Counted from the stretch's first letter, positions 1 to 64,000 are shown. The stretch is 64,000 bases of DNA from Candidatus Daviesbacteria bacterium (GCA_028687915.1 JAQTZF010000001.1:290634-354633), one strand, 5' to 3'. Notes: generated by a model from the letters alone, not told the origin. Numbers and translations are program-made.

Positions 1-2
1 AA

Positions 3-137
3 GATAAAAATTTTCCTATATTACAAATTAATGAACTTGGACATTATGTTAAGAATTATACTTTCCCTTCAGGGATAGAAATTGAACTAGATGCTGAAAA
101 TAAAACTATTATTGCTTTAGAAGATTGCGTTTCCTAA
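3..137 (+). CDS. C-terminal end of an upstream hypothetical protein (partial, runs off the window start)
   Basis: Open frame 3 from the window edge to TAA at about 135-137 (…IIALEDCVS*). Confidence 0.3.
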   Translation, partial: DKNFPILQINELGHYVKNYTFPSGIEIELDAENKTIIALEDCVS

Positions 138-988
138 GTGTACTTTTTGAAGAGTTCGGATAGATTTCTTTGGGCAGATTGTTCCACCAATGGCTTATCT
201 TTTATTTGTGGAATTTCTGATTCATAAGAAGGCTTCTTTTCTTCATATAGAATACCTAATGCTATTTGTTTTGGACCCCATTCCATGGATTTCTTAAGTG
301 CTTCTACTTTATTAGTTACATCATAACTTTCATCAAGTTTATAAGTATTTTCCTGGAAAAATGGATGAGTATACTCCTTATTAAAAGTGACACATGGTTG
401 CAAAATATCAATTAAAGCAAAGCCATCATGATCGTTTGCTTTAATCATTAATTCTGTTAATCCTGGAATATCACCAGCATATCCCCGGGCAACAAAGGTA
501 GCTCCTGAGGCAATAGCTAAAGTAAGAGGGGAGATAGGATAATCTGGATTACCATCTGGAGTAGATTTTGTTTTAAAGCCATGAGGAGAAGTTGGTGAAG
601 TTTGTCCAACTGTTAAGCCATAAATTGCATTGTCATGTAAGATAACAGTTATATTATGATTTCTTCTGCAGCTATGTACAAAATGATTGCCTCCTTCTGC
701 TAGGGAATCTCCGTCACCAGTAAAGACAAAAACATTTAAACGATTATTGGCCCCTTTAATTCCTGTGGCAACTGGTAAGGCGCGTCCATGTAATCCTTCA
801 ACAGAAGTAATTTTGGTGAAATTAATGATATGACCATGACAACCAATCCCAGCCACCATTGCTGTGTTAGTATTATCCCAGCCTTGTTTAACACAAGCAC
901 TTTTAAAAGCCCCCCAGATTGCAAAATCCCCACAACCAGGACACCAGTTTGGAGAGCAAGGTGTTACTAAATCTTCAGGTTTTGTCAT
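134..988 (-). CDS. 2-oxoacid:ferredoxin oxidoreductase, beta (TPP-binding) subunit
   Basis: 284 aa. Has the CPGCGDF motif and a TPP-binding GDG…N fold typical of KorB/PorB-type beta subunits. Translationally coupled to the alpha subunit upstream. Confidence 0.8.
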   Translation of the reverse strand: MTKPEDLVTPCSPNWCPGCGDFAIWGAFKSACVKQGWDNTNTAMVAGIGCHGHIINFTKITSVEGLHGRALPVATGIKGANNRLNVFVFTGDGDSLAEGGNHFVHSCRRNHNITVILHDNAIYGLTVGQTSPTSPHGFKTKSTPDGNPDYPISPLTLAIASGATFVARGYAGDIPGLTELMIKANDHDGFALIDILQPCVTFNKEYTHPFFQENTYKLDESYDVTNKVEALKKSMEWGPKQIALGILYEEKKPSYESEIPQIKDKPLVEQSAQRNLSELFKKYT

Positions 989-2709
989 ATTTTTAATAAA
1001 CTGTTTATTTTTTCTATTATCTCTTCAGGATAAATAGGACGTCCACTGTATTTTAATAGTTTATTAGTAATTAAAATACCTGTTTTTTCTCTAATAAGTT
1101 CAGCTAATTGTCCGGTAAAATTACATTCAATATCAAGTATGTTTTTGGCTGTATCTAAAACCTCTTTAACATCTGGTGGAAAAGGACTCATATGAGTAAT
1201 ATGCAAATAATTCACATTATCAAAATCTTTAATTGCCTGTAAAATAGCTCCTTTGTTTGATCCCCAGGAAACTATTGTTAAATCTGCATCATTTGCACCA
1301 AATAATTGTTGTTTCGGTAATTCTTTTACTAAAACATCCATTTTGCTCATTCGTTTTTCCATAGAAGCTTCACGAACTTCAATGCTTTCACTTGAGTAAC
1401 CAAAAGTATCATGTTCATCAGAATTACCTATAAAGAAATTTCCAACTCCAGGAATAGATCTTAGTGAGACACCATCAGGAGAAGGAGCAAATCTTTGATA
1501 GTTTGGAATTAGGTCTGTTGAAAACTTTCCTCTATCAATAGAGTTATCAGAGGGAGGGACTGGGATACTTTGATCACCCTCACAAATATTTTTATCTACT
1601 AATAATATTACAGGAGATTGATATTTATCTGCTAAATCAAAACATTGTTTAGTTAGATCATAACTTTCCTGTGCATCTCCTGCTGCAAGTACTATTCTTG
1701 GGAAATCACCCTGGTGAGCATGAAGTACTAAATGTAGGTCTCCTTGGTCGCTCCAGGTGGGTACACCTGTTGCAGGTCCTGGTCGCATTCCTTCAACAAT
1801 TACCAGAGGAGTTTCAATATTGGCAGCTAACCCATATCCTTCAGACATTAAACAAAAACCACCGCCAGATGTGGCGACCATTGATCTACATCCGGCAAAA
1901 GATGCTCCTATTGCCATATTAATAGCAGCAATTTCATCTTCTGGTTGTTTGTAAATGAAATTATACTTTTCTTGATTTTCTGCTAAGACTGTTAAAATAT
2001 TAGAAGTAGGGGTCATAGGATAAATAGCAGCATATTGTAAACCTGAGGCAATAGAACTTAAGGCGATTGCTTCATTTCCATTAACAATCATCTTTGTTTC
2101 AATATCTGATAATGGTTTTAAAGATTCTTTAATTTTATCCTGAAAGTTGCTGTGGACATAATCATAAGAGACCTTGGCAACTTTTTGATTTAAAGCAATC
2201 ATTTCTGCACCAGCATTGGCATAATCCTGACTAATTAAATCATTTAAAATTTGTAAATCACCACTGTGTAAGGCAACTGTTGCTCCCATGGCTGCAGTAT
2301 TTAACATTAATTTACTGCCACCTGCTGTACTAACTAATTCCTGAAAAGGAATTGGAAGAAGGGTAATATCACTATTTATTTTTGAAGTATCAAAGTCTTC
2401 TGTGTTATCAAATAAAATACTAGAACCAGGAACTAATTCACCATGGTGTTCATCAATAGTTTCCTGATTTAGGGCAATAAGAAAGTTAGTGTATTGTTGG
2501 GGAGCAGCTACTTCTTCTTGGCTGATACAGATTTGCATGATATTGTGTCCTCCCCGAACGAGTGAAGGGTATTCGGTATAGGTATAAATATTGTAGCCTG
2601 AGCGGGTAGCAACTTTGGCCAACATCAAACCAGCGGATTTAATTCCTTGTCCTGCTTGACCACCAATTTTAAGACTGAATATTTGCATTCGAGGATTAAA
2701 ATTTACCAT
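985..2709 (-). CDS. 2-oxoacid:ferredoxin oxidoreductase, fused gamma-alpha subunit (KorA-like)
   Basis: GGQAGQGIKSAG gamma-domain motif followed by an alpha domain. The ORF track extends to 2781 but that overlaps the upstream gene. Met at 2707-2709 (MVNFNP…) is the likely start. Confidence 0.75.
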   Translation of the reverse strand: MVNFNPRMQIFSLKIGGQAGQGIKSAGLMLAKVATRSGYNIYTYTEYPSLVRGGHNIMQICISQEEVAAPQQYTNFLIALNQETIDEHHGELVPGSSILFDNTEDFDTSKINSDITLLPIPFQELVSTAGGSKLMLNTAAMGATVALHSGDLQILNDLISQDYANAGAEMIALNQKVAKVSYDYVHSNFQDKIKESLKPLSDIETKMIVNGNEAIALSSIASGLQYAAIYPMTPTSNILTVLAENQEKYNFIYKQPEDEIAAINMAIGASFAGCRSMVATSGGGFCLMSEGYGLAANIETPLVIVEGMRPGPATGVPTWSDQGDLHLVLHAHQGDFPRIVLAAGDAQESYDLTKQCFDLADKYQSPVILLVDKNICEGDQSIPVPPSDNSIDRGKFSTDLIPNYQRFAPSPDGVSLRSIPGVGNFFIGNSDEHDTFGYSSESIEVREASMEKRMSKMDVLVKELPKQQLFGANDADLTIVSWGSNKGAILQAIKDFDNVNYLHITHMSPFPPDVKEVLDTAKNILDIECNFTGQLAELIREKTGILITNKLLKYSGRPIYPEEIIEKINSLLKI

Positions 2710-2710
2710 A

Positions 2711-5587
2711 TTAAAGTTTTTCTGTATAGATGCGTTCTTTTTTGATATTGCGTGATAATAAAATTTTACTTGCTGCATCAATCATTTGTATATTCCCACA
2801 AAGATAAGCGGCACAATCACTGGCGTCTGTAATATCTTGTTCAATAAGTTGGGTAATAAAACCTGAAGGACCATGCCAGCTATTATCTGGTTTCCAGATA
2901 GCAATTTTAAATTTAAAGTTAGGATAATCTAAAGAAAGTTTTTGAAAATAATCATCCCAAAATAAATCATAAGGATAACTTAAACCAAAATATAAAGTTA
3001 TAGGTATGGTACTACCATGTTCTTTTAACGCAGAATCAATTTGATATCTGAGTGGGGCTATGCCGGATCCGGTTCCCAAAAAAAGTAAGCGTTTAGCACC
3101 ATCTTCTAAATTTAAAGTAAAATTTCCAAAAGGTCCTAAGTATGTAATTTCTTCACCTACTTTAATTTTTTCAAAGTACTGTGAACCTAATCCTCTGGGT
3201 TTAATATCAATTAGTAAATTAAATCTGTTTGGTTTTGAATGAGCCACTATGGAATATGCATTTATTTTTGTTGGGGTAACTTTAACACTAATATATTGAC
3301 CTGGTATAAAAGTTAATGGTTTTGCCGTTTCAAATTCTAATGAATGGTATGTACTGGCTAATATATCATGACTAATAACTTTAGCTGTTTGAAATTGTAT
3401 TCCAATAGCTGGTTTGGTGATTGCTGCTATCTCAGTTGCAGTTTTTGCTAAAAGTATTTTAGTATCAACTGCCCAGGCATTATCATGGGTTACTATTAAA
3501 GGATTAATTTCTACATCAGAAATATCTGGAATAACTTCTACTAATTTACAAAGACGGACGATAATTTCATATAATTTATTTAAGTCATAAGCTGTGTCTC
3601 CTCTATAGCCATTTAAAATCTTAGAAATTTTTGATCCTTCAACTAATGTTTTGGCTTTGTTGATATCTATTGGAAGCAAGCACAGATTACGGTCGGCGAT
3701 TAATTCTGCAAAAGTTCCTCCAGAACCAAATAGTAAGATTGGGCCAAAAACAGAATCATATTTAATACCAATAATTACTTCAACTCCTTTATCAATTTGC
3801 TTTTGAATTTGAATTTGAGTTTGTTTTTGAATATTTGCCTCAAGCTTTAATATACTTTGATTTATGATTTCCCAGTTTTTTTGTAGTTCTTCCTTGTTAT
3901 TTATATTGGTAACAACACCTCCAACATCTTTTTTGTGCAATAGTTGAGGTGAGGAAACCTTTAGCACAACAGGCCAACCTGATTGGTTGGCAAAATTTTC
4001 TGCTTCTTCAACTGTTCCTACAATTTGAGAAGGTGGAGTAGGGATGCCCATTAAAGAGGAAACTTGGTTTGCTTCTTCTGCATCTAAAGCTGGTAGATTT
4101 TTGGAAAGTGCTTTATCAATAATTTCTTGAATAGAAGTTATGTTTTTAGTGATATCAAAATTTGGTTTTACAATTGTGGTTTCTTGCTCCATTTGCCATT
4201 TTTTAAATTTCCACATAGTACTAATAGCATTAATTGCTCTTTCAGGAAAAAGAAAGGAGGGGATTTTATAATCATTTAGTTTTTTAAGCCCAATCGCAAT
4301 CATGTCCCCTCCAATAAATGAGGCAAAAATTGGTTTTTGGTATTTTTTGGACATATGACGCATTATTTCTGCTGTTTCTACAACTTCTGTCATTATCTGA
4401 GGGGTAAGAATAACTAATACACAATCAACATTGCTGCATTGTAATACTGCGTCTAAAGCAGACTGAAATCTTTCTGCTAATGCGTCTCCTAAAACATCAA
4501 CTGGATTGTGAATATTGGCGGATTTAGGCAAGCTTTGTGCTAATAGATTTTTTGTTTGCTCATCAAATTGTGCTAATTCTAAACCAGCTCCAATTACAGC
4601 ATCTGTAGATAGTACTCCTGGTCCCCCAGCATTGGAAACAATGGCAATTTTTGGTCCCATTGGTAAATTTTCCCATGAAAATGCACGAGATAAATCAAAA
4701 AAGTCTTCTAAAGTATTAGCACGAATTATATGTGATTCTTTTAAGACTTCTTCTAAAACATTATCAGCTCCAGCAATGGCTCCAGTGTGGGAGTGCATGG
4801 CAGAGGCAGCTGCTTCAGATTTACCTGGTTTTAAAATAAAGATGGGGTCTTTTTTGGATATTTGTTTGGTTATTTCTAAAAATTTAGGACCATCTGTAAT
4901 TGATTCTAAATACATACCAATAGGACGGGATTTTGATAAGCCTTCAATTCTTTGTAATTGATCTGTTTCCAGACTACTTTGAAAGTATTCTAGGATATCA
5001 TTTTCGTTAATATCTGCTTTATTGCCCAAAGTAATAAAATCACTAAAACCAAGTCCTGCTGTTTTTGACCAGTCAAAAAGAGATGAGGCAATGGCTCCTG
5101 ATTGTGAAATAAACCTGGCATTTCCTACAATATCAACCATTTCACCAAAGGTAGCATTAATTGGACATAAATTATTCACAAATCCTAAACAATTTGGCCC
5201 CAATATATTAATGCCAAATTTTTTGGCAGTTTCACATAGATCATTTTCTAACTTTACTCCATCAGGGCCAGCTTCCTTAAACCCAGCTGCGATTGTTAAG
5301 ACATTTTTTATTCCTTTTTCTCCAATTTGATTTAAAACCTCCAGATTTTTAGATGCTGGAATAGCAATAATTGCTAAATCTGGAATTTCTGGTAAATCGG
5401 AAACACTTTTATAACATTTAAGTCCTTGTACTATTTCTGAACCTGGATTAATTGGGTAAATTTGTCCACTAAATTTAGAATTAATAATATTTTTCAAGAT
5501 TATTGAACCTACTTTATTTGGGGTATCTGAGGCACCAACTATAGCTACAGATTTAGGATTAAAAAGGGCAGATAAATTTCTGGGCAT
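2711..5587 (-). CDS. ADP-forming acetyl-CoA synthetase (fused CoA-binding alpha plus ATP-grasp beta) with a C-terminal FAD/NAD(P)-binding ferredoxin-NADP-reductase-like domain
   Basis: 958 aa. N-terminal CoA-binding motif (KSVAIVGASDTPNKVGS), ligase-CoA and ATP-grasp regions, then about 250 C-terminal residues carrying FNR-family motifs (RxYS-like AYSIVAHS, GTGSGIAP). Confidence 0.7.
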   Translation of the reverse strand: MPRNLSALFNPKSVAIVGASDTPNKVGSIILKNIINSKFSGQIYPINPGSEIVQGLKCYKSVSDLPEIPDLAIIAIPASKNLEVLNQIGEKGIKNVLTIAAGFKEAGPDGVKLENDLCETAKKFGINILGPNCLGFVNNLCPINATFGEMVDIVGNARFISQSGAIASSLFDWSKTAGLGFSDFITLGNKADINENDILEYFQSSLETDQLQRIEGLSKSRPIGMYLESITDGPKFLEITKQISKKDPIFILKPGKSEAAASAMHSHTGAIAGADNVLEEVLKESHIIRANTLEDFFDLSRAFSWENLPMGPKIAIVSNAGGPGVLSTDAVIGAGLELAQFDEQTKNLLAQSLPKSANIHNPVDVLGDALAERFQSALDAVLQCSNVDCVLVILTPQIMTEVVETAEIMRHMSKKYQKPIFASFIGGDMIAIGLKKLNDYKIPSFLFPERAINAISTMWKFKKWQMEQETTIVKPNFDITKNITSIQEIIDKALSKNLPALDAEEANQVSSLMGIPTPPSQIVGTVEEAENFANQSGWPVVLKVSSPQLLHKKDVGGVVTNINNKEELQKNWEIINQSILKLEANIQKQTQIQIQKQIDKGVEVIIGIKYDSVFGPILLFGSGGTFAELIADRNLCLLPIDINKAKTLVEGSKISKILNGYRGDTAYDLNKLYEIIVRLCKLVEVIPDISDVEINPLIVTHDNAWAVDTKILLAKTATEIAAITKPAIGIQFQTAKVISHDILASTYHSLEFETAKPLTFIPGQYISVKVTPTKINAYSIVAHSKPNRFNLLIDIKPRGLGSQYFEKIKVGEEITYLGPFGNFTLNLEDGAKRLLFLGTGSGIAPLRYQIDSALKEHGSTIPITLYFGLSYPYDLFWDDYFQKLSLDYPNFKFKIAIWKPDNSWHGPSGFITQLIEQDITDASDCAAYLCGNIQMIDAASKILLSRNIKKERIYTEKL

Positions 5588-5702
5588 AAAGTTAGTTTAG
5601 TTGATTTATAAGCCTATTATCAAGCATGTACAAAGAATTTGTGTTTTAATATTAGTAGGTCGCCTTCGTTATAACTCCGGCAGACCAAAGGAGGTGATAT
5701 TA

Positions 5703-5969
5703 ATGAAATTAGATCAAGTTAAAACAGCTTTATCCGTTGGGATATTTACGGCAGTAGCGCATATTGGTTGGTCCTTTTTAGTTTGGATGCAATTAGCTCA
5801 GTCACTTATGGATAAGATTTATGAATTACATTTCTTAAATAACCCATTTAATGTTTTAAGCTTTGATATAACTACAGCTGCAACACTTGCAGCAGTAACA
5901 TTTGTTATTGGAGGTGTTTTGGGTTGGTTTTTTGCAATTATTTGGAACCAACTAGTAGGTAAAAAATAA
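5703..5969 (+). CDS. small membrane protein, unknown function
   Basis: RBS AAGGAGGTG 6 nt upstream of ATG at 5703. Two predicted TM helices. The track ORF starts earlier, at 5601. Confidence 0.45.
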   Translation: MKLDQVKTALSVGIFTAVAHIGWSFLVWMQLAQSLMDKIYELHFLNNPFNVLSFDITTAATLAAVTFVIGGVLGWFFAIIWNQLVGKK

Positions 5970-6051
5970 AATTTATTTGTAGTATGAAAAATTATGCTTA
6001 TTTGATTCCTACTTTGTTTTGTCGAACCTGAATGCTAGAATGCAGTGATTC

Positions 6052-6123
6052 CGGGGTGTAGTTCATCGGCAGAACGCTGGGCTGGGGGTCCAGATGCAGC
6101 AGGTTCAATTCCTGTCACCCCGA
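6052..6123 (+). tRNA. tRNA-Pro (anticodon GGG)
   Basis: Hand-folded cloverleaf. The 7-bp acceptor stem CGGGGTG/CACCCCG is perfect. U8 and A9 are present. D stem is GTTC/GAAC. Anticodon stem is CTGGG/TCCAG with loop CTGGGGG (anticodon GGG, G37). T stem is GCAGG/CCTGT with a TTCAATT loop. CCA is not encoded. Confidence 0.7.
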
Positions 6124-6147
6124 CAGCTAAATTTGTTATAAATTATT

Positions 6148-6372
6148 ATGGAAGTTGACTATAATACCCTTTTAGAAAAAGCTAAAGAATTTACCAGAAA
6201 AGGAATTTCTTGGCACCATCATTATTTACCGCCCGAATGTATATTAATTGATGTGGATAAACACATAATTATATTGGAGTGCGAGAATCAAAAGTGGCAA
6301 ACTAATTTTGAAGAGAAGCCTATGGAGCAATTAGAGCAGTTAGAAAATATTTTTTTCAAACGACAAAAGTAG
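6148..6372 (+). CDS. hypothetical small protein
   Basis: 74-aa ORF with no recognizable motifs. Confidence 0.4.
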   Translation: MEVDYNTLLEKAKEFTRKGISWHHHYLPPECILIDVDKHIIILECENQKWQTNFEEKPMEQLEQLENIFFKRQK

Positions 6373-6406
6373 TATTTTAGCATTGCACATCTTATAATTC
6401 CATTTA

Positions 6407-6928
6407 ATGATAGTTGCTGTTGGTTCTACAAACCCTACAAAAATACAACCTGTTGAGGAGATTTTTTCTCAACATTTTAAGAATATAAAAATAAAAGGTG
6501 TTTCTGTAGAGTCAGGTGTAGCTGATCAGCCGCAAAGCGATGAAGAAACTTATTTGGGGGCCCTAAATAGAGCGAAAAGTGCATTAAGCAAAGTTAAGGG
6601 GGCAAAATATGGAGTGGGGATTGAGGGCGGTTTACATAAACACAGTTATGGGTGGTTTGAAAGATCAATGGTAGTAATAGTTGATAAAAAAGGGAATATT
6701 GGAGTAGGAGCATCAGGTGGTTTAGTTTTGCCGAATTCTGTAATGGAAAAAGTAGAGCAGGGGAAAAACCTTGAACAAGCAATAGATGAGCTTTTTGGTA
6801 CTACTAAAATTGGACAAGGAATTGGGATGTTCGGAATCCTAACAAAAGGAGTGGTTACCAGGTCCGAGGGAGTTCGTCATGGTGTTGCTTTTGCGCTTGC
6901 CCGATTTCTTCATAAATCTCTTTATTAA
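6407..6928 (+). CDS. yjjX: inosine/xanthosine triphosphatase (non-canonical purine NTP phosphatase, YjjX/DUF84 family)
   Basis: 173 aa. The family N-terminus (VGSTNPTKI), ESGV…QP…EET…GA.NRA motif and C-terminal GVAFALARF are conserved relative to E. coli YjjX. Confidence 0.7.
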   Translation: MIVAVGSTNPTKIQPVEEIFSQHFKNIKIKGVSVESGVADQPQSDEETYLGALNRAKSALSKVKGAKYGVGIEGGLHKHSYGWFERSMVVIVDKKGNIGVGASGGLVLPNSVMEKVEQGKNLEQAIDELFGTTKIGQGIGMFGILTKGVVTRSEGVRHGVAFALARFLHKSLY

Positions 6929-6930
6929 AA

Positions 6931-7362
6931 ATGAAAAACAACGATGATCAGAAAATTTTATTGGAAGTAGGAGTTAAGATTTTTTTGTACTCTGAATTAG
7001 GAAAGTTTTTATTTTTAAAAAGGTCAGCTCCTTATAGTGGGCAAAAAATTTGTAAATGGGATTTACCAGGAGGAAGAATTAAACCAGGTGAAAAGACAGA
7101 AAAGGCTTTGAAGAGGGAAGTAAGGGAAGAAACAGGTCTAGCTTTAGAAAAAATTGAAAAAGTATTAGCAGTACAGGATATTTTAAGGGTTAAGGAAAAG
7201 CATATAGTTAGAATAACATTTTTGGGAAAGTGTAAGTTGGGAAAAATAAAGTTAGATAGTAGGGAACATAGTGAATATAAATGGCTAAATTTAAATGAAT
7301 TAAAAAAATATAAAGTAGATTTATATTTATCTCCAGTAATTAAGCAATTGCTTGATGAATAG
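6931..7362 (+). CDS. NUDIX hydrolase
   Basis: Nudix box GGRIKPGEKTEKALKREVREETGL (GX5EX7REUXEEXGU). Confidence 0.8.
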   Translation: MKNNDDQKILLEVGVKIFLYSELGKFLFLKRSAPYSGQKICKWDLPGGRIKPGEKTEKALKREVREETGLALEKIEKVLAVQDILRVKEKHIVRITFLGKCKLGKIKLDSREHSEYKWLNLNELKKYKVDLYLSPVIKQLLDE

Positions 7363-7438
7363 TAATTATTTTTTTTACTCCCCTTTTTGGACTATATCTA
7401 TGTATCCATACACCAAAACAGTAGTTAAAAATGATATA

Positions 7439-7467
7439 TTGACATACTTTCGGGTTTTGTTATTATA
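7439..7467 (+). promoter_or_regulatory. putative sigma70-type promoter upstream of recA
   Basis: TTGACA, then a spacer of about 16-17 nt, then TATTAT/TATAAG, ending about 10-30 nt before the recA start. Confidence 0.35.
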
Positions 7468-7472
7468 AGTAA

Positions 7473-8540
7473 ATGTCAGATAACGGGGAAGCAAAAAAAT
7501 CAGCTATTTTAACTGCAATGGCTCAAATCCAAAAGGCTTATGGAAGTGGTTCTATTATGAGGCTTGGTGAAAGAGCTGAAAAAATGACTACAGAAGTTAT
7601 TTCAACTGGCTCTATTGCTTTGGATTTAGCTCTTGGAATTGGTGGTCTGCCAAAAGGCAGAATTATAGAAATATATGGTCCAGAAGCTTCCGGAAAAACT
7701 ACTGTTTGTTTGCATGTTATTGCAGAAGCACAGAAAAAAGGTGGCACAGCTGCTTTCATTGATGCAGAACATGCACTTGATCCTCAAAGAGCTCAAAGAT
7801 TAGGTGTAAATTTAGATGATTTATTAATCTCTCAACCAGATACTGGTGAACAAGCTTTAGAAATAGCTGAAACCCTGATTAGATCCGGTGGAATTGATGT
7901 GCTTGTTATTGATTCTGTTGCAGCTTTGGTACCAAAAGCAGAAATAGAAGGTGAAATGGGAGATTCAGTTATGGGTATGCAGGCCAGATTAATGTCACAG
8001 GCTCTTCGTAAGTTAACAGGGGCAATATCTAACACCAATACCATCTGTATTTTTACTAACCAACTAAGACAAAAAATTGGTGTAATGTTTGGTAATCCTG
8101 AAACAACAACAGGCGGTTTGGCTTTAAAGTTCTATGCTTCTGTAAGGCTTGATATCAGAAAAATAGAAAATATTAAACAAGGCGATTTGGTAGTTGGATC
8201 TCGTCACCGGGTTAAAGTTGTAAAAAATAAAATGGCTCCCCCATTCCGCATTGCTGAATTTGATATGGACCAAAATGGTGTTTCACACGAAGGAGAATTG
8301 CTGGATGTAGGAGTAGAGTTAGGAATCTTAACTAAATCAGGATCTTTTATTAAATGGGCTGATGTAATGTTGGGACAAGGCAGACAGGCAGCCATTACAA
8401 CTTTGAAAGAAGATAAAAAGATGTCAGAAAAGTTGGATAAAGATATTAGAGAGGCCTGGTTAAAACAATCTTCTGGTAAAGAGCTAGTAGTAGGAAAAGA
8501 AGAATCTGAAGATGGTGCTGAAATTCCAGCAGCAGTTTAG
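7473..8540 (+). CDS. recA: recombinase RecA
   Basis: 355 aa with unmistakable RecA sequence (Walker [10 protein letters not shown], the L1/L2 loops, [14 protein letters not shown]). Confidence 0.95.
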
Positions 8541-9053
8541 TTATTTATAGTAACTCCGGATTTTATAAAGAATATAAAGGTAAGCAATAGTTATTATTGT
8601 ATAAATGTTTATCAACCCATAGCTTGGATTAAAAGAACCATACACACGGATTAAGCCCCAAGGGTCACTTATAGCATAGTTTTTTAATAAACCGAGAAAC
8701 ATGGTAAATACAAGGACAGCCCAGGAAAAACGCCATCTTTTCAATAAACCAATAATAAAAATAATCTCTACAACCATAACCACTGTGCCTGCGATTACGA
8801 CGAAAACTTCAGGTCCGATACTCTTTAAGAGAAAGAGCCAGATTGAATCTAAGATAGGTGCAACAACGTCGCCTGTCGCAGTAAAAGGACTAATTATTCT
8901 TTCCTTCATGAAAAAAGAATATATTTGAATTGGAAAAGGACGGATAACAAACTGAGATTGTATTAAGATAAATTCCAATAAATAGTAAAATCCCAAAACT
9001 TTTACTACAAGTATTTTCCAATCTTGGGTTGAGGTTTTAACTTTTTTGGACAT
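8541..9053 (-). CDS. polytopic membrane protein (DoxX-like?)
   Basis: 170 aa with four predicted TM segments. Confidence 0.45.
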   Translation of the reverse strand: MSKKVKTSTQDWKILVVKVLGFYYLLEFILIQSQFVIRPFPIQIYSFFMKERIISPFTATGDVVAPILDSIWLFLLKSIGPEVFVVIAGTVVMVVEIIFIIGLLKRWRFSWAVLVFTMFLGLLKNYAISDPWGLIRVYGSFNPSYGLINIYTIITIAYLYILYKIRSYYK

Positions 9054-9101
9054 TAAATAAAGTATATGTGAATTTTGTTTATTTACAAGTAGCTGATAGA
9101 A

Positions 9102-9770
9102 TTGATTTGCATGTTAACCATCACCTCTGTTGAACCTCAGAAAAAAAATCTCAAACGTTTTAATATTTTTTTGGATGGGAAATTTGCCTTTGGAGCAGAT
9201 GAAGATTTAATTGTTGATTATAGATTAGTGGTAGGAAAAATAATTCAAACAGAAGATTTAGAAAAATTATTATTTGAAGCAGAGGTGGGAAAATTAATGG
9301 AGAAAATGTATAACTGGTTTTGTTTTAGACAACATTCTGAAAAAGAAACAAGGGATTATTTAAAAAACCTTTCATTTAAGAGAAAACTAAAAGATTTGGA
9401 TGAAATTTCTGAGATGGTTACTTCCCTTTTAGTAGAAAGATTAAAGAAAAAAGGACTAATTAATGATTTGGAATTTGCCAAAGCCTGGGTAGATGCAAGA
9501 AGAAGAAGTAAGCAAAAAGGAATAAATGCAATAAAATCAGAACTTTATCAAAAAGGAATAGATAAGGAAATTATTGAAGAAGTTATTGTTCAAGCTTCTG
9601 AGGGTGACGAAGAAAATTTAGCAAAAATTGCTTTAGAGAAAAAGATAAATTCATGGAAGAATTTAGACGAAAAGAAAAGAAAGCAGAAAGCTTTTGAGTA
9701 TCTAATGAGAAAAGGATTTACCTATGATATTTCTAAAGAGGTAATTGAAAAATTGCTGAAAATGAGTTAA
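9102..9770 (+). CDS. recX: RecA regulator RecX (putative)
   Basis: Lies immediately downstream of recA. About 220 aa with repeated helical RecX-like segments and a basic C-terminal region (ARRRSKQKGINAIKSELYQKGI). Confidence 0.55.
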   Translation: MICMLTITSVEPQKKNLKRFNIFLDGKFAFGADEDLIVDYRLVVGKIIQTEDLEKLLFEAEVGKLMEKMYNWFCFRQHSEKETRDYLKNLSFKRKLKDLDEISEMVTSLLVERLKKKGLINDLEFAKAWVDARRRSKQKGINAIKSELYQKGIDKEIIEEVIVQASEGDEENLAKIALEKKINSWKNLDEKKRKQKAFEYLMRKGFTYDISKEVIEKLLKMS

Positions 9771-9907
9771 TATTACCTATAGTTTGTAAGAAACTTTAAA
9801 GCTTAAGGATAGATTGATGAAACAAATCAAACTACTAATTCTTAAATAACCATTTTGGTCTCCCCTATTTTTAGGGCAAGCTTTATTTCTCTTACATTTA
9901 TAAATAT

Positions 9908-11239
9908 ATGCAAAAAACATTTGGACAAACAAATAGCCCTCAAGATGATGGCTCTAATAGAGATTTAAATAAATTTGAAACAGAGCTCGCAAAACGCGAA
10001 GGTATTTTAGAAGAGCGGGAGCGGGTATTAGCAGAAAAGCTAAAAACTGTTGATGAAAAACTAGAAACTTTAGAAAAAACACGCAAAGACCTAATTTCAA
10101 AAATTGAAAAATCTTCCGGCATGTCAGAAAGTGAAGCTCAAAAAGTTTTACTGGAAAATGTTGAAAAAGATTTGGCTTCAGAAATCTCTAAAAAAGTTAA
10201 AGAAGCTGAAGAAGAAATTAAACTTCAAGCTGATGAAAAATCAAAAGAAATATTAGCAGAAGCAATGCTTTCCGGAGCAACAAATTATGTTTCAGAATTT
10301 ACAACTTCACAAGTAAATTTACCTGATGATGAGATGAAGGGAAGGATTATTGGAAAAGAAGGAAGAAATGTTCGAACTTTTGAGCAAGTAACCGGAGTTG
10401 ATGTAATAATGGATGATACTCCTGGAATGTTAATTGTTTCTTCGTTTGACCCTGTTAGACGTGAGATTGCCAAGGTCTCTTTGGAAAGACTGATTAAGGA
10501 TGGAAGGATTCAACCACAAAGAATTGAAGAAATCGTTGCAGAAACTAAAGCAGATATTGAAAAATTAATGTTTCAGGCTGGAGAACAATTAGCTCATGAA
10601 GTTGGTGTTTATAATTTACCAAGAGAACTTGTGGAATATTTAGGTAGGTTTAAATACAGATATTCTTATGGACAAAATATGTTACAACACACCCTGGAAG
10701 AAACCAGAATAGGTATTGCTTTAGCTAAAGAATTGGGAGCAAATGCAAATGTAGTTAGACTAGGATGTTTGCTTCATGATATCGGAAAAGTTGTATCTGA
10801 AGATGAAGGTACTCATGTAGAAAAAGGTGTACAGCTTGCTAAAAAGTTTGGTATGGCACCTGAAGTTGTAGCTTGTATCGCCCAACATCATGAAGACGAG
10901 CCTTTTTCATCCACAGAATCAATTGTTTGTTATATTGCTGATGCTATCTCTGGTGCCAGACCAGGAGCAAGGCGTGAAGACGTAGAAGGTTATATAAATC
11001 GAATTTCAGATATAGAAAAGATAGCTATGTCTTATGAAGGTGTAGAAAAAGCTTTTGCTGTATCTGCAGGTCGTGAGGTTAGAATAATTGTTTATCCAGA
11101 AAAGATTTCTGATGAGACCTTGCCAAAATTAACTCATGATATTGCAACACAAATTGCTAAAGAGGTTATGGTGCCTGGGCAGGTAAAGGTTACTGCAATT
11201 AGAGAAGTTAGAGCTGTTGATTATTCTATTTCTTCTTAA
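9908..11239 (+). CDS. rny: ribonuclease Y (KH plus HD domain endoribonuclease)
   Basis: Coiled-coil N-terminus, KH motif (IIGKEGRNVRTFEQVTGVDV) and HD motif (LLHDIGK). Confidence 0.85.
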   Translation: MQKTFGQTNSPQDDGSNRDLNKFETELAKREGILEERERVLAEKLKTVDEKLETLEKTRKDLISKIEKSSGMSESEAQKVLLENVEKDLASEISKKVKEAEEEIKLQADEKSKEILAEAMLSGATNYVSEFTTSQVNLPDDEMKGRIIGKEGRNVRTFEQVTGVDVIMDDTPGMLIVSSFDPVRREIAKVSLERLIKDGRIQPQRIEEIVAETKADIEKLMFQAGEQLAHEVGVYNLPRELVEYLGRFKYRYSYGQNMLQHTLEETRIGIALAKELGANANVVRLGCLLHDIGKVVSEDEGTHVEKGVQLAKKFGMAPEVVACIAQHHEDEPFSSTESIVCYIADAISGARPGARREDVEGYINRISDIEKIAMSYEGVEKAFAVSAGREVRIIVYPEKISDETLPKLTHDIATQIAKEVMVPGQVKVTAIREVRAVDYSISS

Positions 11240-12611
11240 AAATAAGCAAAGTTTTTATTCTTTCAAGTTGCCAAGTTGGAGATTGTTCTAAGTTCATAAT
11301 TCTTTCCTGTAACTCCTCATTTTCTAGGGGGTAACTTGTAAGGGAGGTATCAATTACTATATAGTTTGCGTCTATTACTTCTGGGTACATATAAATATAC
11401 CGTCTGTTGCTTAGATGAGGAACAATCGATGAGCCTGCTGATACTATAGCGTTTGGAGGAATTGTATCCAGAGACTTATTGAGATAATCATAGCTTTTTA
11501 TATTAGCAAAGTCACTTTGAAAAACTGACCAAATTATGTTTCGAGGATTTAATCCTCCAAATAAAAGTGATACTAAGAGTAGAATAATTATTGGCTTGTG
11601 AGGAATTTTAAAATTAGTAAGTGCAAAAGCTGCGCTAATTACTAAAAATGGCAGTAAGTTTGCATTATGATGAAAATCCATAGTCCACATTTGGGAGTAA
11701 CTTGATGAGAATCTTAAAAATAAATATGGGAATACACCTAACCAAAAAAGAGGGGACAATAAAGGAAGCAGGGCAAAGGGCAAATTTAAATTAATAAAGG
11801 TGGCTATCTTCACAGGAGCATTAAAAATTTGATCTATAAATATAAAAGGTCTAGTAAATAATAAAATTAATAACGTCATAGGATCATTGAGCGGTAAAAC
11901 AGATGATGAAAGATAGGTATCTGCGCCTCCTGGCCATAGTAATGCCATTAATCTAAACTTAATAAGGTAAAAGCTTATTGCAGCAAAGGTAAGAGTTTGA
12001 AGACCTAATTTCTTTTGGTCTTTTATTAGTTGATACAGACCTAATCCAGCAATAAAAAGAGGTAGATCCTCTTTAAATAATAAGCTAAAAATAAGGGTTA
12101 ACCAATATAACTTCCACTTTTTGAAATACCAAAAATATAATATCAGAGAGAGGGGTAAAACAGAGATTGTTGCTAAATGAAAATCAAAATTTATAGCAGC
12201 TGTAATTCCTTTTGAAGTTATATAACTGAGGATTAAAAGAAAACTAAGTAAGATATTCTTAGTTTTATCAAGGCAAATTAAATATAAAGGTATTGCGCTC
12301 AGGCTTACAAAAATAGCCTGAGTTATAAGTAAGGTTTCAGGTACAGGAAAGAGTTTTACTAAGGGTGAAAGGATGATAAGTACAGGACCAAAGTGATCAG
12401 CTAATAAAACCATATGCTTTAGGGAGCTATAAAGAGAGAGGTCTTGACTGTAGAGATATATCATCTGGGAATAAATACCAAGATCAAAAGCATTTGTATT
12501 AAAGGTTAGGTGATGATATAGGGAGATAAGCGAGAAAATTAAAGCAAAACATATAAAGACTAAGATGGGAATAAGGTAAGTATTTTGGGTTAGTTTTTTG
12601 TAAAAAGTCAT
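11226..12611 (-). CDS. integral membrane protein, DUF2079-like (possible GT-C type glycosyltransferase)
   Basis: 461 aa with more than 10 predicted TM helices and the N-terminal motif NAFDLGIYSQ typical of DUF2079. Confidence 0.5.
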   Translation of the reverse strand: MTFYKKLTQNTYLIPILVFICFALIFSLISLYHHLTFNTNAFDLGIYSQMIYLYSQDLSLYSSLKHMVLLADHFGPVLIILSPLVKLFPVPETLLITQAIFVSLSAIPLYLICLDKTKNILLSFLLILSYITSKGITAAINFDFHLATISVLPLSLILYFWYFKKWKLYWLTLIFSLLFKEDLPLFIAGLGLYQLIKDQKKLGLQTLTFAAISFYLIKFRLMALLWPGGADTYLSSSVLPLNDPMTLLILLFTRPFIFIDQIFNAPVKIATFINLNLPFALLPLLSPLFWLGVFPYLFLRFSSSYSQMWTMDFHHNANLLPFLVISAAFALTNFKIPHKPIIILLLVSLLFGGLNPRNIIWSVFQSDFANIKSYDYLNKSLDTIPPNAIVSAGSSIVPHLSNRRYIYMYPEVIDANYIVIDTSLTSYPLENEELQERIMNLEQSPTWQLERIKTLLIFKKK

Positions 12612-12706
12612 GTTTAAGTAGAAATATAATATTAATAATTACATCAACCAGGAGATCTTTACAAGAATAACCTTTTAAAGTAAACTAAAGCCAACAAAAG
12701 GAATTT

Positions 12707-12979
12707 ATGACAAAGAACGAACTAATTGAAAAAGTTGCTAAAAAATCACATTTAACCAAAAGGGCTGCTGCTGATGCAGTTAATTCTACCTTTGATTTAA
12801 TTAAGGATTCATTAGTTAGAGGAGAAAAAGTTATTATAACAGGCTTTGGAACCTTCTTAATTAGATCCAGAGCAGCCAGGCGTGGTAGAAATCCTCAAAC
12901 AGGGGGAGTTATTCAAATTCCACAAAAGAAAACTCCAGGTTTTACTGCTGGTAAAACAATCAAAAGATTAATTAAGTAG
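12707..12979 (+). CDS. hup: DNA-binding protein HU
   Basis: 90 aa in the HU/IHF family (…GFGTF…R.AR.GRNP.TG… arm). Confidence 0.9.
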   Translation: MTKNELIEKVAKKSHLTKRAAADAVNSTFDLIKDSLVRGEKVIITGFGTFLIRSRAARRGRNPQTGGVIQIPQKKTPGFTAGKTIKRLIK

Positions 12980-12991
12980 CTTATTTGAAGG

Positions 12992-13633
12992 ATGGTATCT
13001 ATTAATACTGACTCAGGGGGCATGGTTACCACAGAAAATTTACCTCCATTTAATATCTATGGCTATTTGGTTTTATTAGTTGTGTTAGTTGTAATTTCTA
13101 TACCTCTTTTTTTATACCAACACAAAGATTATGGTTCCTTCTTTGGATTACTGGGATTAAATCATACTTTTACAATGCCTATACATGAGGGTGGTCACGC
13201 TTTATTGTATGGTTTATTGTACTTACCATTTCTAAATAAGGATTCAATGCCTTTCTTGGTCACTTCAGCAGGTTCAATTATTCAAATTGCTTTTCCTTTA
13301 TTAATTTTTATTTATAAGTTTTGGAAAAAAGAGTATATAGTAAGTTTTATTAGTTTTTGGTGGTTTGGACTTAATATTGTTGATACGAGTATATATATTG
13401 ATCAAGCATTAAATACCACTGGATCTTTTATTACTCCATTTGGTCCGGTAGAAAATCCTGAAGATACGGATTTTTCTTTTTTGTTTAGAACCATTGGAAT
13501 ACTTAATTACCATCATCAGATTGCTTCTGTAACTTATTGGATAGGTATAGTGATGATGTTTTTTGCTTTTGTTTTTTTGGGGCGCTATCTTTATCAAAGA
13601 TTAACCTTTAGAGGTATACTTACTGATAAATAA
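12992..13633 (+). CDS. membrane protein, unknown function
   Basis: 213 aa with multiple TM helices. Confidence 0.45.
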   Translation: MVSINTDSGGMVTTENLPPFNIYGYLVLLVVLVVISIPLFLYQHKDYGSFFGLLGLNHTFTMPIHEGGHALLYGLLYLPFLNKDSMPFLVTSAGSIIQIAFPLLIFIYKFWKKEYIVSFISFWWFGLNIVDTSIYIDQALNTTGSFITPFGPVENPEDTDFSFLFRTIGILNYHHQIASVTYWIGIVMMFFAFVFLGRYLYQRLTFRGILTDK

Positions 13634-13653
13634 TTATCATTATATAAGCTAAT

Positions 13654-13986
13654 TTGACTTTTAATTTTCTTTGTAATACTATGTATCCATACATGAGTAA
13701 ACCACTAGAAGTTAAAGATATAAGTATTCCTGATCATATTTTAAGACAGTTACTTACCCCCTCTGAGATGAGAATGTTAAAAAACCGCTGGCGGATTGTT
13801 AATCAGCTAGAGGAAGGTTTATCAATTAGAAAAATAGCAGAAGATGTTAAAGTGGGATCAGATACAGTAGTTAGAGTTTCTAAGATGATGAATTCTGGTG
13901 AATTACAAAAAGTTTTAGACAAAGAAAAAAGAGGACTTAAAAAAATTAAAACCTCTACCCCCTGGATCTTTGGTAAAACAGAATAA
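13654..13986 (+). CDS. TrpR-like YerC/YecD family HTH protein
   Basis: About 100 aa containing LLTPSEMRMLKNRWRIVNQLEEGLSIRKIAEDVKVGSDTVVRV, typical of the YerC/YecD family. Confidence 0.55.
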   Translation: MTFNFLCNTMYPYMSKPLEVKDISIPDHILRQLLTPSEMRMLKNRWRIVNQLEEGLSIRKIAEDVKVGSDTVVRVSKMMNSGELQKVLDKEKRGLKKIKTSTPWIFGKTE

Positions 13987-14724
13987 TTAATTAATAGTTT
14001 GTTTCAGTTTTTCCCATTGAGATAAGCGAATTTTAAGTTCTGGATTATTATCAATTATTTCTTTAGCCTGATACAGGTATTGTCTGCTTTTTTCAGGGTC
14101 ATCATCTTTTAAAATATCAGCAAGCCTCATATAAGCCCCAGAAACCCATGCATCCTGATTATATTTGGAAATATCAGGTTCTTTTTCTAAATTTGATAAT
14201 GCTTCTAAAACTCGATTCAAAGCTTGTTTATCACCAGTTTTATATTCAGATGTAGCTAGATGTACTTTCATGTCATTTATAACAGACATTCTGTTGTGCG
14301 TTTGAGGAGGGTTATTCAACATATTATCTATTGCTTCTTGATAAAGTGATACTGCTTCAGAAAAGTTGCCTAATTCATCCTTAATTTTGGCTAATTCAAA
14401 TAAAGGAAGAGCTAGAGCTTCTTTATTATTACTGGCTTTAGCAATATTTACTCCTGCTGATGCTGCACTTTCTGCAAGTAGTAAGAAATTATGATCACTG
14501 GTTTGCCTATAAAGAAGTTTAAAAACAATTGCGCGTGAAGCTTCTGTTTCAGCTATCCCTAATGGATCATTTTCTTGTTGAAAAGTAATTAATGCTTGGT
14601 CTGTAAATTCTAGCGATTTAAGGTAATCTTGTTCGATTTCGCGGGCTTCATTTGCTTTTCCAAGTAGTTGTCTTGCTTTGGAATCCATCATGTATATTAT
14701 AGCAAAGGAAGGCAACTTACGCAT
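13987..14724 (-). CDS. TPR-repeat protein
   Basis: 245 aa with repeated 34-residue helical TPR-like units. Confidence 0.5.
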   Translation of the reverse strand: MRKLPSFAIIYMMDSKARQLLGKANEAREIEQDYLKSLEFTDQALITFQQENDPLGIAETEASRAIVFKLLYRQTSDHNFLLLAESAASAGVNIAKASNNKEALALPLFELAKIKDELGNFSEAVSLYQEAIDNMLNNPPQTHNRMSVINDMKVHLATSEYKTGDKQALNRVLEALSNLEKEPDISKYNQDAWVSGAYMRLADILKDDDPEKSRQYLYQAKEIIDNNPELKIRLSQWEKLKQTIN

Positions 14725-14735
14725 ATAATACCTCT

Positions 14736-15704
14736 ATGAAAAAAGTATTAGTAATTTTGGGACCAACTTCGACTGGTAAAACAGACTTAGGCTTACATTT
14801 AGCCAAAAAATATAATGGTGAATTAGTGGCTTGTGATTCAAGACAAGTTTATAAAGGTTTGGATATTGGAACAGGAAAGATGCCAGGAAAAGATTTAAGA
14901 TTTAAGAAATATGATTTAAGGTGGGAAATAGATGGTATCAATATTTGGATGTATGATGTGGCAGATCCAAAACAACAATATACAGTTAAGGATTATGTGA
15001 CACAGGCAGAAAAGATAATTGAAGATATCATTAGTAGAAAGAAATTACCTATTATAGTAGGAGGTACAGGATTATATTTAAAAGCTCTATTAGAAGGCTT
15101 ACCAAACCTGGTTATTCAAATTGATGAGAAATTAAGGGGGGATCTAGAAAAACTATCTAAAGAAAAATTACAAGAAAAACTTCAATCACTATCCCCTATT
15201 AGTTGGGAAAATTTAAATGAATCTGATAGGCAAAATCCACGTCGTTTACTCCGCTCTATTGAGCTTATTACTATGAATCCATACATCAAAACAACTCAAA
15301 ATCTAGTAAATAAAAATGAAAAATATGACACATTAAAAATTGGACTTACTGCTCCGCGGGAAGTTTTACAGAAAAGAATTTTTGACCGTCTTTTGTCTAG
15401 ATTTAATAGTGGCTTAGTGGAAGAGGTAACGACTTTACATAATAATGGTTTAAATTTTGAACGAATGAAACAATTGGGTTTAGAGTATGGTGCTATGGTA
15501 GATTTTCTGCAAGGAAATGTAAGTAAAGAAGAAATAATTATAAAACTCACGAATGTGAATTATCAGTATGCTAAAAGACAAATGACGTGGTTTAAGAAAC
15601 AAAAAGATATTTTATGGGTAAATATAGATGAACCAACTTGTTTGCAACAAGTAGAAAGTCAGGTTCAAAAATGGTATTATTTAAAGCATGACAAAGCGGA
15701 TTGA
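14736..15704 (+). CDS. miaA: tRNA dimethylallyltransferase MiaA
   Basis: P-loop GPTSTGKT. The family N-terminus (…CDSRQVYKGLDIGTGK) is conserved. Confidence 0.9.
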   Translation: MKKVLVILGPTSTGKTDLGLHLAKKYNGELVACDSRQVYKGLDIGTGKMPGKDLRFKKYDLRWEIDGINIWMYDVADPKQQYTVKDYVTQAEKIIEDIISRKKLPIIVGGTGLYLKALLEGLPNLVIQIDEKLRGDLEKLSKEKLQEKLQSLSPISWENLNESDRQNPRRLLRSIELITMNPYIKTTQNLVNKNEKYDTLKIGLTAPREVLQKRIFDRLLSRFNSGLVEEVTTLHNNGLNFERMKQLGLEYGAMVDFLQGNVSKEEIIIKLTNVNYQYAKRQMTWFKKQKDILWVNIDEPTCLQQVESQVQKWYYLKHDKAD

Positions 15705-16656
15705 TATATCCTATCGAACTGTTCTTTTTATAACTGCGTTTTTAATTCTTTTGTGGATTGTTTTTAAGATTATAGACATAATTTTGCTCTTTTTTGTGGC
15801 ATTTATTTTTATGTCAGCCTTATCCCCAACAGTTGATCAGCTGACCAAGTTTAAAGTTCCTCGAGTTGTAGCAGTATTATTGGTATTTCTATTAGCCATA
15901 GCCAGCGTAGTTGCTTTATTTACTATTGGCTTAACACCGCTAATAACACAGACTAGTAGTTTAACGCAAAAATTAGTTGACATAACTAACACATTATTAA
16001 ACACACATATTATTGATGAAGCTGTTATTAAAGAGCAACTTTCTAGTGCTTCCGGCCAGTTGGTAAATGTCACAGTAGATATTTTTAAAAACTTTATTGC
16101 TTTGGTAAGTACTATGGTAATAACCGTTTACATGATGTTGGATAGAAGGAAAATTGAGGATTATGGCACATCATTTTTTGGAACAAGACAGGAACGGGCT
16201 CAGGTATTGCTTCGCAGAATTGAAGATAAATTAGGAGCATGGTTAAGGGGACAAATTATTTTATCTTTTGTTATTGGAATTTGTGTTTATATTGGATTAA
16301 CAATTTTTGGAATTGAGTTTGCTTTGCCTCTGGCAATTATTGCAGGGCTACTGGAAGTGGTTCCTGTTCTTGGCCCCATTATTTCTGCTATTCCAGCGGT
16401 TTTAATTGCTTTAACCGTCTCCCCTATTTTTGCGCTACTCATTGCAGGATTTTATTTAGCTGTGCAGCAATTAGAGGGTCATCTTATAGTTCCTCAGGTA
16501 ATGAAAAGAGCAGTAGGTCTTAATCCGTTATTAGTTATTTTAGCAGTTTCAATTGGTAGCAGGTTACTTGGAATTGGAGGAGCACTGTTAGCAGTTCCAA
16601 TTGCTGTTGTTATTCAGCTGGTTATTCAAGAAGGATTAAAGATTCAAGAAGGCTAA
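15688..16656 (+). CDS. AI-2E family transporter (UPF0118/PerM-like)
   Basis: 322 aa with 8 predicted TM helices and the family topology. Overlaps the miaA 3' end by 17 nt. Confidence 0.75.
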   Translation: MTKRIDISYRTVLFITAFLILLWIVFKIIDIILLFFVAFIFMSALSPTVDQLTKFKVPRVVAVLLVFLLAIASVVALFTIGLTPLITQTSSLTQKLVDITNTLLNTHIIDEAVIKEQLSSASGQLVNVTVDIFKNFIALVSTMVITVYMMLDRRKIEDYGTSFFGTRQERAQVLLRRIEDKLGAWLRGQIILSFVIGICVYIGLTIFGIEFALPLAIIAGLLEVVPVLGPIISAIPAVLIALTVSPIFALLIAGFYLAVQQLEGHLIVPQVMKRAVGLNPLLVILAVSIGSRLLGIGGALLAVPIAVVIQLVIQEGLKIQEG

Positions 16657-16696
16657 TTTTTTTGATTTGAGCTCTTGATTGCAGTATAATTCACAT

Positions 16697-16986
16697 GCCT
16701 AGGAAATTGGATGATAGTCGCCATAGGCGACAGGAAAGTCCAGACAGCATAGAGCAGGGTGGTCGGTGTAAGCCGACACGGGTAACCGCTAGTTAGAGCA
16801 ACAGTGACGAACCGAGGTCAAGCTCGGGTGAAACGGGCAATCCTCCTCGCTGCAATCCTAGAAATGACTGAGCTGCTCGCTTAAGAGTCTAAATCAGGAG
16901 CGTTAGATAGATTTCATCAGCTATTTTTAAATCTTTCAGGTTGAGGTTGAAGTAGCTACAGAATCTGGCTTATAGGTTTCCTAGGC
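16697..16986 (+). ncRNA. rnpB: RNase P RNA (rnpB), compact bacterial type
   Basis: P1 pairs GCCTAGGAAA with TTTCCTAGGC. The P4 5' strand is AGGAAAGTCC and the 3' P4 region is ACAGAATCTGGCTTAT, matching the bacterial ACAGAAYCCGGCUUAU consensus. A second copy of the 3' element at 17005-17050 leaves the 3' end ambiguous. Confidence 0.65.
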
Positions 16987-17107
16987 AAAATCTGGCTTTA
17001 GATCCGCTTGCGGATCGCAAGGACGAAGTCCTTATTGTTTCCTAGGCACAAAAAAATATTTTCCTCTTTCACTTTATTGTTTAATGTTTATATAATAAGA
17101 TTTATAT

Positions 17108-17533
17108 ATGGAAGAGAAAGCGATTGAGACATTAGATAATTTAAAGGCAACATTCGCACCAGTTAAAAATACATACCAGGTTCATAAAAGTTCTCTCTCC
17201 TCTTTAGATAAATTTGCCATATTCATTACTAAAATTGTCGGAACAATGTGGTTTGTTTTGGCGTGTTGCGTGTTAGTTGTTATTCCACTAATAGTTGGCT
17301 CAACCTTACCAATCGTGCAATATATTTCTTCAGGAATTTTACAATTAATTTTATTGCCACTTATTATGGTTGGGCAAAATTTACAGGGTAGATATACAGA
17401 AATACGGGCTCAGCATGATTTTGATACCAATGTAAAAGCTGAAAAAGAAATTGAAACAATAATCCTTCACTTAGAAAAACAGGATAAAGTGATGATGGAA
17501 ATCCTCAAGAGGATCGAAAAGTTGGAAAAATAG
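17108..17533 (+). CDS. DUF1003-family membrane protein
   Basis: Two TM helices followed by the QN.QGR…R motif and a C-terminal coiled coil. Confidence 0.55.
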   Translation: MEEKAIETLDNLKATFAPVKNTYQVHKSSLSSLDKFAIFITKIVGTMWFVLACCVLVVIPLIVGSTLPIVQYISSGILQLILLPLIMVGQNLQGRYTEIRAQHDFDTNVKAEKEIETIILHLEKQDKVMMEILKRIEKLEK

Positions 17534-17541
17534 CTATTAAG

Positions 17542-18888
17542 ATGGGAAATATTGCTCAAGTTTTTGAAGAGAAATCCCTGGTTGTAGTCTTTGCTTATGT
17601 TGCAGCAGGACTAGGGCACCTTCGAATTACCGATGCTCTTCTTAACGGATTACCAGATGAGGTAGATCCATTACTTTTTGCTCCAGAAGATGCACTTACT
17701 ACATTTTTCCACAGGTTAACTTCTGTTAATCCTCTTGCTAAAAATATATTTGAATGGTCACAAAATGGTAACCCGGAAGAAATTTATACGAGATTTTTTC
17801 GTTGGCTTTTAAGGTCTAACACGGACAAGCTATATAATGAGTTATCTTTGGTTTATGCTCAAAGGACCAGTTTACCGAAAACTGTTTTAATAGTTTCTAC
17901 TCATTTTGGCATGGCTTTGCAGTTTGTAGCCATTAAGAAAAAGTTTGAACAAGAGAAGCATGTTAAATTAATTATTGTGATGCAGGTTACAGATGATTCC
18001 CCTCAAAATCTTTGGTATGTACCTGGTATTGATATGACTTTTGTCCCAAGTGAAAAAACAAAGAAAGCTTTATTGGATTATGGAAGAAAGAATAAATTAC
18101 CAGAAGTACCTATGGAGGTTTTTCCTTATCCTGTTGATCCTTTAATGGAAAAAAAGTTAACGGAGGAAGAATTTACAGATAGGGTAAAGCAAATGGATCC
18201 TGAGGCAAATGCTTTAATTCATTTGGCAGTGCCTGTTTCTGGTGCTGCAGTAGGGATGACGTTCTTAACACATATGGTAGATGAGTTATATGATAAATCT
18301 AATAGATTTACTTTTCATATTATTTCTAAATCAACTCCATATACTCAAGATTTTTTGAAAGATATGATTAATCGCCCTTTTGTTAAATTTGAAGTATCTT
18401 TTTCTTCAAGAGAGATAATCGATAAGTATGTAAAGCTTTATGAAAATAATGTTATATCTTTGGAAATGACTAAACCATCTGAACAGTCATTTAAATCTTT
18501 ATTTTGTCCAGTTCAAAAAGGTGGAACAATCTTACTTTTCTCTGAACCTGTGGGTAGGCAAGAATTCGATAATTTAGATTTTCTAAGGAGGCACCATTTT
18601 ATTCCTTTAAAAAGTGAAATGGAAAAGTTATGGCAATATGCTGAACAAGGAATGGTAATTGATGGAGCAGGAAAGTGGATTTTGGAAGAAGCAAAACATT
18701 GGAGAGGGTTAATTTTGCCTCAGGGCTCAAAGAAAGCAGCTGCGTTTATTTGGTGGTGTTTACAGCAAGGAATTTTAAAAACCATGATAAAAGAGTATGT
18801 GTGTCCCATAAAAGATCAAGAATTGGGGTCTGATGGTGTGGAAAGGTTCTGGCAAAGAGTTGCAGAGATAGTAGAGGAAAAAGCTTAA
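17542..18888 (+). CDS. hypothetical protein, possibly a GT-B (MGDG-synthase/GT28-like) glycosyltransferase
   Basis: N-terminal VVFAYVAAGLGHLRITDAL resembles the G-rich N-terminal motif of MGDG-synthase-like enzymes. The assignment is weak. Confidence 0.35.
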   Translation: MGNIAQVFEEKSLVVVFAYVAAGLGHLRITDALLNGLPDEVDPLLFAPEDALTTFFHRLTSVNPLAKNIFEWSQNGNPEEIYTRFFRWLLRSNTDKLYNELSLVYAQRTSLPKTVLIVSTHFGMALQFVAIKKKFEQEKHVKLIIVMQVTDDSPQNLWYVPGIDMTFVPSEKTKKALLDYGRKNKLPEVPMEVFPYPVDPLMEKKLTEEEFTDRVKQMDPEANALIHLAVPVSGAAVGMTFLTHMVDELYDKSNRFTFHIISKSTPYTQDFLKDMINRPFVKFEVSFSSREIIDKYVKLYENNVISLEMTKPSEQSFKSLFCPVQKGGTILLFSEPVGRQEFDNLDFLRRHHFIPLKSEMEKLWQYAEQGMVIDGAGKWILEEAKHWRGLILPQGSKKAAAFIWWCLQQGILKTMIKEYVCPIKDQELGSDGVERFWQRVAEIVEEKA

Positions 18889-20033
18889 TCTTGATTAGAA
18901 GGCAGAAAGATACTAACAGTTGTTCCCATATTTTCCAGGCTATTAACCATAATTTTACCGTTGTGAGCATCTATAATAGATTTGCTAATAAAAAGTCCTA
19001 ATCCTAAACCACTTGATAGCTCTGTTAAAGAATTGGTTGCTCCATAAAATTTTTGAAATAAACGGGGAATTACAGTTGCCGGTATCCCTTTTCCTTTATC
19101 AGAAACATGAATAGATATTCCATTAGCTTGTTTTTCTATATCCAAATTTACTTGTCCTCCTGGTTTGCTATACTTTATTCCGTTGGCAACAATATTGGAT
19201 AAGGATTCAATTAACAAATTTTCATCACCTAAAATCATAGGATATGGTTTGGCGAATTTACCTATCAGGAGATTTACTTTCTTTTCTTTAGCATCTGCCA
19301 AAAGCCCATCTACTGTTTGTCTGATAAGATTTTCTAAATCAATAGGCTTAATGTTCAATTTTAGACAACCTTTTTCAACCTTGGAAAGATTAAGTAAATT
19401 TTCAATTAAAAATCCCATTCTATCTGTACCAATAATTGTTCTGTCCAAAAAGCTTTTTTCTTCCTCGTTTAATTTAGGTGCTATTTTTTCTTTAAGAATA
19501 AAAAGATACCCTTTAATAGCAGTAAGGGGTGTACGTAGTTGATGTGCAGCAATTGCAACAAAATTTAGTTTGGATTCTTCCAAAGCCATTCTATCTGTAA
19601 TATCGTTTATAATATAAATATTACCCTGTGAATTTAATAATGGATATTTTTTGACACTAACATCAATCTCTTCCTGATCAATGGTAGTTAGTTTAACTTG
19701 ATAGTTTTGTGCGTCAGCTGTCTCATTCTTAGGCATAATTTGATCAATGGTTTTATTTTGAGTAAGTGTCCAGGATGTTTTTAATATTTCTAATGCTTTT
19801 CTGTTTGTCCACAGAATAAAATCATTTTGATTCGTTATAATGGTTCCTTCTTTTATAACTTCTAAAACTTTTTCTAGAATTTCTTTTTGTTTTTGCAGGT
19901 TTTGTTTATCTGGGTTTATTTCTGCTTTTTCTGTTTTTTTAATAATCTTAGTAAGAAATTGTTTTCCTATAAAACAACCTAATATAAAGAAGACAAGACT
20001 ACTAAAAATTGTAATCACGGGCAGAGATTGCAT
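18885..20033 (-). CDS. sensor histidine kinase (TM plus PAS-like plus HisKA plus HATPase_c)
   Basis: H-box AHQLRTPLTAIKGY. N, G1 and G2 boxes are present (…NGIKYSKPGG…DKGKGIP…GLGLGLFISK). Confidence 0.85.
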   Translation of the reverse strand: MQSLPVITIFSSLVFFILGCFIGKQFLTKIIKKTEKAEINPDKQNLQKQKEILEKVLEVIKEGTIITNQNDFILWTNRKALEILKTSWTLTQNKTIDQIMPKNETADAQNYQVKLTTIDQEEIDVSVKKYPLLNSQGNIYIINDITDRMALEESKLNFVAIAAHQLRTPLTAIKGYLFILKEKIAPKLNEEEKSFLDRTIIGTDRMGFLIENLLNLSKVEKGCLKLNIKPIDLENLIRQTVDGLLADAKEKKVNLLIGKFAKPYPMILGDENLLIESLSNIVANGIKYSKPGGQVNLDIEKQANGISIHVSDKGKGIPATVIPRLFQKFYGATNSLTELSSGLGLGLFISKSIIDAHNGKIMVNSLENMGTTVSIFLPSNQD

Positions 20034-20071
20034 ATATCAATCCTAGCATATTTACAGTATTGGATGATAAA

Positions 20072-21352
20072 TTACGATGGTTTTGGAGCTTTTTCCAATT
20101 TCACTGTTATTTCCGATGTCAGATTATTATGTAGAACAGTTAACTTAACTGTTTGGTTAACTTGCTTTTGGCTGATTATTGAAGAGAGAGAAGTATTTTG
20201 GTCCAACTTAACACCATCAATTTCTAGGATAATGTCGTTTTCTTTAATTCCGGCTTTATCAGCAGGTGATCCGGGGATAACTGCCAGATCTGTTATTGTT
20301 TGTCCGCGGGAAACGAGTACACCATAATCGACTGATAAATTATTTTTATCTTTTAGTTCTTGAGTAATCTGAATATAACGGATGCCAAGATAAGGACGAA
20401 TAATTTCTCCATTTTTTTGTACTGAATCTACAATATACTTAACATTATTTGAAGGTAAGGCAAAAGCAATGTTTTGGGCTGTTTGCTCAATTGCAGTATT
20501 TACTCCGATGACATGGCCAGATAAGTCCAATAGTGGTCCTCCCGAATTCCCCAGATTAATGGCTGCATCAGTTTGAATGATATTCTCCAGTTGTTCTGGA
20601 CGACCAGAGAAGTCTCCTGCTGTTATAGAACGTGAAAGTCCTGATATAACTCCAACTGATACAGAATTACGAAATTCCGCCAAAGCGTTTCCAATAGCAA
20701 TAACAGTTTGTCCTGGTTTTAATAAATCAGAGTTGCCAAATGAAAGATATGAAAAATTATTGCCTTTAATTTTTAGAATTGCAATATCAAGCGCCGTATC
20801 TTTTGCTAAAACTTCTGCATCGTATTTTTTGCCATCATTTGTAAGAACTGTGTAACTGGCTTGGTCATCAGCTACTACATGACGGTTTGTTACTATTAAG
20901 CCATCAGGAGAGACAAAAAAACCTGACCCTCCGCCAATATTTTGTTTCTCGACTCTGTTTTGATTTAATTGTGGGCTTGGTGAACCAAAATTATTGTTAA
21001 AAAGATAATTAAAGAAATTATTTTCCTGAAAATTATTACCAAAATATCTTTGAATAACAGGAACATCCTTGGTAATAATAATAGATACAACAGCATTATT
21101 GGTCTTTTGTACTATATCTGTAATACTTGATTCTTCAACTACAGAATTAGGTGAGAGAATATTAGTTTGAGACATCTGAGGATTAAATTTGTTGAATAAA
21201 GAAGTAACTACTTTATTGAATAAACTATTTTGCGTGATAATTAAAAATTCAAATAAGCTAATTAAAACAATAACAGTAAAGATACTAGTGAAGAGACTGA
21301 CAATAATTGTAGTTTTGTTTGTTTTGATAATTGTTTTAAAACTCCCAATCAT
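20072..21352 (-). CDS. htrA: HtrA/DegP family serine protease with a PDZ domain
   Basis: Catalytic triad context (…TNRHVV…D…GNSGGPLL) and a C-terminal PDZ domain. Confidence 0.9.
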   Translation of the reverse strand: MIGSFKTIIKTNKTTIIVSLFTSIFTVIVLISLFEFLIITQNSLFNKVVTSLFNKFNPQMSQTNILSPNSVVEESSITDIVQKTNNAVVSIIITKDVPVIQRYFGNNFQENNFFNYLFNNNFGSPSPQLNQNRVEKQNIGGGSGFFVSPDGLIVTNRHVVADDQASYTVLTNDGKKYDAEVLAKDTALDIAILKIKGNNFSYLSFGNSDLLKPGQTVIAIGNALAEFRNSVSVGVISGLSRSITAGDFSGRPEQLENIIQTDAAINLGNSGGPLLDLSGHVIGVNTAIEQTAQNIAFALPSNNVKYIVDSVQKNGEIIRPYLGIRYIQITQELKDKNNLSVDYGVLVSRGQTITDLAVIPGSPADKAGIKENDIILEIDGVKLDQNTSLSSIISQKQVNQTVKLTVLHNNLTSEITVKLEKAPKPS

Positions 21353-21451
21353 AATTTGGATAGTATTTTAAAATAAAATATTTTTTGTTGTCAATATTTA
21401 CAAACCTATATCTATTATATCACTTATCAATCTGGTGTTATACTGATTTTA

Positions 21452-22402
21452 ATGTTAGCTAAGATAATATCTGGAGCAAATGTGGGGATAGAATCTGTTG
21501 CTGTAACGGTGGAAATTGATATTGCTTCACAAGGTTTACCTTCTTTTACTCTGGTAGGATTGGCTGATAGGGCAGTTGAAGAATCAAGAGAAAGAGTGAG
21601 GTCTGCTTTAAAAAATACTGGTGCTGATTTTCCAGCCAAAAGAATTACTGTTAATTTAGCACCAGCTGATTTACCAAAAGTTGGGCCTGCTTTTGATTTA
21701 CCAATAGCTTTAGGATTGCTTATTGCTTCTGGACAGGTGGTAGGGGATTTATCAGACACTATGTTGGTGGGTGAATTATCTCTTGATGGAAGTTTAAGGT
21801 CTACCAATGGGATTTTGGCTTTTACAATTTTAGCTAAAAGTTTGGGTTTAAAAAGAATTTTTGTTCCCCTTGAGAATGCAATTGAAGCAGCAGTGGTGGA
21901 AGGAATAGAAGTATATGGATTTGAAAATTTACTGGAAGTTTTTAATTTCTTAAGTGGAAATTTAGAAAAATCACAACAACCTCTAACAGATTTAGATAGA
22001 AGTGATGATTTATTATATGAATATGATTTTAAAGAAATTAAAGGCCAAAATCAGGCTAAAAGAGCACTTGAAATTGCAGCAGCTGGTGGACATAATGTTA
22101 TATTAAAAGGCCCTCCTGGAGCAGGGAAGACGCTTTTGGCGCGTGCTTTTCCATCTATTTTACCAAAGCTTACTAAAGAAGAATCTTTAGAGATTACCAA
22201 AATTTATTCTGTAACAGGTAATTTATCTAAAGGTTCATCACTAATTACCACACGTCCTTTTCGTTCACCTCACCATACTGCCTCCTATGTTGGAATAATC
22301 GGGGGAGGAAATAATATTAAACCAGGTGAAGTGTCTTTAGCTCATAGAGGTGTATTATTTTTGAATGAAGTGTCTGAGTTCTCGAAGAAATTTTGCTTCT
22401 GA
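21452..22402 (+). CDS. comM: ComM/YifB Mg-chelatase-like AAA+ ATPase, N-terminal fragment, truncated by prophage insertion
   Basis: Lon-like N-terminal domain, Walker A GPPGAGKT and start of Walker B (LAHRGVLFL). The last 12 codons (NEVSEFSKKFCF*) are phage-derived. The remainder of the gene resumes at 59830. Confidence 0.85.
   Translation: MLAKIISGANVGIESVAVTVEIDIASQGLPSFTLVGLADRAVEESRERVRSALKNTGADFPAKRITVNLAPADLPKVGPAFDLPIALGLLIASGQVVGDLSDTMLVGELSLDGSLRSTNGILAFTILAKSLGLKRIFVPLENAIEAAVVEGIEVYGFENLLEVFNFLSGNLEKSQQPLTDLDRSDDLLYEYDFKEIKGQNQAKRALEIAAAGGHNVILKGPPGAGKTLLARAFPSILPKLTKEESLEITKIYSVTGNLSKGSSLITTRPFRSPHHTASYVGIIGGGNNIKPGEVSLAHRGVLFLNEVSEFSKKFCF
22358..22390. repeat. attL: core (22358-22369) plus phage-side integrase core-type arm (22370-22390)
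   Basis: The arm GTGTCTGAGTTCTCGAAGAAA is the near-perfect inverted complement of the arm at 59811-59829. Confidence 0.55.
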
Positions 22403-22554
22403 TCTTCTTAAATTTCCTCTTGCAAAATCTAGGTCTATAACCAGTGAAGCATATTTAATTGTCGTTGTCAAGTGCTTTTTTTCTGACCGCAAAAAGATGG
22501 CATAATGACTATGAACAATGAAGCAGTTATCAGTCCTGCCTCTATAATAAAATC

Positions 22555-23637
22555 ATGAGCTATCAAAAATTCCTCTCGGAATATACGGATTTTATCAGGT
22601 ATGACCGAGACCTTTCTGAGCATACTGTCGAGGTGCGGGAGCAATGGCTCAACCGCTTCTTTCGTGATCTCGGCGACAAGGAATTCACTTTTGAAAATAT
22701 CCGCGAGCATCTTCGAAACTATAAAAGGGGCAATCTCTCTCCGAATTACATCAATGTCCTGGTGACCTCTCTCAACTCCTTCCTGCGATTTCTGATCGCT
22801 GAAAAACACCAACCCCTGGAAGACTTCACCTCCAACCTCAACCAACTGCGCCCGAAGAAAAAGTTCGTTTTGTATCAGACGCTTTCCCTGGATGAGATCG
22901 AGAAGCTGATCAGCCCGCCACCGCGCAAAAATAACTACAATGTTTTCGGCAAGCCCCACCTATATCCGAAGTATAAAAAGTGCGATGAGATGTGGTCGCT
23001 GCTGCTGGAATTTCTCGCAAAGACTGGCTGCCGTCCTGGAGAAGTGATCGATCTCAATGTTGGCGATCTTAACTTTGGCACTGACGAGTTTATAATCCGC
23101 GAGACAAAGACCGATGAGCAGCGCATTGTGCCGATCCCTCCTGACATGACCACGAAAATGCGTGAGTGGATTAAAAGCAGAGGCGAGATTCCGCCTTCCT
23201 CTCCACTGTTTATCACCATGCACTTTGCCAGGACTCGTCCTAATTCCAGGATCGGCGAGTCGATGATCAATAAAATCATCAGGGAGAGAGCCAGGAGAGC
23301 TGGGCTGCATGTCGACAAGCGCTTCCACGCCCATAGTTTCCGCCATTCTTTTGTGACTGAAATGCTCCGCCAGGATGTCGCGATCTCAAAGGTGCAGCGC
23401 ATCGTCGGTCACCGCAAAGTCGACACGACCATGATTTACACCCACATGGTTGTCGATGACCTCCGCCAGGCGATGCTGAAACACCCTCTAATTCGCAAAT
23501 CACAAGACCCGCATGCTATTATCGAGAGCGTGAAAGAGGAGATTAAATCATTCAAATTGCACGGCGACGAGCGTTTTGATTACACATTAACCGAGCGGAA
23601 CGACGGCTTCTCCTTCGAGCTATCCCTTAAGAAGTAG
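22555..23637 (+). CDS. tyrosine site-specific integrase (phage integrase family)
   Basis: 360 aa. Catalytic R…HxxR…Y residues lie in HAHSFRHSFVTEMLR…HRKVDTTMIYTHM. An N-terminal SAM-like domain is present. Confidence 0.9.
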   Translation: MSYQKFLSEYTDFIRYDRDLSEHTVEVREQWLNRFFRDLGDKEFTFENIREHLRNYKRGNLSPNYINVLVTSLNSFLRFLIAEKHQPLEDFTSNLNQLRPKKKFVLYQTLSLDEIEKLISPPPRKNNYNVFGKPHLYPKYKKCDEMWSLLLEFLAKTGCRPGEVIDLNVGDLNFGTDEFIIRETKTDEQRIVPIPPDMTTKMREWIKSRGEIPPSSPLFITMHFARTRPNSRIGESMINKIIRERARRAGLHVDKRFHAHSFRHSFVTEMLRQDVAISKVQRIVGHRKVDTTMIYTHMVVDDLRQAMLKHPLIRKSQDPHAIIESVKEEIKSFKLHGDERFDYTLTERNDGFSFELSLKK

Positions 23638-23647
23638 TTGTATAATT

Positions 23648-23950
23648 GTGCATATGGCTGACCACAAAAAAAAGGCTCAGGAGATCGTTGCCCGCGCCTA
23701 TAATTTATCCGATGCTTTCGAAGAAACTGTTGAGGAGCTTTTTAACTACCTGGACAGTGTGAAGGAAAAAAGGCGCAAGCAGTTTGGTGAGGACTCCGAA
23801 CCCTATAAAACATCAGTGCAATATGTCGCGATGTGCCGAGAGATTCTGAAAAAAATCCAGACTAACCACGCCGAGGGGTTTGACCTTCTTCTCGAATTCG
23901 TCAAAGACCACATCGAGAAAGAACAGCTCGAAGACTCTCCGTCTACTTAA
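23648..23950 (+). CDS. hypothetical protein (prophage; possible moron or lysogeny gene)
   Basis: 100-aa ORF co-directional with the integrase and GC-rich. No motif recognized. Confidence 0.4.
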   Translation: MHMADHKKKAQEIVARAYNLSDAFEETVEELFNYLDSVKEKRRKQFGEDSEPYKTSVQYVAMCREILKKIQTNHAEGFDLLLEFVKDHIEKEQLEDSPST

Positions 23951-24194
23951 AAAATACCCTGAATACGACATCAATAATGATCGTCACTATGGCAACTGCC
24001 ACGCTGATTTTTACAGTGATGGTATTTACCTGGATTTTCAAATTGTCTACATCGCACTGCAGTGTATGCAGGTGGTTGTTTTTGATCTCACCCAGGTCTT
24101 TGTTGATATAGTTCAAGCCATTGTCGACGCGCTCCTCCAGCTTGGCGACTCTTTCGATGATTTGTGTGTTGGTTGTTCCGTTATCGTTTGCCAT
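23943..24194 (-). CDS. small lysis-associated membrane protein (coiled coil plus C-terminal TM)
   Basis: 83 aa, last gene of the late operon. The C-terminus ISVAVAIVTIIIDVVF is hydrophobic. Confidence 0.4.
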   Translation of the reverse strand: MANDNGTTNTQIIERVAKLEERVDNGLNYINKDLGEIKNNHLHTLQCDVDNLKIQVNTITVKISVAVAIVTIIIDVVFRVFFK

Positions 24195-24206
24195 AGTGAT
24201 TTCGCA

Positions 24207-24479
24207 TTAAAACGGCAATTTATCAACTAGAGCGGTTTTGTCTTCCGATCCGAAGATGTCTCTGAGTAACTTCCCGATGGCGTTCACCCCCGCGACTAAT
24301 CCAGAAAGCAGGAACGGATATGCGAGTAGGGTTTTGAAATTCTCCCAGCTGGCGAATGCTTCCGCTCCTGTATTGATCAGCACTATCGATCCAGTCACAA
24401 AAAAGGCTGAGACAAAAACTCTCAGAAACCTCCAGGCGACTTTCTTCCACTCAGGGTATAGTTGATCTAATGGGTTCAT
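24207..24479 (-). CDS. holin-like protein (2 TM)
   Basis: 90 aa with two TM helices. Lies directly downstream of the endolysin gene with a 4-nt overlap. Confidence 0.45.
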   Translation of the reverse strand: MNPLDQLYPEWKKVAWRFLRVFVSAFFVTGSIVLINTGAEAFASWENFKTLLAYPFLLSGLVAGVNAIGKLLRDIFGSEDKTALVDKLPF

Positions 24480-25588
24480 GCTTTCTTCACCTCCTTTCTA
24501 TTGATTAAATTTTTAATGAAGTTGGTCAATGCTGTGATCACCGCGTTTATGATGCTGGTTTTTACTGGGAGCTGACCCTTCTGACAGGCTTCGAGCTGGC
24601 TTTTGGCAGTTTGAGCCTCTAATAGCGCCCGACCTTTGGCTTTGTTGGCTTCGTCGAGTTCCCCCTCCAGCACCTTCACTCTACCCTCGGCTACCTTGAC
24701 GATTTCAGGCAGGTTTTTGATGTCCTTTTTAAGCGCATCGAGCAGGTCTTTATAATACTTTTCCTTCTCTAGCACTAGCTTTTCGAGTCTGCTAACCTGT
24801 TCGGTTCGGTTGGTGATTTCAGTGTTTGCCACATCGAGGTCTTTTTGCTTCTCTCCCAGCTGGTTTTTCAGGTCAGTTTCCCTCGATTTATACCCTGCAG
24901 CCACACTCTTAACTTTGTCGCTGGGGGTAGTGTTTGGGTCGTCAGTTATCTCAAGAATCTTGAGAGTCTCTGCCCATTTTGTAGCGCTGGCAACTATCTG
25001 CTCGTATTTTGTGCGCCATTCTGGAGTGTTTGGCACAAGGCAACCCTCGGCTGCATCGATTGCTGCAGGCGTTCCTTCATACCAACACCAGGAATAAATC
25101 AATTTCTGAGCTGTCACGCCCCAGCTGGTGATCCTTTTTTCCGCTCCGTCCCAGGGGTCTTGCACTATAAAGTCGTCGCCGTCATAACCGATAGCCAGAA
25201 TCCAGTGTTCGTCGAATGCACTGGTTGAAGGGATCGTGTCGATCTGTAAAAAGACTGGGAAGCCTTTGTCGATTGCTCCTCTGATCTGGTTCATTTGATC
25301 CTGGGTAAGTGCCTGGCTGTTTGACCACTTGCCTGAGTATTTGAGACCCGCAAACAATTTCGGGATCGCTCCCCAGATTAAGAGATTGCCGTCCTGGTAT
25401 CCGCCGTTTTGAGTCATTTTTTCGTTTAAGGTGAGCGGTGTCTCTTTGAATCCGTAATAGCTCACTGACATGGTGGCGCAGTTTAAGAGGCATCCCACTC
25501 CTCCGATTGTGCCTTTTGTCCCCATCGGGCTGTTCTTCCAGCGGGGATCGTTCTGACAATATGTGACTGGTAGTGTTAGTTTTTTCAT
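24476..25588 (-). CDS. endolysin candidate with N-terminal C39-like (papain-fold) peptidase domain and C-terminal coiled coil
   Basis: Cys nucleophile context GGVGCLLNCATM and His context HWILAIGYDGDDFIVQDPW (peptidase_C39_2 / DUF3335-like). About 140 C-terminal residues of heptad-rich coiled coil end in an amphipathic helix. Confidence 0.6.
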   Translation of the reverse strand: MKKLTLPVTYCQNDPRWKNSPMGTKGTIGGVGCLLNCATMSVSYYGFKETPLTLNEKMTQNGGYQDGNLLIWGAIPKLFAGLKYSGKWSNSQALTQDQMNQIRGAIDKGFPVFLQIDTIPSTSAFDEHWILAIGYDGDDFIVQDPWDGAEKRITSWGVTAQKLIYSWCWYEGTPAAIDAAEGCLVPNTPEWRTKYEQIVASATKWAETLKILEITDDPNTTPSDKVKSVAAGYKSRETDLKNQLGEKQKDLDVANTEITNRTEQVSRLEKLVLEKEKYYKDLLDALKKDIKNLPEIVKVAEGRVKVLEGELDEANKAKGRALLEAQTAKSQLEACQKGQLPVKTSIINAVITALTNFIKNLINRKEVKKA

Positions 25589-25592
25589 AGGT

Positions 25593-28500
25593 TTATTTGA
25601 AAAGTCCTAGCGGATCATTTCCTTTTGTTGCCCCGCCTCCTGTCGGGAACATTTGCCCCATTGTTGGTTTAGCGGAAGGCGCTGGTGCGCTGCCTCCCAT
25701 CAAACCCAGTGGGTCATTCGCTCTCGGTGCGCTTCCGCCAGGTTTTAACACAGGATTTTTAGTGCCTGCTGGCGCACTGAGTTTGAGTAATCGCTGCATG
25801 TCGCTCGCGTCGAACATCACACTCTTTTGAAAGCTCACCGCTTCTTTTGGATCGTCGGCGAACAGGAGAGGAGTTATCTGCGGGACAATGAGTTTGGCTT
25901 TGTTATTCCAGTCGGTTGCGATCTTTTGGGCTTGCGGTAAATTGCCTGCAGTCAGTGCTTTTTGCACCTGGATTCTGGCGGTGTTGTATCCGACAGTGGT
26001 ATCGTCCAGGAGTTGCCAGGCTGCATTCTCTTTTGCTCCTCCCTGGGTTCTGACGAATCTCTGCAGCGACGCACCAACTAGATCGCTCGGATTGAAGACA
26101 TACTTGCTGCTTGAACCGAATAACCCAGTGGCGATGTGGGCGATTCTCATCGGACTCCATCCGACGGCTCGTCCCAGCATTACTGCCAGAGGTTCTGTCT
26201 TCTCGTTATATTGCTCGGTAGGTGCGACCTTCTCCAATTTTCTCGGAATGATCGGGAATCCTGTAAATAGATTCAAGTTTGTGACTTCTTCGACCAGGGT
26301 TTTCAATGCTGGCGGTAGCGCTCCTCCCAGGAAAGCACTGCCTGATAATTCGCCGTCTCTACTGAAAGGAACTGGTGAGAGTTGGCTTGTCCATTCGACT
26401 GCCAATTTCAGCAGGTTGGCTGGCTCTTGCTTCCTCACATACTCAAAGGCGTATTCGAGCGGATTGTAGAAAATAGCACCCATGTCTCCTTTGGGAATCT
26501 GCAGCACTTTCGGCACTGTTTTGCCTTCCTTGTCTTTTTCAGAGCCTAAAATGATAATGAAATACTGATCCTTTGCCCACTGCGGGATGTCGTCCCAGAG
26601 GTCTTCGTGATTCATGATGTTATAGAAATAGGTGGCGACACCTGGCATGACAATGAGCGCCATTGCTTTGAGTGCCGACTTGAGCGGGTTTTCTTTGAAA
26701 GCATCTTTGACTCTGAGGAGTCCTTGCCAGCGGGCATTCACGAAAGGAATCCACTGGTTGATGATCCTCATCTCTTTGCCTGCTTTTGCAAAATCGACTG
26801 TGGCATTTCGGGCTTCGAAAGCTGCCTCGGTTGTCGTCACTCCTGGCTTGGCAATACCTTTTTTGTAGATGCCCAGTCTCGGCGCGAGTTCTACCGCTTC
26901 AGAGAAGTTGCTAATAAGCTGGAAGGGATTGATGATCGCCTTTGTTTTCGTCCACCAGGATGGCGTGAACAATTCTTTTGAAACAACTGACAGCTGCTTC
27001 GCGTTGCCGATATAACCGCCGTATCCTCCCTGGTTTTTCAAGAAATCATCATAGGCTTTCGACTCCCATTTGAATGCTCCCTTGAAGCCATCCATGAGTC
27101 CTGAGAGCCAGTTGACTGGACTGAAGCCCCACTTCGTCACTATCGATGCGGTCTGGAAGTCGCGGATCGCGTTGGTCAGGGTAAAAGGAATATAGAAGGT
27201 GGTCACACCCGCCTTGAATGCTCTGGTTGATGCCATTGCCAGTTTGCCCATGACGCCTGCCTCAGCTGGACTGAGTGCGTGCATCGCTTCGGACAGCTCT
27301 TTTGGCACAGCCCAGCGCGTCACCTTGCCGTTTATGAAGGCACTGATGGTGTCCCAGTCCTTCGGCGCTTTGGCGTCTTTGTAGAGATATTTTATAAATT
27401 CTTTTGCTTCGGGATGACTCTTTCTCAGATCGATCAATTTCCTGGCGACTTCGTTTCTCTTGGTCAGGTTGATTGCTTTGCTGAGGTTGTCGACGATTGA
27501 TTCAAAAGGATCGCGAATCTGTTTTTCCGTTCCTTTTAATCCCTGAATGACACCCTGTTTGCTGACAGAGAATGTCTCGCTGCCTGCCTGCATCTGGTCT
27601 GCTTGTTTAGCATCAGGTAGGTAGTCGAGGACATGGAATGGCATCCAGCTCTTATTTTTCTCGACAACGGCATTGAATGCCTTTTTGCTGATCAGTCCTG
27701 TGTCTCTCATCGGTTCGAGGATGTTTCGGATCGACCAATTCTGGATCGCTTGCCCTGCCTGTTCGAACTGCTTATAAACTTTCTCGCCGACTTTTTCTTT
27801 CAATTCAGTGAGAGCTTTTTCTCCTGTTTCTTTGGTCACACCTGCTGGGTTGTCGAAGCCTCTGTCGGCTCTTTCGATGGCACGCTGCGCCAGGACATAG
27901 CGGGTGAAGTCTGGTCGGAATTTTCTCACTGGTGAGACGATCTTTTGCAGATCACGGAAAGCGACCTCAATCGTTCCGAATCTGCCCGCGTAGAGTCGCG
28001 CTGCAATATAAGGACTGGAATCAATATCGATGGGGAGTCCCTGCAGTTTGCTGACTGTTTCCTCGAATTGCTTCATAGGAGCATAGCGGTCAGTGAAGTT
28101 TCTGCTAAACCAGGGCTTGACCCCTTTGAGCCAGTCTGCCACTGATGCAGCTTTTCCGAGTTTGCCGACCATTTTATCGATCTGCTCCAGGGCGCTACCT
28201 TCTGGCGGTGGAGGAGCTTGAGTGATCGGTTCTTCTTTTGGTGGTCGTGGTGCGCTTCCTTTCGGAGGAGTCGCCATTTCGTCAGCCCGCATCTTTTTGG
28301 GTGCTTTGACTTTGCCCTGCATTCTCTCCTGGAATTTCTTCAGGTAGGCTTCTTTGTCTTTCATGATTTCGCCAACACTGGGGACACGCTCGGCATCCAG
28401 GAGTTCTTTTTCTTCTGGTCGATATTTAAGTCTGATTTCTTCTGCCTTCGCTGCTTTTTGCTCCTGGGCAGTGAATTGCTGCGCGATCTGATCATCGATC

Positions 28501-30764
28501 TTTTTAATGGCTCGGACGATTTTGTCATCGCCAGGGTTGGAATAGCGCAGTTTTTCGAGAGCATCTTTTTTCAGCTGCAGCTGTTTAACCTGCGGGCTTA
28601 CCTCGCCAGGTTGTTTCTCTACTTTTGGAGGGGTGACCTTTGTCTCAGGAACTGGCGCAGGTGCTGGTTTGGGTTCGGGCGCTTTCACTTCCGCTGGTTT
28701 GACCCAGGGCTTTGTGAATCTGTCGCCGTTTTTCGTCCACCATTTTGCTGCTTCCGTTTCAGGAATTACTTTTTTGTCAAAATAAACTGCTTGAGGTTCG
28801 ATATTGCCAGTCTGAGTGTTCTTGCCCATGAGGTAGGAGACACCAGCTGTCTTGCCTTTTTGTCGGAATATAGAGCCTTTATCAAAAAGACCCGCGTCTT
28901 TGACCGCCACCTTACCGACTTTATCAGTGGAATCGGCATCGAATTGAAAACCCTCAGTCGGTTTTGCGGGAGCTGGGGCAGTGGCTGCCTTGATAGTCGA
29001 CATCACTTTTTTATACCCCTCAATATCGTAGCTTTTGCCCTTAAACATGGCATAAATATCTTTGTATTGATCGTTAGTTATTTTCTGCCCCTGGAATTTT
29101 TTGGCTTCTTCCATGAGATTGAGTTTGCTGTTGACGCCGTTTTTGAGATTATCGATCACCCAGTTGACCACCCCTTTGTTGACAGTCATGTCTCTGGCAT
29201 ATTTATTCGTCTGACCATACTGATTGCGCAGGGTATTCCAGAGAGCTTTGCCATCCTTCCAGGTGGGATTTGTGATCGCGACTTCTTCCGCGATTGCAGG
29301 CGTTTGCTCGGTTGCAGCTGGCGTCTCTTTCAGAGTTGCCGATGGCGCTGCTTCGGGAGTTTTGACTGCTTCAGCGATTGCCATTTCAGGCGTTCCTTTT
29401 GATGGCGTCACCTTGATGTTTTGTTCTTTTGCCAGGGTTATGAGATCGGAGTTTGAAAGTTTGTTTGCTGGTAGTCCGAATTTTGTTTTGACTTCTTCGC
29501 CACCCAGACCCTTGATAACCTCAGCTCGTTGCTCATCGGTGAGTGTGGATCGCACTGAGAGTCCTGCTGGCATGTTTCTGATGGTGCTTACCACTAAGGC
29601 TCGTTTGTCGGGGACATTCACCCACAGCTCGCGGAATAAATCCTCGAACTCCTGGCGGAATGTCTTGCCAGTGTAGCCTGTTGGATTCTGGATTTTCGTC
29701 AAGAACTCATAGGCGCGGTTGGCTGTATTCCATGCCTGATTGAACTGACCCATCTCTTGCGGTGTTTGCATCGACTGAGCTGGGAATTGTTTTGTGATGT
29801 CGACGACCTTTTGTTTCCAGGCAGTTTTGATCTGATCCGCGCTGGCTTTCTCGTTGACTCCGAGATAATCGAATGCCTGTTTTTTAGTGATGCTCAGCTG
29901 CTCGGATGCAGCTTTCTCCATGTTCTTTTCGAGTTGCGCTGCCTGTGATGGGAATGCTTTTGCCAGGGCGTAGTTGGTAGAGTGGAGTGCAATCACTGCT
30001 GCCGTATTTTTCAATGCGTCTTCAGGACTGTCTCCCTTAATAAGTGAGGTGACATAAGCTGCAGGAGCGATGATTCCAGTCGACTTGAAATAACTGGGTT
30101 TCATACCTGCAATAGAAAATGCCCCTCCCAGAGCAAAGTCAGCTCCAAAGTCTTTGGCACGCTGCGAAGCGTCCTTGTAGAACTCTGATTTTTGAACCTG
30201 ACCTAGACCTGCGAAGGTTAAACCATTCGTCAGAAGTGAGTAAGTTTTGGGTGCAATACGAGCGAATCTAGCGACAGCAGGAATCCCTCTGGCTGCGCCT
30301 TGAATCAGCTCTCCGCCCACTAGAAAAGTTGCGACAGTGCCGAGAATGTTAAATTCGACATCGGTCATTTTGGCTGCCATTGCTGCAGTGTCGTCGGCAT
30401 ATTTAATCTCTGGATTCCACCAGCCGAAAGTGAATGCTTTGGCAAGTCCTGTGCCTGCCCCTCCGAGTGCGCCGACTGTGGCGCTGGGGAGTCGTTCCCA
30501 GAACCCTGACTCTCTTGCGCCGATCCCGAATGTTTGTGCTGCCGTCTCGACCCAGAGATTCTCGTAAGGTTTATAGCTTCCGCCTTTGTCTCCAGGGATC
30601 GCGTATTCTGATTGTTTGGTGAGTTCGGCTATCGGTTTGAAAAGATCAGTGGCTTTTGTGCTGACTGGCTTGAAGAAATCGCCCAGTGTTTTTCCCACAG
30701 AAGACACTCCCTTCTCGATAGGGCTTAATATGTTTGTTTTCAGTGTGTCTAAAAAGTTTGGCAT
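25593..30764 (-). CDS. giant virion protein (1723 aa); candidate internal/ejection or tape-measure-like protein
   Basis: Uninterrupted 5.2-kb ORF. Gly-zipper-like hydrophobic segments at the N-terminus and middle, a Pro/Ala-rich linker (KPAEVKAPEPKPAPAPVPE) and a Gly-rich C-terminus. Position is between the tail-fibre genes and the lysis cassette. Confidence 0.6.
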   Translation of the reverse strand: MPNFLDTLKTNILSPIEKGVSSVGKTLGDFFKPVSTKATDLFKPIAELTKQSEYAIPGDKGGSYKPYENLWVETAAQTFGIGARESGFWERLPSATVGALGGAGTGLAKAFTFGWWNPEIKYADDTAAMAAKMTDVEFNILGTVATFLVGGELIQGAARGIPAVARFARIAPKTYSLLTNGLTFAGLGQVQKSEFYKDASQRAKDFGADFALGGAFSIAGMKPSYFKSTGIIAPAAYVTSLIKGDSPEDALKNTAAVIALHSTNYALAKAFPSQAAQLEKNMEKAASEQLSITKKQAFDYLGVNEKASADQIKTAWKQKVVDITKQFPAQSMQTPQEMGQFNQAWNTANRAYEFLTKIQNPTGYTGKTFRQEFEDLFRELWVNVPDKRALVVSTIRNMPAGLSVRSTLTDEQRAEVIKGLGGEEVKTKFGLPANKLSNSDLITLAKEQNIKVTPSKGTPEMAIAEAVKTPEAAPSATLKETPAATEQTPAIAEEVAITNPTWKDGKALWNTLRNQYGQTNKYARDMTVNKGVVNWVIDNLKNGVNSKLNLMEEAKKFQGQKITNDQYKDIYAMFKGKSYDIEGYKKVMSTIKAATAPAPAKPTEGFQFDADSTDKVGKVAVKDAGLFDKGSIFRQKGKTAGVSYLMGKNTQTGNIEPQAVYFDKKVIPETEAAKWWTKNGDRFTKPWVKPAEVKAPEPKPAPAPVPETKVTPPKVEKQPGEVSPQVKQLQLKKDALEKLRYSNPGDDKIVRAIKKIDDQIAQQFTAQEQKAAKAEEIRLKYRPEEKELLDAERVPSVGEIMKDKEAYLKKFQERMQGKVKAPKKMRADEMATPPKGSAPRPPKEEPITQAPPPPEGSALEQIDKMVGKLGKAASVADWLKGVKPWFSRNFTDRYAPMKQFEETVSKLQGLPIDIDSSPYIAARLYAGRFGTIEVAFRDLQKIVSPVRKFRPDFTRYVLAQRAIERADRGFDNPAGVTKETGEKALTELKEKVGEKVYKQFEQAGQAIQNWSIRNILEPMRDTGLISKKAFNAVVEKNKSWMPFHVLDYLPDAKQADQMQAGSETFSVSKQGVIQGLKGTEKQIRDPFESIVDNLSKAINLTKRNEVARKLIDLRKSHPEAKEFIKYLYKDAKAPKDWDTISAFINGKVTRWAVPKELSEAMHALSPAEAGVMGKLAMASTRAFKAGVTTFYIPFTLTNAIRDFQTASIVTKWGFSPVNWLSGLMDGFKGAFKWESKAYDDFLKNQGGYGGYIGNAKQLSVVSKELFTPSWWTKTKAIINPFQLISNFSEAVELAPRLGIYKKGIAKPGVTTTEAAFEARNATVDFAKAGKEMRIINQWIPFVNARWQGLLRVKDAFKENPLKSALKAMALIVMPGVATYFYNIMNHEDLWDDIPQWAKDQYFIIILGSEKDKEGKTVPKVLQIPKGDMGAIFYNPLEYAFEYVRKQEPANLLKLAVEWTSQLSPVPFSRDGELSGSAFLGGALPPALKTLVEEVTNLNLFTGFPIIPRKLEKVAPTEQYNEKTEPLAVMLGRAVGWSPMRIAHIATGLFGSSSKYVFNPSDLVGASLQRFVRTQGGAKENAAWQLLDDTTVGYNTARIQVQKALTAGNLPQAQKIATDWNNKAKLIVPQITPLLFADDPKEAVSFQKSVMFDASDMQRLLKLSAPAGTKNPVLKPGGSAPRANDPLGLMGGSAPAPSAKPTMGQMFPTGGGATKGNDPLGLFK

Positions 30765-30820
30765 AGTATTTTTAATCCCTTCTTTCGATGGGCTTCATGA
30801 CAGGCTAAATACTGAGGAGG

Positions 30821-31915
30821 TTAAACTCCTGGCGTAAATAACCTTTTCAAAAAGCCACCGATACCGCCTTGCGTTTTTGTGTTCCATTCGTCGTCGATGA
30901 TGCTTGAGACATTCTCTCCTTTGTCCGTGACTGCTGTTCCGTAAGCTCCCTTCAGCTGATCTGCTGTGTAGCCTTGCTTCCATGCGTCCCTGATTTTCAT
31001 TCGAAGTCCCTCAGAGGGAATCGTTTGCGCTGCTGCTCCAGTTCCTGCTCCTTCTTCTGATTGATAATAGGTGGTCTTTCCTGTTGCTGGGTCAAAATAT
31101 CCGACGATATTGCCCCATGCGTCTTTCACTTGCTGCTGGTTTGCACCTGATCCGCCTTTGCTGGCATTGATTCTGCCTGTCTGTGCTTCGTAGAGTTTGA
31201 GTTCAAACTCTTTCTCCCATCTGCTCGTTTCGGTTGCTGCTGATAATTCTTGCGTTCTCGCTTGCTGGTAGGTTTGTAGTAAGCCTCCCAGGAATTGCAG
31301 GTTGTATCTCATACTGTTGACTGACGATTCTTTGTCTTTTGTCTCCATGCCCACCTTGTTGGTGATCTCTCCGAGTTTGGCGTTATATGTGCCTGCTTTC
31401 GTGTTTCTCTCATCGATCAGGTTATTGATCTTGGCGTTGGCGAGTCTTTGAATTTCGCCAGTTTCTCCAGTGATTGTCGCTGCGCTATACCCTGGATTCT
31501 TTCGCACTTTTGAGACTGATTCGTCTCTTAAATTCTTTTCGGTGGCGATGCTGGTATCTAAGGCATCAATTTCGCCTTTGACTTTATCCAGTCCTGACTT
31601 GCTGTATTCCTCCTCGTAGCGCCTGGTCTGGTAGCCTTGCAGCTCTGATTCCGCACCCTGCAGTTTGCCGTAGGTGTCCTGAAAATTCGTTTGCAGTGTC
31701 GGCAAGTCAAAGCCCATTAAATTCATAGAGCCTCCGCCTAAGTTGCTCAGTCCTGCTGCCAGATTTCCTACTGATCCCTGCCCACCTTGACCTTGACCTT
31801 GACCTGGGTCTTCGCCGTTTGTCCAGATGCCTTCGCCCCACCATCTCTGGTTTTTGCCTGTGGTTGGGTTGTCATACCATCCGCCGTATTGTTTGTCTGC
31901 CATGTTATTTTTCAC
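30821..31915 (-). CDS. hypothetical virion protein (Gly/Gln-rich N-terminus, coiled-coil middle)
   Basis: 364-aa ORF in the structural gene block. Confidence 0.45.
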   Translation of the reverse strand: MKNNMADKQYGGWYDNPTTGKNQRWWGEGIWTNGEDPGQGQGQGGQGSVGNLAAGLSNLGGGSMNLMGFDLPTLQTNFQDTYGKLQGAESELQGYQTRRYEEEYSKSGLDKVKGEIDALDTSIATEKNLRDESVSKVRKNPGYSAATITGETGEIQRLANAKINNLIDERNTKAGTYNAKLGEITNKVGMETKDKESSVNSMRYNLQFLGGLLQTYQQARTQELSAATETSRWEKEFELKLYEAQTGRINASKGGSGANQQQVKDAWGNIVGYFDPATGKTTYYQSEEGAGTGAAAQTIPSEGLRMKIRDAWKQGYTADQLKGAYGTAVTDKGENVSSIIDDEWNTKTQGGIGGFLKRLFTPGV

Positions 31916-32138
31916 CTCCTTTCGTTGGTTGTTTTACTTCAGTAATAACTCCAGTAACTAAGTTGAAGCTCCACTCCTTATTGCCATCGAGTCCGTATTT
32001 TGAGAACAGACTGACGAGCCAGACATTCTTTTGAGCTTCTAGCGCCTGGCTGATTGCGATGTGCTGCCTGACGAGTTTGTCTTTTTCTTGCAGCTCGATC
32101 AGGTCTTCGTTTTTTAGTTTTAATTTTTTATTGAACAT
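31905..32138 (-). CDS. hypothetical small protein
   Basis: GGAGG RBS sits before ATG at 32136-32138. The track ORF extends to 32213 but that overlaps the upstream gene. Confidence 0.4.
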   Translation of the reverse strand: MFNKKLKLKNEDLIELQEKDKLVRQHIAISQALEAQKNVWLVSLFSKYGLDGNKEWSFNLVTGVITEVKQPTKGGEK

Positions 32139-33447
32139 ATGCCTCCTTAATGACCCCAGGTTTGGTCTGCCACGCCTGGGTGAAATCAGTAATCTTTTTG
32201 TCGACATCTCCACCTGTTTTTCTGATCTGTTTTACCCGATGGTCGAAATATCGCTTTTTGAATGAGTCCTCGGTTTCGTCAGCCTCTTTGACGATGATCT
32301 CTCCCTCTGGTTCGAAGTCCTTGCCGAATGCGCCGTCGCGGATAGTGAAGACAATAAAATCAAAGGGAGCGCTCGACTTGCCTCCAGCGATCTCTTTGAC
32401 TGTCATGCTGTTTTTATCGACCTCTTTGACGAAGATTCCGTTGCAGTCTCCGCGCGGGGTGACATAAGCGGTGACCTTCCTGGCGTCACTGACTGCTGGG
32501 AAGTGGGCGGGAAAAGCGATCTTGCGCTCTCCGTTTGCCAAAGTATCCGATCCACGATGCACCAGCAAGACTTCAGCTGCTTCGATCCCTGTATAAACAA
32601 GCAGATGATTTTTCTTGAGCGGGTGAGGGATCGTAAAATTACACCAGCCAGTTTTGTTGATATTGCCCGCGACATTCAGTGCCTGCATTCCGCACATCAT
32701 GATGTTTAAGCTGGAGAGGTAAGCAATACCTCCGTAAATTCTTTCTGCCGACATCGACCCTGTGGTGATTTTTCCTGCGTTAAGATTGGCGATTTCGGCA
32801 TCAGTGACCGCTAAATCTTGAATCTTGGCTGTCGAAATGGCTGCATTCATGATTTTCGAATTGCCCACAGCCAAAGCGCCGATCTGCGCCCAGGTGACGG
32901 CGAGGTCTTGAATCTTTGCCGTGCTGATTGCTGCCTCCATTATCCTGGAATTACCCACCTGCAGGAGTCCGATTTTCGAATTGGTGATGGTTTCGTTGGC
33001 GATCTCGGCGTTGGTTACTGCCAGGTCTTGGATTTTGGCAGTGGAGATCGCAGCGTTCATGATCTTGCTGTTACCGACCTCTGAGTTGCCGATTTTGGCG
33101 TTGATAATCGCTGCGTCCTGGATGTGTGCCGTGATGATGACCGCTTCTTCTACCTGTGCCGACAGTGTAATGACTGCACCTGTTTTGAAGACCTTTGCTG
33201 CAGTCACGGCGTCGTCTTTTAGCTTTGATGTAGCGACTGCTGCAGCTGCCAACTTTTCCTCAGTGACCGATAAATCCATGAGGTTACCATCACTCACGGC
33301 GTTTTCTTTGAGCTGCGAACTTCCCACTGATTGCGGAGCAAGGGGGAGAGAATCCACGCCGTTGTGGGTGTGCGGTTGCACGACAGGGAAGGGCTGGTCT
33401 GTGACCTCCCTGTTCGTAAATACCTTTTTTATTAAGTCTGTTAGCAT
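32128..33447 (-). CDS. tail fibre-like protein with about 10 tandem 20-aa repeats
   Basis: 439 aa with the iterated unit AISTAKIQDLAVTNAEIANL…NSKIMNA (period about 60 bp in DNA, 32740-33140). Confidence 0.55.
   Translation of the reverse strand: MLTDLIKKVFTNREVTDQPFPVVQPHTHNGVDSLPLAPQSVGSSQLKENAVSDGNLMDLSVTEEKLAAAAVATSKLKDDAVTAAKVFKTGAVITLSAQVEEAVIITAHIQDAAIINAKIGNSEVGNSKIMNAAISTAKIQDLAVTNAEIANETITNSKIGLLQVGNSRIMEAAISTAKIQDLAVTWAQIGALAVGNSKIMNAAISTAKIQDLAVTDAEIANLNAGKITTGSMSAERIYGGIAYLSSLNIMMCGMQALNVAGNINKTGWCNFTIPHPLKKNHLLVYTGIEAAEVLLVHRGSDTLANGERKIAFPAHFPAVSDARKVTAYVTPRGDCNGIFVKEVDKNSMTVKEIAGGKSSAPFDFIVFTIRDGAFGKDFEPEGEIIVKEADETEDSFKKRYFDHRVKQIRKTGGDVDKKITDFTQAWQTKPGVIKEAYVQ
32740..33140. 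repeat. about 60-bp-period tandem coding repeats inside the tail-fibre gene
   Basis: Repeated GTCTTGAATCTTTGCCGT / GTCTTGGATTTTGGCAGT-type units. Confidence 0.5.
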
Positions 33448-33451
33448 AGTT

Positions 33452-34909
33452 TTATAAAATGCCTAATGGCTCGAAATAAGTTGTCGCCGATATAATTTCA
33501 GGCGTGTCATTGCCATTCGGATGCAAACTGACCGCCAGCTCGTAGTCTTCGCCTTCGCCTGGGTTGTCCTCATCTCCGCCTGTCTCGATAGTGAAAATCG
33601 CTTTTGTTTGCCCGACCTTATCGAATAACTCTGCGCCGTCCTGCATGGTTGCCAGCTGCCAGGTGGCTTCCTGATTGACCTTGTAATAGACTTCGATGCT
33701 GCAGTCGGCTGGCAGGGCTTTGGTCAGTAGTTTTATATGTCTGAATCCTTTTTGAGTGAATGTTTCCCCGCCGTCAAAAATCAAGCCTTCAAAGCGTCCC
33801 TCGGCTTTGTTGTCCTCGTCAATAACATCGACGCCGAAGGTTGCGCCATCCTGCCAGGAGACGAATAACTCATCGCCATAAACTGTCAGCGCTCCGATTG
33901 AGACATCTTCCATTTTTCCGTGTGAGGGAATGTATTCGAGATTGAGCGCATAGGGATCGTTTTTGTTGATCCTGCCGTAAGAGTAGACTCCACATTTTTC
34001 CGATCCGTTTAAGCCATAAAGAGGCAGCCCACCATAATTGCAGACTGCTCCTGGGTTGACCCAGCCATATGTCCCAGGGAATTTCTTGATCTTCATGAGG
34101 GTGGCAGTGTCCCAGAAGTAGAGTGCGCCTTTGATACCTGCCTGAATCGTCAGGAATTCACCCTGCATCATTGCGTTGACGCCTCGCTCGGCGACCATGC
34201 GTCTTTGAATCCAGGAGGGTTGAATTTTGTCCCATGTCCAGAGCCAGCCTTCTTCAACCTTGTCGCCTTTGTGCGATCCGAGCAATACCAGCTGATCTTG
34301 ACTCACAAGCACTTTATGACGATGACCTTTGGGAACATCGAGAGCTTCGAGATTGAAGCCTCCCTCGTAATCGACCATTGCCAGGTTTTGTGCGTCGCAG
34401 ATAAGTAGAACTCCCAGGGCTTCCACTGCTGTGTGCCAGGCAGGATCGCCATTGAGTGATTGCCAGTCGTGTTCGACATCAGTCGCCCAGTTACTTTCGT
34501 CAGCTTTGCTCAATAAAATTCTTGAGACTTTGGTTTCGGTCATCCAGTAAAGGTAAGGAACATAGTTGTCGCTGCCGTCATTGTTGGTGTATTCGGCTGC
34601 ACCAGTGATTTTGCCGTTGGCGTCCGTATAAACCAGCTCCCACGCTGAGGTGGGGGTAGCTTTCCTATACACATTTCCTGTATCACCGAAGCCATAAAGC
34701 TGTCCGTTTGAAGCGGGAACGAAAAATAGAATCAGATCAGTGACTGTCGTCAATGAGTCTTTTTTGAGTGCTTGATTGCATTTTAGGGTGTTTTCTTCCC
34801 CTCGGATATTTAAGCCATACCCGAACTGGAATGCTTCTCGCACTCCCTGATGGGGATCGTCTGCGATCCCTCCTCTGAATCCCTGTATTTTATAAGCGTT
34901 TAGTGCCAT
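33452..34909 (-). CDS. hypothetical tail or receptor-binding protein, beta-propeller-like
   Basis: 485 aa with recurrent aromatic beta-strand motifs (YGFGDTGNVY, WELVYTD, YLYWMTE, GWLWTWD, LYFWD). Confidence 0.45.
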   Translation of the reverse strand: MALNAYKIQGFRGGIADDPHQGVREAFQFGYGLNIRGEENTLKCNQALKKDSLTTVTDLILFFVPASNGQLYGFGDTGNVYRKATPTSAWELVYTDANGKITGAAEYTNNDGSDNYVPYLYWMTETKVSRILLSKADESNWATDVEHDWQSLNGDPAWHTAVEALGVLLICDAQNLAMVDYEGGFNLEALDVPKGHRHKVLVSQDQLVLLGSHKGDKVEEGWLWTWDKIQPSWIQRRMVAERGVNAMMQGEFLTIQAGIKGALYFWDTATLMKIKKFPGTYGWVNPGAVCNYGGLPLYGLNGSEKCGVYSYGRINKNDPYALNLEYIPSHGKMEDVSIGALTVYGDELFVSWQDGATFGVDVIDEDNKAEGRFEGLIFDGGETFTQKGFRHIKLLTKALPADCSIEVYYKVNQEATWQLATMQDGAELFDKVGQTKAIFTIETGGDEDNPGEGEDYELAVSLHPNGNDTPEIISATTYFEPLGIL

Positions 34910-34966
34910 AGTTTTTTCAATTTCAAGGTTTTACCTTGCCTTTGAAAGCCCCTCAATCTGGCGGGC

Positions 34967-35647
34967 TTACCTTTGCCATCTCATGCTCGTCGCTTGTCCT
35001 TTGAACACGCTTTGCGGTTCTTCGTCCTCTCTCTCTTTGAGCTGCTGCAGCATGGAATTCGCCTCGTTTATCTCTTTGACTGCCTCGTTTGCTCTGCCAG
35101 GTGTCTTCGAAAGACAGATTGCAAAAGCGAACTTGATAATCGGCTCATCCATTTCTTCTGGTGTGATCGGTTCGTCAGTTTCCTCGACCATTTTCACTGG
35201 TCGTCTCCTATAAAAGAGGTCGAGAATTTTGCCTTCCAGTCCTGCCACATCTTCGTCTTTGGTGATTTCTTTCAGGTTGAGAAAATACTCGTCACCCACA
35301 ATGGAATAAACCCTCTCGTAGGGGTAGGACTTGTCGTTATAAGCATCGATGTCGACTTTGAAATGTTTTTTCTGTTCTTCGGTGACGGGATCGTAAGCGG
35401 TAAGTAGAATCATTCCGCCTGGTTTGAAATCAAAAGGAAGGTAGTAATCTTCTTTCAGTGTGCCGTCGATTTCTAGTTCGATGGCTTGGGTAGCATGGTG
35501 ATTTAAGAACTTCCAGGCTGCATAATTGCAAGCCCTCACCACTGATTTATTGATCCAGCGTTCTTTGTCTTCGGGCTTCCAAAAGCCTGTTATTTTGCTG
35601 GCTGCGATTCTGGCATCTAAATCTTGTGTAAATTCTTGAAATTCCAT
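34967..35647 (-). CDS. hypothetical virion protein
   Basis: 226-aa ORF. Confidence 0.45.
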   Translation of the reverse strand: MEFQEFTQDLDARIAASKITGFWKPEDKERWINKSVVRACNYAAWKFLNHHATQAIELEIDGTLKEDYYLPFDFKPGGMILLTAYDPVTEEQKKHFKVDIDAYNDKSYPYERVYSIVGDEYFLNLKEITKDEDVAGLEGKILDLFYRRRPVKMVEETDEPITPEEMDEPIIKFAFAICLSKTPGRANEAVKEINEANSMLQQLKEREDEEPQSVFKGQATSMRWQR

Positions 35648-35661
35648 ATTTTCACCTCCTC

Positions 35662-38250
35662 TCAGGTTAGACTCCCTGTGAGCCTATAATTAACGATATA
35701 AGGCAACAGATGATTCCCTGGGCAGTCTGTGGCTGCACCAGAAACCTCATGGTGTCCTAATACATTTTCTTTGGGAATATGGCGTTGCTTTCGAAGATCG
35801 TCTAAGAGTTGCTGTAGTGTGGCAAGCTGCGCTGCTGTCGGGTATTCTGTGTCAAATTCTCCGCATACTACCACTCCGAGAGAGCGGTAGTTCATTTTGT
35901 TCGTGTCGGTGTGCGCTCCAACCTTGTTCTCTGGTCTACCTTCTATCAGTATACCATCTCCATCGAGCGCTCCGCCAATGAATTTATGATAGCCAATGTC
36001 TTCCCAGCCGTAGCCTATATGCGCGTTTTTAATGGTTATGAAATGTGTGCCGTCCCTTGCTGTCGCAGTGTGGTGGACGATGATGTATTCGGGATAGTTT
36101 GCTTTGTCATAAAAGGCTTTGTCCTGCTTAGTTGTTGTGGTTCGTCTTATTTTTTGCCAGGCAATCACCAGCTGCGCTGCCCATTTTCCTGCGCCACCTT
36201 TGCTCCAGTCGACAATATACTTGATGTTTCCGCTGTTGCTGTGTTCGCTCTCGATAACCAGTCCCAGCTTTTGGGTTGCGTCTCCGATCCAACCAGCCCG
36301 ATCCACAATTTCCTGGATGATTTCTTTTAATTCTGGCGATTCGTAGACGCTCTGGGCTGTCCAGTGAACACCTGCTAACACGCCTCCCGACGCTGCTCCC
36401 AGCGCCCACTGTTTTTGTGCGGTGGTCTTTGGTCGCGTGGAAGGTCGGGTGCTGCCGTCGGTGGCGAATACTGCAGCATTGTCTTCCGCGAAACCCTTAA
36501 TAATGAAATTGCACATGCTATTGTTTTGGTTGTCACTGGTCACCAAAAGGCGAGCGAAGACGATCTGCGACCCTTTGGGAATCTGCACAGGGCTGAAAAT
36601 AAAGCCCGCATCGTTGGGTGATTCTTCTGGCGAATATGTGCCATCGTCTCCACAGGTGATCCTGTTTTGAGAATAACCGCTCGGATACCAGACATTGTCT
36701 GGGAGCGCTCGATCTCGATAATCTTCCTCGCCATCGCGATCATTGAGCTGCAGGAAGGAGACATTGACCTCTTTGTCGAAGTAGTAAATCTCCAGCTCGG
36801 CTTTGTCTTCTTCACCGCTTGAGCTATCCCAGCAGGTTTTTGAATTGCCTGCTGTGCTGGTGTCATCCTCGACCACGAATGCCATCGCATTGCCTGCCTT
36901 CCAGTCACTTTGTCTCACCAGTTCCTGGACGACCAGGAGAAGGTTCGGGGTTTGCACCCATTCGTTCATTGTCCACTGTTTATAAATCTCCCAGGAGACG
37001 CTGGTCACTGTCTTTGCCCTAGTGCTGGGTTTGGTGGCGCTATTGAATGGCTTGGTGTCAATTTCCTTAATGCCTTTGATTCTCAGTTTGGTGGTGAATG
37101 CAGTCGCGTCAGTGGTCGCTGCCCTTAATCTCAACCTGGCGAACACAATCGTGGCATTCTTCGGGACATCGACATGGCGGAAGCGGAATGCTCCTGCGTA
37201 GGTTTTGCCTCCGTAATTACCCATTGTGATGATGTGGTTGGTGTTGCCGTCTTTATTCCAGACTCCGTCGCTGTCTTCTTTGCCATCATCGAGATTTTGG
37301 TCGATGATCCTTTTAATTTTGAGGACTTGGTTCTTTGATTTTTCAGTAGGAGTGATCGCTGGCTGGATGAAGTAGCGCAATTCTTTTTCGATCAGATGTT
37401 CGGTGGTGATCCCATACTTGAGCTGTTTTTGGATCGGAGGAGGAGGCGTGACTGTGTATCTCAGGCTTTTGGTTATTTTGGCTGATGCTTTGGCGATGCA
37501 GTATTTGAGACTTTTTGTGATCGCTGCAGGCGTTGTCTTGATGTAGTATTTAAGCTGCTTTTGAATCAGAGAAACTCCTGGAAGATCGATGCGGTAGGTC
37601 AGGCTTTTGGTTACTGCTGCAGGAGTTGAATTGACCGCGTATCTCAACTGCTTCGGGAGATTGTAGGAATTGATCTGTGGTTCGAGATAGTAGGAGAGGG
37701 ACTTTTCGATTTTCGTTGTCGATCCGAGTGTCACATCCAGCTCGGCTGCGTTTGCCTCGCCTGAGTTGTAGTCCCAAATCAGTTCGTAGTTGTTGCCTGG
37801 GCTGCCATTGTTTTCAATGACCAGCCCTATTGCACCACTGAAGCCTTCCTGGTTGACAATTTCCTGAATGATAGTTTTGATGTCGGGTGACTCATACCAG
37901 TTGTTTAATGTCCAATCAGCGCCAGGACTCCATGCTACCGATGCGGTTGTTTTGGCGCGGGTAGAAGGTCGAGACGCTGATCCCCAGGTTGCTGGATCAG
38001 GTTCAAGAATGCCTCTGATAACAAGGACGGGGCGCTTGGTGGAATTGACCGCGCACTTTACTCTTATTTTTGCTGCGAGAATGTTAGCTGCTTCGGCGAT
38101 GCCAGTGTCATCGAATATAAGCCCCACATCACAGTCGCCAGTGCCGTCATGACCGATGGTGGACTGATTGCCTGAGTAGCCGTTAGGATACCAATCTGTG
38201 CCATAATCTTCTTCGCCGTCGTCGGTATTGAGGAGGATTTCTTTGATCAC
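35662..38250 (-). CDS. virion-associated peptidoglycan hydrolase: three tandem copies of a novel ~170-aa domain, a 15-aa-repeat linker and a C-terminal N-acetylmuramoyl-L-alanine amidase (PGRP/amidase_2) domain
   Basis: The C-terminal stretch YIIVHHTAT…GYH…CPG carries the amidase_2 zinc ligands. Three internal paralogous domains each begin D(D)GEEDY…NGY…G. Residues about 180-300 hold 8 copies of K(S/Q)L(K/R)Y.I…. . Confidence 0.7.
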   Translation of the reverse strand: MIKEILLNTDDGEEDYGTDWYPNGYSGNQSTIGHDGTGDCDVGLIFDDTGIAEAANILAAKIRVKCAVNSTKRPVLVIRGILEPDPATWGSASRPSTRAKTTASVAWSPGADWTLNNWYESPDIKTIIQEIVNQEGFSGAIGLVIENNGSPGNNYELIWDYNSGEANAAELDVTLGSTTKIEKSLSYYLEPQINSYNLPKQLRYAVNSTPAAVTKSLTYRIDLPGVSLIQKQLKYYIKTTPAAITKSLKYCIAKASAKITKSLRYTVTPPPPIQKQLKYGITTEHLIEKELRYFIQPAITPTEKSKNQVLKIKRIIDQNLDDGKEDSDGVWNKDGNTNHIITMGNYGGKTYAGAFRFRHVDVPKNATIVFARLRLRAATTDATAFTTKLRIKGIKEIDTKPFNSATKPSTRAKTVTSVSWEIYKQWTMNEWVQTPNLLLVVQELVRQSDWKAGNAMAFVVEDDTSTAGNSKTCWDSSSGEEDKAELEIYYFDKEVNVSFLQLNDRDGEEDYRDRALPDNVWYPSGYSQNRITCGDDGTYSPEESPNDAGFIFSPVQIPKGSQIVFARLLVTSDNQNNSMCNFIIKGFAEDNAAVFATDGSTRPSTRPKTTAQKQWALGAASGGVLAGVHWTAQSVYESPELKEIIQEIVDRAGWIGDATQKLGLVIESEHSNSGNIKYIVDWSKGGAGKWAAQLVIAWQKIRRTTTTKQDKAFYDKANYPEYIIVHHTATARDGTHFITIKNAHIGYGWEDIGYHKFIGGALDGDGILIEGRPENKVGAHTDTNKMNYRSLGVVVCGEFDTEYPTAAQLATLQQLLDDLRKQRHIPKENVLGHHEVSGAATDCPGNHLLPYIVNYRLTGSLT
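37350..37720. repeat. about 45-bp-period tandem coding repeats inside the 862-aa gene
   Basis: Recurring GGCTTTTGGTTA… units encode the 15-aa repeats KSLxYxI…. Confidence 0.5.
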
Positions 38251-38657
38251 TGATCACCACCTCCTTCTTCGTCAATTAAAGCAATGCAGTCGTTTGGGTA
38301 AATACAGATCATTTTCTTGAGGCTTCTGCCTCTGTCGTCTTGAATTTTCCAGCCGAAGAAGTAGAGCTTGATCCAGTCTTTTCGCCCTGCGAGTCTCACA
38401 TTGCGGTAAAAATGGATCAGGTCTGCTTTATTTTGGGGAATAAGAAGGCTGATGCCTTCGGGGTTTTTGTCCGAGACCATCTGGAATGATTCCAGTTGTG
38501 TTTGATCGATCTCTCTGAACTGATGAAAAATGCCAGTGTCGTCTTCGAACTGGCGGAGAATAGTGCCGTCTTTATAATGCGCCACCCATCGCCAGCGCTC
38601 GCGCTTGACGATTTCGGTTTTGCCTGTTTCTGGTCTGGTAAAAGTAAATGTTTGCAT
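38247..38657 (-). CDS. hypothetical protein
   Basis: 136-aa ORF. Its start is translationally coupled to the upstream gene's stop. Confidence 0.45.
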   Translation of the reverse strand: MQTFTFTRPETGKTEIVKRERWRWVAHYKDGTILRQFEDDTGIFHQFREIDQTQLESFQMVSDKNPEGISLLIPQNKADLIHFYRNVRLAGRKDWIKLYFFGWKIQDDRGRSLKKMICIYPNDCIALIDEEGGGDQ

Positions 38658-38718
38658 TGTATTGCTAGAAGGCGCATTGTATTGCGCTTTTTTCTTTTAA
38701 TTTCTCGATCCCTGGCTT

Positions 38719-39222
38719 TTATGCCACCTCGTCATACTGATAATTCAGTGTGCTGGTTGAGCCTGCCACATCGCCCGCGTCTGTTTGCATCTGATGCACT
38801 AAGTAGTCGGAATAACCAGCTGCTGTCAATTCGCCTGCGAGAGACCCTCCGATGCCTAAGTTTGCCGTTGCTGGCTCGCTTGATGGCATCACTTGGTCAG
38901 CTACTGTGGAGAGGTCATCTGTCGGGGTCGCGAAGGCTTCAGCGCCACCATATGAAGCTGTCCTGGCGTTGGTCTTGTGTGCTGCAGCGCCTCCTAGTGC
39001 GCCTGTTCTCCACACCTTCAAGTTGTGAATCTTTGACGATCCACCCATTGCCGTGACTTCCAGCTTCTGCCATTTCTCAAAGGAATTCTCCCCTGGGACG
39101 ATAGGGTTGGCGACTGGGTCGAGGTTGGCTTGATCGACACTACCCATATCGGTATCACCGATGTTCGTAGTCTCGGTTGCGCCAGCTCCGTTATATTCGT
39201 TTATTCTTACTGATGCTGCCAT
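38719..39222 (-). CDS. hypothetical virion protein
   Basis: 167-aa ORF. Confidence 0.45.
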   Translation of the reverse strand: MAASVRINEYNGAGATETTNIGDTDMGSVDQANLDPVANPIVPGENSFEKWQKLEVTAMGGSSKIHNLKVWRTGALGGAAAHKTNARTASYGGAEAFATPTDDLSTVADQVMPSSEPATANLGIGGSLAGELTAAGYSDYLVHQMQTDAGDVAGSTSTLNYQYDEVA

Positions 39223-39233
39223 AGTTTTTTTAT

Positions 39234-39512
39234 TTAATGTCGAGGAGGTCTAGCTCCTTTTTTTTCTGGGACATCGAGCTTGATGTTATATCTGGCGTTG
39301 GCTTTCATTCCGATCACACCCATGATCTTTCGAAGTGCCATGATCGTGCTGCCTGCCTTGCCAATCACTAAGCCCGCATCTTTTTCGTCAAGTTTGACTA
39401 AAAGAAGCACTCCCATCTCGTCGACTTTGCGCTCAACTGTCACTTTCTCTGGCTCGTCAACAAAGGCTTTTATGATTTGCTCTAATAATGTTGCGTCTGT
39501 GCTTTCTTGCAT
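39234..39512 (-). CDS. KH-domain (KhpA/YlqC-like) RNA-binding protein
   Basis: 92 aa with a GxxG loop in LVIGKAGSTIMALRKIMG, typical of type-II KH domains. Confidence 0.5.
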   Translation of the reverse strand: MQESTDATLLEQIIKAFVDEPEKVTVERKVDEMGVLLLVKLDEKDAGLVIGKAGSTIMALRKIMGVIGMKANARYNIKLDVPEKKGARPPRH

Positions 39513-39542
39513 TCTGTTTTCACCTCCTTTAGGTTTTTAATT

Positions 39543-40130
39543 TTATAAATCTGGTTCTAGTGTCAATATCAGCTGGGCTGCGTTGGCTGCCCCACTGTTA
39601 AAGTCATAGATATTTTCGTAATTGTTTGCTGGACTGCTGTTGTCCTCGATCACCAGCCCGATTGCCTTATTCGTGAATTCTGTCTGATCGATAATTTCCT
39701 GAATGATTGCCTTAATGTCAGGGCTTTCATACCAGGTGTTTTGCACCCAGTCTGCTCCAGGAATCCAGGCTACTGTCGCTGTCGTTTTCGGTTGCTGTGA
39801 TGGTCGGTGAGTGGCGTCGAAACTCAAGGTGCTGGTTTGCTTAATCCCTTTGATGATCAGGTTGGGTCGCTTGGTTGAATTGACGGCTGATTTCACTCTC
39901 AACTTGGCACTGGTGATCTTCACATTGTTGGGGAGTAGAGGTCTTAAGAACCTGAACCCTGCATCGTTGCTGCCAGTATTGTCATTACCCATCGAAATCT
40001 GGTTACTTCCGTAACCATTCGGGTAGAAAGTTGTGTCGTAGTCTTCCTCGCCGTCATCTGAGTTGACGATGATTCTGAGCTTCGAAAACATCCTTCTTAT
40101 GTTGACTAGCGATGGTTTGAATTTAGACAT
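39543..40130 (-). CDS. stand-alone copy of the ~170-aa repeat domain found three times in the 862-aa protein
   Basis: 195 aa. Aligns by eye along its full length to the 862-aa protein's domain 1 (DDGEEDYDTTFYPNGYG…WYESPDIKAIIQEI…). Confidence 0.55.
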   Translation of the reverse strand: MSKFKPSLVNIRRMFSKLRIIVNSDDGEEDYDTTFYPNGYGSNQISMGNDNTGSNDAGFRFLRPLLPNNVKITSAKLRVKSAVNSTKRPNLIIKGIKQTSTLSFDATHRPSQQPKTTATVAWIPGADWVQNTWYESPDIKAIIQEIIDQTEFTNKAIGLVIEDNSSPANNYENIYDFNSGAANAAQLILTLEPDL

Positions 40131-40136
40131 AGTTTT

Positions 40137-40427
40137 TTATTGCTCTGCTATAATTTCGACGACCTGCGCTGCGACGCTAGAACTTAGGACGACCTGGGTC
40201 GTGCCTTTGATTCGCAGACTCACGCTATCTCCTGGATTATCCAGGGTGAATGGCGCTGCCTTGCTCGTTGCGTCGTCATGAGCGACTAAAATCGCGCCAG
40301 TGTTTCCTGCTTTCGACTTGATAACCACTTCGCATCCCTCACCGACGGACATTTCAGGCAATGGATACCATGTGCCTGCGTTAGTCAGCGTTAAATTAGC
40401 TGTAGTAAATAAAGGTCTACTGTTCAT
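40137..40427 (-). CDS. hypothetical protein
   Basis: 96-aa ORF. Confidence 0.4.
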   Translation of the reverse strand: MNSRPLFTTANLTLTNAGTWYPLPEMSVGEGCEVVIKSKAGNTGAILVAHDDATSKAAPFTLDNPGDSVSLRIKGTTQVVLSSSVAAQVVEIIAEQ

Positions 40428-40443
40428 ATTTTTTTAAGCCTTA

Positions 40444-41040
40444 TTAAAATTTCGGCTGATCAGCTGTGCTTCTGATTCCTGAGACTGCTTTTGGCTTATC
40501 CGAATCTTCAGCTTGTCCTTTGGCTGCCATCTCTTTCTTAGTTACCGCTGCTTCTCTGGCTGCGAGTTCTTTCTCGCGCTGCTCAAGGTCTTTATACTGC
40601 GCTGCAATCAATTCATTGCTGGCTTTACCTTGATCTTTTCTGTTGATCTTAGTGAAAGCATTGCCGTTGTTGGCGTGGTTATCTAGGAACTCGATCTCAT
40701 CTGGATCGCTGGTTCGGTAGACACCCTCATGAAATTGGATCGAAGACCCTGGGACTGTGATAATTCTGCCGTTCACCTCTTTGGTGTAGGACGACCTATT
40801 CACCAGTCGCAATTCGAGATACTTCGAGATATAGACTTCTTGCTGCGGTTTTTCGCTTTTGGCTGATTTCTCAGTTTTTGGTTTGTCTTTAGGCATATTT
40901 TCACCCCCTTCCTGGGCTTCCTTAAGACGAGCGATTAACTCGTCCTTTTTCCCATCTTTCGGCACGCCGAGTTTCTTGGCTTCCGCCCAGAGTTCTGGCA
41001 TAGACATTTCTTCTAATGTTTTATTTTCTGTGTCGCTCAT
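40444..41040 (-). CDS. hypothetical protein with N-terminal HeH/SAP-like motif
   Basis: MPELWAEAKKLGVPKDGKKDELIARL resembles a Rho-N/SAP helix-extension-helix motif. Charged coiled coil follows. Confidence 0.4.
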   Translation of the reverse strand: MSDTENKTLEEMSMPELWAEAKKLGVPKDGKKDELIARLKEAQEGGENMPKDKPKTEKSAKSEKPQQEVYISKYLELRLVNRSSYTKEVNGRIITVPGSSIQFHEGVYRTSDPDEIEFLDNHANNGNAFTKINRKDQGKASNELIAAQYKDLEQREKELAAREAAVTKKEMAAKGQAEDSDKPKAVSGIRSTADQPKF

Positions 41041-41209
41041 CTTTTGTCACCTTCTTTCATTTTTTAATTTATAATTTCGATTTTCCTTTTTAAGGTTGCC
41101 AGAGTGATTACGCTCACCCCTGGCTTAAGCGACTGCACTGAGTAATAAAGTGTGCAATGACTTCAGTTTTCGAATCCTTTTAGGCATAGCTTTCCTTTCA
41201 ATTTTTAAC

Positions 41210-42397
41210 TTAGAGTGCGCCCATGCTCATGATGGCGTGACGACTCGTTTGTTCCATTTGCAATCCAACTTCGCTCAAATACTCATCGACCTGGCTATCT
41301 TCTCCATTCGCCTGACGATTGGTCAGGAGTTTGGTGTCTCGGTTACTGAGGTAGCGGTAGGTCAGACATTCCATATCAAGTCCGATGGCGTAGTTCCCAT
41401 AGGTCGTTCCAGTCAATAGCGGATGCTTGATGATATGCACTGTGCCGTGTGGCGAGTTGTAAGTCACAATCCTAAGCCCGTAGGCTTTGTCTGCTGCCAT
41501 TACTTGGAGTTTCCCTTTCGCCCATCCATTGATCATCGAGACCACTGCTGCCGATGAGAAAAGATACTTCTCTGAATTTCCGTGTGCGAACAAGCTCTCC
41601 AACCATGTCTCAAACTCTGCTTCCGTGTCTACATTCGCGGTAGAGTAGGTAGTTATCCTGCTCAAAATACCTGCTGTGAAGCGTTTCGGATGCGTTCCAC
41701 TGGTTACGATTCCTCTCTTTCCGAATAAGAATGCTCGCTCAATATCGATCATGTGTTCGATACCTTTCTTGCGTCTCTGATAGTCAAAGTCATTTTCCTT
41801 CGTCCACATCTTGCTGTTCTTGGCTGTTTCAGTGATACCGATTGGCGTTCTGAAGATTTGGGCATATCCGTAGACTTCTGCTGCTAGGGTCGACTTGATG
41901 GCTCTCAAGGTCGCACCTTCCTCATTCACATTTCCGATCAACCAAACATCGCCTGCTGCGGATGCAGCTGCGCCTGTTGCCCCTCCTAACTCTGCTCCTA
42001 CCACGACTGTATCGACATCGGTTACCGATTGCACTTCAAATACCCATTTCTGCGCTGCGACCATGATCACATCTCCTGCCTGGAGATACTGAGTTTGTGC
42101 TGTCAAGGTCAAGTTGCCTCCGTCTGGGTCGACATTTCCTGAACCTGTGAGTTGTCTCTTTCCGAATTCGTCTTCAAACCACTTAAATTGAGGATCGATT
42201 GTCTCGACCTTTTTCATGGCTTTGCCCTGTTTCGTCACTGGGTCTTTCCCCGCGTTGGTCAATATCGCTAAAAGCGGATACTGATTGACATCCAAAAGCG
42301 AAATGACATCTGCGACATCGTATTTACGAGTCGGCATTGCCGTCGCTGACGCTGGTGCTGTGTTTGTTCCTCTGATTCCTGTTGCTGATGCTGACAT
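41210..42397 (-). CDS. major capsid protein candidate
   Basis: 395 aa. Lies immediately downstream of an acidic scaffold-like gene. Size and position fit an HK97-fold MCP. No direct sequence match could be verified. Confidence 0.5.
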   Translation of the reverse strand: MSASATGIRGTNTAPASATAMPTRKYDVADVISLLDVNQYPLLAILTNAGKDPVTKQGKAMKKVETIDPQFKWFEDEFGKRQLTGSGNVDPDGGNLTLTAQTQYLQAGDVIMVAAQKWVFEVQSVTDVDTVVVGAELGGATGAAASAAGDVWLIGNVNEEGATLRAIKSTLAAEVYGYAQIFRTPIGITETAKNSKMWTKENDFDYQRRKKGIEHMIDIERAFLFGKRGIVTSGTHPKRFTAGILSRITTYSTANVDTEAEFETWLESLFAHGNSEKYLFSSAAVVSMINGWAKGKLQVMAADKAYGLRIVTYNSPHGTVHIIKHPLLTGTTYGNYAIGLDMECLTYRYLSNRDTKLLTNRQANGEDSQVDEYLSEVGLQMEQTSRHAIMSMGAL

Positions 42398-42444
42398 ATA
42401 TTTTTTTCACCCCCTTTCTTTTTTAATAACTATAGGGGGGGTTA

Positions 42445-43287
42445 TTAAATTCCTAACCCTCCTAGAGGGCTGTTTTGACCGCTACCTCCGAGAGCTTTCT
42501 GGATGCGTTGTGATTCGGCATCCGAGCCGTCGGGTTTAGTCGGAGCGCCCGCTCCGCTCTCCACTTGAGCCTTTGCTTTTTTGAGGCGGCTCTTTTCCTC
42601 ATCTGATAATTGTTCAGATTCACCTTCACCCTTGCCCTTGTTTTTGCCTAAGAAGGCATCAACTTGAAGGCAAGCGTCTTTGAGAGGTATGACAGTGCCT
42701 TTGGCACTGGCTGCCTCGATAATGGCTAATACCATTTTTCTGTAATCGGGATCGCCGAGATTGTGTTCTTTCTTTGCGTCAGCGATCTCTTTGCGAACTG
42801 CACTTTGCACTTTGCTCTGACTCTCTATGGTCTTTTTGACCCCTTCGTCGATTCGAGAGAGAACCCATTTTGCAAAATCGGATGGTGTCATTTTCTGCAG
42901 TTCTTCGGCTGTTGGGACAGTGAGTTCGTCTTCTTCCTTATCTTTGTTTTTATCCTTATCGTCGCCCTCGTCGTCTTTACCTTTGCCCTTCGCAGCATCG
43001 GCGTTTGCCTTGCGCTGGTCTTTGAGCATTTTGATGACTTCTTCGCGGGATTTACCTTTGAATTCGTCCTCCTCGCCTTCGTCAGAACCCTCACCCTCAC
43101 CCTCGCCTTCACCTTCGCCGTTTTCGTTTTCTTCCTGACCCTCGCCCTCACCACCCTTATTTTCTTCTTCGCCTTCCTTGCCTTTGTTCTCGTCCTCATT
43201 TTCACCACCCTCATCCGCGCCCTCATCAGGCTCGTTTAAGAGTTTCTCTAATTCTGTTTGTTCTTCTTTGTTTTTATCTTCTGGCAT
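42445..43287 (-). CDS. scaffolding protein candidate (highly acidic, Glu/Gly-rich)
   Basis: 280 aa with (GEGE)n low-complexity and poly-acidic tracts. Lies between the portal and capsid genes. Confidence 0.5.
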   Translation of the reverse strand: MPEDKNKEEQTELEKLLNEPDEGADEGGENEDENKGKEGEEENKGGEGEGQEENENGEGEGEGEGEGSDEGEEDEFKGKSREEVIKMLKDQRKANADAAKGKGKDDEGDDKDKNKDKEEDELTVPTAEELQKMTPSDFAKWVLSRIDEGVKKTIESQSKVQSAVRKEIADAKKEHNLGDPDYRKMVLAIIEAASAKGTVIPLKDACLQVDAFLGKNKGKGEGESEQLSDEEKSRLKKAKAQVESGAGAPTKPDGSDAESQRIQKALGGSGQNSPLGGLGI

Positions 43288-43298
43288 AGTTTTTTACC

Positions 43299-43514
43299 TC
43301 ATTTTGATAACTGTTTGCTAAATTCTTTTGACCTAGTTATCGATACTTTGCAGACCTTGATGGCTGCAGTCTTTTTGTCTTCTCCAGCTTTCGGCTTAAA
43401 ATCTGGGTCTGCCATTAAGCGCTTCACACAGGCATCGATGCTGGCATCGACTTTTTGCCCTGTCTTTGTGCCTTCCTCCCATTTTTTTGTTTTACCTTTT
43501 ATTCCGAATGGCAT
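43299..43514 (-). CDS. hypothetical small protein
   Basis: 71-aa ORF. Confidence 0.35.
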   Translation of the reverse strand: MPFGIKGKTKKWEEGTKTGQKVDASIDACVKRLMADPDFKPKAGEDKKTAAIKVCKVSITRSKEFSKQLSK

Positions 43515-43520
43515 AGTTTT

Positions 43521-43841
43521 TTATTCTTCGGCGGTGTCGGAGGGGAGAGCAATGCCTCCCTCGTTCTCACCGAGACCTCCTAATTTGATCTCGCCGTCAA
43601 GGACTCCCTGTAGAACTTCTACTAAGTCCTTGAGTGCAGTATCAAAACTAACTAACTTTTCGTCTTTGTTAGCGTCCCAACCTCCGCAGTAGGCTTGCCT
43701 GGCTGCTGATACGGCATCTTCGACAATGTGCCATTTCTTGCGTCTGTCTTCTTTTGCCTGGTCTTTCTTAAACTTGGCAAGCACCACATTGTCGGTGGTG
43801 TTTTTTTCCTCTGGTTTTTTATTTTTGTTTTCGTCTGCCAT
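43521..43841 (-). CDS. hypothetical protein
   Basis: 106-aa ORF. Confidence 0.4.
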   Translation of the reverse strand: MADENKNKKPEEKNTTDNVVLAKFKKDQAKEDRRKKWHIVEDAVSAARQAYCGGWDANKDEKLVSFDTALKDLVEVLQGVLDGEIKLGGLGENEGGIALPSDTAEE

Positions 43842-43845
43842 ATTT

Positions 43846-44100
43846 TTATTGATTCCTGACGGCTTCGGCTGCTTCGACTTTTTCTTTCTGTGCAGTCTCT
43901 ACCATGCTTAGAACTTTGTTATAAGCCTTGATCGCTCCTCGGTGTTCTTTTATTTCGTTGTCGGGACAGTCGAGGAGGTCGTCTGTCTCGATCTTTGCTT
44001 CTGCTTCGATCTGACTTTTAATGATCTGCCAGCCTTCTGTCTGGGTCATTTCCCAGACTCGCTGTCCTTGCTCTAGTTTTTCCTCATTCGTTTTGCTCAT
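43846..44100 (-). CDS. hypothetical small protein
   Basis: 84-aa ORF. Confidence 0.4.
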   Translation of the reverse strand: MSKTNEEKLEQGQRVWEMTQTEGWQIIKSQIEAEAKIETDDLLDCPDNEIKEHRGAIKAYNKVLSMVETAQKEKVEAAEAVRNQ

Positions 44101-44105
44101 AGCGT

Positions 44106-44405
44106 TTAAGCTGCTGGCGCTTCTTCAGGCGCTGGCGTTGCTGGCAATTCCATTTCTGGCTGCCCTTGTCCTAGTCCACCCATTCCTTGCGTCTCGGCGT
44201 TTTTAATATCGGTCAGCGTTGCTGTCAAACTATCCAGAACATTCACTAAGGTCGCGCCCTTTGTGAGGTAAGCTGTCTTCGCTGCGGTATAAACCGCCTC
44301 GATCTTCGCCCAGGTTGCCTGTTTATTTTCAACAGGTGCTTTCTTCAAGCTCGCCTGTGGCGTTGCTGGTGCTTGAGCCTCTGGTTGTGTGTTAATGTCT
44401 GGCAT
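44106..44405 (-). CDS. hypothetical protein
   Basis: Trimmed to the Met (MPDIN…) that avoids overlap with the upstream gene. Confidence 0.35.
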   Translation of the reverse strand: MPDINTQPEAQAPATPQASLKKAPVENKQATWAKIEAVYTAAKTAYLTKGATLVNVLDSLTATLTDIKNAETQGMGGLGQGQPEMELPATPAPEEAPAA

Positions 44406-44409
44406 AGTT

Positions 44410-44823
44410 TTATACGACTGGGAATGGCTTCTGGGCATTCCACAAAATTGCTCCAATAAATATCTCAGCTGATGGTGTTGCTCCTGGTGTCGTCATGGTT
44501 ACGACAGCTCTCAGGTATCTCTTGGTTCTCTCGATCTCCATTTTGTAGGAAGTATCTTGGGCGACAGTGATCTCCGCTCCGCCTGGAGCTACAGTGTTTC
44601 CTGTTGCAAAGGTTGAGCTGTCTGATTCTTCAATTTTTACTTTGGTGGTAGCTTGTGAGCCTAGATTTCCGATTTCTACATTTACGAGAGCGGTGTCGAA
44701 GTGAGAGCCTACATTTTCCTGGGTATCGACTGCAGAGCCGTTTGCTGAATCAGCAAGAGTCTGAACGGGGAGAAGTTGTTTGATTTGAATGTTTTGTCCT
44801 AGTGATTTCATATTTTTATTCAC
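44410..44823 (-). CDS. hypothetical protein (possible head decoration or minor capsid protein)
   Basis: 137-aa ORF downstream of the portal gene. Confidence 0.4.
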   Translation of the reverse strand: MNKNMKSLGQNIQIKQLLPVQTLADSANGSAVDTQENVGSHFDTALVNVEIGNLGSQATTKVKIEESDSSTFATGNTVAPGGAEITVAQDTSYKMEIERTKRYLRAVVTMTTPGATPSAEIFIGAILWNAQKPFPVV

Positions 44824-44970
44824 CTCCTAAGCCAACAAAAAAGGGGCTGCAACTTCTAAACACACGCATCTGCGTATATTCAGAAGTCACAGCCCCGATA
44901 AATTCGTTAGGCTTTTTCTTCTACTTAACTATTTCATTGTAATAAAGTCCTTGACCCTTTGTCAAGTGAT

Positions 44971-46839
44971 TTATTGTCCCAGCATTTTTCCGAGCAGGGG
45001 AATCTGCCTGAGAAGCGCTCTCATCCCTCCGTTGCCGTTTGCTGCTGGATTGGCTGGTGCTGGTGCAGGTGCTGGCAATGCTCCAGTTGGTGGTGTTGCA
45101 GCTGCAGGTTCTTCTTTGCCTGCCTCTTGCGCTTCGTCATCCTCTCCGAGTAAAAGCTCGATATAAGAATCAAGGTCTAATTCTTCCAGGAGCATCGTCT
45201 GCAGCGTTCTCTTTCTCTTGAGCCAGCGTTTTACTTCCTCTGCATTCTGCGGATCGGGTTTGTCCTGGGCAATGAGCTTGTCGTAGAGCATTAAAATTTG
45301 ATTGATCCTGGCTGTTTGATCAGGAGGAATGACTGGATCGACTTCGACGATGGCGTCGACTTTTACCTTTTTGTCGCTGTTCTTAAATTCCTTGAATTCA
45401 ACCTCCTCACCGACGACGCGGTAGAGTTTGTCCTCACTGATAAATTCGCGGTTCATGTCGATCAGGATGTTTGCCACTAAGGTGAGAGCGATGGCGATAT
45501 TGTTGGCGTTCATGCTCAGGCGCAGGTTGCTCTGACCGAGTAGGGTTGCCACCTTGCCGAGAGGTTCTTGAGCGCTCTGTGGCATGCCTTGCATGTATTC
45601 GCCCATTGCCAGGGTGCGGGAGATTTCGTCGCGCATCATCTTGTCTTCATTGATACCCATGAGGCTGATTTCAGGCGGTCTCTCGATTGCAGCGTCATCC
45701 AATTTTCTCAATTCCCAAACTGCTCCAGGAGCAAAGACAATATCGTTTTTGGTGATGCCAGAGTCTTTGCGGATTTTAACCACAGGATCGAGCATCATAA
45801 TAACATCGTCCATGCGCTGATTGCGAAGGTCGGCGATCTCCAGGATCGTGGTTTCGACTGGTTCGATGTGTCCTGTTGCCCAGAATTCCCAAAGGAGTGG
45901 CATGTCAGGCAGATCGACGAAGATGCGCCCGCCATTGATTGCAAGATAAGGATTCTCATCGTCGCGAGTGAGTATTTCCTGGTTCATAATGACGACCAGT
46001 TTGTCTTCTTCCCAGTCCCAGCATTCCCAGATTTCAACTTGCTTCTCACCATCAGCTTTTTCAGGTAGGATTTTGCTCTCTCCAGATTCGTTTTCTTTTT
46101 CGCCTCCGCCCATCTGTGCCATTTTCTTGGCGTTGATTTCGTAGCGCTCTTTCTTCCAGTCCTCGACAGACTTATCCTCTACAAACTCCAGATTCTTATA
46201 AATCGTATTCTCACCCCTGGCTTTTTCTTCCTTCTCAATTTTTGCTTTCTTTTTGACAATGCGGTGAATCAACCAGGGACAGTCTTCTTGCAGGTCAGTG
46301 GTTTCAGGAGCGGGGAGAATATCCCACAGGTCGGTGAGGCTCATGCTGGGGTCGTCGTAGATTGTGCTGACTTTGCCTTCGCCATCGGTTGTCGTCAAAA
46401 TCTTCCATGCCAATTTGACGATGCCGTTGCCATAGAGAGTGGATGCTTCAATCCAGTTCGGGAGTTTCTTTGCCAGCTCGATAATGTCGAAATCATAATT
46501 CACCAGATCATCCCAGGAATTAAGAGAGGGAGATTTAAGATCAGCTTTTTCTCTAGGCAGGATTCTGGTTTTGCGCTTTGCTGTTGCCAACCTGGAAACC
46601 ACAGTCTTGACGATTTCGAAGGCAATCGGAGGCATCAAGCGGGTGTTATATGCGTAGTTGACCTTGCTCTGATAAGCACGAAACAACTGATAAAGCCTCA
46701 ACCATTTTGACTGGTAAGGATCGCGAAATTCTTTTGCTCTTTTGAACCTCTTTTTCCATTTCTCGATCAGTGTTGTGTCTGCTTCCGTTGGTTCATAGCG
46801 CCCAGATTGTGTGATTTTTTCTTCTTTTACTTCTGGCAT
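44971..46839 (-). CDS. portal protein candidate
   Basis: 622 aa. Lies upstream of the scaffold and capsid genes. The C-terminus is Pro/Ala-rich. Confidence 0.55.
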   Translation of the reverse strand: MPEVKEEKITQSGRYEPTEADTTLIEKWKKRFKRAKEFRDPYQSKWLRLYQLFRAYQSKVNYAYNTRLMPPIAFEIVKTVVSRLATAKRKTRILPREKADLKSPSLNSWDDLVNYDFDIIELAKKLPNWIEASTLYGNGIVKLAWKILTTTDGEGKVSTIYDDPSMSLTDLWDILPAPETTDLQEDCPWLIHRIVKKKAKIEKEEKARGENTIYKNLEFVEDKSVEDWKKERYEINAKKMAQMGGGEKENESGESKILPEKADGEKQVEIWECWDWEEDKLVVIMNQEILTRDDENPYLAINGGRIFVDLPDMPLLWEFWATGHIEPVETTILEIADLRNQRMDDVIMMLDPVVKIRKDSGITKNDIVFAPGAVWELRKLDDAAIERPPEISLMGINEDKMMRDEISRTLAMGEYMQGMPQSAQEPLGKVATLLGQSNLRLSMNANNIAIALTLVANILIDMNREFISEDKLYRVVGEEVEFKEFKNSDKKVKVDAIVEVDPVIPPDQTARINQILMLYDKLIAQDKPDPQNAEEVKRWLKRKRTLQTMLLEELDLDSYIELLLGEDDEAQEAGKEEPAAATPPTGALPAPAPAPANPAANGNGGMRALLRQIPLLGKMLGQ

Positions 46840-47055
46840 ATGATTTTTTCCAACAAAAAAGGGGCTTAGGTTTTCCTACTCTTTCGAATAGAGAAACCTA
46901 AGCCCCGATAAATTCGTTAGGCGGTTACTTTACTAAATCCATTCTAACAAAGATCAAACAAAAAATGCAAGTGGTTTTAACGAGAGACCAGTTTTTGCTT
47001 TATGCTGGGTAGAAGTGATTCTACCCAGAGAAAAGAAAAAACAAGCGCTTGCTTT

Positions 47056-47442
47056 TTATTCTCTAGAGCCTTTGGCTTTTCGAGCTTCTTCTCTAACTTC
47101 TTGCATAAACTGTTTGGCTTGTGCTGCAACTTCGGCATCTGGAGTAACAGTCTCTATTACTCGGTCAAAATACATTGACATTATCCCCTGAACTTGTGGT
47201 GGATAATCTCTCAAAGTGTCGTAGCTCGCTAATTCCCAAGCCATCGCTAGTCCAGCTCCTACCTTTTCTGAATCTGCTACAGACCCAACAAAAGCATCAA
47301 ACATTCTATCGCTTTGTGGTGTCATGCCATAGATGCCTGCTTCTTTCAACTTTCCTATCATTTGATCTCTACCTGGCATCTGCGCAACTTTCATTTCTGG
47401 TTTAGCTGGTTGCTCTGGTCTAACAGTTGGAATTTCTGACAT
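47056..47442 (-). CDS. hypothetical protein
   Basis: 128-aa ORF. Confidence 0.4.
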   Translation of the reverse strand: MSEIPTVRPEQPAKPEMKVAQMPGRDQMIGKLKEAGIYGMTPQSDRMFDAFVGSVADSEKVGAGLAMAWELASYDTLRDYPPQVQGIMSMYFDRVIETVTPDAEVAAQAKQFMQEVREEARKAKGSRE

Positions 47443-47539
47443 ATTTGTATTTCACCCCCTTTCTATATTCTCAATTTATAATGAGATTGATTAGGCATAT
47501 TATAGCAAAAAAACCACTTAACGGAAGATATTTATCCCT

Positions 47540-48532
47540 TTATATCGACTCGCAGGCTACTCCGTCACCAACTCCCACCGAGTCGAGCTTCATGGGATCA
47601 TTGGTTGCAGTGAATCCGCAGCAATCGAAAAATGCCTGGGCTTCAGCATGAGATGAGAAGTCAGAACAATCTCGATCTGGGCTGCTGCAAGAGTATTTAC
47701 ACGATCCGCCTGATGTCGTTTGCTGCTGGGTCTGTTGTGCAGGAGGCGCTGTAGTCGGTTTTGCAGTTGGTTTGGCTGTTGCGACTGGGCAAGCATTGTC
47801 TGCCCAGAGTCCCTTTTTGCCTTGCTCTGCTTCTTTTTGTGCCTGTTTATATGCTGCCTGATATTTATAGGGGGTATTGTAGGTGTATTCGTAAGCGAAG
47901 CCAGTGGCAATCATTACTTTGCCGAAGTCCACTGTGCCATCATCCGTCCACACATACCGCAAAAGTCGATTATATTTATCTCTTTCTCCCTGGATGGGAT
48001 CGGATTCGAGCAGGACTGTTTCGCCAGTGAGATTTTCCTTCGCGACTGCAGAGGCTTTTTCACCGAAGCATTCAACTGGCTTCCTGGGATCGACTGTCTC
48101 TGGTGTGTTGATACCTATAAATCTGATCGTCTCTGCTTTTCCGTTGATTGAGACATCGATGGTGTCGCCGTCGACGACTCTGGTTATCTTTGCACTTTGT
48201 CTGGTATCAGCTGGTGAGGGTGTAGCAGTAGGAGTCGATTCTTTGACTTCAACCGCAGCCGTTTGAGCTTCTGGAGTAGGAGTGACTTGCGCTTGCTCGT
48301 TTGTTTTCGTGTTCGATGGGGAGTTTACTGCAGAGACCCAGGCGCTGCCAAAGAATATGGTAAAAAGCGCGATCACTGCCAGGAGAGAATACTTTAATTT
48401 TGGTTTGCTGACCTTTTTATACACCAACCAACCGAGTCCGAGACCGATTGCAAAGGGGAAGAATGCCAGGGCGAGAATCCCGACGAGAGGAATTGTAATC
48501 AGTTTTCGCTTGCCTTCAAATAGTTTTTTCAT
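47540..48532 (-). CDS. secreted staphylococcal-nuclease (SNase/thermonuclease)-like nuclease with C-terminal Excalibur Ca-binding domain
   Basis: N-terminal TM/signal anchor. SNase core residues lie in …RVVDGDTIDV…IRFIGINTPE…YNRLLRYVW…. The C-terminal DRDCSDF…CC motif matches Excalibur. Confidence 0.7.
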   Translation of the reverse strand: MKKLFEGKRKLITIPLVGILALAFFPFAIGLGLGWLVYKKVSKPKLKYSLLAVIALFTIFFGSAWVSAVNSPSNTKTNEQAQVTPTPEAQTAAVEVKESTPTATPSPADTRQSAKITRVVDGDTIDVSINGKAETIRFIGINTPETVDPRKPVECFGEKASAVAKENLTGETVLLESDPIQGERDKYNRLLRYVWTDDGTVDFGKVMIATGFAYEYTYNTPYKYQAAYKQAQKEAEQGKKGLWADNACPVATAKPTAKPTTAPPAQQTQQQTTSGGSCKYSCSSPDRDCSDFSSHAEAQAFFDCCGFTATNDPMKLDSVGVGDGVACESI

Positions 48533-48640
48533 TCGTGTTCCTGATTTTGCCTGGATTGTAGGCTATTTATAACAATATATCAATCCAACCGATCTAGCCC
48601 CTTGCCTGGGGGCTAGACCTTAAACACCCGCGACTCTGGT

Positions 48641-49378
48641 CTAGTTTCCGTTCTTTCGCAGGTCGTAAGTGTCGTTGTCAAAGACGACGATCTGACCGCC
48701 TCTGGTGATGGTTATATTGACCAGTTCAGTCGTTTTGCCGTTTGCGTCTTTGTTTCTCCAGGTGAAGAAGTAATTGACTTTTTCTCCTGGTGTGATGCCG
48801 TCTCCGCCATCCTTTGTGCCTTCGTATTGCCTGGTCATCTTAGAAACATCGACTCCTAAGATTGCCTTGTGATCGGCAATAAACTTCTCGGCGACAGTGG
48901 CTGCTTCCTCCGCATTGTAGCGAGGAGTGTAGTCATAGACAGGTCTGGTATCCGTTGCACTTTCTCTCTGTCCCTGTCCCAATTCGACAATGTTATTGCC
49001 AGCTGGATCAACAATAAATGACCAGCCTTCAGAGGTGTAATACTCAAAAGAACCTCTGCCACAGTCAAAATTGACAGTAAATTCTTTGCTGACTGTAGGA
49101 TACATTGCGTGTAAGAACTCTCGAACATTGGCAACCGCCTGCTGGCGATCTGCTTCAGGTCGAGCAGCCAGATTGCAGTAGTCTGTCTTTGCTGTCTTAT
49201 ATTCGACAGACTCTTTGTCCTTGATACTATCGAGACGAGCTTGTGCTGCAGCAACCTGCTCCGCTTTGGTGTCCTCAACTGCTGCCACAGTTTCGCTTGC
49301 TTTATCCTTTTGGGTAAAAGCAAACACTCCTAGAGCGATCACTGCTATTGCTCCGATTAAGATTAGCTTTCCTTTCAT
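48641..49378 (-). CDS. secreted hypothetical protein (signal peptide)
   Basis: 245 aa with an N-terminal signal-like hydrophobic segment. Confidence 0.45.
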   Translation of the reverse strand: MKGKLILIGAIAVIALGVFAFTQKDKASETVAAVEDTKAEQVAAAQARLDSIKDKESVEYKTAKTDYCNLAARPEADRQQAVANVREFLHAMYPTVSKEFTVNFDCGRGSFEYYTSEGWSFIVDPAGNNIVELGQGQRESATDTRPVYDYTPRYNAEEAATVAEKFIADHKAILGVDVSKMTRQYEGTKDGGDGITPGEKVNYFFTWRNKDANGKTTELVNITITRGGQIVVFDNDTYDLRKNGN

Positions 49379-50514
49379 TCGTTCTCACCTCCTTTCAATA
49401 GATAATTTTTAATGTTTTGTAGGTGTTCTTCGTAAGTGACTGCACAGTGAATCTGTCTGTTTGAATCGTGCAGGTAGTATAAGCAGTCAGTTTCCTCTGA
49501 GTTTAAGACGGCATCGATGGCATCGATTCCTGGGTTTGAGATCGGGAAGGGTGGAAGTCCTGCGTATTTATAGGTGTTATATTTTGAATCGATCTCTTTG
49601 TCTGCCACAGTGATCGGCTTCCAGAAGCCTGTGGTCAGCTCGTCGCGATCATCCCTGGCATATTGCACAGTGGCATCAACTTCGAGCTTCATATTCTTGA
49701 GCAATCGATTCCAAAGGATTCCCGCGATCAGTGGCATGTCGCTTTTGCCTCCTGCTTCCCGCTGCACTATCGAGGCAATTTTGAGAGCCGTTGTCCATTT
49801 GACATCCTGCTTCAGGAACTTGGTCATGTAGGGAGCAAACTGCTCGTCAAAGCGCCTGCGGAGACGATTGGCTGCGTCCAGTCCGTTCTCGTCAGTAGGT
49901 ATAAGGTATGTATCAGGGAAGTAGACACCCTCCAGGTGATCGTAGTCCATTGCGGTGTAGGTATAAGTCCATTCGTGCAGCGCCTTCTCATCCCATCCGA
50001 GAGCCTTTGCCAGGCGTTCTCCGATTTCTTCTTTCCTCAATCCTTCAGGAATAGTGACCCAGACGAGAGCTGGTTTATCCGCGACTGTTTTTGCGAGAGT
50101 CCAGGCATCCATGCTCTTGCTGATTCGGTAACCTCCTGCATCGATCTTGCTGTCAGTTTTGGTGAGGGCATAGTCGAAAGCCCAGGCGTTCTTTATAAAT
50201 CCCTGGCTGAGTAGTTTATCCTTGATGTCTTTCTGCTCAGCGACTGTGCTGACGACGAAGACTTCTGACTCTGCTTGTTTTTGTGGTGCGCTAAAAAGAG
50301 AATTGAAGTAGTAGACAGCCCCGCCTCCGATAATAAGCAGCGCTGCAATAACGATGAGGAGAATTTTTGCGAGAGAACTTTTTCTCACACGATCAAGAGG
50401 ATTGCCGAATTTCTTCTCCAGCTGATCTTTATATCTCAGCTCGTCCTCACTGAGAGGGAGGACTTTTGATGGGCTTACGCTAGTTTTTGTCATTTTACTT
50501 TTTGATAATTCCAT
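49375..50514 (-). CDS. MltG/YceG-like endolytic murein transglycosylase homologue
   Basis: N-terminal TM anchor. Family motifs include …YLHDSNRQIHCAVTYEEH…, FPDTYLIP and …GLPPFPISNPG…. Confidence 0.65.
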   Translation of the reverse strand: MELSKSKMTKTSVSPSKVLPLSEDELRYKDQLEKKFGNPLDRVRKSSLAKILLIVIAALLIIGGGAVYYFNSLFSAPQKQAESEVFVVSTVAEQKDIKDKLLSQGFIKNAWAFDYALTKTDSKIDAGGYRISKSMDAWTLAKTVADKPALVWVTIPEGLRKEEIGERLAKALGWDEKALHEWTYTYTAMDYDHLEGVYFPDTYLIPTDENGLDAANRLRRRFDEQFAPYMTKFLKQDVKWTTALKIASIVQREAGGKSDMPLIAGILWNRLLKNMKLEVDATVQYARDDRDELTTGFWKPITVADKEIDSKYNTYKYAGLPPFPISNPGIDAIDAVLNSEETDCLYYLHDSNRQIHCAVTYEEHLQNIKNYLLKGGENE

Positions 50515-50674
50515 AAGCTATTTTGCCCAGGAGGGCGATTGTAAATAAGAACACTAAATCTTTGCCGATAGGGTTATCAAAGCCCAGTGCGATGACTGCA
50601 AAGAATCCACAGAAGGCAAGCAGCCAGAGCCAGTAACCGACGGCATCACCGATAAAACTTAGGACTGCTTTCAT
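50495..50674 (-). CDS. small membrane protein (59 aa, two TM helices)
   Basis: Self-called. ATG overlaps the TGA of the upstream HTH gene (ATGA overlap). Confidence 0.35.
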   Translation of the reverse strand: MKAVLSFIGDAVGYWLWLLAFCGFFAVIALGFDNPIGKDLVFLFTIALLGKIAYGIIKK

Positions 50675-50865
50675 TTCTGATTCCTCCCTTCCAGTAGTTT
50701 CTCGACATCCTCCCTGCGGTAGCGCCTGTCGCCTCTACTGCCAAAGCGAATCGCTTTGAGGATACCTTTGGCATCCCATTGGCGCAGGGTATTCGGGTGG
50801 ACATTGAGCATCTCACTGACTTCGCTCATTTTCAAAAGATCAGATTGTTTAGTTTGTTTTGCCAT
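50671..50865 (-). CDS. excisionase-family (MerR-like) HTH DNA-binding protein; Xis candidate
   Basis: 64 aa. LKMSEVSEMLNVHPNTLRQWDAKGILKAIRFGSRGDRRYRREDVEKLL matches the excisionase-family HTH consensus. Confidence 0.55.
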   Translation of the reverse strand: MAKQTKQSDLLKMSEVSEMLNVHPNTLRQWDAKGILKAIRFGSRGDRRYRREDVEKLLEGRNQK

Positions 50866-51059
50866 AGTTATTCTGTTTTGTCTCCAGCCCTAAGACCTTC
50901 TCTCAAAGCATTCAGAGACGCTTTAGCATCGCGATCAGCCTGCTCTTTCCGTTCTTTCTTGCTGCCATTATCAAGCATCTTGTCCAGGCGGGCGAGCTGT
51001 TTATCCGAAACTTCCTTTGATTTTGAATGATTTAATAACATACTATTACTTTACATTAT

Positions 51060-51287
51060 CTACATTCCCTTGTCAAGTCCTTCGGTTTCTGCAGGTTGTT
51101 TTTCTGGTTCTGGTTGCGGGGGAAGTTTGCCAAAGCGTCGCTCATATTCCCGCTGATCATGGTAGGTCATTGCTGCCCACCGACCATTGCGAAGTTTAAT
51201 CGGATCGCGGTGTTCATTGCTGCGCCAGCATCCCTCCTTGCAGCTTTCGAGGGTAGGATATGTCCTGAAGAAGTGTTTTTGTTGCAT
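51060..51287 (-). CDS. hypothetical small protein
   Basis: 75-aa ORF. Confidence 0.3.
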   Translation of the reverse strand: MQQKHFFRTYPTLESCKEGCWRSNEHRDPIKLRNGRWAAMTYHDQREYERRFGKLPPQPEPEKQPAETEGLDKGM

Positions 51288-51420
51288 ATACTTTTTAATT
51301 TTTAACTTGGTGGCTGGGTCTGGTTAGTTTCCCCGAATTAAGGCAATCTCCTATTACGCAGGAGACGACTGGAGACTGCCAGTCCAGAGTCTAACCCCTG
51401 CTTTTGCCAGTCGCCACCAC

Positions 51421-51642
51421 CTATATTTCAATACCTGTCGGCTTCGGCGTATCTCCCGCGCTTCCACCATCCTCTGGATCGATGCGTTTCTGCTCGATCA
51501 TCTCTTTGCGGAAGGGTTTGCCGTCGCTGATAAAGATAACGACTCTACCGAATTTCACTCGGCGAATGTCTTCAAGGATAGCCAGCTCTGCTTTGGTTAC
51601 CTTGACCTCTTTGACTGGTATGAATTTATTTGTTTGGCTCAT
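51421..51642 (-). CDS. hypothetical small protein (YezD/DUF2292-like?)
   Basis: 73 aa. Overlaps the terminase stop. Confidence 0.35.
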   Translation of the reverse strand: MSQTNKFIPVKEVKVTKAELAILEDIRRVKFGRVVIFISDGKPFRKEMIEQKRIDPEDGGSAGDTPKPTGIEI

Positions 51643-53185
51643 ATTTATTGCGTTTTTTTAATGCGATCTGCCAGTAGACCAGCGCCAGGAAGAAGTCATC
51701 CGCGCCAGTGTTTGCCCATTCCCGCTTCGTCTGTCCGAACTTGTCAGTCACATTGCGGGCATAGAGAGTTTGGGCATGCTGAATCAGCATTTTGAAGTTA
51801 GGACTGTCGACTTTCATTGCGAATTTAATCTCACCGCGTCTGAGCGCTGAGATCGTGTCGTCGATGATTCTGGTGCGGGAGGAGTAAACCTTCACCTCGT
51901 CAGTCAGTTCTTTGTCTTTGCCTTCCTCCTCATCGAAGAAGCGCACCACTTCGAGCATTTTGGGATCATCCTTAAACCAGTTGAGATATACCCTGTAGGG
52001 GAATTCTTTTGCCAGTGTCCAGGCTTCTTCGGTGTAAGGCTGCCCATCGATTACGACGACTCTGATGTCGTAGAACTTTATAAGGTCTGCTGCCTGCTGG
52101 AAGCGATCATGCCCTGGCTTGTCGGTCAATATACCGATCCAGAAGATTCCTTTTTTATTGCCGATGATGCAGTGGTTGCCTTTGCCCGATCCTTTGCCAG
52201 TATCAATGCCCATGACATTCCATTCTTCGCTGGTGTCGGCTGACTCCTCAGTTATATTGCGCATAAACAGGCTTTGTGGAATTTTTTGATCAGCTGCCAG
52301 GTAAGGAAGACCGAGACAGAAGTTATAAAAATAGGTGTCGTCGTCGGCATCGATGCGCTCCTGGATGAGGTCTGCTGCAGTCTTCCAGGGAACTTGCATC
52401 TGGCTGATCCAGTAGCCAGAAATCACTCTGCCTGGGAAGCGTGCCTCCCAACTGCCCAGCTCGTTGATCTGCTGCGGTGTGATTTCTTTTTTGCATTCCT
52501 GGCAGACATAAATCCCGCGATCTTCATCGACATTCTTTTCCCATTCCATGTGCTGACGGAAGCCACAGTGCGGGCAGTTGAAGCGCCAGTGCTTTTGATC
52601 TGACTGATCAAAGAGTTTATTGATGCCGTAGTCGGGAATGGTAGGAGTAGAAAAATAGTGCTGACTTCTTATTTTTGAAAAGCCCATACGAGAAGCAAAA
52701 TCACGGACGACTTCGGGCTTTGACTTGTCCAGCTCATCGTGGATGTTTCGATCTGAAGACAGCATGATGGCTTCGCGCTCGGTGAATGTTCCTTTGAAAA
52801 AGACGAATGACTTGCCGATTTCTTTTTGCTCGATTGAGTCGGTGCTTTTGGGATTGACCCCCTCCTGGATGCACTCGTTTACTTTGATGATTCTATTGAC
52901 CTTACTTTGCACGAATTTGAGAACATCGTCACCAGTGGGTAGGGTATAAATCTGGTTGATTCCCCAGTAGCGGGCAGCATGAAGGGTGCGGATGATCTCC
53001 ATTGTGCTTGCGCCCACCTGGGAGGCTTTCTGGATGACCTGAATGGGTGTGCGGTCAGCATAAAGATCGAGCATGAAGCGGTGATCCTGGAACTCAATCG
53101 GCTCGCCGTTTTCATTCTTGACCTTATTGTCCAGAATCCAGTGCAGGACGCTGATTTTATTTTTGTTTACTTGTTTTTCTTCCAT
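51626..53185 (-). CDS. terminase large subunit
   Basis: 519 aa. N-terminal ATPase Walker A-like QKASQVGAST. C-terminal nuclease-like acidic residues. Preceded by a small-subunit candidate. Confidence 0.75.
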   Translation of the reverse strand: MEEKQVNKNKISVLHWILDNKVKNENGEPIEFQDHRFMLDLYADRTPIQVIQKASQVGASTMEIIRTLHAARYWGINQIYTLPTGDDVLKFVQSKVNRIIKVNECIQEGVNPKSTDSIEQKEIGKSFVFFKGTFTEREAIMLSSDRNIHDELDKSKPEVVRDFASRMGFSKIRSQHYFSTPTIPDYGINKLFDQSDQKHWRFNCPHCGFRQHMEWEKNVDEDRGIYVCQECKKEITPQQINELGSWEARFPGRVISGYWISQMQVPWKTAADLIQERIDADDDTYFYNFCLGLPYLAADQKIPQSLFMRNITEESADTSEEWNVMGIDTGKGSGKGNHCIIGNKKGIFWIGILTDKPGHDRFQQAADLIKFYDIRVVVIDGQPYTEEAWTLAKEFPYRVYLNWFKDDPKMLEVVRFFDEEEGKDKELTDEVKVYSSRTRIIDDTISALRRGEIKFAMKVDSPNFKMLIQHAQTLYARNVTDKFGQTKREWANTGADDFFLALVYWQIALKKRNKYEPNK

Positions 53186-53756
53186 AGTGGTTTTTGATCA
53201 ACTGATCAATCTCTTTGCCGATTTCGTTTTCCTCCGAAGTAGGAGGCAGCTGCTCTTTCTCATCGATATAATGAGAGACGATAGTTTTCCCAGTAGCTTC
53301 GCCGAACTCTGTCCTGTGCATTTCCCAGAGGTATTTGACATCGAGGACAGTCACATCGGTTTTCTTTGCCTCCCTGCGCAGTTTTTTCAATTTCGAAACA
53401 AGAACATCAGTGACCAGGAATTTTCGCTGCAATCGGAATCGGTCAGTCTCTTGCTTCAGATCGGTGAGTTCTTCCGTGAGCTGCAATTCTGTCCTATCAA
53501 CCCAGCGATATTTTCTCGACCACCTTTCAATCGTTGACTCTGCGGGTTTCTTGCCCAGTCGACTTGTGAATTCCGCCCCCATATCGCCATCGTCCTGCCC
53601 CCAGTTTCTGAGAACCTTTCTTAGGCTGCCGACTTCCACATACAAAAGCCATGCACAATACTGCTGCTCAGTTTCACCTGGCATTTTTTCTGTCGTCAGT
53701 GTCGGCTTTATTGCTGGCACTATTTTCTTTTTAATTTTGGTTTGTTTTTTAGCCAT
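53157..53756 (-). CDS. terminase small subunit candidate
   Basis: 199 aa, basic/helical. Overlaps the large-subunit start. Confidence 0.45.
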   Translation of the reverse strand: MAKKQTKIKKKIVPAIKPTLTTEKMPGETEQQYCAWLLYVEVGSLRKVLRNWGQDDGDMGAEFTSRLGKKPAESTIERWSRKYRWVDRTELQLTEELTDLKQETDRFRLQRKFLVTDVLVSKLKKLRREAKKTDVTVLDVKYLWEMHRTEFGEATGKTIVSHYIDEKEQLPPTSEENEIGKEIDQLIKNHYGRKTSKQK

Positions 53757-53928
53757 ATTTTCTTAAAAACTTTGTGATCATCCGCACCAGCCAAAGCCAG
53801 GATCGCTCCCACCAGCTGAGTCCTTCCTTTGGCAGCGGTTTGATTTCGCGTTTGCTCTGCTCACTCTCAAGGTGAGGTGAGATATAGTCTTCCTTCAATA
53901 GTGGTGGTATAGGTTTAAGGTCTATCAT
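53753..53928 (-). CDS. hypothetical micro-protein (about 59 aa)
   Basis: Self-called. TAA overlaps the terS ATG (ATGGCTAA). Coordinates are +/-1 because of the local display inconsistency. Confidence 0.3.
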
Positions 53929-54076
53929 GGCTTGCTTGTTGAATCCGCTTTAACTCCCGCGCGATTTCGTCCCGCTGCGGGGAAGTGAGCGCTCGATAAT
54001 TTCTTTTGACCACCTCGAAAGGTAGCCCTAGACTGACTGCGAGTTTTCGCAGCAATTTAACTTTCTTTTGGTTCAT
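53925..54076 (-). CDS. hypothetical micro-protein (about 50 aa)
   Basis: Self-called. ATGA overlap with the downstream ORF. Coordinates +/-1. Confidence 0.3.
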
Positions 54077-54254
54077 GTTTGATTCCGATTTTGTAACCTG
54101 CTGCTTGGGCGCATTCTTTGCACACCCTCGCTTTGTATTTGACCTCTGGCATTCTCACGCCATTGACTATCGGAGTTTCTGTCATAACCACGCTGTAGGA
54201 CTTGTAAAGCCCGACGACTTTATCGCACCCCACGCATCGCACTACTTGTTTCAC
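54057..54254 (-). CDS. small zinc-ribbon protein (two CxxC pairs)
   Basis: 65 aa with CVGC…CKEC. Confidence 0.4.
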   Translation of the reverse strand: MKQVVRCVGCDKVVGLYKSYSVVMTETPIVNGVRMPEVKYKARVCKECAQAAGYKIGIKHEPKES

Positions 54255-54502
54255 GGATTCTCACCTCCTTTTAGTGTTTTAATTTCTAACCAGTTTTCAA
54301 TATCGCAGTTGTCTCCAGCTTCATTGCGATCAATCGCCTGAGTGATTTCTTCCTGAATCTGTTTTTGTGTGTGTCCGTCAATTTCTACCCAGTGGTTTTT
54401 TAGATAATCGACTACCAATGAAACCGCACCAGTGCGCCTTCCCAGCGCGTAGCGGAATGCAAAAAATAGAATGTCGATGTCTTCTTTGTTTAGTTTTGTC
54501 AT
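54251..54502 (-). CDS. hypothetical protein
   Basis: Trimmed to Met MTKLNK…, whose ATG overlaps the upstream gene's TGA. The track ORF extends to 54676. Confidence 0.4.
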   Translation of the reverse strand: MTKLNKEDIDILFFAFRYALGRRTGAVSLVVDYLKNHWVEIDGHTQKQIQEEITQAIDRNEAGDNCDIENWLEIKTLKGGENP

Positions 54503-55002
54503 GGTTGTATAACCTCCCCCTCGACTGGCTGATCGCCAGAACCCAGCATTTTGAATCCTGACTCGTTTAATGTTTCGAATAAGGTCTGTCCGTTTTTGGT
54601 CACCATGTAGGGCAGGAAAATCTGCTCCATTTTGACCATCTTGGTTTGCAGGATCGCCATCTGTGCATCGATCCACACCTTCACAATCCGCCAGGCAACA
54701 CGCAGCGCCTGGTCTTCGTTGGCATATCCGCTGCGGATTTTGCCCTGTCGCACTTGTTCTTCCAGGACTCGAAGGACTGGCTGTTTATCGCAGGGCAATT
54801 TGATTCCCAGCTCTTTGCCATTCACATCGATGCTGAAAGAGAGTGCCTCGATCTGTCCCGCCTTGTTGTAGTTCGACAAGATTGACTTCGCACCATTGAC
54901 CGCCAGTGTTTGCTGAATTTCATTGATCGTTTTATAAGCCTCGATCTCGGTGGTGTAATTCAATAAACCTTTACCCATTGTCTTTTTCCTCCTCTTTGGC
55001 AA
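54499..55002 (-). CDS. hypothetical phage protein
   Basis: 167-aa ORF. Confidence 0.45.
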   Translation of the reverse strand: MPKRRKKTMGKGLLNYTTEIEAYKTINEIQQTLAVNGAKSILSNYNKAGQIEALSFSIDVNGKELGIKLPCDKQPVLRVLEEQVRQGKIRSGYANEDQALRVAWRIVKVWIDAQMAILQTKMVKMEQIFLPYMVTKNGQTLFETLNESGFKMLGSGDQPVEGEVIQP

Positions 55003-55231
55003 GCAGCTCTTTGGTAATTTCTAAAATCTTGAGCTGTTTGACGCGGTTGGCTTCGGACTGCTCGATGGCTTCTTTTTTCCTCTGCTTTTCGACACCATAA
55101 GGAGTCGGAATCTTTCGGACGATCTGCTCGTCGTCGAGACTCTTAAGGTAGAGGATGTCGATCTCCTGGATGATCAGCTCTCGCTCCAGGCTGTCGACCA
55201 TATCTGTTAGGTGTTGCTTTCTAGTTTTCAT
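54971..55231 (-). CDS. hypothetical coiled-coil protein
   Basis: 86-aa ORF. Confidence 0.4.
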   Translation of the reverse strand: MKTRKQHLTDMVDSLERELIIQEIDILYLKSLDDEQIVRKIPTPYGVEKQRKKEAIEQSEANRVKQLKILEITKELLAKEEEKDNG

Positions 55232-55237
55232 AATTTT

Positions 55238-55396
55238 TTATCGTTCAATTTCTCCAGCAGCTTCTTTTTTAGTAAATGTTCCCTCGTCAACCTCGATCTG
55301 CTTTTTGGTTGCGAGTTCGATCAGGACATAAACCGCCCGACCTTTGGCATCCTTGCGTTTGCCTTCAAAGTGGAACTTTGGCTTTTTATCTGACAT
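55238..55396 (-). CDS. hypothetical micro-protein (52 aa)
   Basis: Self-called. Strong RBS AGGAGGTG 7 nt upstream of the ATG. Confidence 0.4.
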   Translation of the reverse strand: MSDKKPKFHFEGKRKDAKGRAVYVLIELATKKQIEVDEGTFTKKEAAGEIER

Positions 55397-55766
55397 ATTT
55401 CTTCACCTCCTTTATTGGTTTGATTTTTATAATGACTTTGTTTTCCTTCGTGCCATTGACCGCCTCGGTAGTGACCCGCCTGACAAAACGAGTGTCGTCT
55501 TCTTCGATCAGTTTGTATTTCAAGCCGTCGATGTAGAGCTTGCTGGCGATGTTATCGCTGTCGCGGTGCAGGTTGTTTTTGTAGTAGGCAATGATTGTGA
55601 TGTCGACTGGCTTCGTAAAAATCTTTCTCTCGCGCGGGAGAGCAGCTGCGACGAAACTGTGAATCTCCTGGGCAAGCTCCTGGCGTCGTGACCAGTGCTT
55701 CTGCTCATAGAGAGCATTCCAGCTGACTGCCTGGTGATCTGTTATTGTGAGTGTGACTTGTTTCAT
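55386..55766 (-). CDS. RusA-like Holliday junction resolvase
   Basis: 126 aa with a D-x-D-N acidic catalytic motif (HRDSDNIASKLYIDGL) in the characteristic position for RusA-family crossover junction endodeoxyribonucleases. Confidence 0.55.
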   Translation of the reverse strand: MKQVTLTITDHQAVSWNALYEQKHWSRRQELAQEIHSFVAAALPRERKIFTKPVDITIIAYYKNNLHRDSDNIASKLYIDGLKYKLIEEDDTRFVRRVTTEAVNGTKENKVIIKIKPIKEVKKYVR

Positions 55767-56101
55767 ATAATTGATAGTTGCTCCTGCACTGCAGGCTTTG
55801 CTTCAACTGGTAACTTCTTTTTTCTTTCCCTTTTTTCCTTCCTTTCGAATGCCGACATCGGGACGATGGCGACCTTCTTTCCTTGATGGTTTGTCCAGAC
55901 AGAGTCATGCTCTGTCGCGATCCGCAATGCTTCAGCGCTTTCAATCTCGTATTTCACCTTGCGGTTTTTGCCCAGGTAGCAGCAGAAGCGATCCACTTTT
56001 CCCAGGGCTTTGATCGAGAGTCCGATGCAGAGGGATTGTTTGCCTTCCTCGAATTGCCCCTCCCGACACATAAAAGGATGCTGGACTGTGTGGACTTTCA
56101 T
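55763..56101 (-). CDS. hypothetical protein
   Basis: 112-aa ORF. Confidence 0.4.
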   Translation of the reverse strand: MKVHTVQHPFMCREGQFEEGKQSLCIGLSIKALGKVDRFCCYLGKNRKVKYEIESAEALRIATEHDSVWTNHQGKKVAIVPMSAFERKEKRERKKKLPVEAKPAVQEQLSII

Positions 56102-56259
56102 GCCCTGCCTCCTTTCTTCTCTGGCTCTTTTTTCTCTCTGCCGTCAGCCAGGACGACCTCTTTTTCTCCTGGCACTTGGATGCTCACTTTGCAGTGATAT
56201 TTTTCCGCCAGTCTCTGGTTGGTCTTCATAAAATTGTTGAGTGATTTTTGTAGTGACAT
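56098..56259 (-). CDS. hypothetical micro-protein (53 aa)
   Basis: Self-called. ATGA overlap with the downstream gene. No strong RBS. Confidence 0.25.
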   Translation of the reverse strand: MSLQKSLNNFMKTNQRLAEKYHCKVSIQVPGEKEVVLADGREKKEPEKKGGRA

Positions 56260-56261
56260 AG

Positions 56262-56978
56262 TTATTTTGCGAGCGCCCTTTCGTTTGCTCTGATTAAAAT
56301 TTCAATGACTTCTTTGTTTGTGCCAGTCGCTGTCTCCAGGAGTTTCTTCAGCTCATCGATGCTCTTTTGCATCTGCTCTTTGGTTTTGTTGGCTGGTAGG
56401 TAGTCAGTTAGGTTTTCCATGTTTTTTATAAATTCCCGATCCTGAAGATCGGTAACCACCGCTTGAACCGCTGCCACCCAGTTGGTCGTGTTGCAGCCTG
56501 CACTTGGGGGGCAATACACATTCGCCAAATCCTCGACTCGATCTGTTTGGCGGAATCGACTGTAATAAGATTTCGTTGCAATTCCTTCGGCGACGGACTG
56601 GCAGCTGGCTTCAAGTGAGGAATAGTGAGTTTTGCAGCTGTTCCAGCCGAAGGGGTTGCCTCCGCATGCGTTCTTACCAAAGCTGCTCTCAATGTTTGTG
56701 ATGCCGACCAGTAAATACGGATCGACATTGTTATCACTGCCACAGTCCACGAAGACATGACTCTGACCAGTGAGTGGGCTGCTTTCCTCAGACAGGCGCT
56801 CAGCCACAATCGCAATGCGAGGATCGGGTTCAGGGGTAGGGGTCGGTGAAGTAATCGGCTGAGCCGTCTGAGTGTTTTTCGATATTGGCGATGTGCGGTA
56901 TTTTTCATATACGATTTTGGCTGTGATGCCCGCGACTGCCAGTAAAATAAATAGGATTAGAATTAGTTTTTTTCTCAT
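56262..56978 (-). CDS. secreted protein, possible lysozyme-like (SLT-type) transglycosylase
   Basis: Signal peptide/TM. LVGITNIESSFG…GGNPFGW resembles the E-S catalytic motif region of lytic transglycosylase family 1. The assignment is weak. Confidence 0.4.
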   Translation of the reverse strand: MRKKLILILFILLAVAGITAKIVYEKYRTSPISKNTQTAQPITSPTPTPEPDPRIAIVAERLSEESSPLTGQSHVFVDCGSDNNVDPYLLVGITNIESSFGKNACGGNPFGWNSCKTHYSSLEASCQSVAEGIATKSYYSRFRQTDRVEDLANVYCPPSAGCNTTNWVAAVQAVVTDLQDREFIKNMENLTDYLPANKTKEQMQKSIDELKKLLETATGTNKEVIEILIRANERALAK

Positions 56979-58009
56979 AGTTGTGCATGCTTTCCTTGTG
57001 CGCCTGCCTTCCCTGGCTCGTTGGCGAAGCGCCAGTAAAATAACTTCTCTCGATCTCGGATGTTTTCCGCGTCCTTGCAGTAGCTGAGAGCTGTCTGAAG
57101 CCGACCTTGTTTGCCGTTTTTACAAGCCAGTTGAATGTGTCTGAAGAAATTGCGGGAGGGAGTGCCTTTTAAGCCCAGCTCCTCCCAGTAGCGCAGCGCT
57201 TCTACCTGGAATTCATGGGTGATTTTGGTGCTGGGACTCTGAGTATCAAAATGAGACTGGTGTTTTTTTAAGACATCGCCGATACTGGAGACTGTGTTTT
57301 TCTTTTCTGGTAGGGGGTGCTGGTAAGTGCCTTCGCAGTGTGTCCCGCCTAGTGGATCGGGATCAGTGCAGCCGTTGCAGTTGCCATTCGGAGTGCGGTT
57401 GTAGGGTTCTTTTAAGGCTAACTCTTTGGGTTTATCCCCAGAGTTATCCACATTTTTATCAATTACGGAGGCTTCAGCCTCAACAGTGTTTTTACTTTGT
57501 TTATTTATACTTTGTCTATTTATCTTTTGTCCTTGCTCTTTAGCTAACCCCCCCCTTGTTCTTTGACAACCCCCCTCGTTCTTCTTTGATGATCCCCCCC
57601 AGGTAAAAACAGGGTAGATATAGCGATGAGTCCCTGATTTATCGCGCTCAACTTCGATCCTGATTTTGCCCTTTGCAGCGAGTTCTCTTAATGGACGATT
57701 GACTGATTGCTCTGCCACTCCGATGGTGCGACCCAGGTATTTATTCGTGGCGTAGCAGAAGCCAGTCTGACGACTCAATGCGATGATCCCGCCATAGAGA
57801 ATCTTTGCCAGCTGGGAAAGGTCTTGACTCTGGAGAATTTCAATCGGAATGACGACAAAAAGACTGGACTCGCTGCGCCCGACATCCAGCCCCGCTTTAT
57901 AAGTTTGCTGAACCATGTCGAGGACTGCCGTCAGCTGCTCGCCTTTGAAAAGAGGGAGGTATTTATCGACTAACTCGTTTGGCACTGTCTGGTTGACTGG
58001 TTTTTTCAT
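56975..58009 (-). CDS. replication initiation / replisome-organizer-like protein (winged HTH)
   Basis: The N-terminal wHTH motif LSQLAKILYGGIIALSRQTGFCYATNKYLGRTIGVAEQSVNRPLRELAAKGKI is typical of phage DnaD/replication-initiator N-domains. Confidence 0.45.
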   Translation of the reverse strand: MKKPVNQTVPNELVDKYLPLFKGEQLTAVLDMVQQTYKAGLDVGRSESSLFVVIPIEILQSQDLSQLAKILYGGIIALSRQTGFCYATNKYLGRTIGVAEQSVNRPLRELAAKGKIRIEVERDKSGTHRYIYPVFTWGGSSKKNEGGCQRTRGGLAKEQGQKINRQSINKQSKNTVEAEASVIDKNVDNSGDKPKELALKEPYNRTPNGNCNGCTDPDPLGGTHCEGTYQHPLPEKKNTVSSIGDVLKKHQSHFDTQSPSTKITHEFQVEALRYWEELGLKGTPSRNFFRHIQLACKNGKQGRLQTALSYCKDAENIRDREKLFYWRFANEPGKAGAQGKHAQL

Positions 58010-59136
58010 TCCGTTTTCCCTCCTTTCCTGTTTTTCAAAAATTGATCAAACTTATTTCCTGGTTTTTGTGGGTAGTAGAGAGCCTGACATTCCTTTGAGC
58101 AGAAGCCATTCTCTCCAGCGACTGAAGGATCGACTGGTTTTTCGTGGCATTGCGCACACATCCTGGGTTCTTCTTTCTTTTCCTCTGCTTCGACTGGCTC
58201 TGCTTCCTGGACTGGGGCAGTTTGTGCTGCTTGCTCGGCAACAGTTGCTTCGCCGTTACCTTTGCCAGCGATTCTTTTGGGAGGATTGCTTTCACCAACT
58301 ACTTCGAAGGCTTCCTGGAGTTTTTCCGTTAGCTGATCGATCTGCACTCCTGTCAGCTCAGTGATCGATTCGACCTGATAAAGTTTGGCGATTGCCTGGT
58401 GCAGTCGTGTCTCATCAAAACCTCTGGGGTGTGCGACGGCATGGAGCTTCTTGATCTGGTTTACTCTGACTGGGTCTTGCGCTTTGGTGGTGGGTGCTGG
58501 CTCAGCATCCGAGACTTCCTCCAGGAAGATGTCGCTTGCCATCGTCGCGGTTCTTACTGCAGCAACAAGCGCCCGCTTTTGTGCCATCGATTGGATGGTG
58601 TTGGCGTCATCAGCGCTTTCTTCTGGGGAATTTTTAACTTTGAGATAGGTATTAGTGTATCCGCGCTCCTGCTTGGTGAATTTCGAAACAAAGTTTGCTT
58701 TCTGATCAGCTGTCGCGAAGCGCTCGGCGACTGTGGTGTAGAGATATTTTTTCTCCCTGGAATTGCAGCTTCTCTCTGCCTCTCCTGCAGGGATTGTCTT
58801 AGCGTCGTATATTTCGATCTGTCCGTCGACGACTCTGGTGAGGGGAATGTTTCGACTGAGTTTGCACAGGTAGCGATAATAGAAAAAGCCTTTCTCCCAG
58901 TCTTCGACTTCTTTGGTCAATTCAAACTCTGGGGCAAGCCCGAAGAATTTCGCGAGTTTCTCAGCTCCTGGCTGCAGCAGTGTCTTTTTATTCGTCCCTG
59001 GGATCACACCAAAGTCGACCCCTTCTTTCATCTGGGACTTGACCAGCTTTCTGATGTCCTTCTTCTCAGTGCCGAATTGCTCCAGCTCCTGGGCGGGTTG
59101 GACTATGGTTAGGCTTTGCTCTTTATTTTCCGTCAT
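58006..59136 (-). CDS. putative single-strand annealing/recombination protein with C-terminal Cys4 zinc ribbon
   Basis: 376 aa. The N-domain motif DFGVIPGTNKKTLLQPGAEKL is recombinase-like. The C-terminus holds CAQCH…CSKEC. Family assignment (ERF/Rad52-like) is uncertain. Confidence 0.35.
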   Translation of the reverse strand: MTENKEQSLTIVQPAQELEQFGTEKKDIRKLVKSQMKEGVDFGVIPGTNKKTLLQPGAEKLAKFFGLAPEFELTKEVEDWEKGFFYYRYLCKLSRNIPLTRVVDGQIEIYDAKTIPAGEAERSCNSREKKYLYTTVAERFATADQKANFVSKFTKQERGYTNTYLKVKNSPEESADDANTIQSMAQKRALVAAVRTATMASDIFLEEVSDAEPAPTTKAQDPVRVNQIKKLHAVAHPRGFDETRLHQAIAKLYQVESITELTGVQIDQLTEKLQEAFEVVGESNPPKRIAGKGNGEATVAEQAAQTAPVQEAEPVEAEEKKEEPRMCAQCHEKPVDPSVAGENGFCSKECQALYYPQKPGNKFDQFLKNRKGGKTE

Positions 59137-59371
59137 ATTTTTGAATGCAACTTATAGGTGAGCCGTTATAAAAGCACTGACACTTTGCCAGCCATTCAGC
59201 ATTTCCGCTGACTTTAGCGCTCCTGCAGTTCATGCGATCCTGGTTTTCGAGAGTGGTATCCAAACCAGTGACGAATGCGTAGCTCATAACCAGTGCGAAA
59301 ATAACCATCAGAATCAATGAGCCGATGCCTAACTTCTCCCTGGGTTGTCGTCTTTGCGCGTAGTCGATCAT
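59123..59371 (-). CDS. small membrane protein
   Basis: 82 aa with one TM helix and Cys-rich periplasmic tail. Confidence 0.4.
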   Translation of the reverse strand: MIDYAQRRQPREKLGIGSLILMVIFALVMSYAFVTGLDTTLENQDRMNCRSAKVSGNAEWLAKCQCFYNGSPISCIQKYDGK

Positions 59372-59739
59372 TGCTGCCCCTCCTTTCCGAAATCGATAAT
59401 CCCTAATTTCTCCATGTCTTCCGCCAACTCCTCGATGATCTGGTAAACACGCTCCCTGGACTTGACGCCGTATTTTTCGCCCAGTTCTTCAAGGGTTAAA
59501 AACAATCGGCGATAGTCGTTGAGGATATTGCGGTCACGCTCCCAGTTTTTGGAGATGTGAGAACAGAGAATTCTGTCTATGGTTTTGGCATCTTTGCCAG
59601 GGTGGAGGTCAACAATCTGCTGCAGGGAAAGTCCTGCGAAGTAATCTCTTAAAATGTCTTTGTTAGCTTCCCAACTAAAAAATCGCTTGACATTTCGTCT
59701 TCTTTGCGTTTTAATGTGGTGCAATCTTTGGGCAGTCAT
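59368..59739 (-). CDS. sigma-70 region-4-like HTH regulator (first gene of the rightward-to-leftward phage transcription unit)
   Basis: 123 aa. LTLEELGEKYGVKSRERVYQI resembles a sigma region 4 / LuxR-type HTH. Confidence 0.4.
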   Translation of the reverse strand: MTAQRLHHIKTQRRRNVKRFFSWEANKDILRDYFAGLSLQQIVDLHPGKDAKTIDRILCSHISKNWERDRNILNDYRRLFLTLEELGEKYGVKSRERVYQIIEELAEDMEKLGIIDFGKEGQQ

Positions 59740-59810
59740 ATGGTTTTGACGACCCTAGATTTTTGATAATTTAGAGAGATTTTTAGGAAGGGTTAGAAGC
59801 CTTTTTTATT

Positions 59811-59841
59811 TTTCTTTCGAGAACTCTCGTTTCTGGATGAA
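59811..59841. repeat. attR: phage-side integrase core-type arm (59811-59829) plus core (59830-59841)
   Basis: TTTCTTTCGAGAACTCTCG is the inverted complement of the 22370-22390 arm. The core TTTCTGGATGAA re-enters the comM frame. Confidence 0.55.
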
Positions 59842-60444
59842 TTACCAGAATTTCCAAGACAGGTTTTAGAAGCACTGAGGCAACCAATAGAAGATAGAAA
59901 AGTTTCCATATCCCGTGCTAATGGAACTTTAACTTTTCCTTGCCAGTTTATTTTACTTGCTGCCCATAACCCCTGTCCTTGTGGGTTTTTGGGAAGTCAT
60001 AAGAAAAGTTGTTCTTGTAATCCTGGGCAAATCTCAAGATATAAAAAGAAAATCTCCGGACCCCTTTTGGACAGAATTGATATTCATTTAGATATTCCAG
60101 CAGTGGAGGTTGAAAAATTAACAGGAGAAGATATTCCAGAAGAATCAAAAACTATCAGGGATAGGGTAGAGAATGCCCGAAAAATACAGCAAAAAAGATT
60201 TAAGGGCAGTAGTGTATTAACTAATTCTGAAATGAATAACATACAAATAAAGCAGTTTTGTCAGATTACCAGAGAAGCTTTGGAATTATTAAAACTAGCA
60301 ATTTCACAGATGAACTTATCAGCCAGAAGTTATTACCGGGTTTTAAAGCTTAGCAGAACAATTGCTGATTTAGCAAATTCTGAAGGAATAATGCCTGAAC
60401 ATATTGCAGAAGCTTTAACTTATAGATACAGAGAAGAAAACTAA
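59830..60444 (+). CDS. comM: ComM/YifB C-terminal fragment (Walker B, sensor and C-terminal Mg-chelatase domain)
   Basis: Frame opens at about 59800 and reads FLDELPEFPRQVLEALRQPIED…AAHNPCPCG… . The track lists only the distal part, from internal TTG at 59989. Confidence 0.8.
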   Translation, partial: FLDELPEFPRQVLEALRQPIEDRKVSISRANGTLTFPCQFILLAAHNPCPCGFLGSHKKSCSCNPGQISRYKKKISGPLLDRIDIHLDIPAVEVEKLTGEDIPEESKTIRDRVENARKIQQKRFKGSSVLTNSEMNNIQIKQFCQITREALELLKLAISQMNLSARSYYRVLKLSRTIADLANSEGIMPEHIAEALTYRYREEN

Positions 60445-60764
60445 AACTGATTAGTTATTTTATTTAAATTATCAAAATCACTGTTCTTAACTTCAGGATT
60501 AATTGTTTCAATTTCCTGTTTAAGGTCTGTTGTTTTATCAAAATGATATTCTATTGGTGTTGGGGAAGGGGTTGGTGTAGGAGATATATTTTGATTTGTA
60601 ATTTGTTGTAAAAGAGTTTTTCCATCAGGATTGATTAAAGTTTGAGGATTAGTTTTGTTAAGAAAAAGATTACCTAGAGATAGAAAAGTTCCCAGAAGAA
60701 GTACTACTAGTAAGAATGTAATTAACTTATTTGTAGAAAAGCTTTGCTTATTTTTCATACGCAT
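60441..60764 (-). CDS. small secreted/membrane-anchored protein
   Basis: 107 aa with an N-terminal TM segment and a Pro/Thr-rich segment. Confidence 0.4.
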   Translation of the reverse strand: MRMKNKQSFSTNKLITFLLVVLLLGTFLSLGNLFLNKTNPQTLINPDGKTLLQQITNQNISPTPTPSPTPIEYHFDKTTDLKQEIETINPEVKNSDFDNLNKITNQF

Positions 60765-61290
60765 TAATAGCTTTTTTAACCTCTGATTTAGCTCTTAAAA
60801 TTTTATTTTGTAGAGTTCCTAAATTGCTTTTTAGATTATTTGAACTGTAGTTTATTGCACTTTTTAAATTTCCTCCTCCAATTGCAGGTGTATAGTCTTG
60901 TGCTCTTTGATAGGCTAAAGCTTCTGCTGCATAATTTAAATAATACGCCGCGGTATCTAATGGTGTACTACCTTGGCCATAAGCGACAATTGTATTGGTG
61001 ACATTTTCCCTGGATTTTAATTCTTCAAAAATAGCAGATAATTTATTGATATCTAATTCCAACCTATTGCAAACTGTTTGATTTATATTTTTTAACTGTT
61101 GGTCTGCACTGAGTATTAATTGCTTCTTTTTTGGGTCTTCGATTTTAGATAAGTTGTTTTCAAAATTAAATCTTGTTTGGTTCTGAATATCCTCTGGAGT
61201 GGTTCTTGCATAAACCGATGGGCCTATTAAAAGACTTGTTAAAATAAGCAAAATCAAAAAAACTTTTCTCATTAAATATATTATAACCAA
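60748..61290 (-). CDS. secreted hypothetical protein
   Basis: 180 aa with a signal peptide. AT-rich, so host-type. Confidence 0.45.
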   Translation of the reverse strand: MVIIYLMRKVFLILLILTSLLIGPSVYARTTPEDIQNQTRFNFENNLSKIEDPKKKQLILSADQQLKNINQTVCNRLELDINKLSAIFEELKSRENVTNTIVAYGQGSTPLDTAAYYLNYAAEALAYQRAQDYTPAIGGGNLKSAINYSSNNLKSNLGTLQNKILRAKSEVKKAINAYEK

Positions 61291-61299
61291 AATTTAACT

Positions 61300-61336
61300 T
61301 GACTAAAACGAAAAACCCCACAGCTTTCGCTGCAGG
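61300..61336 (-). terminator. rho-independent terminator (minus strand)
   Basis: Hairpin CCCC(A)CAGC-TTTC-GCTG(CA)GGGG followed on the minus strand by TTTTTCGTTTT. Lies downstream of the 47-aa gene. Confidence 0.4.
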
Positions 61337-61379
61337 GGCCTTTCGTGAATGGTGAAATAACACCAATTAGCTTCAAGTA

Positions 61380-61523
61380 TTAGACTTGAGAACCGATTTT
61401 GTACATTCCTGTACTACAAACTGAACAAACGCCTTTAACTGCTGGTTTACCATTTTTCATAGTAACATTTTGAGCATCGTTGGCGTCTCTTTTTTGGCGA
61501 CATTTTACACAATACATTTGCAT
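61380..61523 (-). CDS. small zinc-ribbon protein (47 aa, CxxC…CxxC)
   Basis: Self-called. RBS AAAGGAGGTG 8 nt upstream of the ATG. Reads MQMYCVKCRQK…GVCSVCSTGMYKIGSQV*. Followed by a terminator. Confidence 0.45.
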   Translation of the reverse strand: MQMYCVKCRQKRDANDAQNVTMKNGKPAVKGVCSVCSTGMYKIGSQV

Positions 61524-61569
61524 GGTTGATTTCACCTCCTTTCAATCTTAGTCATTAACTACTAAGGTA

Positions 61570-61854
61570 TTAACTAAATTTCAAAATTTTCAAAGTAAGT
61601 TGCATATAAATTATTAACTGAACAAAAAGGGCTATTGTTGCCAGCATCGTTATTTTTAATAGATCTTTTTTAAGATAAGCCAGATCTTGGTGTTCATGCT
61701 GGGTGGTGCTGATTACGCCAGTATTATGAATAGCACTAGTTTGATAAGAGCTTTTTTTTGTCGCCTTAACTTTTTCTTTTCCAAAAAGTTGGGTCTTTAA
61801 GGCTTGTAATCTTTTTTCTGTATCAGTCAATTCTTTAGACTCGGAATAAGCCAT
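61570..61854 (-). CDS. small membrane protein
   Basis: 94 aa with a C-terminal TM helix. Confidence 0.4.
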   Translation of the reverse strand: MAYSESKELTDTEKRLQALKTQLFGKEKVKATKKSSYQTSAIHNTGVISTTQHEHQDLAYLKKDLLKITMLATIALFVQLIIYMQLTLKILKFS

Positions 61855-62000
61855 TGTTTATAAAATAGCTCCAAAGGTATTTAGCCTTGGACCTCTTGAG
61901 CCTAACAGACTTTTTTGTGCCTGTCAAGCATGAGGATAAAATATCTTGTATACTACGTTGACAAGGAACTTCGTTTTTAGGTAAGATAAAAGAGTAATTT

Positions 62001-62444
62001 ATGTATCCAGGTGAGGGCAGTATTTTATGGATTCTTATAACTGCCAGTCTAATCTGGTTGGTTGGGTTGAGTGTAATTGTTTGGAAATCTAACCTTTTTT
62101 TAAAAAAACTATTTCCTGATAAAAGTGGTGATTTTAAAGAAAAGTTGGAACAATCCTTATTAGCCGTAGAGAGAATTGAAAGTTTTAGAAAGAAGAATCT
62201 GGAAAATGTTCAGAAGGTTTATTTGAAAAGGTATAATCCTTATCATGATACAGGAGGGGATCAGAGCTTTTCATTTAGTTTGTTAGATGGACATGGAAAT
62301 GGGTTAGTAATAACCAGTTTGCATTCCAGGTCTGGAACCAGAGTTTTTGCTAAACCAGTTAAAGGTGGTAAGGAGGATGGATTTGAGTTCTCTGGTGAAG
62401 AGAAAGTAGTAGTAGAGAAAGCAATACTAAAGGAAAAATTATAA
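62001..62444 (+). CDS. DUF4446-family protein
   Basis: N-terminal TM. YNPYHDTGGDQSFSFSLLDGHGNGLVITSLHSRSGTRVFAK matches the DUF4446 core. Confidence 0.5.
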   Translation: MYPGEGSILWILITASLIWLVGLSVIVWKSNLFLKKLFPDKSGDFKEKLEQSLLAVERIESFRKKNLENVQKVYLKRYNPYHDTGGDQSFSFSLLDGHGNGLVITSLHSRSGTRVFAKPVKGGKEDGFEFSGEEKVVVEKAILKEKL

Positions 62445-62446
62445 TT

Positions 62447-63628
62447 ATGAAATCTTTTTTTAACAATTTAACTACAATACAAAAAAGCTTAGTTGTATCA
62501 ATCCTTTCGATTGTTTTATTCGTTCTATTTGCCGGAGTATCTTATTCAATTTTTTCAAAAATGTCTTTAGGTGGTTCTACAGGAGGATTAGTAACTGCTT
62601 TACCATCAGCAGGTGCTGCTCTGGATGAAAATCCAAATGAACCAAAAACTGAAGTCTGTCCTCTTAACGGAGCCATGAAAACAAAAAGAGCTAAGGATAA
62701 TTGGGTAACCAGATTCCCACTAGCAGTAATGATTGAAAATCATACTGAGGCCCGTCCTCAATCAGGGTTATCTTATGCTGATGTGGTTTATGAAACAGTA
62801 GCAGAAGGTGGAATTACCCGCTTTATGGCAGTGTATCTTTGTAATTTATCTGATGTTCAGGTTGGACCTGTTAGATCAGCCAGAACATATTTCTTAGATT
62901 GGTTGTCAGAGTATAATGCTCTATATGCTCATGTTGGAGGGGCTAATACACCAGGACCAGCTGATGCTTTAAGTCAAATTATTAAATATGGAATTAAAGA
63001 TATGAATCAATTTAGTATTGGTTTCCCAACATTCTGGAGAGATTATCAAAGATTAGGTAGGGCTGTTGCCACAGAACATACCATGTATTCCACCACTCAA
63101 AAACTTTGGGAAGTTGGTGTAAAAAGAGGATGGGTTAATAATGATCAAGCTAAAAAATGGGAAGATGGGTTTATCCAATGGAAATTTAAAGATGATCAGA
63201 AGAATGTAAATGCAGCATTGCCAAGTGCTAATTCAATCAATGTAGATTTTTGGCAAGGATATGGTGATTATTCAGTTAGCTGGAGATTTGATAGTAATTG
63301 TAATTGTTACAAAAGAAGTAACGGAGGAGCACCTCACTTAGATTTAGATAATAATCAGCAACTATCACCTAAAAATATAGTTGTTCAGTTTGAAAAAGAA
63401 TCAAATGCTAATGATGGTTATGAAAATAATGCTCATTTACTTTATAAAACAACAGGTGAAGGCAGAGCTTTGATTTTCCAGGATGGAAAAGTTATTGATG
63501 GTAAGTGGAGCAAATTAAATCGTTTAGCCAGAAGTAAATATACAGACTTAAAAGGTAATGAAATAAACTTTAATCGAGGTCAGATTTGGATTCAAACTGT
63601 ACCAGAAGGGTCAAAAGTAACTTATTAG
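62447..63628 (+). CDS. DUF3048-domain protein (YerB-like, secreted/lipoprotein-like)
   Basis: N-terminal TM. RPQSGLSYADVVYETVAEGGITRFMAVY matches the DUF3048 N-domain. Confidence 0.55.
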   Translation: MKSFFNNLTTIQKSLVVSILSIVLFVLFAGVSYSIFSKMSLGGSTGGLVTALPSAGAALDENPNEPKTEVCPLNGAMKTKRAKDNWVTRFPLAVMIENHTEARPQSGLSYADVVYETVAEGGITRFMAVYLCNLSDVQVGPVRSARTYFLDWLSEYNALYAHVGGANTPGPADALSQIIKYGIKDMNQFSIGFPTFWRDYQRLGRAVATEHTMYSTTQKLWEVGVKRGWVNNDQAKKWEDGFIQWKFKDDQKNVNAALPSANSINVDFWQGYGDYSVSWRFDSNCNCYKRSNGGAPHLDLDNNQQLSPKNIVVQFEKESNANDGYENNAHLLYKTTGEGRALIFQDGKVIDGKWSKLNRLARSKYTDLKGNEINFNRGQIWIQTVPEGSKVTY

Positions 63629-63673
63629 GATTATATAAATCCTCCTGCCCAAAAAGAAAGGAGGTAAAAAATA

Positions 63674-64000
63674 ATGGAAGAGCTATTTGTATCACGTGTT
63701 CGAGTAAAACTGCTTGCACTATTTTTAACTACTCAGGAAGATTTATTACATGTTAGAGAAATTGTTCGTCGTGTTGATGAGGAAATAAACGCTGTTAGGC
63801 GAGAATTACAGAGAATGGAAAAATTTGGTATGGTATCTTCTGAGTGGAGAGCAAATCGTAGGTTATACCATTTTCGTAAAGATTATGTTTTTTACAGGGA
63901 GCTTTTAGGATTAGTTATTAAAGATAGTGGTTTAGGAGGAGCAATAGTTAAAAATAAAGCTAAGATAGGACGAATAAAATACGCAATGATGGCTATGAGA
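63674..64000 (+). CDS. putative winged-helix transcriptional regulator (partial, runs off the window end)
   Basis: RBS AAAGGAGGTAAAAAATA, then ATG at 63674. The ORF stays open to the window edge. Confidence 0.4.
   Translation, partial: MEELFVSRVRVKLLALFLTTQEDLLHVREIVRRVDEEINAVRRELQRMEKFGMVSSEWRANRRLYHFRKDYVFYRELLGLVIKDSGLGGAIVKNKAKIGRIKYAMMAMR

Follow-up and report, generated by a model that had tools for sequence, protein, structure and literature searches.

The 64,000-nucleotide stretch of DNA that was analysed (the window) is part of a Candidatus Daviesbacteria genome and carries a prophage of ~37.5 kb inserted in comM. The prophage differs from its host in base composition (48% versus 33% GC) and encodes a terminase, a portal and an SU10-type capsid protein along with fibre, lysis and integrase genes. 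It represents a clear-cut case of a temperate phage, seemingly intact, that has integrated into the comM gene of a candidate-phyla-radiation (CPR) bacterium. Exact att direct repeats of at least 10 bp were not found at the comM junctions. The only repeat visible there is an imperfect one in the encoded amino acids (FL[ND]E[VL][SP]EF). The major capsid protein (positions 41210-42397, minus strand) is of the SU10 type (PF17236 SU10_MCP, 141.6 bits), and the portal (44971-46839) has weak matches to the SU10 and P22 portals.

The gene under study, an ATG-started ORF on the minus strand at 25593-30764, encodes 1723 residues plus the stop codon exactly as the initial annotation had described it, and all the peptides quoted there could be located (at aa 97, 140, 307, 349, 1687 and 1709). 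It is the last gene of the tail block and does lie, as had been proposed, between the tail-fibre genes (tail-fibre gene at 32128-33447, PHROG tail fibre match) and the lysis cassette (23943-25588, minus strand), with a 364-aa gene (30821-31915, minus strand) also intervening on the fibre side. The product of the latter is Gly-rich at its N-terminus and coiled in the middle, with a conserved GGFLKRLF at its C-terminus; it has no family match in Pfam or PHROGs, but its gene always adjoins that of the giant protein in relatives, and it is possibly a companion ejection protein. The lysis cassette encodes a 370-aa protein with a family match to Peptidase_C39_2 (24476-25588, minus strand) and two small membrane proteins, one of 90 aa with two hydrophobic segments and one of 83 aa with a single C-terminal segment (19-residue Kyte-Doolittle peaks of 1.88 and 2.49). 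This neighbourhood is kept in about nine related contigs (L004-L011, L012, L015), the lysis protein of L004 having a Peptidase_M23 in place of the C39_2-like catalytic domain.

Pfam and PHROG searches run to E <= 1 detected no tail tube, sheath or tape-measure gene in the prophage, in agreement with the initial annotation, and tail-chaperone genes likewise gave no matches in either collection. The interval from the capsid gene to the tail genes contains several small structural genes without assignment (96, 195, 167 and 136 aa). Apart from that of the giant protein, a single long structural ORF is present; it encodes an 862-aa protein made of three repeats of a ~170-aa domain, which also occurs in the 195-aa gene, plus Amidase_2, an architecture that rules it out as a hidden tape measure. 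Searches of cultured phages by tblastn with the portal and the 862-aa protein returned no useful relatives. On the basis of its SU10-type capsid and the lack of tube, sheath and tape-measure matches the element looks podovirus-like, an SU10-type capsid alone not being proof of a short tail. We know of no experimental studies of phage entry in CPR bacteria.

The giant ORF is a real gene. An identical protein (P0001) is known from a MAG of Candidatus Daviesbacteria, the aligned parts are 58-82% identical in 34 additional clusters of homologues, and comparison with the L005 orthologue (dN/dS about 0.1) revealed strong purifying selection at both conserved ends (0.08 for the N-terminal and 0.10 for the C-terminal module), with a value of 0.17 for the C-terminal tail. 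Its architecture is modular, with conserved ends around a swappable middle. The Pro/Ala-rich linker that had been noted proved to be one of four (about aa 471-504, 596-612, 701-740 and 831-870), all of them disordered in AlphaFold2 (AF2) models (pLDDT <50). Pfam and PHROG searches revealed an LPD38 domain and a J-like domain only, with neither a lytic nor any other enzymatic domain; matches to BRX, DUF2624, MCM_C and L19e were under the Pfam cutoffs and biologically implausible and were ignored.

The protein begins with a leader (aa 1-60, MPNFLDTLKTNIL...; 30585-30764, minus strand) that most of the 34 homologue clusters from CPR phages share (occupancy 0.88, 45% identity) and that AF2 models with low confidence. 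It is followed by a Gly/Ala-rich, moderately hydrophobic helical module (aa 61-290; 29895-30584, minus strand) with 70% identity in the clade, many near-invariant Gly and Pro residues and a pLDDT of 30-55. This N-terminal region is rare, as an exhaustive HMMER search with aa 1-480 retrieved only 11 clusters among 1.84 billion representatives. The initial annotation had seen Gly-zipper-like hydrophobic segments near the N-terminus and again at residues 1100-1300. With a 19-residue Kyte-Doolittle mean of 1.6 as the transmembrane threshold, no segment of the giant qualifies: the best means are 1.44 (aa 136-154, followed within the N-terminal module by 0.97, 0.92 and lower values) and 1.28 (aa 1363-1381), and the 1100-1300 region peaks at 0.91. 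GxxxG motifs are not enriched (3 observed versus 2.2 expected) and small-xxx-small-xxx-small motifs only marginally so (12 versus 6.8 +/- 2.7). Because hydropathy stays below 1.6 throughout and GxxxG is unenriched, we reject the transmembrane/Gly-zipper reading as it was put forward and retain from it the presence of moderately hydrophobic helices.

Downstream of this module, the stretch running from ASADQIK to NRAYEFL had been thought to fit no known family. We read it instead as a degenerate J (DnaJ-like) domain (aa 291-360; 29685-29894, minus strand) in which FPA (aa 327-329) stands at the position of the HPD motif. The direct Pfam DnaJ score is below the cutoff (16.2 versus 27.8 bits, E=0.011), but alignments to DnaJ and HPD-bearing relatives argue for this assignment. 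All eight matches in a PDB profile search with the region were J domains, albeit weak ones (E 0.2-0.8), hhalign against the J domain of E. coli DnaJ aligned FPA on HPD (E=7.5e-4, probability 25%), and AF2 predicted a helix-loop-helix with a pLDDT of 88-92. Strong transitive support comes from P0059 and P0060, which are homologous to the giant over the N-terminal module and score 38.8 and 38.3 bits for DnaJ; a further relative, P0061, scores 23.4 bits, below the cutoff. HPD is intact in all three of these distant relatives with the same N-terminal module, and FPA is kept in 25 of the 26 listed clade members, the remaining one having YPA. The HPD motif of J domains is needed for canonical stimulation of the Hsp70 ATPase, and such stimulation is thus not expected of a domain in which FPA replaces HPD. 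The 2017 survey of large polyvalent proteins (Iyer et al.) makes no mention of a J-like domain, and the literature searched held nothing relevant on J domains in virion-delivered or ejection proteins.

The J-like domain is followed by a conserved domain (aa 361-470, NPTGYTGKTFRQEF... to KVTPSKG; 29355-29684, minus strand; occupancy 0.93, 62% identity) that has no family match and is modelled at a pLDDT of about 85 at aa 410-450. Conservation then drops in a variable cassette zone (aa 471-740; 28545-29354, minus strand), which was delimited by a BLAST map of relatives (occupancy 0.38-0.50) and ranges in them from absent to ~400 aa. In the giant this zone contains a helical domain common to P0059 and P0060 (aa 505-595; 28980-29252, minus strand) and a small beta-containing domain (aa 613-700; 28665-28928, minus strand), joined by Pro/Ala-rich linkers and giving weak sub-threshold matches only (BRX, DUF2624, UPF0335). 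Many relatives carry an ART-like 'TLYHGT' domain at this place, and the domains found across relatives include ART-like, SLT, metallopeptidase-like, Zeta-toxin, ddrB-ParB and methylase domains, some of these proteins being annotated as 'DarB-like'. The zone gives way to charged helices and a Pro-rich linker (aa 741-870, APRPPKEEP...APPPPEGS; 28155-28544, minus strand) that were defined from AF2 and clade conservation (helices at 724-815, with a pLDDT of 81-93 at about aa 720-770; linker disordered at 821-850).

At its far end, the protein has the Gly-rich C-terminus that the initial annotation described, a disordered tail (aa 1661-1723; 25596-25784, minus strand; pLDDT <50) with PTMGQMFPTGGG at its centre and two copies of the peptide NDPLGL (aa 1683-1688 at 25701-25718 and aa 1716-1721 at 25602-25619, both minus strand). 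Both copies change together between subclades, which have DPLGL, RNFLLQG or IKSLIYR types. We also considered that the tail peptide and the C-terminus of the scaffold protein (…SPLGGLGI) share a receptor and co-vary, but found no support for this and dropped the idea, because the ending of the scaffold does not differ between loci with DPLGL-type and IKSLIYR-type giant tails.

Between the Pro-rich linker and this tail lies a conserved helical C-terminal module (aa 871-1660; 25785-28154, minus strand) that was recognized by Pfam, PHROG, tblastn, AF2, Foldseek and hhalign analyses alike. It contains the Pfam domain LPD38 (PF18857, aa 1388-1561; 26082-26603, minus strand) at 83.2 bits against a cutoff of 27 and matches phrog_9854 at E=4e-66. 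Thus, the initial annotation was wrong that no family could be named: the giant belongs to the LPD38 family of 'large polyvalent proteins', which Iyer, Burroughs, Anand, de Souza and Aravind (2017, PMC5512222) defined as packaged and injected effector carriers. In keeping with this assignment, its score exceeds the gathering threshold, homology extends over the whole module and the gene sits in a phage locus beside virion/packaging genes. The family definition further includes at least two disparate enzymatic domains; the giant has no detectable enzymatic effector domain and is therefore not 'polyvalent' in the strict sense.

Homologues of the module are found in cultured phages, with tblastn matches to 52-54 records at 22-28% identity. 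AF2 predicts a compact, multi-helix fold (pLDDT 76, pTM 0.69) for which Foldseek returned 74 matches in BFVD (E <= 0.001, TM up to 0.64), these being C-terminal parts of giant phage proteins of which all named ones are LPD/LPD38 or polyvalent-type. By hhalign the module aligns over 739 columns with the 2807-aa giant of phage phi24B (probability 100, E=2.4e-39), which is abundant in virions by proteomics, unseen in the cryo-EM map and a proposed ejection protein (bioRxiv 10.64898/2026.04.10.717836). PTXU04_00025, whose knockdown blocks efficient infection (bioRxiv 10.1101/2023.09.18.558157), is matched both by sequence (27% identity over 432 aa) and by fold (BFVD). Gene order is informative as well. 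In the Pelagibacter podophage HTVC034P the homologue (LPD38 at 129 bits) comes after genes for tail tubular A and B, an acetyltransferase, an internal-virion-protein-B-like protein and a 580-aa product and so occupies the slot of T7 gp16, which is a positional feature only, and in Bacillus Pagevirus it immediately precedes the holin and endolysin genes, as in the prophage here.

The initial annotation had entertained an internal-core/ejection protein analogous to T7 gp15/gp16 or a tape-measure analogue, with resemblance to neither by eye, and had named AlphaFold and Foldseek as checks. These analyses gave the compact helical C-terminal module described above, a poor model of the N-terminal half (pLDDT 56) and no match in the PDB: the best Foldseek hit was at E 0.56 with a TM below 0.15 for the C-terminal model (pLDDT 76), and at a non-significant E of 0.02 for the N-terminal one, a negative that means little because of its low confidence. 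We treat the top PDB matches, unrelated helical membrane proteins with TM <0.15, as probable chance similarities. A phmmer search of the PDB with the whole giant also returned no match (best E 0.78, a UPF0335 protein), and hhalign of its profile gave probabilities of 0.1% against T7 gp16 and 0.4% against gp15. The giant thus resembles neither gp15 nor gp16, as had been judged by eye, and has no detectable homology or fold likeness to any structurally characterised ejection protein. What stands of the T7-like reading is the analogy: ejection is the best explanation by function and position, not by homology or fold.

The tape-measure analogue fares worse, on family matches, gene position and predicted shape. 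If the phage were long-tailed and its tube genes had diverged beyond recognition, a tape measure would account for a large, mostly helical protein with Gly-rich hydrophobic segments, and the unassigned 96, 195, 167 and 136-aa genes between capsid and tail genes leave room for tube genes. Yet the giant has no match to tape-measure families in Pfam (E <= 1) or PHROGs (E <= 0.1), the searches for tube and sheath families came back empty as well, and its gene closes the late module, behind those for the fibres, instead of lying between chaperone and distal-tail genes. Moreover, AF2 predicts a compact multi-helix module and no long coiled coil, the capsid is of the type of SU10, a podovirus, and those cultured-phage matches whose name or record indicates a tail type are all short-tailed (pelagiphages with the 'P' suffix, vB_ValP, phi24B), so that we consider a tape measure very improbable. 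We give just as little credence to the giant being an external virion component (fibre, spike, adhesin or head decoration), an idea that draws on its proximity to the tail-fibre genes and on the fact that giant phage proteins are sometimes adhesins. The protein is mainly alpha-helical and lacks beta-helix, Ig-like, collagen and fibre repeats as well as any PHROG tail or fibre match, and its phi24B homologue is abundant in the virion but missing from the resolved external structure.

A different proposal makes the giant a pure cargo or effector carrier, injected like P1 DarB, T4 Alt or N4 vRNAP and acting only inside the cell in anti-defence or host takeover, with no part in a conduit and with the LPD38 module as its packaging and delivery handle. 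This is how the family was defined (Iyer et al., PMC5512222), and it suits the swappable cassette zone, the effector-type domains of relatives (ART-like, Zeta-toxin, ddrB-ParB and methylase, some 'DarB-like') and the lack of any transmembrane-grade segment. However, a carrier would here be carrying no recognisable effector domain while its 1723 residues, mostly at both conserved ends, are under strong purifying selection. The need for PTXU04_00025 in efficient infection of a laboratory host fits core delivery better than accessory anti-defence, the HTVC034P homologue positionally replaces gp16, and some relatives carry SLT, a cell-wall-penetration domain. On balance we hold the cargo explanation to be unlikely, if still worth serious consideration.

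We favour the reading, with a probability of roughly 0.62, that the giant is a capsid-packaged ejection ('pilot') protein of the LPD38 family in a temperate, podovirus-like Daviesbacteria phage. As such, it would be made late, together with the tail genes, and a few copies would be enclosed in the head, possibly anchored there by the helical LPD38 module of ~750 residues, by the duplicated C-terminal peptides or by both. At adsorption, the virion-borne amidase (the 862-aa protein) may open the cell wall, and the giant would exit by way of portal and tail channel, either preceding the DNA or together with it and partly unfolded, its four flexible linkers making it a string of separately foldable beads. 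The Gly/Ala-rich moderately hydrophobic helices (aa 61-290 and 1360-1490) could then engage the membrane and help to build or extend a DNA conduit, and the cytoplasmic side would receive the J-like domain along with the exchangeable cassettes of the middle, these cassettes being two small domains here and ART-like, SLT, metallopeptidase-like, Zeta-toxin or ParB domains in relatives.

The pieces can be joined into a bolder proposal, which we put forward as improbable in its entirety: giants with this N-terminal module may form a class of ejection proteins that use host Hsp70. In this proposal, the giant would be threaded through tail and membrane in unfolded form, its J domain would then attract DnaK from the cytoplasm, and DnaK would ratchet the giant in, refold it and perhaps prime DNA entry, in analogy to the mitochondrial J-protein/Hsp70 import motor. 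P0059, P0060 and P0061, with their HPD, would do so directly, the Daviesbacteria/Woesebacteria clade with its FPA would represent a Pam16-like non-stimulating variant, and the duplicated C-terminal peptides would serve as a procapsid docking signal. A J domain in a virion-delivered protein points to contact between some ejection proteins and the Hsp70 of the host once they arrive, which is testable.

Because it lacks recognisable enzymatic cargo, the giant reveals what the LPD38 family retains around its swappable cassette zone: at the N-terminus an amphipathic module that includes a J-like domain, then a helical core of ~750 residues, and at the C-terminus a peptide present in two copies. Many short-tailed phages encode LPD38 giants, among them the abundant pelagiphage HTVC010P and Stx-converting phages, and one of these giants is required for infection (PTXU04_00025) and one known in virions (phi24B). 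To our knowledge, no structure or mechanism exists for any of them. The giant shares with phi24B gp47 / vb_24B_48, PTXU04_00025, gp19 of Bacillus phage Pascal and gp44 of HTVC034P the ~750-residue helical C-terminal module, a variable, multi-domain N-terminal two-thirds and a gene position at the end of the virion/tail block, often right before the lysis genes. It differs from them in its rare N-terminal module with the J-like domain, its duplicated C-terminal peptide and its CPR host. Within the J-like domain, aa ~298-359 appear to align with helix II, loop and helix III of J domains, the proteins to compare being Hsp40/DnaJ and J-like ones without HPD such as Pam16/Tim16; unlike Hsp40/DnaJ, the giant has FPA for HPD, and the domain is embedded in a giant putative virion protein and not in a chaperone.

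Tape-measure proteins resemble the giant in being long and helical with Gly-rich hydrophobic stretches, but the giant has neither their family match nor accompanying tube and chaperone genes, and its gene position and compact predicted fold are different. The capsid protein of the prophage ties it to SU10 (Kuravirus), a phage that loses several head-internal proteins, one of them a transglycosylase, on genome release (PMC9509320). SU10 is absent from the tblastn matches, and its five smaller ejection proteins (gp20-24), for which no homology to the giant was found, would be replaced here by one giant, perhaps together with its 364-aa neighbour. A functional parallel may be T7 gp16, which with gp15 belongs to the internal core (ejectosome) proteins of Autographiviridae. 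It is described as mostly helical and of soluble appearance, its helices being marginally hydrophobic (PMC8954989), and the giant has the same character. Both are large (1318 aa for gp16 versus 1723 aa) and late in gene order, the HTVC034P homologue being in the gp16 slot. T7 gp16 has an N-terminal SLT domain that Pfam does not detect in the giant, but the relative P0040 combines an N-terminal SLT (aa 151-253), placed as in gp16, with a C-terminal LPD38. As a CPR bacterium, the Daviesbacteria host presumably has only one membrane, in which case its phage, unlike T7, would have neither outer membrane nor periplasm to span. The presumed job of the two proteins is the same: to leave the head first and to build a conduit for the DNA.

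The open reading frame at 25593-30764 (-) in the ORF list of the window encodes a protein of 1723 aa, and all peptides quoted for it in the initial annotation are found in its translation. A Candidatus Daviesbacteria MAG (1.10 Mb contig) encodes an identical protein, and 34 further homologue clusters from Daviesbacteria, Woesebacteria, Microgenomates and unnamed metagenomes show 58-82% identity over the aligned parts. Comparison with the orthologue on IMG/VR contig L005 gave dN/dS values of 0.08 (N-terminal module), 0.10 (C-terminal module) and 0.17 (tail). This ORF is a genuine gene.

The giant gene lies in an island of ~37.5 kb that has a GC content of about 48%, against about 33% in the Daviesbacteria host (a difference of 15 points), and splits the host comM/yifB (Mg-chelatase-like) gene into an N-terminal (21452-22402) and a C-terminal part (59989-60444). 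The junctions map to about 22364-22381 and 59830-59853 (…HRGVLFL/NEVSEF and …SFL/DELPEF, slashes marking the borders), where no exact direct repeat of at least 10 bp occurs and an imperfect protein-level repeat, FL[ND]E[VL][SP]EF, alone is visible. A tyrosine integrase (22555-23637) occupies the left end of this prophage. The late genes, which all have minus-strand orientation, comprise the two terminase genes (small and large), a portal weakly similar to SU10/P22, a scaffold-like acidic protein (42445-43287), an SU10-type major capsid protein (PF17236, 141.6 bits), several small proteins without family, an 862-aa protein (35662-38250) with three repeats of a ~170-aa domain and a C-terminal Amidase_2, a 226-aa protein, a 485-aa protein (33452-34909), a tail fibre, a 364-aa protein (30821-31915), the giant gene and, downstream of it, a Peptidase_C39_2-like lysin (24476-25588) with two small membrane proteins. 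The gene order recurs on the contig of homologue cluster P0006 and on seven IMG/VR contigs.

Several of these neighbours have features of their own. The ~170-aa repeat of the 862-aa protein (DDGEEDY…WYPNGY…RPS.R.KT…IQEI…LVIE…) matches no known family and occurs as a single copy in a 195-aa gene at 39543-40130 (-); in more distant relatives the counterpart of the 862-aa protein measures ~560 aa. The 862-aa protein is probably a virion-associated cell-wall hydrolase. A full-length YceG/MltG-like gene (49375-50514 (-), PF02618, E=3e-67) sits between the portal and terminase regions and, as the family acts as an endolytic transglycosylase in bacteria, the prophage carries three putative cell-wall enzymes (YceG-like, Amidase_2 and C39_2-like). 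The N-terminal domain of the lysin is Peptidase_C39_2-like in the window and Peptidase_M23-like on the related contig L004 (15079-16158), both sharing a C-terminal coiled-coil and hydrophobic part (aa ~160-370), an arrangement that looks like a catalytic-domain swap on a conserved C-terminal half. An odd find among the virion genes is a 92-aa KhpA-like KH (RNA-binding) domain gene (39234-39512 (-), PF13083, E=9e-17), which stands amid structural genes and holds the same place on L004 as well as in all IMG/VR relatives but L011 (six of seven), where it was not detected. Directly downstream of the capsid gene, a 198-aa protein (40444-41040 (-)) with an N-terminal SAP/Rho_N DNA-binding motif is kept in relatives, and the more distant locus L015 also has a SAP-domain gene. 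The 364-aa protein, whose gene always adjoins the giant one, combines a Gly/Gln-rich N-terminus and a coiled middle with a conserved GGFL(K/G/R)RLF(T/R)(P/L)GV at the C-terminus; no family matches it, and it is a candidate for a second internal or ejection protein.

BLAST mapping and an alignment of the clade of close Daviesbacteria/Woesebacteria-type homologues indicate that the giant protein is built with conserved ends and a variable middle. The N-terminal module (aa 1-470), present in 34 of 34 relatives with 62-74% identity in its core, comprises a leader, a Gly/Ala-rich helical region, a J-like domain and a further small domain. It is followed by a cassette zone (aa 471-740) that some relatives lack and that reaches ~400 aa in others, with an ART-like 'TLYHGT…' domain there in many of them; in the giant protein itself the zone holds two domains, one helical (505-595) and one small with beta structure (613-700), with no family assignable to either. 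Charged helices and then a Pro-rich linker (aa 741-870) lead to the C-terminal module (aa 871-1660; 72% identity across the clade) and a disordered Gly-rich tail (aa 1661-1723). The low-confidence segments of the AF2 models are four Pro/Ala-rich linkers and the tail.

The initial annotation could name no family for this protein, yet Pfam LPD38 (PF18857) matches aa 1388-1561 with 83 bits, which by sequence places it among the LPD38 large polyvalent proteins. The conserved unit far exceeds the Pfam model (189 positions): PHROGs phrog_9854 (function unknown) matches aa 878-1536 (E=4e-66), and tblastn aligned aa ~830-1561 at 22-27% identity with giants of 52-54 cultured phages, including pelagiphages HTVC034P, HTVC204P and HTVC010P, Bacillus Pageviruses, Vibrio VvAW1 and many other Vibrio phages, Thalassomonas BA3, Shewanella X14, Aeromonas phiARM81mr and E. 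coli PTXU04 and Pondi. The AF2 model of aa 859-1723 (pLDDT 76, pTM 0.69) is compact and mostly helical with two beta-hairpin insertions. Foldseek searches with it revealed no match in the PDB (best E 0.56) and 74 matches in BFVD at E <= 0.001 (TM up to 0.64), every one a C-terminal piece of a giant phage protein and all named ones LPD/LPD38 or polyvalent-type proteins.

The N-terminal module is rare: when aa 1-480 was searched exhaustively with HMMER against 1.84 billion representatives, only 11 clusters were recovered. In three distant N-module relatives the corresponding position is taken by a DnaJ domain, which scores above the Pfam cutoff of 27.8 in P0059 (2080 aa, 38.8 bits) and P0060 (2613 aa, 38.3 bits) and below it in P0061 (942 aa, 23.4 bits), and HPD is intact in all three (VHPDK, AHPDK and YHPDV). 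P0059 (locus L012) and P0060 (locus L015) have the same neighbourhood as the giant gene of the window: SU10-type capsid, 483-485-aa protein, S74 fibre, ~400-aa protein and giant gene, followed by either small genes or a C39_2 lysin, plus integrase. Both also have a DUF6782-like HExxH metallopeptidase motif, and in BLAST P0059 has both ends in common with the giant protein of the window (N module and last ~80 residues before the tail), its central core being unaligned. The corresponding region of the giant protein scores only 16 bits with DnaJ. Despite this low score, several observations point to a degenerate J domain: all eight PDB matches of its profile are J domains, hhalign aligns it with E. 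coli DnaJ (E=7.5e-4) with FPA (aa 327-329) on HPD, and AF2 predicts a helix-loop-helix (pLDDT ~90). FPA is present in 25 of 26 listed clade members, and no other segment of the protein is as conserved (74% identity). The short region that the initial annotation had found odd would be this degenerate J domain. Since loss of the HPD His and Asp in J domains abolishes Hsp70 ATPase stimulation, we call it only a J-like domain. The polyvalent-protein survey of Iyer et al. 2017 makes no mention of J domains, and in a literature search we came upon none described for an ejection protein.

Gly-zipper-like hydrophobic segments had also been proposed. The Kyte-Doolittle mean stays below 1.6 in every stretch of 19 residues (top values 1.44 at aa 136-154 and 1.28 at aa 1363-1381), only two uncharged runs of at least 18 residues occur, and GxxxG shows no enrichment, the small-xxx-small pattern a marginal one; the segments read as moderately hydrophobic helices, not as classical transmembrane segments. 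The tail contains NDPLGL twice (aa 1683 and aa 1716), flanking PTMGQMFPTGGG. The two copies change in concert in other subclades, where they are of the (I/V)(R/K)N(L/F)LL, IKNLLRG/RSLIRQ or LIPLK/IKSLIYR type, and a distant N-module relative ends in KSKFDYLY…NKFDYLYR. Because the motif is duplicated and its copies change together, this suggests a docking peptide. Endings of the form PLG(x)[LIV], a pattern defined after the fact, occur in three of 188 window ORFs versus about 0.5 expected (scaffold-like …NSPLGGLGI, 485-aa …YFEPLGIL and giant …NDPLGLFK). A docking motif common to the three is possible, but the test for co-variation was negative, as the scaffold-like and 485-aa endings stay constant when the tail type of the giant changes.

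We consider it probable, at roughly 0.6, that the giant protein serves a short-tailed temperate phage as an ejection protein packaged in the head, which would work like T7 gp16 or the ejection proteins of P22, SU10 and phi24B; its packaging and ejection, its engagement with the membrane and any interplay with Hsp70 are inferred. The initial functional guess of an internal-core/ejection protein was reasonable, but the statements made with it on family and odd region need correction. LPD domains were defined within 'polyvalent proteins', predicted to be packaged and injected with the DNA (Iyer et al. 2017, PMC5512222), and cluster P0057 joins ddrB-ParB, Zeta toxin and LPD38. The giant protein is a member of the LPD38 family that lacks the several enzymatic domains which 'polyvalent' strictly denotes. 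That it is injected cargo or a carrier with no conduit role is a reading that we find unlikely. That it is a tape measure is highly improbable; as the initial annotation had stated for tube, sheath and tape measure, Pfam and PHROGs gave no match to tail tube, sheath, tail chaperone or tape-measure families in the prophage, even at E <= 1. We give hardly any credence to an external virion component.

The interest of the giant protein rests on its J-domain-bearing N-terminal module, its minimal, cargo-free architecture and its CPR host. It belongs to none of the structurally characterised ejection-protein families (module profile versus T7 gp16, probability 0.1%; versus gp15, 0.4%), and it resembles T7 gp16 in its moderately hydrophobic helices, gp16 being described as soluble and helical with transmembrane helices only 'predicted' (PMC8954989). 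The giant of Stx phage phi24B (last gene product, 2807 aa) is matched by hhalign to the C-terminal module profile with probability 100 (E=2.4e-39, 739 columns); proteomics finds it in abundance in virions, the cryo-EM map does not show it, and an ejection role has been proposed for it (bioRxiv 10.64898/2026.04.10.717836). PTXU04_00025, a direct match of our searches with LPD38 as its sole annotation, is required for efficient infection according to CRISPRi-ART (bioRxiv 10.1101/2023.09.18.558157). In Bacillus phage Pascal, the LPD38 gene immediately precedes the holin and endolysin genes, as in the window. Cluster P0040 combines an N-terminal SLT domain with a C-terminal LPD38, which is the gp16 arrangement, and the LPD38 protein of HTVC034P (129 bits) is encoded after tail tubular A and B, an acetyltransferase gene, a gene resembling internal virion protein B and a 580-aa gene, the position of gp16 in T7.

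Follow-up and report, generated by a model that had tools for sequence, protein, structure and literature searches.

The 862-residue protein encoded at 35662..38250 of a 64,000-nucleotide stretch of a Candidatus Daviesbacteria genome (the window; this and all features below lie on the minus strand) carries, ahead of a C-terminal amidase, three copies of a ~175-residue domain that is a divergent beta-sandwich of the DNRLRE/CBM96 superfamily and not a brand-new fold; a fourth copy is encoded separately. The order of parts is D1, YTV-type repeats, D2, D3 and Amidase_2, and the closest relatives of each part indicate that the protein arose when a mobile module fused in frame with an ancestral two-domain amidase. 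We propose, with roughly even confidence, that the DNRLRE/CBM96-like modules, used four times in this phage, would bind an envelope glycan and target a virion-displayed peptidoglycan amidase.

Both open reading frames are present as originally predicted and are unchanged in public data, where the 862-residue protein is identical to P0048 and the 195-residue stand-alone copy (S, 39543..40130) to P0001. A BLASTP comparison of S with the 862-residue protein gave three separate matches, as expected for three paralogous domains: to residues 5-175 (57.6% identity, E 8e-64), 304-486 (31.4%, E 2e-30) and 502-696 (38.5%, E 6e-34). By HMM mapping, the domains comprise residues 3-178 for D1 (37717..38244), 304-492 for D2 (36775..37341) and 499-701 for D3, which has two insertions (36148..36756), while in S the domain spans residues ~20-193 (39552..40073). 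D1 belongs to the stand-alone lineage and is only 34-37% identical to D2 and D3. The signature motifs of the family are DDxEE near the N-terminus, RF...IP, S-R-x-x-T-T-A-x-V-x-W and SPDIKxIIQEIVxRxGWxxGN; the motif WYESPDIK, claimed for every domain, does not hold for D2, which reads WVQTPNLLLVVQELV. In some relatives the S orthologue carries an N-terminal DUF2793 domain, a marker of tail-fibre and structural proteins.

The assignment to the DNRLRE/CBM96 superfamily draws on profile and structure comparisons. The NCBIfam model NF033679 (DNRLRE domain; curated cut-off 34 bits) matches the 195-residue protein with 31.8 bits (E 1.3e-7) and the 862-residue protein with 28.5 bits (E 1.4e-6), both below cut-off; the alignments are collinear and cover the whole model, with S residues 40-190 on model positions 14-164 of 164 and D1 residues 21-174 on positions 9-164. 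Among 50 diverse family members, 18 match this model at E<0.01, and the core member P0312 exceeds the cut-off (36.7 bits). The Pfam model CBM96 (PF24517, gathering threshold 26 bits) matches no copy in the window at E<=0.1 and only two of the 50 members (best E 0.0014); P0251 reaches 25.6 bits over the same residues as its family-profile match. The family profile in turn fails to detect the genuine CBM96 domain of P0116, and the HMM-HMM comparison suggested with the original prediction was divided: hhalign aligned the family collinearly with genuine CBM96 sequences over 149 columns (E 0.0075), but with a probability of 5.2%, against a shallow CBM96 alignment of 8 sequences. We rejected filing the domain under CBM96 because of this weak result. 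A PDB sequence-profile search with the domain alignment retrieved neither 7VBO nor 8WAB; the multi-copy 'Pizza' designer proteins and antibody light chains that it returned are spurious and no evidence of relationship.

The predicted fold is a beta-sandwich; the AlphaFold model of S has a pLDDT of 92 and a pTM of 0.88, and D1 within the full-length model a pLDDT of 82-95. The nearest solved relatives found by Foldseek are carbohydrate-binding modules, namely 8WAB, a chondroitin-sulfate-binding module (rank 1, TM 0.60/0.65, E 1.6e-7), and 7VBO, the TM6-N4 domain of alginate lyase Dp0100 and founder of the CBM96/DNRLRE group (rank 6, TM 0.52/0.55, E 7e-6). These TM-scores are moderate, and BMP9/TGF-beta prodomains were also matched; the same match pattern, prodomains included, has been published for CBM96 (PMC9971899), and for another DNRLRE domain (PMC12278694). 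In a viral structure library the matches were to phage tail, fibre and CBM96-annotated proteins.

Given the weak CBM96, hhalign and PDB-profile results, the homology rests on one near-threshold model and a moderate fold similarity. The near-cut-off NF033679 scores, the fold match, the missing Pfam CBM96 match and the weak profile-profile support together mark the family as a large sister branch, without a model of its own, within a known superfamily. The original prediction of an uncharacterized domain family outside well-known families therefore has to be revised, since the whole-model NF033679 match and the 8WAB and 7VBO folds tie the domain to a known superfamily; it is nonetheless right in that no curated model covers the domain at threshold. 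Like CBM96/DNRLRE domains, the copies described here have ~165-180 residues in a beta-sandwich with one short helix, and such domains are often found in tandem and joined to enzymes acting on cell-surface polymers; unlike them, the family has its own signature motifs, and the window copies score under both curated thresholds and are partnered with a peptidoglycan amidase instead of a polysaccharide lyase. The family profile recovers 21,730 protein clusters (50% identity), mostly giant surface proteins and mostly non-phage; the domain typically occurs there in tandem, within secreted or surface proteins whose other domains include T9SS, PilY1, Ig, PKD and LamG.

The PGRP/amidase_2 domain foreseen at the C-terminus is found at residues 718-846 (35713..36099; PF01510, E 3.5e-19, 69.9 bits against a cut-off of 26) and is of the PGRP/T7-lysozyme type of N-acetylmuramoyl-L-alanine amidases. 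Four residues are invariant in 38 homologues: H726, H833 and C843, which we take to be the His/His/Cys zinc ligands, and Y754, presumably the catalytic Tyr. The amidase part matches amidase/endolysin families in PHROGs (E 4e-25); PHROG matches are confined to this part, with none for the repeated domain, and Pfam at E<=0.1 gives Amidase_2 only, so that no SH3b, CW_7, LysM, PG_binding_1 or similar module was found in the non-catalytic part. Ten further full-length homologues have 862-866 residues and 69-86% identity, and the architecture is kept across many independent contigs, one of them a closed 818-kb Woesebacteria chromosome.

Between D1 and D2 lie eight repeats of the form K-S/Q-L-K/R-Y-x-I/V (residues 183-303, 37342..37704). 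The motif K-x-L-x-Y begins at residues 183, 200, 215, 231, 246, 261, 275 and 289 and is absent elsewhere in the protein; when the repeat region was shuffled, none of 100,000 shuffles reached eight motifs (maximum 3). The predicted number of eight copies thus stands, while the spacing is 14-17 residues rather than a strict 15 and the span is that given above; the predicted 45-bp DNA period falls away, because Tandem Repeats Finder detects no such array, and the periodicity is visible at the protein level only. Other phage proteins contain homologous arrays with 4-44 copies, and the consensus over 359 units is KSLKYTV..; those of P0094, P0112 and P0119 are 38-46% identical to the window repeats (E 1e-18 to 1e-19) and match the Pfam YTV family (PF07639). 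The window's own eight copies have no PF07639 match at E<=0.1, and it is through these relatives' arrays that we assign them to the YTV type. They share with that family, which is of unknown structure and function, the consensus K-S-L-K-Y-T-V-x-T-T-P-S-A-I-T and a period of 14-15, but here and in related loci the proteins that carry them are encoded by phages, and two small conserved genes accompany them. YTV arrays are found in the largest proteins of the structural modules of unrelated phages, and in one locus (L004) the YTV protein is encoded between the genes for the capsid and for head completion. Modelled by AlphaFold as a monomer, the repeats stay unresolved (pLDDT about 25-35); a search of the region against PDB sequences gave nothing meaningful, and a triple-beta-spiral as in adenovirus fibres, which we considered for repeats of 15 residues, would be a lead only.

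As predicted, three genes (encoding 92, 167 and 136 residues) separate S from the amidase. Two of them, p167 (38719..39222) and p136 (38247..38657, whose stop overlaps the amidase start), are the first and second genes of the mobile module; neither has a Pfam or PHROG match or anything meaningful among PDB sequences. Copies of p167 with 59-92% identity lie upstream of YTV-repeat proteins in loci L003-L007, L012 and L013, and p136 co-occurs likewise; both genes are present in all four repeat-bearing loci and in none of the seven loci where the amidase is without repeats. D1 is closest to the S lineage (57-64% identity), whereas D2 and D3 are closest to domains of the 550-residue class of amidases (53-59%): D2 is orthologous to the first domain of 542-561-residue amidases (53-57%) and D3 to the second (54-59%). 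By these relationships, the ancestral copies are D2 and D3, which directly precede the zinc-dependent MurNAc-L-Ala amidase; a mobile three-gene module (p167, p136 and a domain+YTV protein) inserted upstream, and its last gene fused in frame to the amidase, bringing with it the S-derived D1 and the eight-repeat YTV stalk.

These genes belong to a ~37.5-kb prophage of the SU10-like short-tailed type, inserted in comM of this CPR bacterium. Its GC content is 47-49% against 32-35% in the flanks; direct repeats of the att-site type sought at its ends gave 12-bp matches only, and the boundaries are taken from the split comM gene. The 862-residue protein is encoded midway in a complete late operon with integrase, terminase, portal, capsid and tail genes. 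The SU10-type major capsid gene (41210..42397; PF17236, E 4.8e-41) starts the head-accessory block, and the downstream neighbour of the amidase encodes a 226-residue putative tail adaptor (34967..35647), 51% identical to a gene of locus L001 carrying PF24175 (SU10_adaptor); neither this protein nor a 96-residue protein has a match of its own in Pfam or PHROGs. A second cell-wall hydrolase slot holds a C39-like peptidase (24476..25588; Peptidase_C39_2, E 6.6e-13), in relatives replaced by an M23-like domain, immediately after the LPD38 giant gene; by hydropathy scan the slot also encodes a 90-residue protein with two TM segments (24207..24479) and an 83-residue protein with one (23943..24194), and together these genes (23943..25588) form a candidate lysis cassette. 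The prophage resembles Escherichia phage SU10 (Kuravirus) in its capsid protein, adaptor and portal (a weak match), in the LPD38 protein at the ejection-protein position and in the accessory genes between capsid and adaptor genes; it differs in having a CPR host and in being temperate (integrase, insertion in comM), and the capsid-adaptor block of SU10 lacks both amidase and DNRLRE-like genes. Since tblastn of the 862-residue protein against 50,697 GenBank phage records gave a single weak domain match (a Methanosarcinales virus), there is no close counterpart among cultivated phages.

Across about 11 related loci, the interval from the SU10-type capsid gene to the adaptor gene invariably contains both the S and the amidase gene, so that the amidase is encoded inside the structural module, a placement expected of a virion-associated hydrolase. 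The original prediction of a wall-binding module of a virion-associated lysin, or a structural fold reused in the tail, thus agrees with the beta-sandwich, the amidase and the structural gene block, though not with an unconnected new family. The modules would bind a host-envelope glycan, be it peptidoglycan, a secondary wall polymer or the glycan of an S-layer; the conserved, probably oligomeric YTV stalk would display the amidase on the head or tail of the virion, the modules holding it against the wall so that peptide stems may be cut locally during infection, and S may be a separate virion-borne adhesin. Podophage wall-degrading enzymes encoded in structural genes, likewise presumed to open the wall during infection, are not related in sequence and are not generally known to have dedicated wall-binding modules; the virion location here is putative.

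The same protein could instead be a soluble endolysin, its modules serving as N-terminal wall-binding domains active at lysis and the C39/M23 coiled-coil protein being the virion-borne or ejected hydrolase, which we consider possible if somewhat unlikely. The 862-residue protein has no signal peptide and no TM segment, its Amidase_2 matches PHROG families named for endolysins, and a catalytic domain with several binding modules is typical of endolysins, the classical layout for single-membrane hosts. The position of the peptidase gene after the LPD38 giant gene is, in SU10, that of ejection proteins, of which gp20 degrades peptidoglycan; were the C39/M23 protein an ejected virion hydrolase by this analogy, the amidase would be left as the endolysin. 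However, that slot swaps its catalytic domains beside holin-like genes, as typical lysis cassettes do, whereas the amidase gene is fixed in the capsid-adaptor block, the only small membrane proteins being encoded about 10 kb away, and with p136 and the adaptor both devoid of TM segments it has no adjoining holin. Modular endolysins with SH3b, CW_7 or LysM share the combination of Amidase_2 with repeated, probably wall-binding modules, but here the modules are N-terminal and of non-classical type, 862 residues is unusually large, and the fused repeat stalk is otherwise known from large structural-module proteins.

We find it improbable that the domains are purely structural or protein-protein modules, docking the amidase and S to capsid or tail or acting as spacers as in giant surface proteins. 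TGF-beta/BMP prodomains do use the fold in non-carbohydrate roles, it was not possible to map the residues with which CBM96 binds its ligand onto the family, and the genes are part of the head-accessory block, the region that encodes decoration proteins, at a position equivalent to that of SU10 gp10, a putative minor capsid protein, and reminiscent of the YTV protein of L004. Yet polysaccharide binding is what the nearest solved relatives, and the only superfamily members characterised so far, have in common, and both the tandem occurrence in secreted and surface proteins and the link to a wall-degrading enzyme suit a targeting role. That the gene encodes a host amidase for cell-wall remodelling, or is an assembly or annotation artefact, is extremely improbable: the source is metagenome-assembled and the GC content of the prophage differs from that of the flanks, but the gene sits inside a complete phage late operon, its reading frame is intact with invariant catalytic residues, and its architecture recurs in independent contigs, the closed Woesebacteria chromosome among them.

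Beyond the glycan-targeted virion amidase that we favor, we put forward a broader and rather doubtful speculation. In it, p167, p136 and the DNRLRE-like domain with its YTV repeats would constitute a portable 'fibre kit' passed among phages whose capsids and tails are unrelated, the repeats forming an oligomeric fibre of a fold not described before; CPR phages would have the kit welded onto a lysin, giving an enzyme-tipped, glycan-binding virion fibre, and the ~22,000-cluster family would represent a major but unrecognised class of glycan-binding domains with a specificity other than that of CBM96.

The domain family is essentially missed by current Pfam and NCBIfam models, and the obscure YTV repeat is now linked to phage structural proteins and two conserved partner genes. 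Hardly any experimental work exists on phages of CPR/Patescibacteria, and how they recognise and breach the CPR envelope is poorly understood. With a fluorescent tag, the 195-residue module and the D2-D3 pair might serve as specific probes for uncultivated CPR cells or as handles for capturing them; the amidase is a candidate CPR-directed lysin.

The 862-aa and 195-aa open reading frames lie exactly where the original prediction had placed them, at 35662..38250 (minus strand, GTG start) and 39543..40130 (minus strand), and each has an identical counterpart among public sequences (P0048 and P0001, respectively). The 862-aa protein was thought to carry three related domains (D1, D2 and D3), with a fourth copy (S) standing alone as the 195-aa protein; this was borne out by BLASTP, where S gives three independent matches to the larger protein, to residues 5-175 (57.6% identity, E 8e-64), 304-486 (31.4%, E 2e-30) and 502-696 (38.5%, E 6e-34). 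The amidase expected at the C-terminus is found there as an Amidase_2 domain (residues 718-846, Pfam E 3.5e-19), in which H726, Y754, H833 and C843 are invariant across 38 homologues; from what is known of the PGRP/T7-lysozyme family, we take these residues to fit an intact zinc-binding and catalytic site. Overall, the original observation is confirmed.

The interpretation of the repeated domain as an uncharacterized family holds in part. The domain has zero matches in Pfam and zero in PHROGs, but it is not unconnected to known families, since the NCBIfam DNRLRE model NF033679 comes near to matching it and its fold resembles the structures 8WAB and 7VBO. NF033679 aligns with S from model position 14 to its last, 164, scoring 31.8 bits (E 1.3e-7) there and 28.5 bits against D1, both under its cut-off of 34 bits; in our alignment of 50 diverse domain copies (A1), it matches 18 members at E<0.01, while Pfam CBM96 matches only two, weakly. 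The AlphaFold2 model built with this alignment (pLDDT 92, pTM 0.88) is a beta-sandwich with one short helix, and a Foldseek search of the PDB ranks the chondroitin-sulfate-binding module 8WAB first (TM 0.60/0.65, E 1.6e-7), followed by BMP9 prodomains and then by the alginate-binding module 7VBO (TM 0.52/0.55). 7VBO is the founding CBM96 member and shares ~30% identity with DNRLRE-domain proteins (PMC9971899), 8WAB appears among DNRLRE-domain proteins in PMC12611786, and the same pattern of 7VBO and BMP9 prodomain matches has been reported for another DNRLRE domain (PMC12278694). The best matches in a viral structure library are phage tail, fibre and structural proteins, one of them, from a Brevibacillus phage, annotated as CBM96.

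A new fold was rejected, and so was membership in Pfam CBM96. The A1 profile fails to detect the genuine CBM96 domain of the public protein P0116. Aligning A1 with eight genuine CBM96 sequences in hhalign gives a 5% probability, with the alignment collinear over 149 columns, and a sequence-profile search of the PDB with the domain found neither 7VBO nor 8WAB. Of 1.84 billion cluster representatives searched with a profile, 21,730 match at E<=0.001, and 7,964 still do so at E<=1e-30; the top-scoring ones carry 3-8 domain copies in proteins of 600-5,900 aa, partner domains include Ig, PKD, cadherin-like, T9SS-sorting, PilY1/vWA, LamG and metallophosphoesterase, and core members are almost wholly missed by curated models. 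We place the domain in the DNRLRE/CBM96 superfamily, as a sister branch that is very large and has no model of its own. Small stand-alone proteins of the genuine CBM96/DNRLRE type (177-257 aa; P0318) occur too, and a CPR (Paceibacterota) genome encodes one of them.

Between D1 and D2, eight tandem 15-aa repeats with a 45-bp DNA period had been described. Eight K-x-L-x-Y motifs are indeed present at residues 183-289 (array 37342..37704) and absent from the rest of the 862-aa protein, but their spacing is 14-17 and not a strict 15, and Tandem Repeats Finder detects no 45-bp DNA array, the copies being too diverged at that level. When the region was shuffled, none of 100,000 shuffles reached eight motifs, the maximum being three. 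The consensus from 359 fifteen-residue units of relatives is K-S-L-K-Y-T-V-x-T-T-P-S-A-I-T, with K1, L3 and Y5 nearly invariant; the period is mostly 14 and 15, and the longest array has 44 copies. Three relatives (P0094, P0112 and P0119) match the Pfam YTV family (PF07639), and the window's own eight copies do not reach Pfam significance. P0116 joins its genuine CBM96 domain to YTV repeats, so that both branches of the superfamily pair with this repeat. The structure of the YTV family is not known (PMC8078820). When AlphaFold is given the whole protein, it models the amidase and all three domains with confidence, but residues 177-306 have a pLDDT of about 25-35. Strong sequence conservation together with the lack of a fold as a monomer suggests that the repeats may form an oligomeric, fibre-like element.

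Both genes lie in a block of 44-50% GC (mostly 46-50%) at about 22.4-59.9 kb, with flanks of 31-37% that encode pyruvate:ferredoxin oxidoreductase, an acetyl-CoA-synthetase-like protein, RNase Y and an HtrA-like protease. The block encodes a tyrosine integrase (22555..23637), the terminase large subunit, a portal like that of Escherichia phage SU10 (weak match), an SU10-type major capsid protein (PF17236, E 4.8e-41), a tail-fibre protein, a 1723-aa LPD38 protein and a C39-like peptidase. At its left boundary, next to the integrase, ends the 5' part of a ComM/Mg-chelatase-like gene (21452..22402, plus strand; the Pfam match ends at position 121 of 207), and an open reading frame at 59989..60444 (plus strand) presumably encodes the missing ComM C-terminus (…ISGPLLDRIDIH…LSRTIADL…). 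The element therefore appears to be a ~37.5-kb prophage that splits a comM-like gene. The proteins have close homologues in genomes of Woesebacteria and Nomurabacteria, one of which is a closed chromosome of 818 kb, and the element and its relatives are prophages of CPR/Patescibacteria. The GC gap to the flanks is unusually large for an integrated phage, yet related prophages occur in several CPR genomes, one of them a closed chromosome.

Amidase homologues come in three architectures: D2-D3-amidase (542-561 aa, the commonest class), repeats-D2-D3-amidase (686-688 aa) and D1-repeats-D2-D3-amidase (862-866 aa). The short class has two domains, whose orthologues in the longer proteins are D2 and D3 (53-59% identity), and D1 belongs to the S lineage (57-64% identity to S vs 32-43% to D2/D3); the coding sequences of D1 and S share 62% nucleotide identity, and the duplication is therefore old. 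Genes for a 167-aa and a 136-aa protein (p167 and p136) precede the amidase in all four loci whose amidase starts with repeats (the window, L005, L006 and L007), and neither gene is present in any of the seven loci of the short class. The trio of p167, p136 and a YTV-repeat protein is also found in otherwise unrelated phages (L003, L004, L012 and L013), so that in all of these loci the two genes sit just upstream of a repeat protein, as a portable three-gene unit; the exception is L010, with p167 and p136 and no recognisable repeat protein. In L003 the third gene codes for 876 aa, with one DNRLRE-like domain and 25 repeats, and its product shares 36% identity with residues 10-295 of the 862-aa protein; in L004 it codes for 1394 aa with 44 repeats and is flanked by an HK97-type capsid gene on one side and by head-completion and tube genes on the other. 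The module genes lie at 38247..39222 (minus strand) in the window, and p167 is 59-92% identical across unrelated phages. Most simply, the 862-aa protein would have arisen when a mobile module of three genes integrated upstream of the gene for an ancestral D2-D3-amidase, and the last of the three then joined the amidase in frame.

Gene order in the relatives is fixed: capsid, p198 (SAP domain), p96, S, a KH-domain protein, amidase, adaptor, tail genes and LPD38, L021 being the sole exception among all relatives examined, as it is without the KH gene. In the window this gene (39234..39512, minus strand) encodes a KhpA-like protein of RNA-binding type (PF13083, E 9e-17), kept within the head-accessory block of nearly all relatives, an odd location for such a protein. 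A putative scaffold protein, encoded upstream of the capsid gene (42445..43287, minus strand), is of low complexity and very acidic in its N-terminal half, where E, G, D, K and N occur in runs. Several PHROG tail-fibre families match a 439-aa tail-fibre protein at 32128..33447 (minus strand), in which a short repeat (…NSKIMNAAISTAKIQDLAVT…) recurs many times. The genes at 49375..50514 and 47540..48532 (both minus strand), which lie between those for portal and terminase, encode a YceG/MltG-like endolytic transglycosylase homologue (E 3e-67) and a staphylococcal-nuclease-like protein. In L001/L002, close relatives of this phage, a reverse transcriptase and a bAvd-like gene (3590..4999) lie upstream of the head genes, a signature of diversity-generating retroelements; a crude YxDD-motif scan of window ORFs of 250 aa or more gave no reverse-transcriptase candidate.

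Display of the amidase on the virion is favoured by a gene position that never varies, with the capsid gene on one side and the adaptor gene on the other, by its fusion to a repeat stalk common to large structural-module proteins, and by the fusion of S orthologues to DUF2793, which is known from tail-fibre and structural proteins (PMC5026251). A separate hydrolase slot after the LPD38 gene (23943..25588, minus strand) also speaks for display, as genes for small membrane proteins, one of 90 aa with two TM segments and one of 83 aa with one, come after that for its C39-like peptidase. Relatives (L023-L026) have an M23-like catalytic domain in this slot with the same coiled-coil C-terminal half, which looks like catalytic-domain swapping. 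Display could be on the head or on the tail. The amidase/S block occupies the usual place of head-accessory genes; a putative minor capsid protein is encoded directly after the capsid gene of SU10 (PMC9509320), and in L004 the repeat-protein gene precedes the head-completion gene. The opposite assignment, with the amidase as endolysin and the C39-like peptidase as virion hydrolase, is possible: an amidase with binding modules resembles a classical endolysin, and the peptidase gene follows the LPD38 gene at the site of the SU10 ejection-protein genes, one product of which degrades peptidoglycan (PMC9509320).

As every characterised relative is a polysaccharide binder and the family is typically found on surface proteins, we infer that the modules may bind envelope glycan and target the amidase. 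What is new here is an uncatalogued, very large branch of the superfamily, which a CPR prophage uses in a lysin of unusual, fused build.
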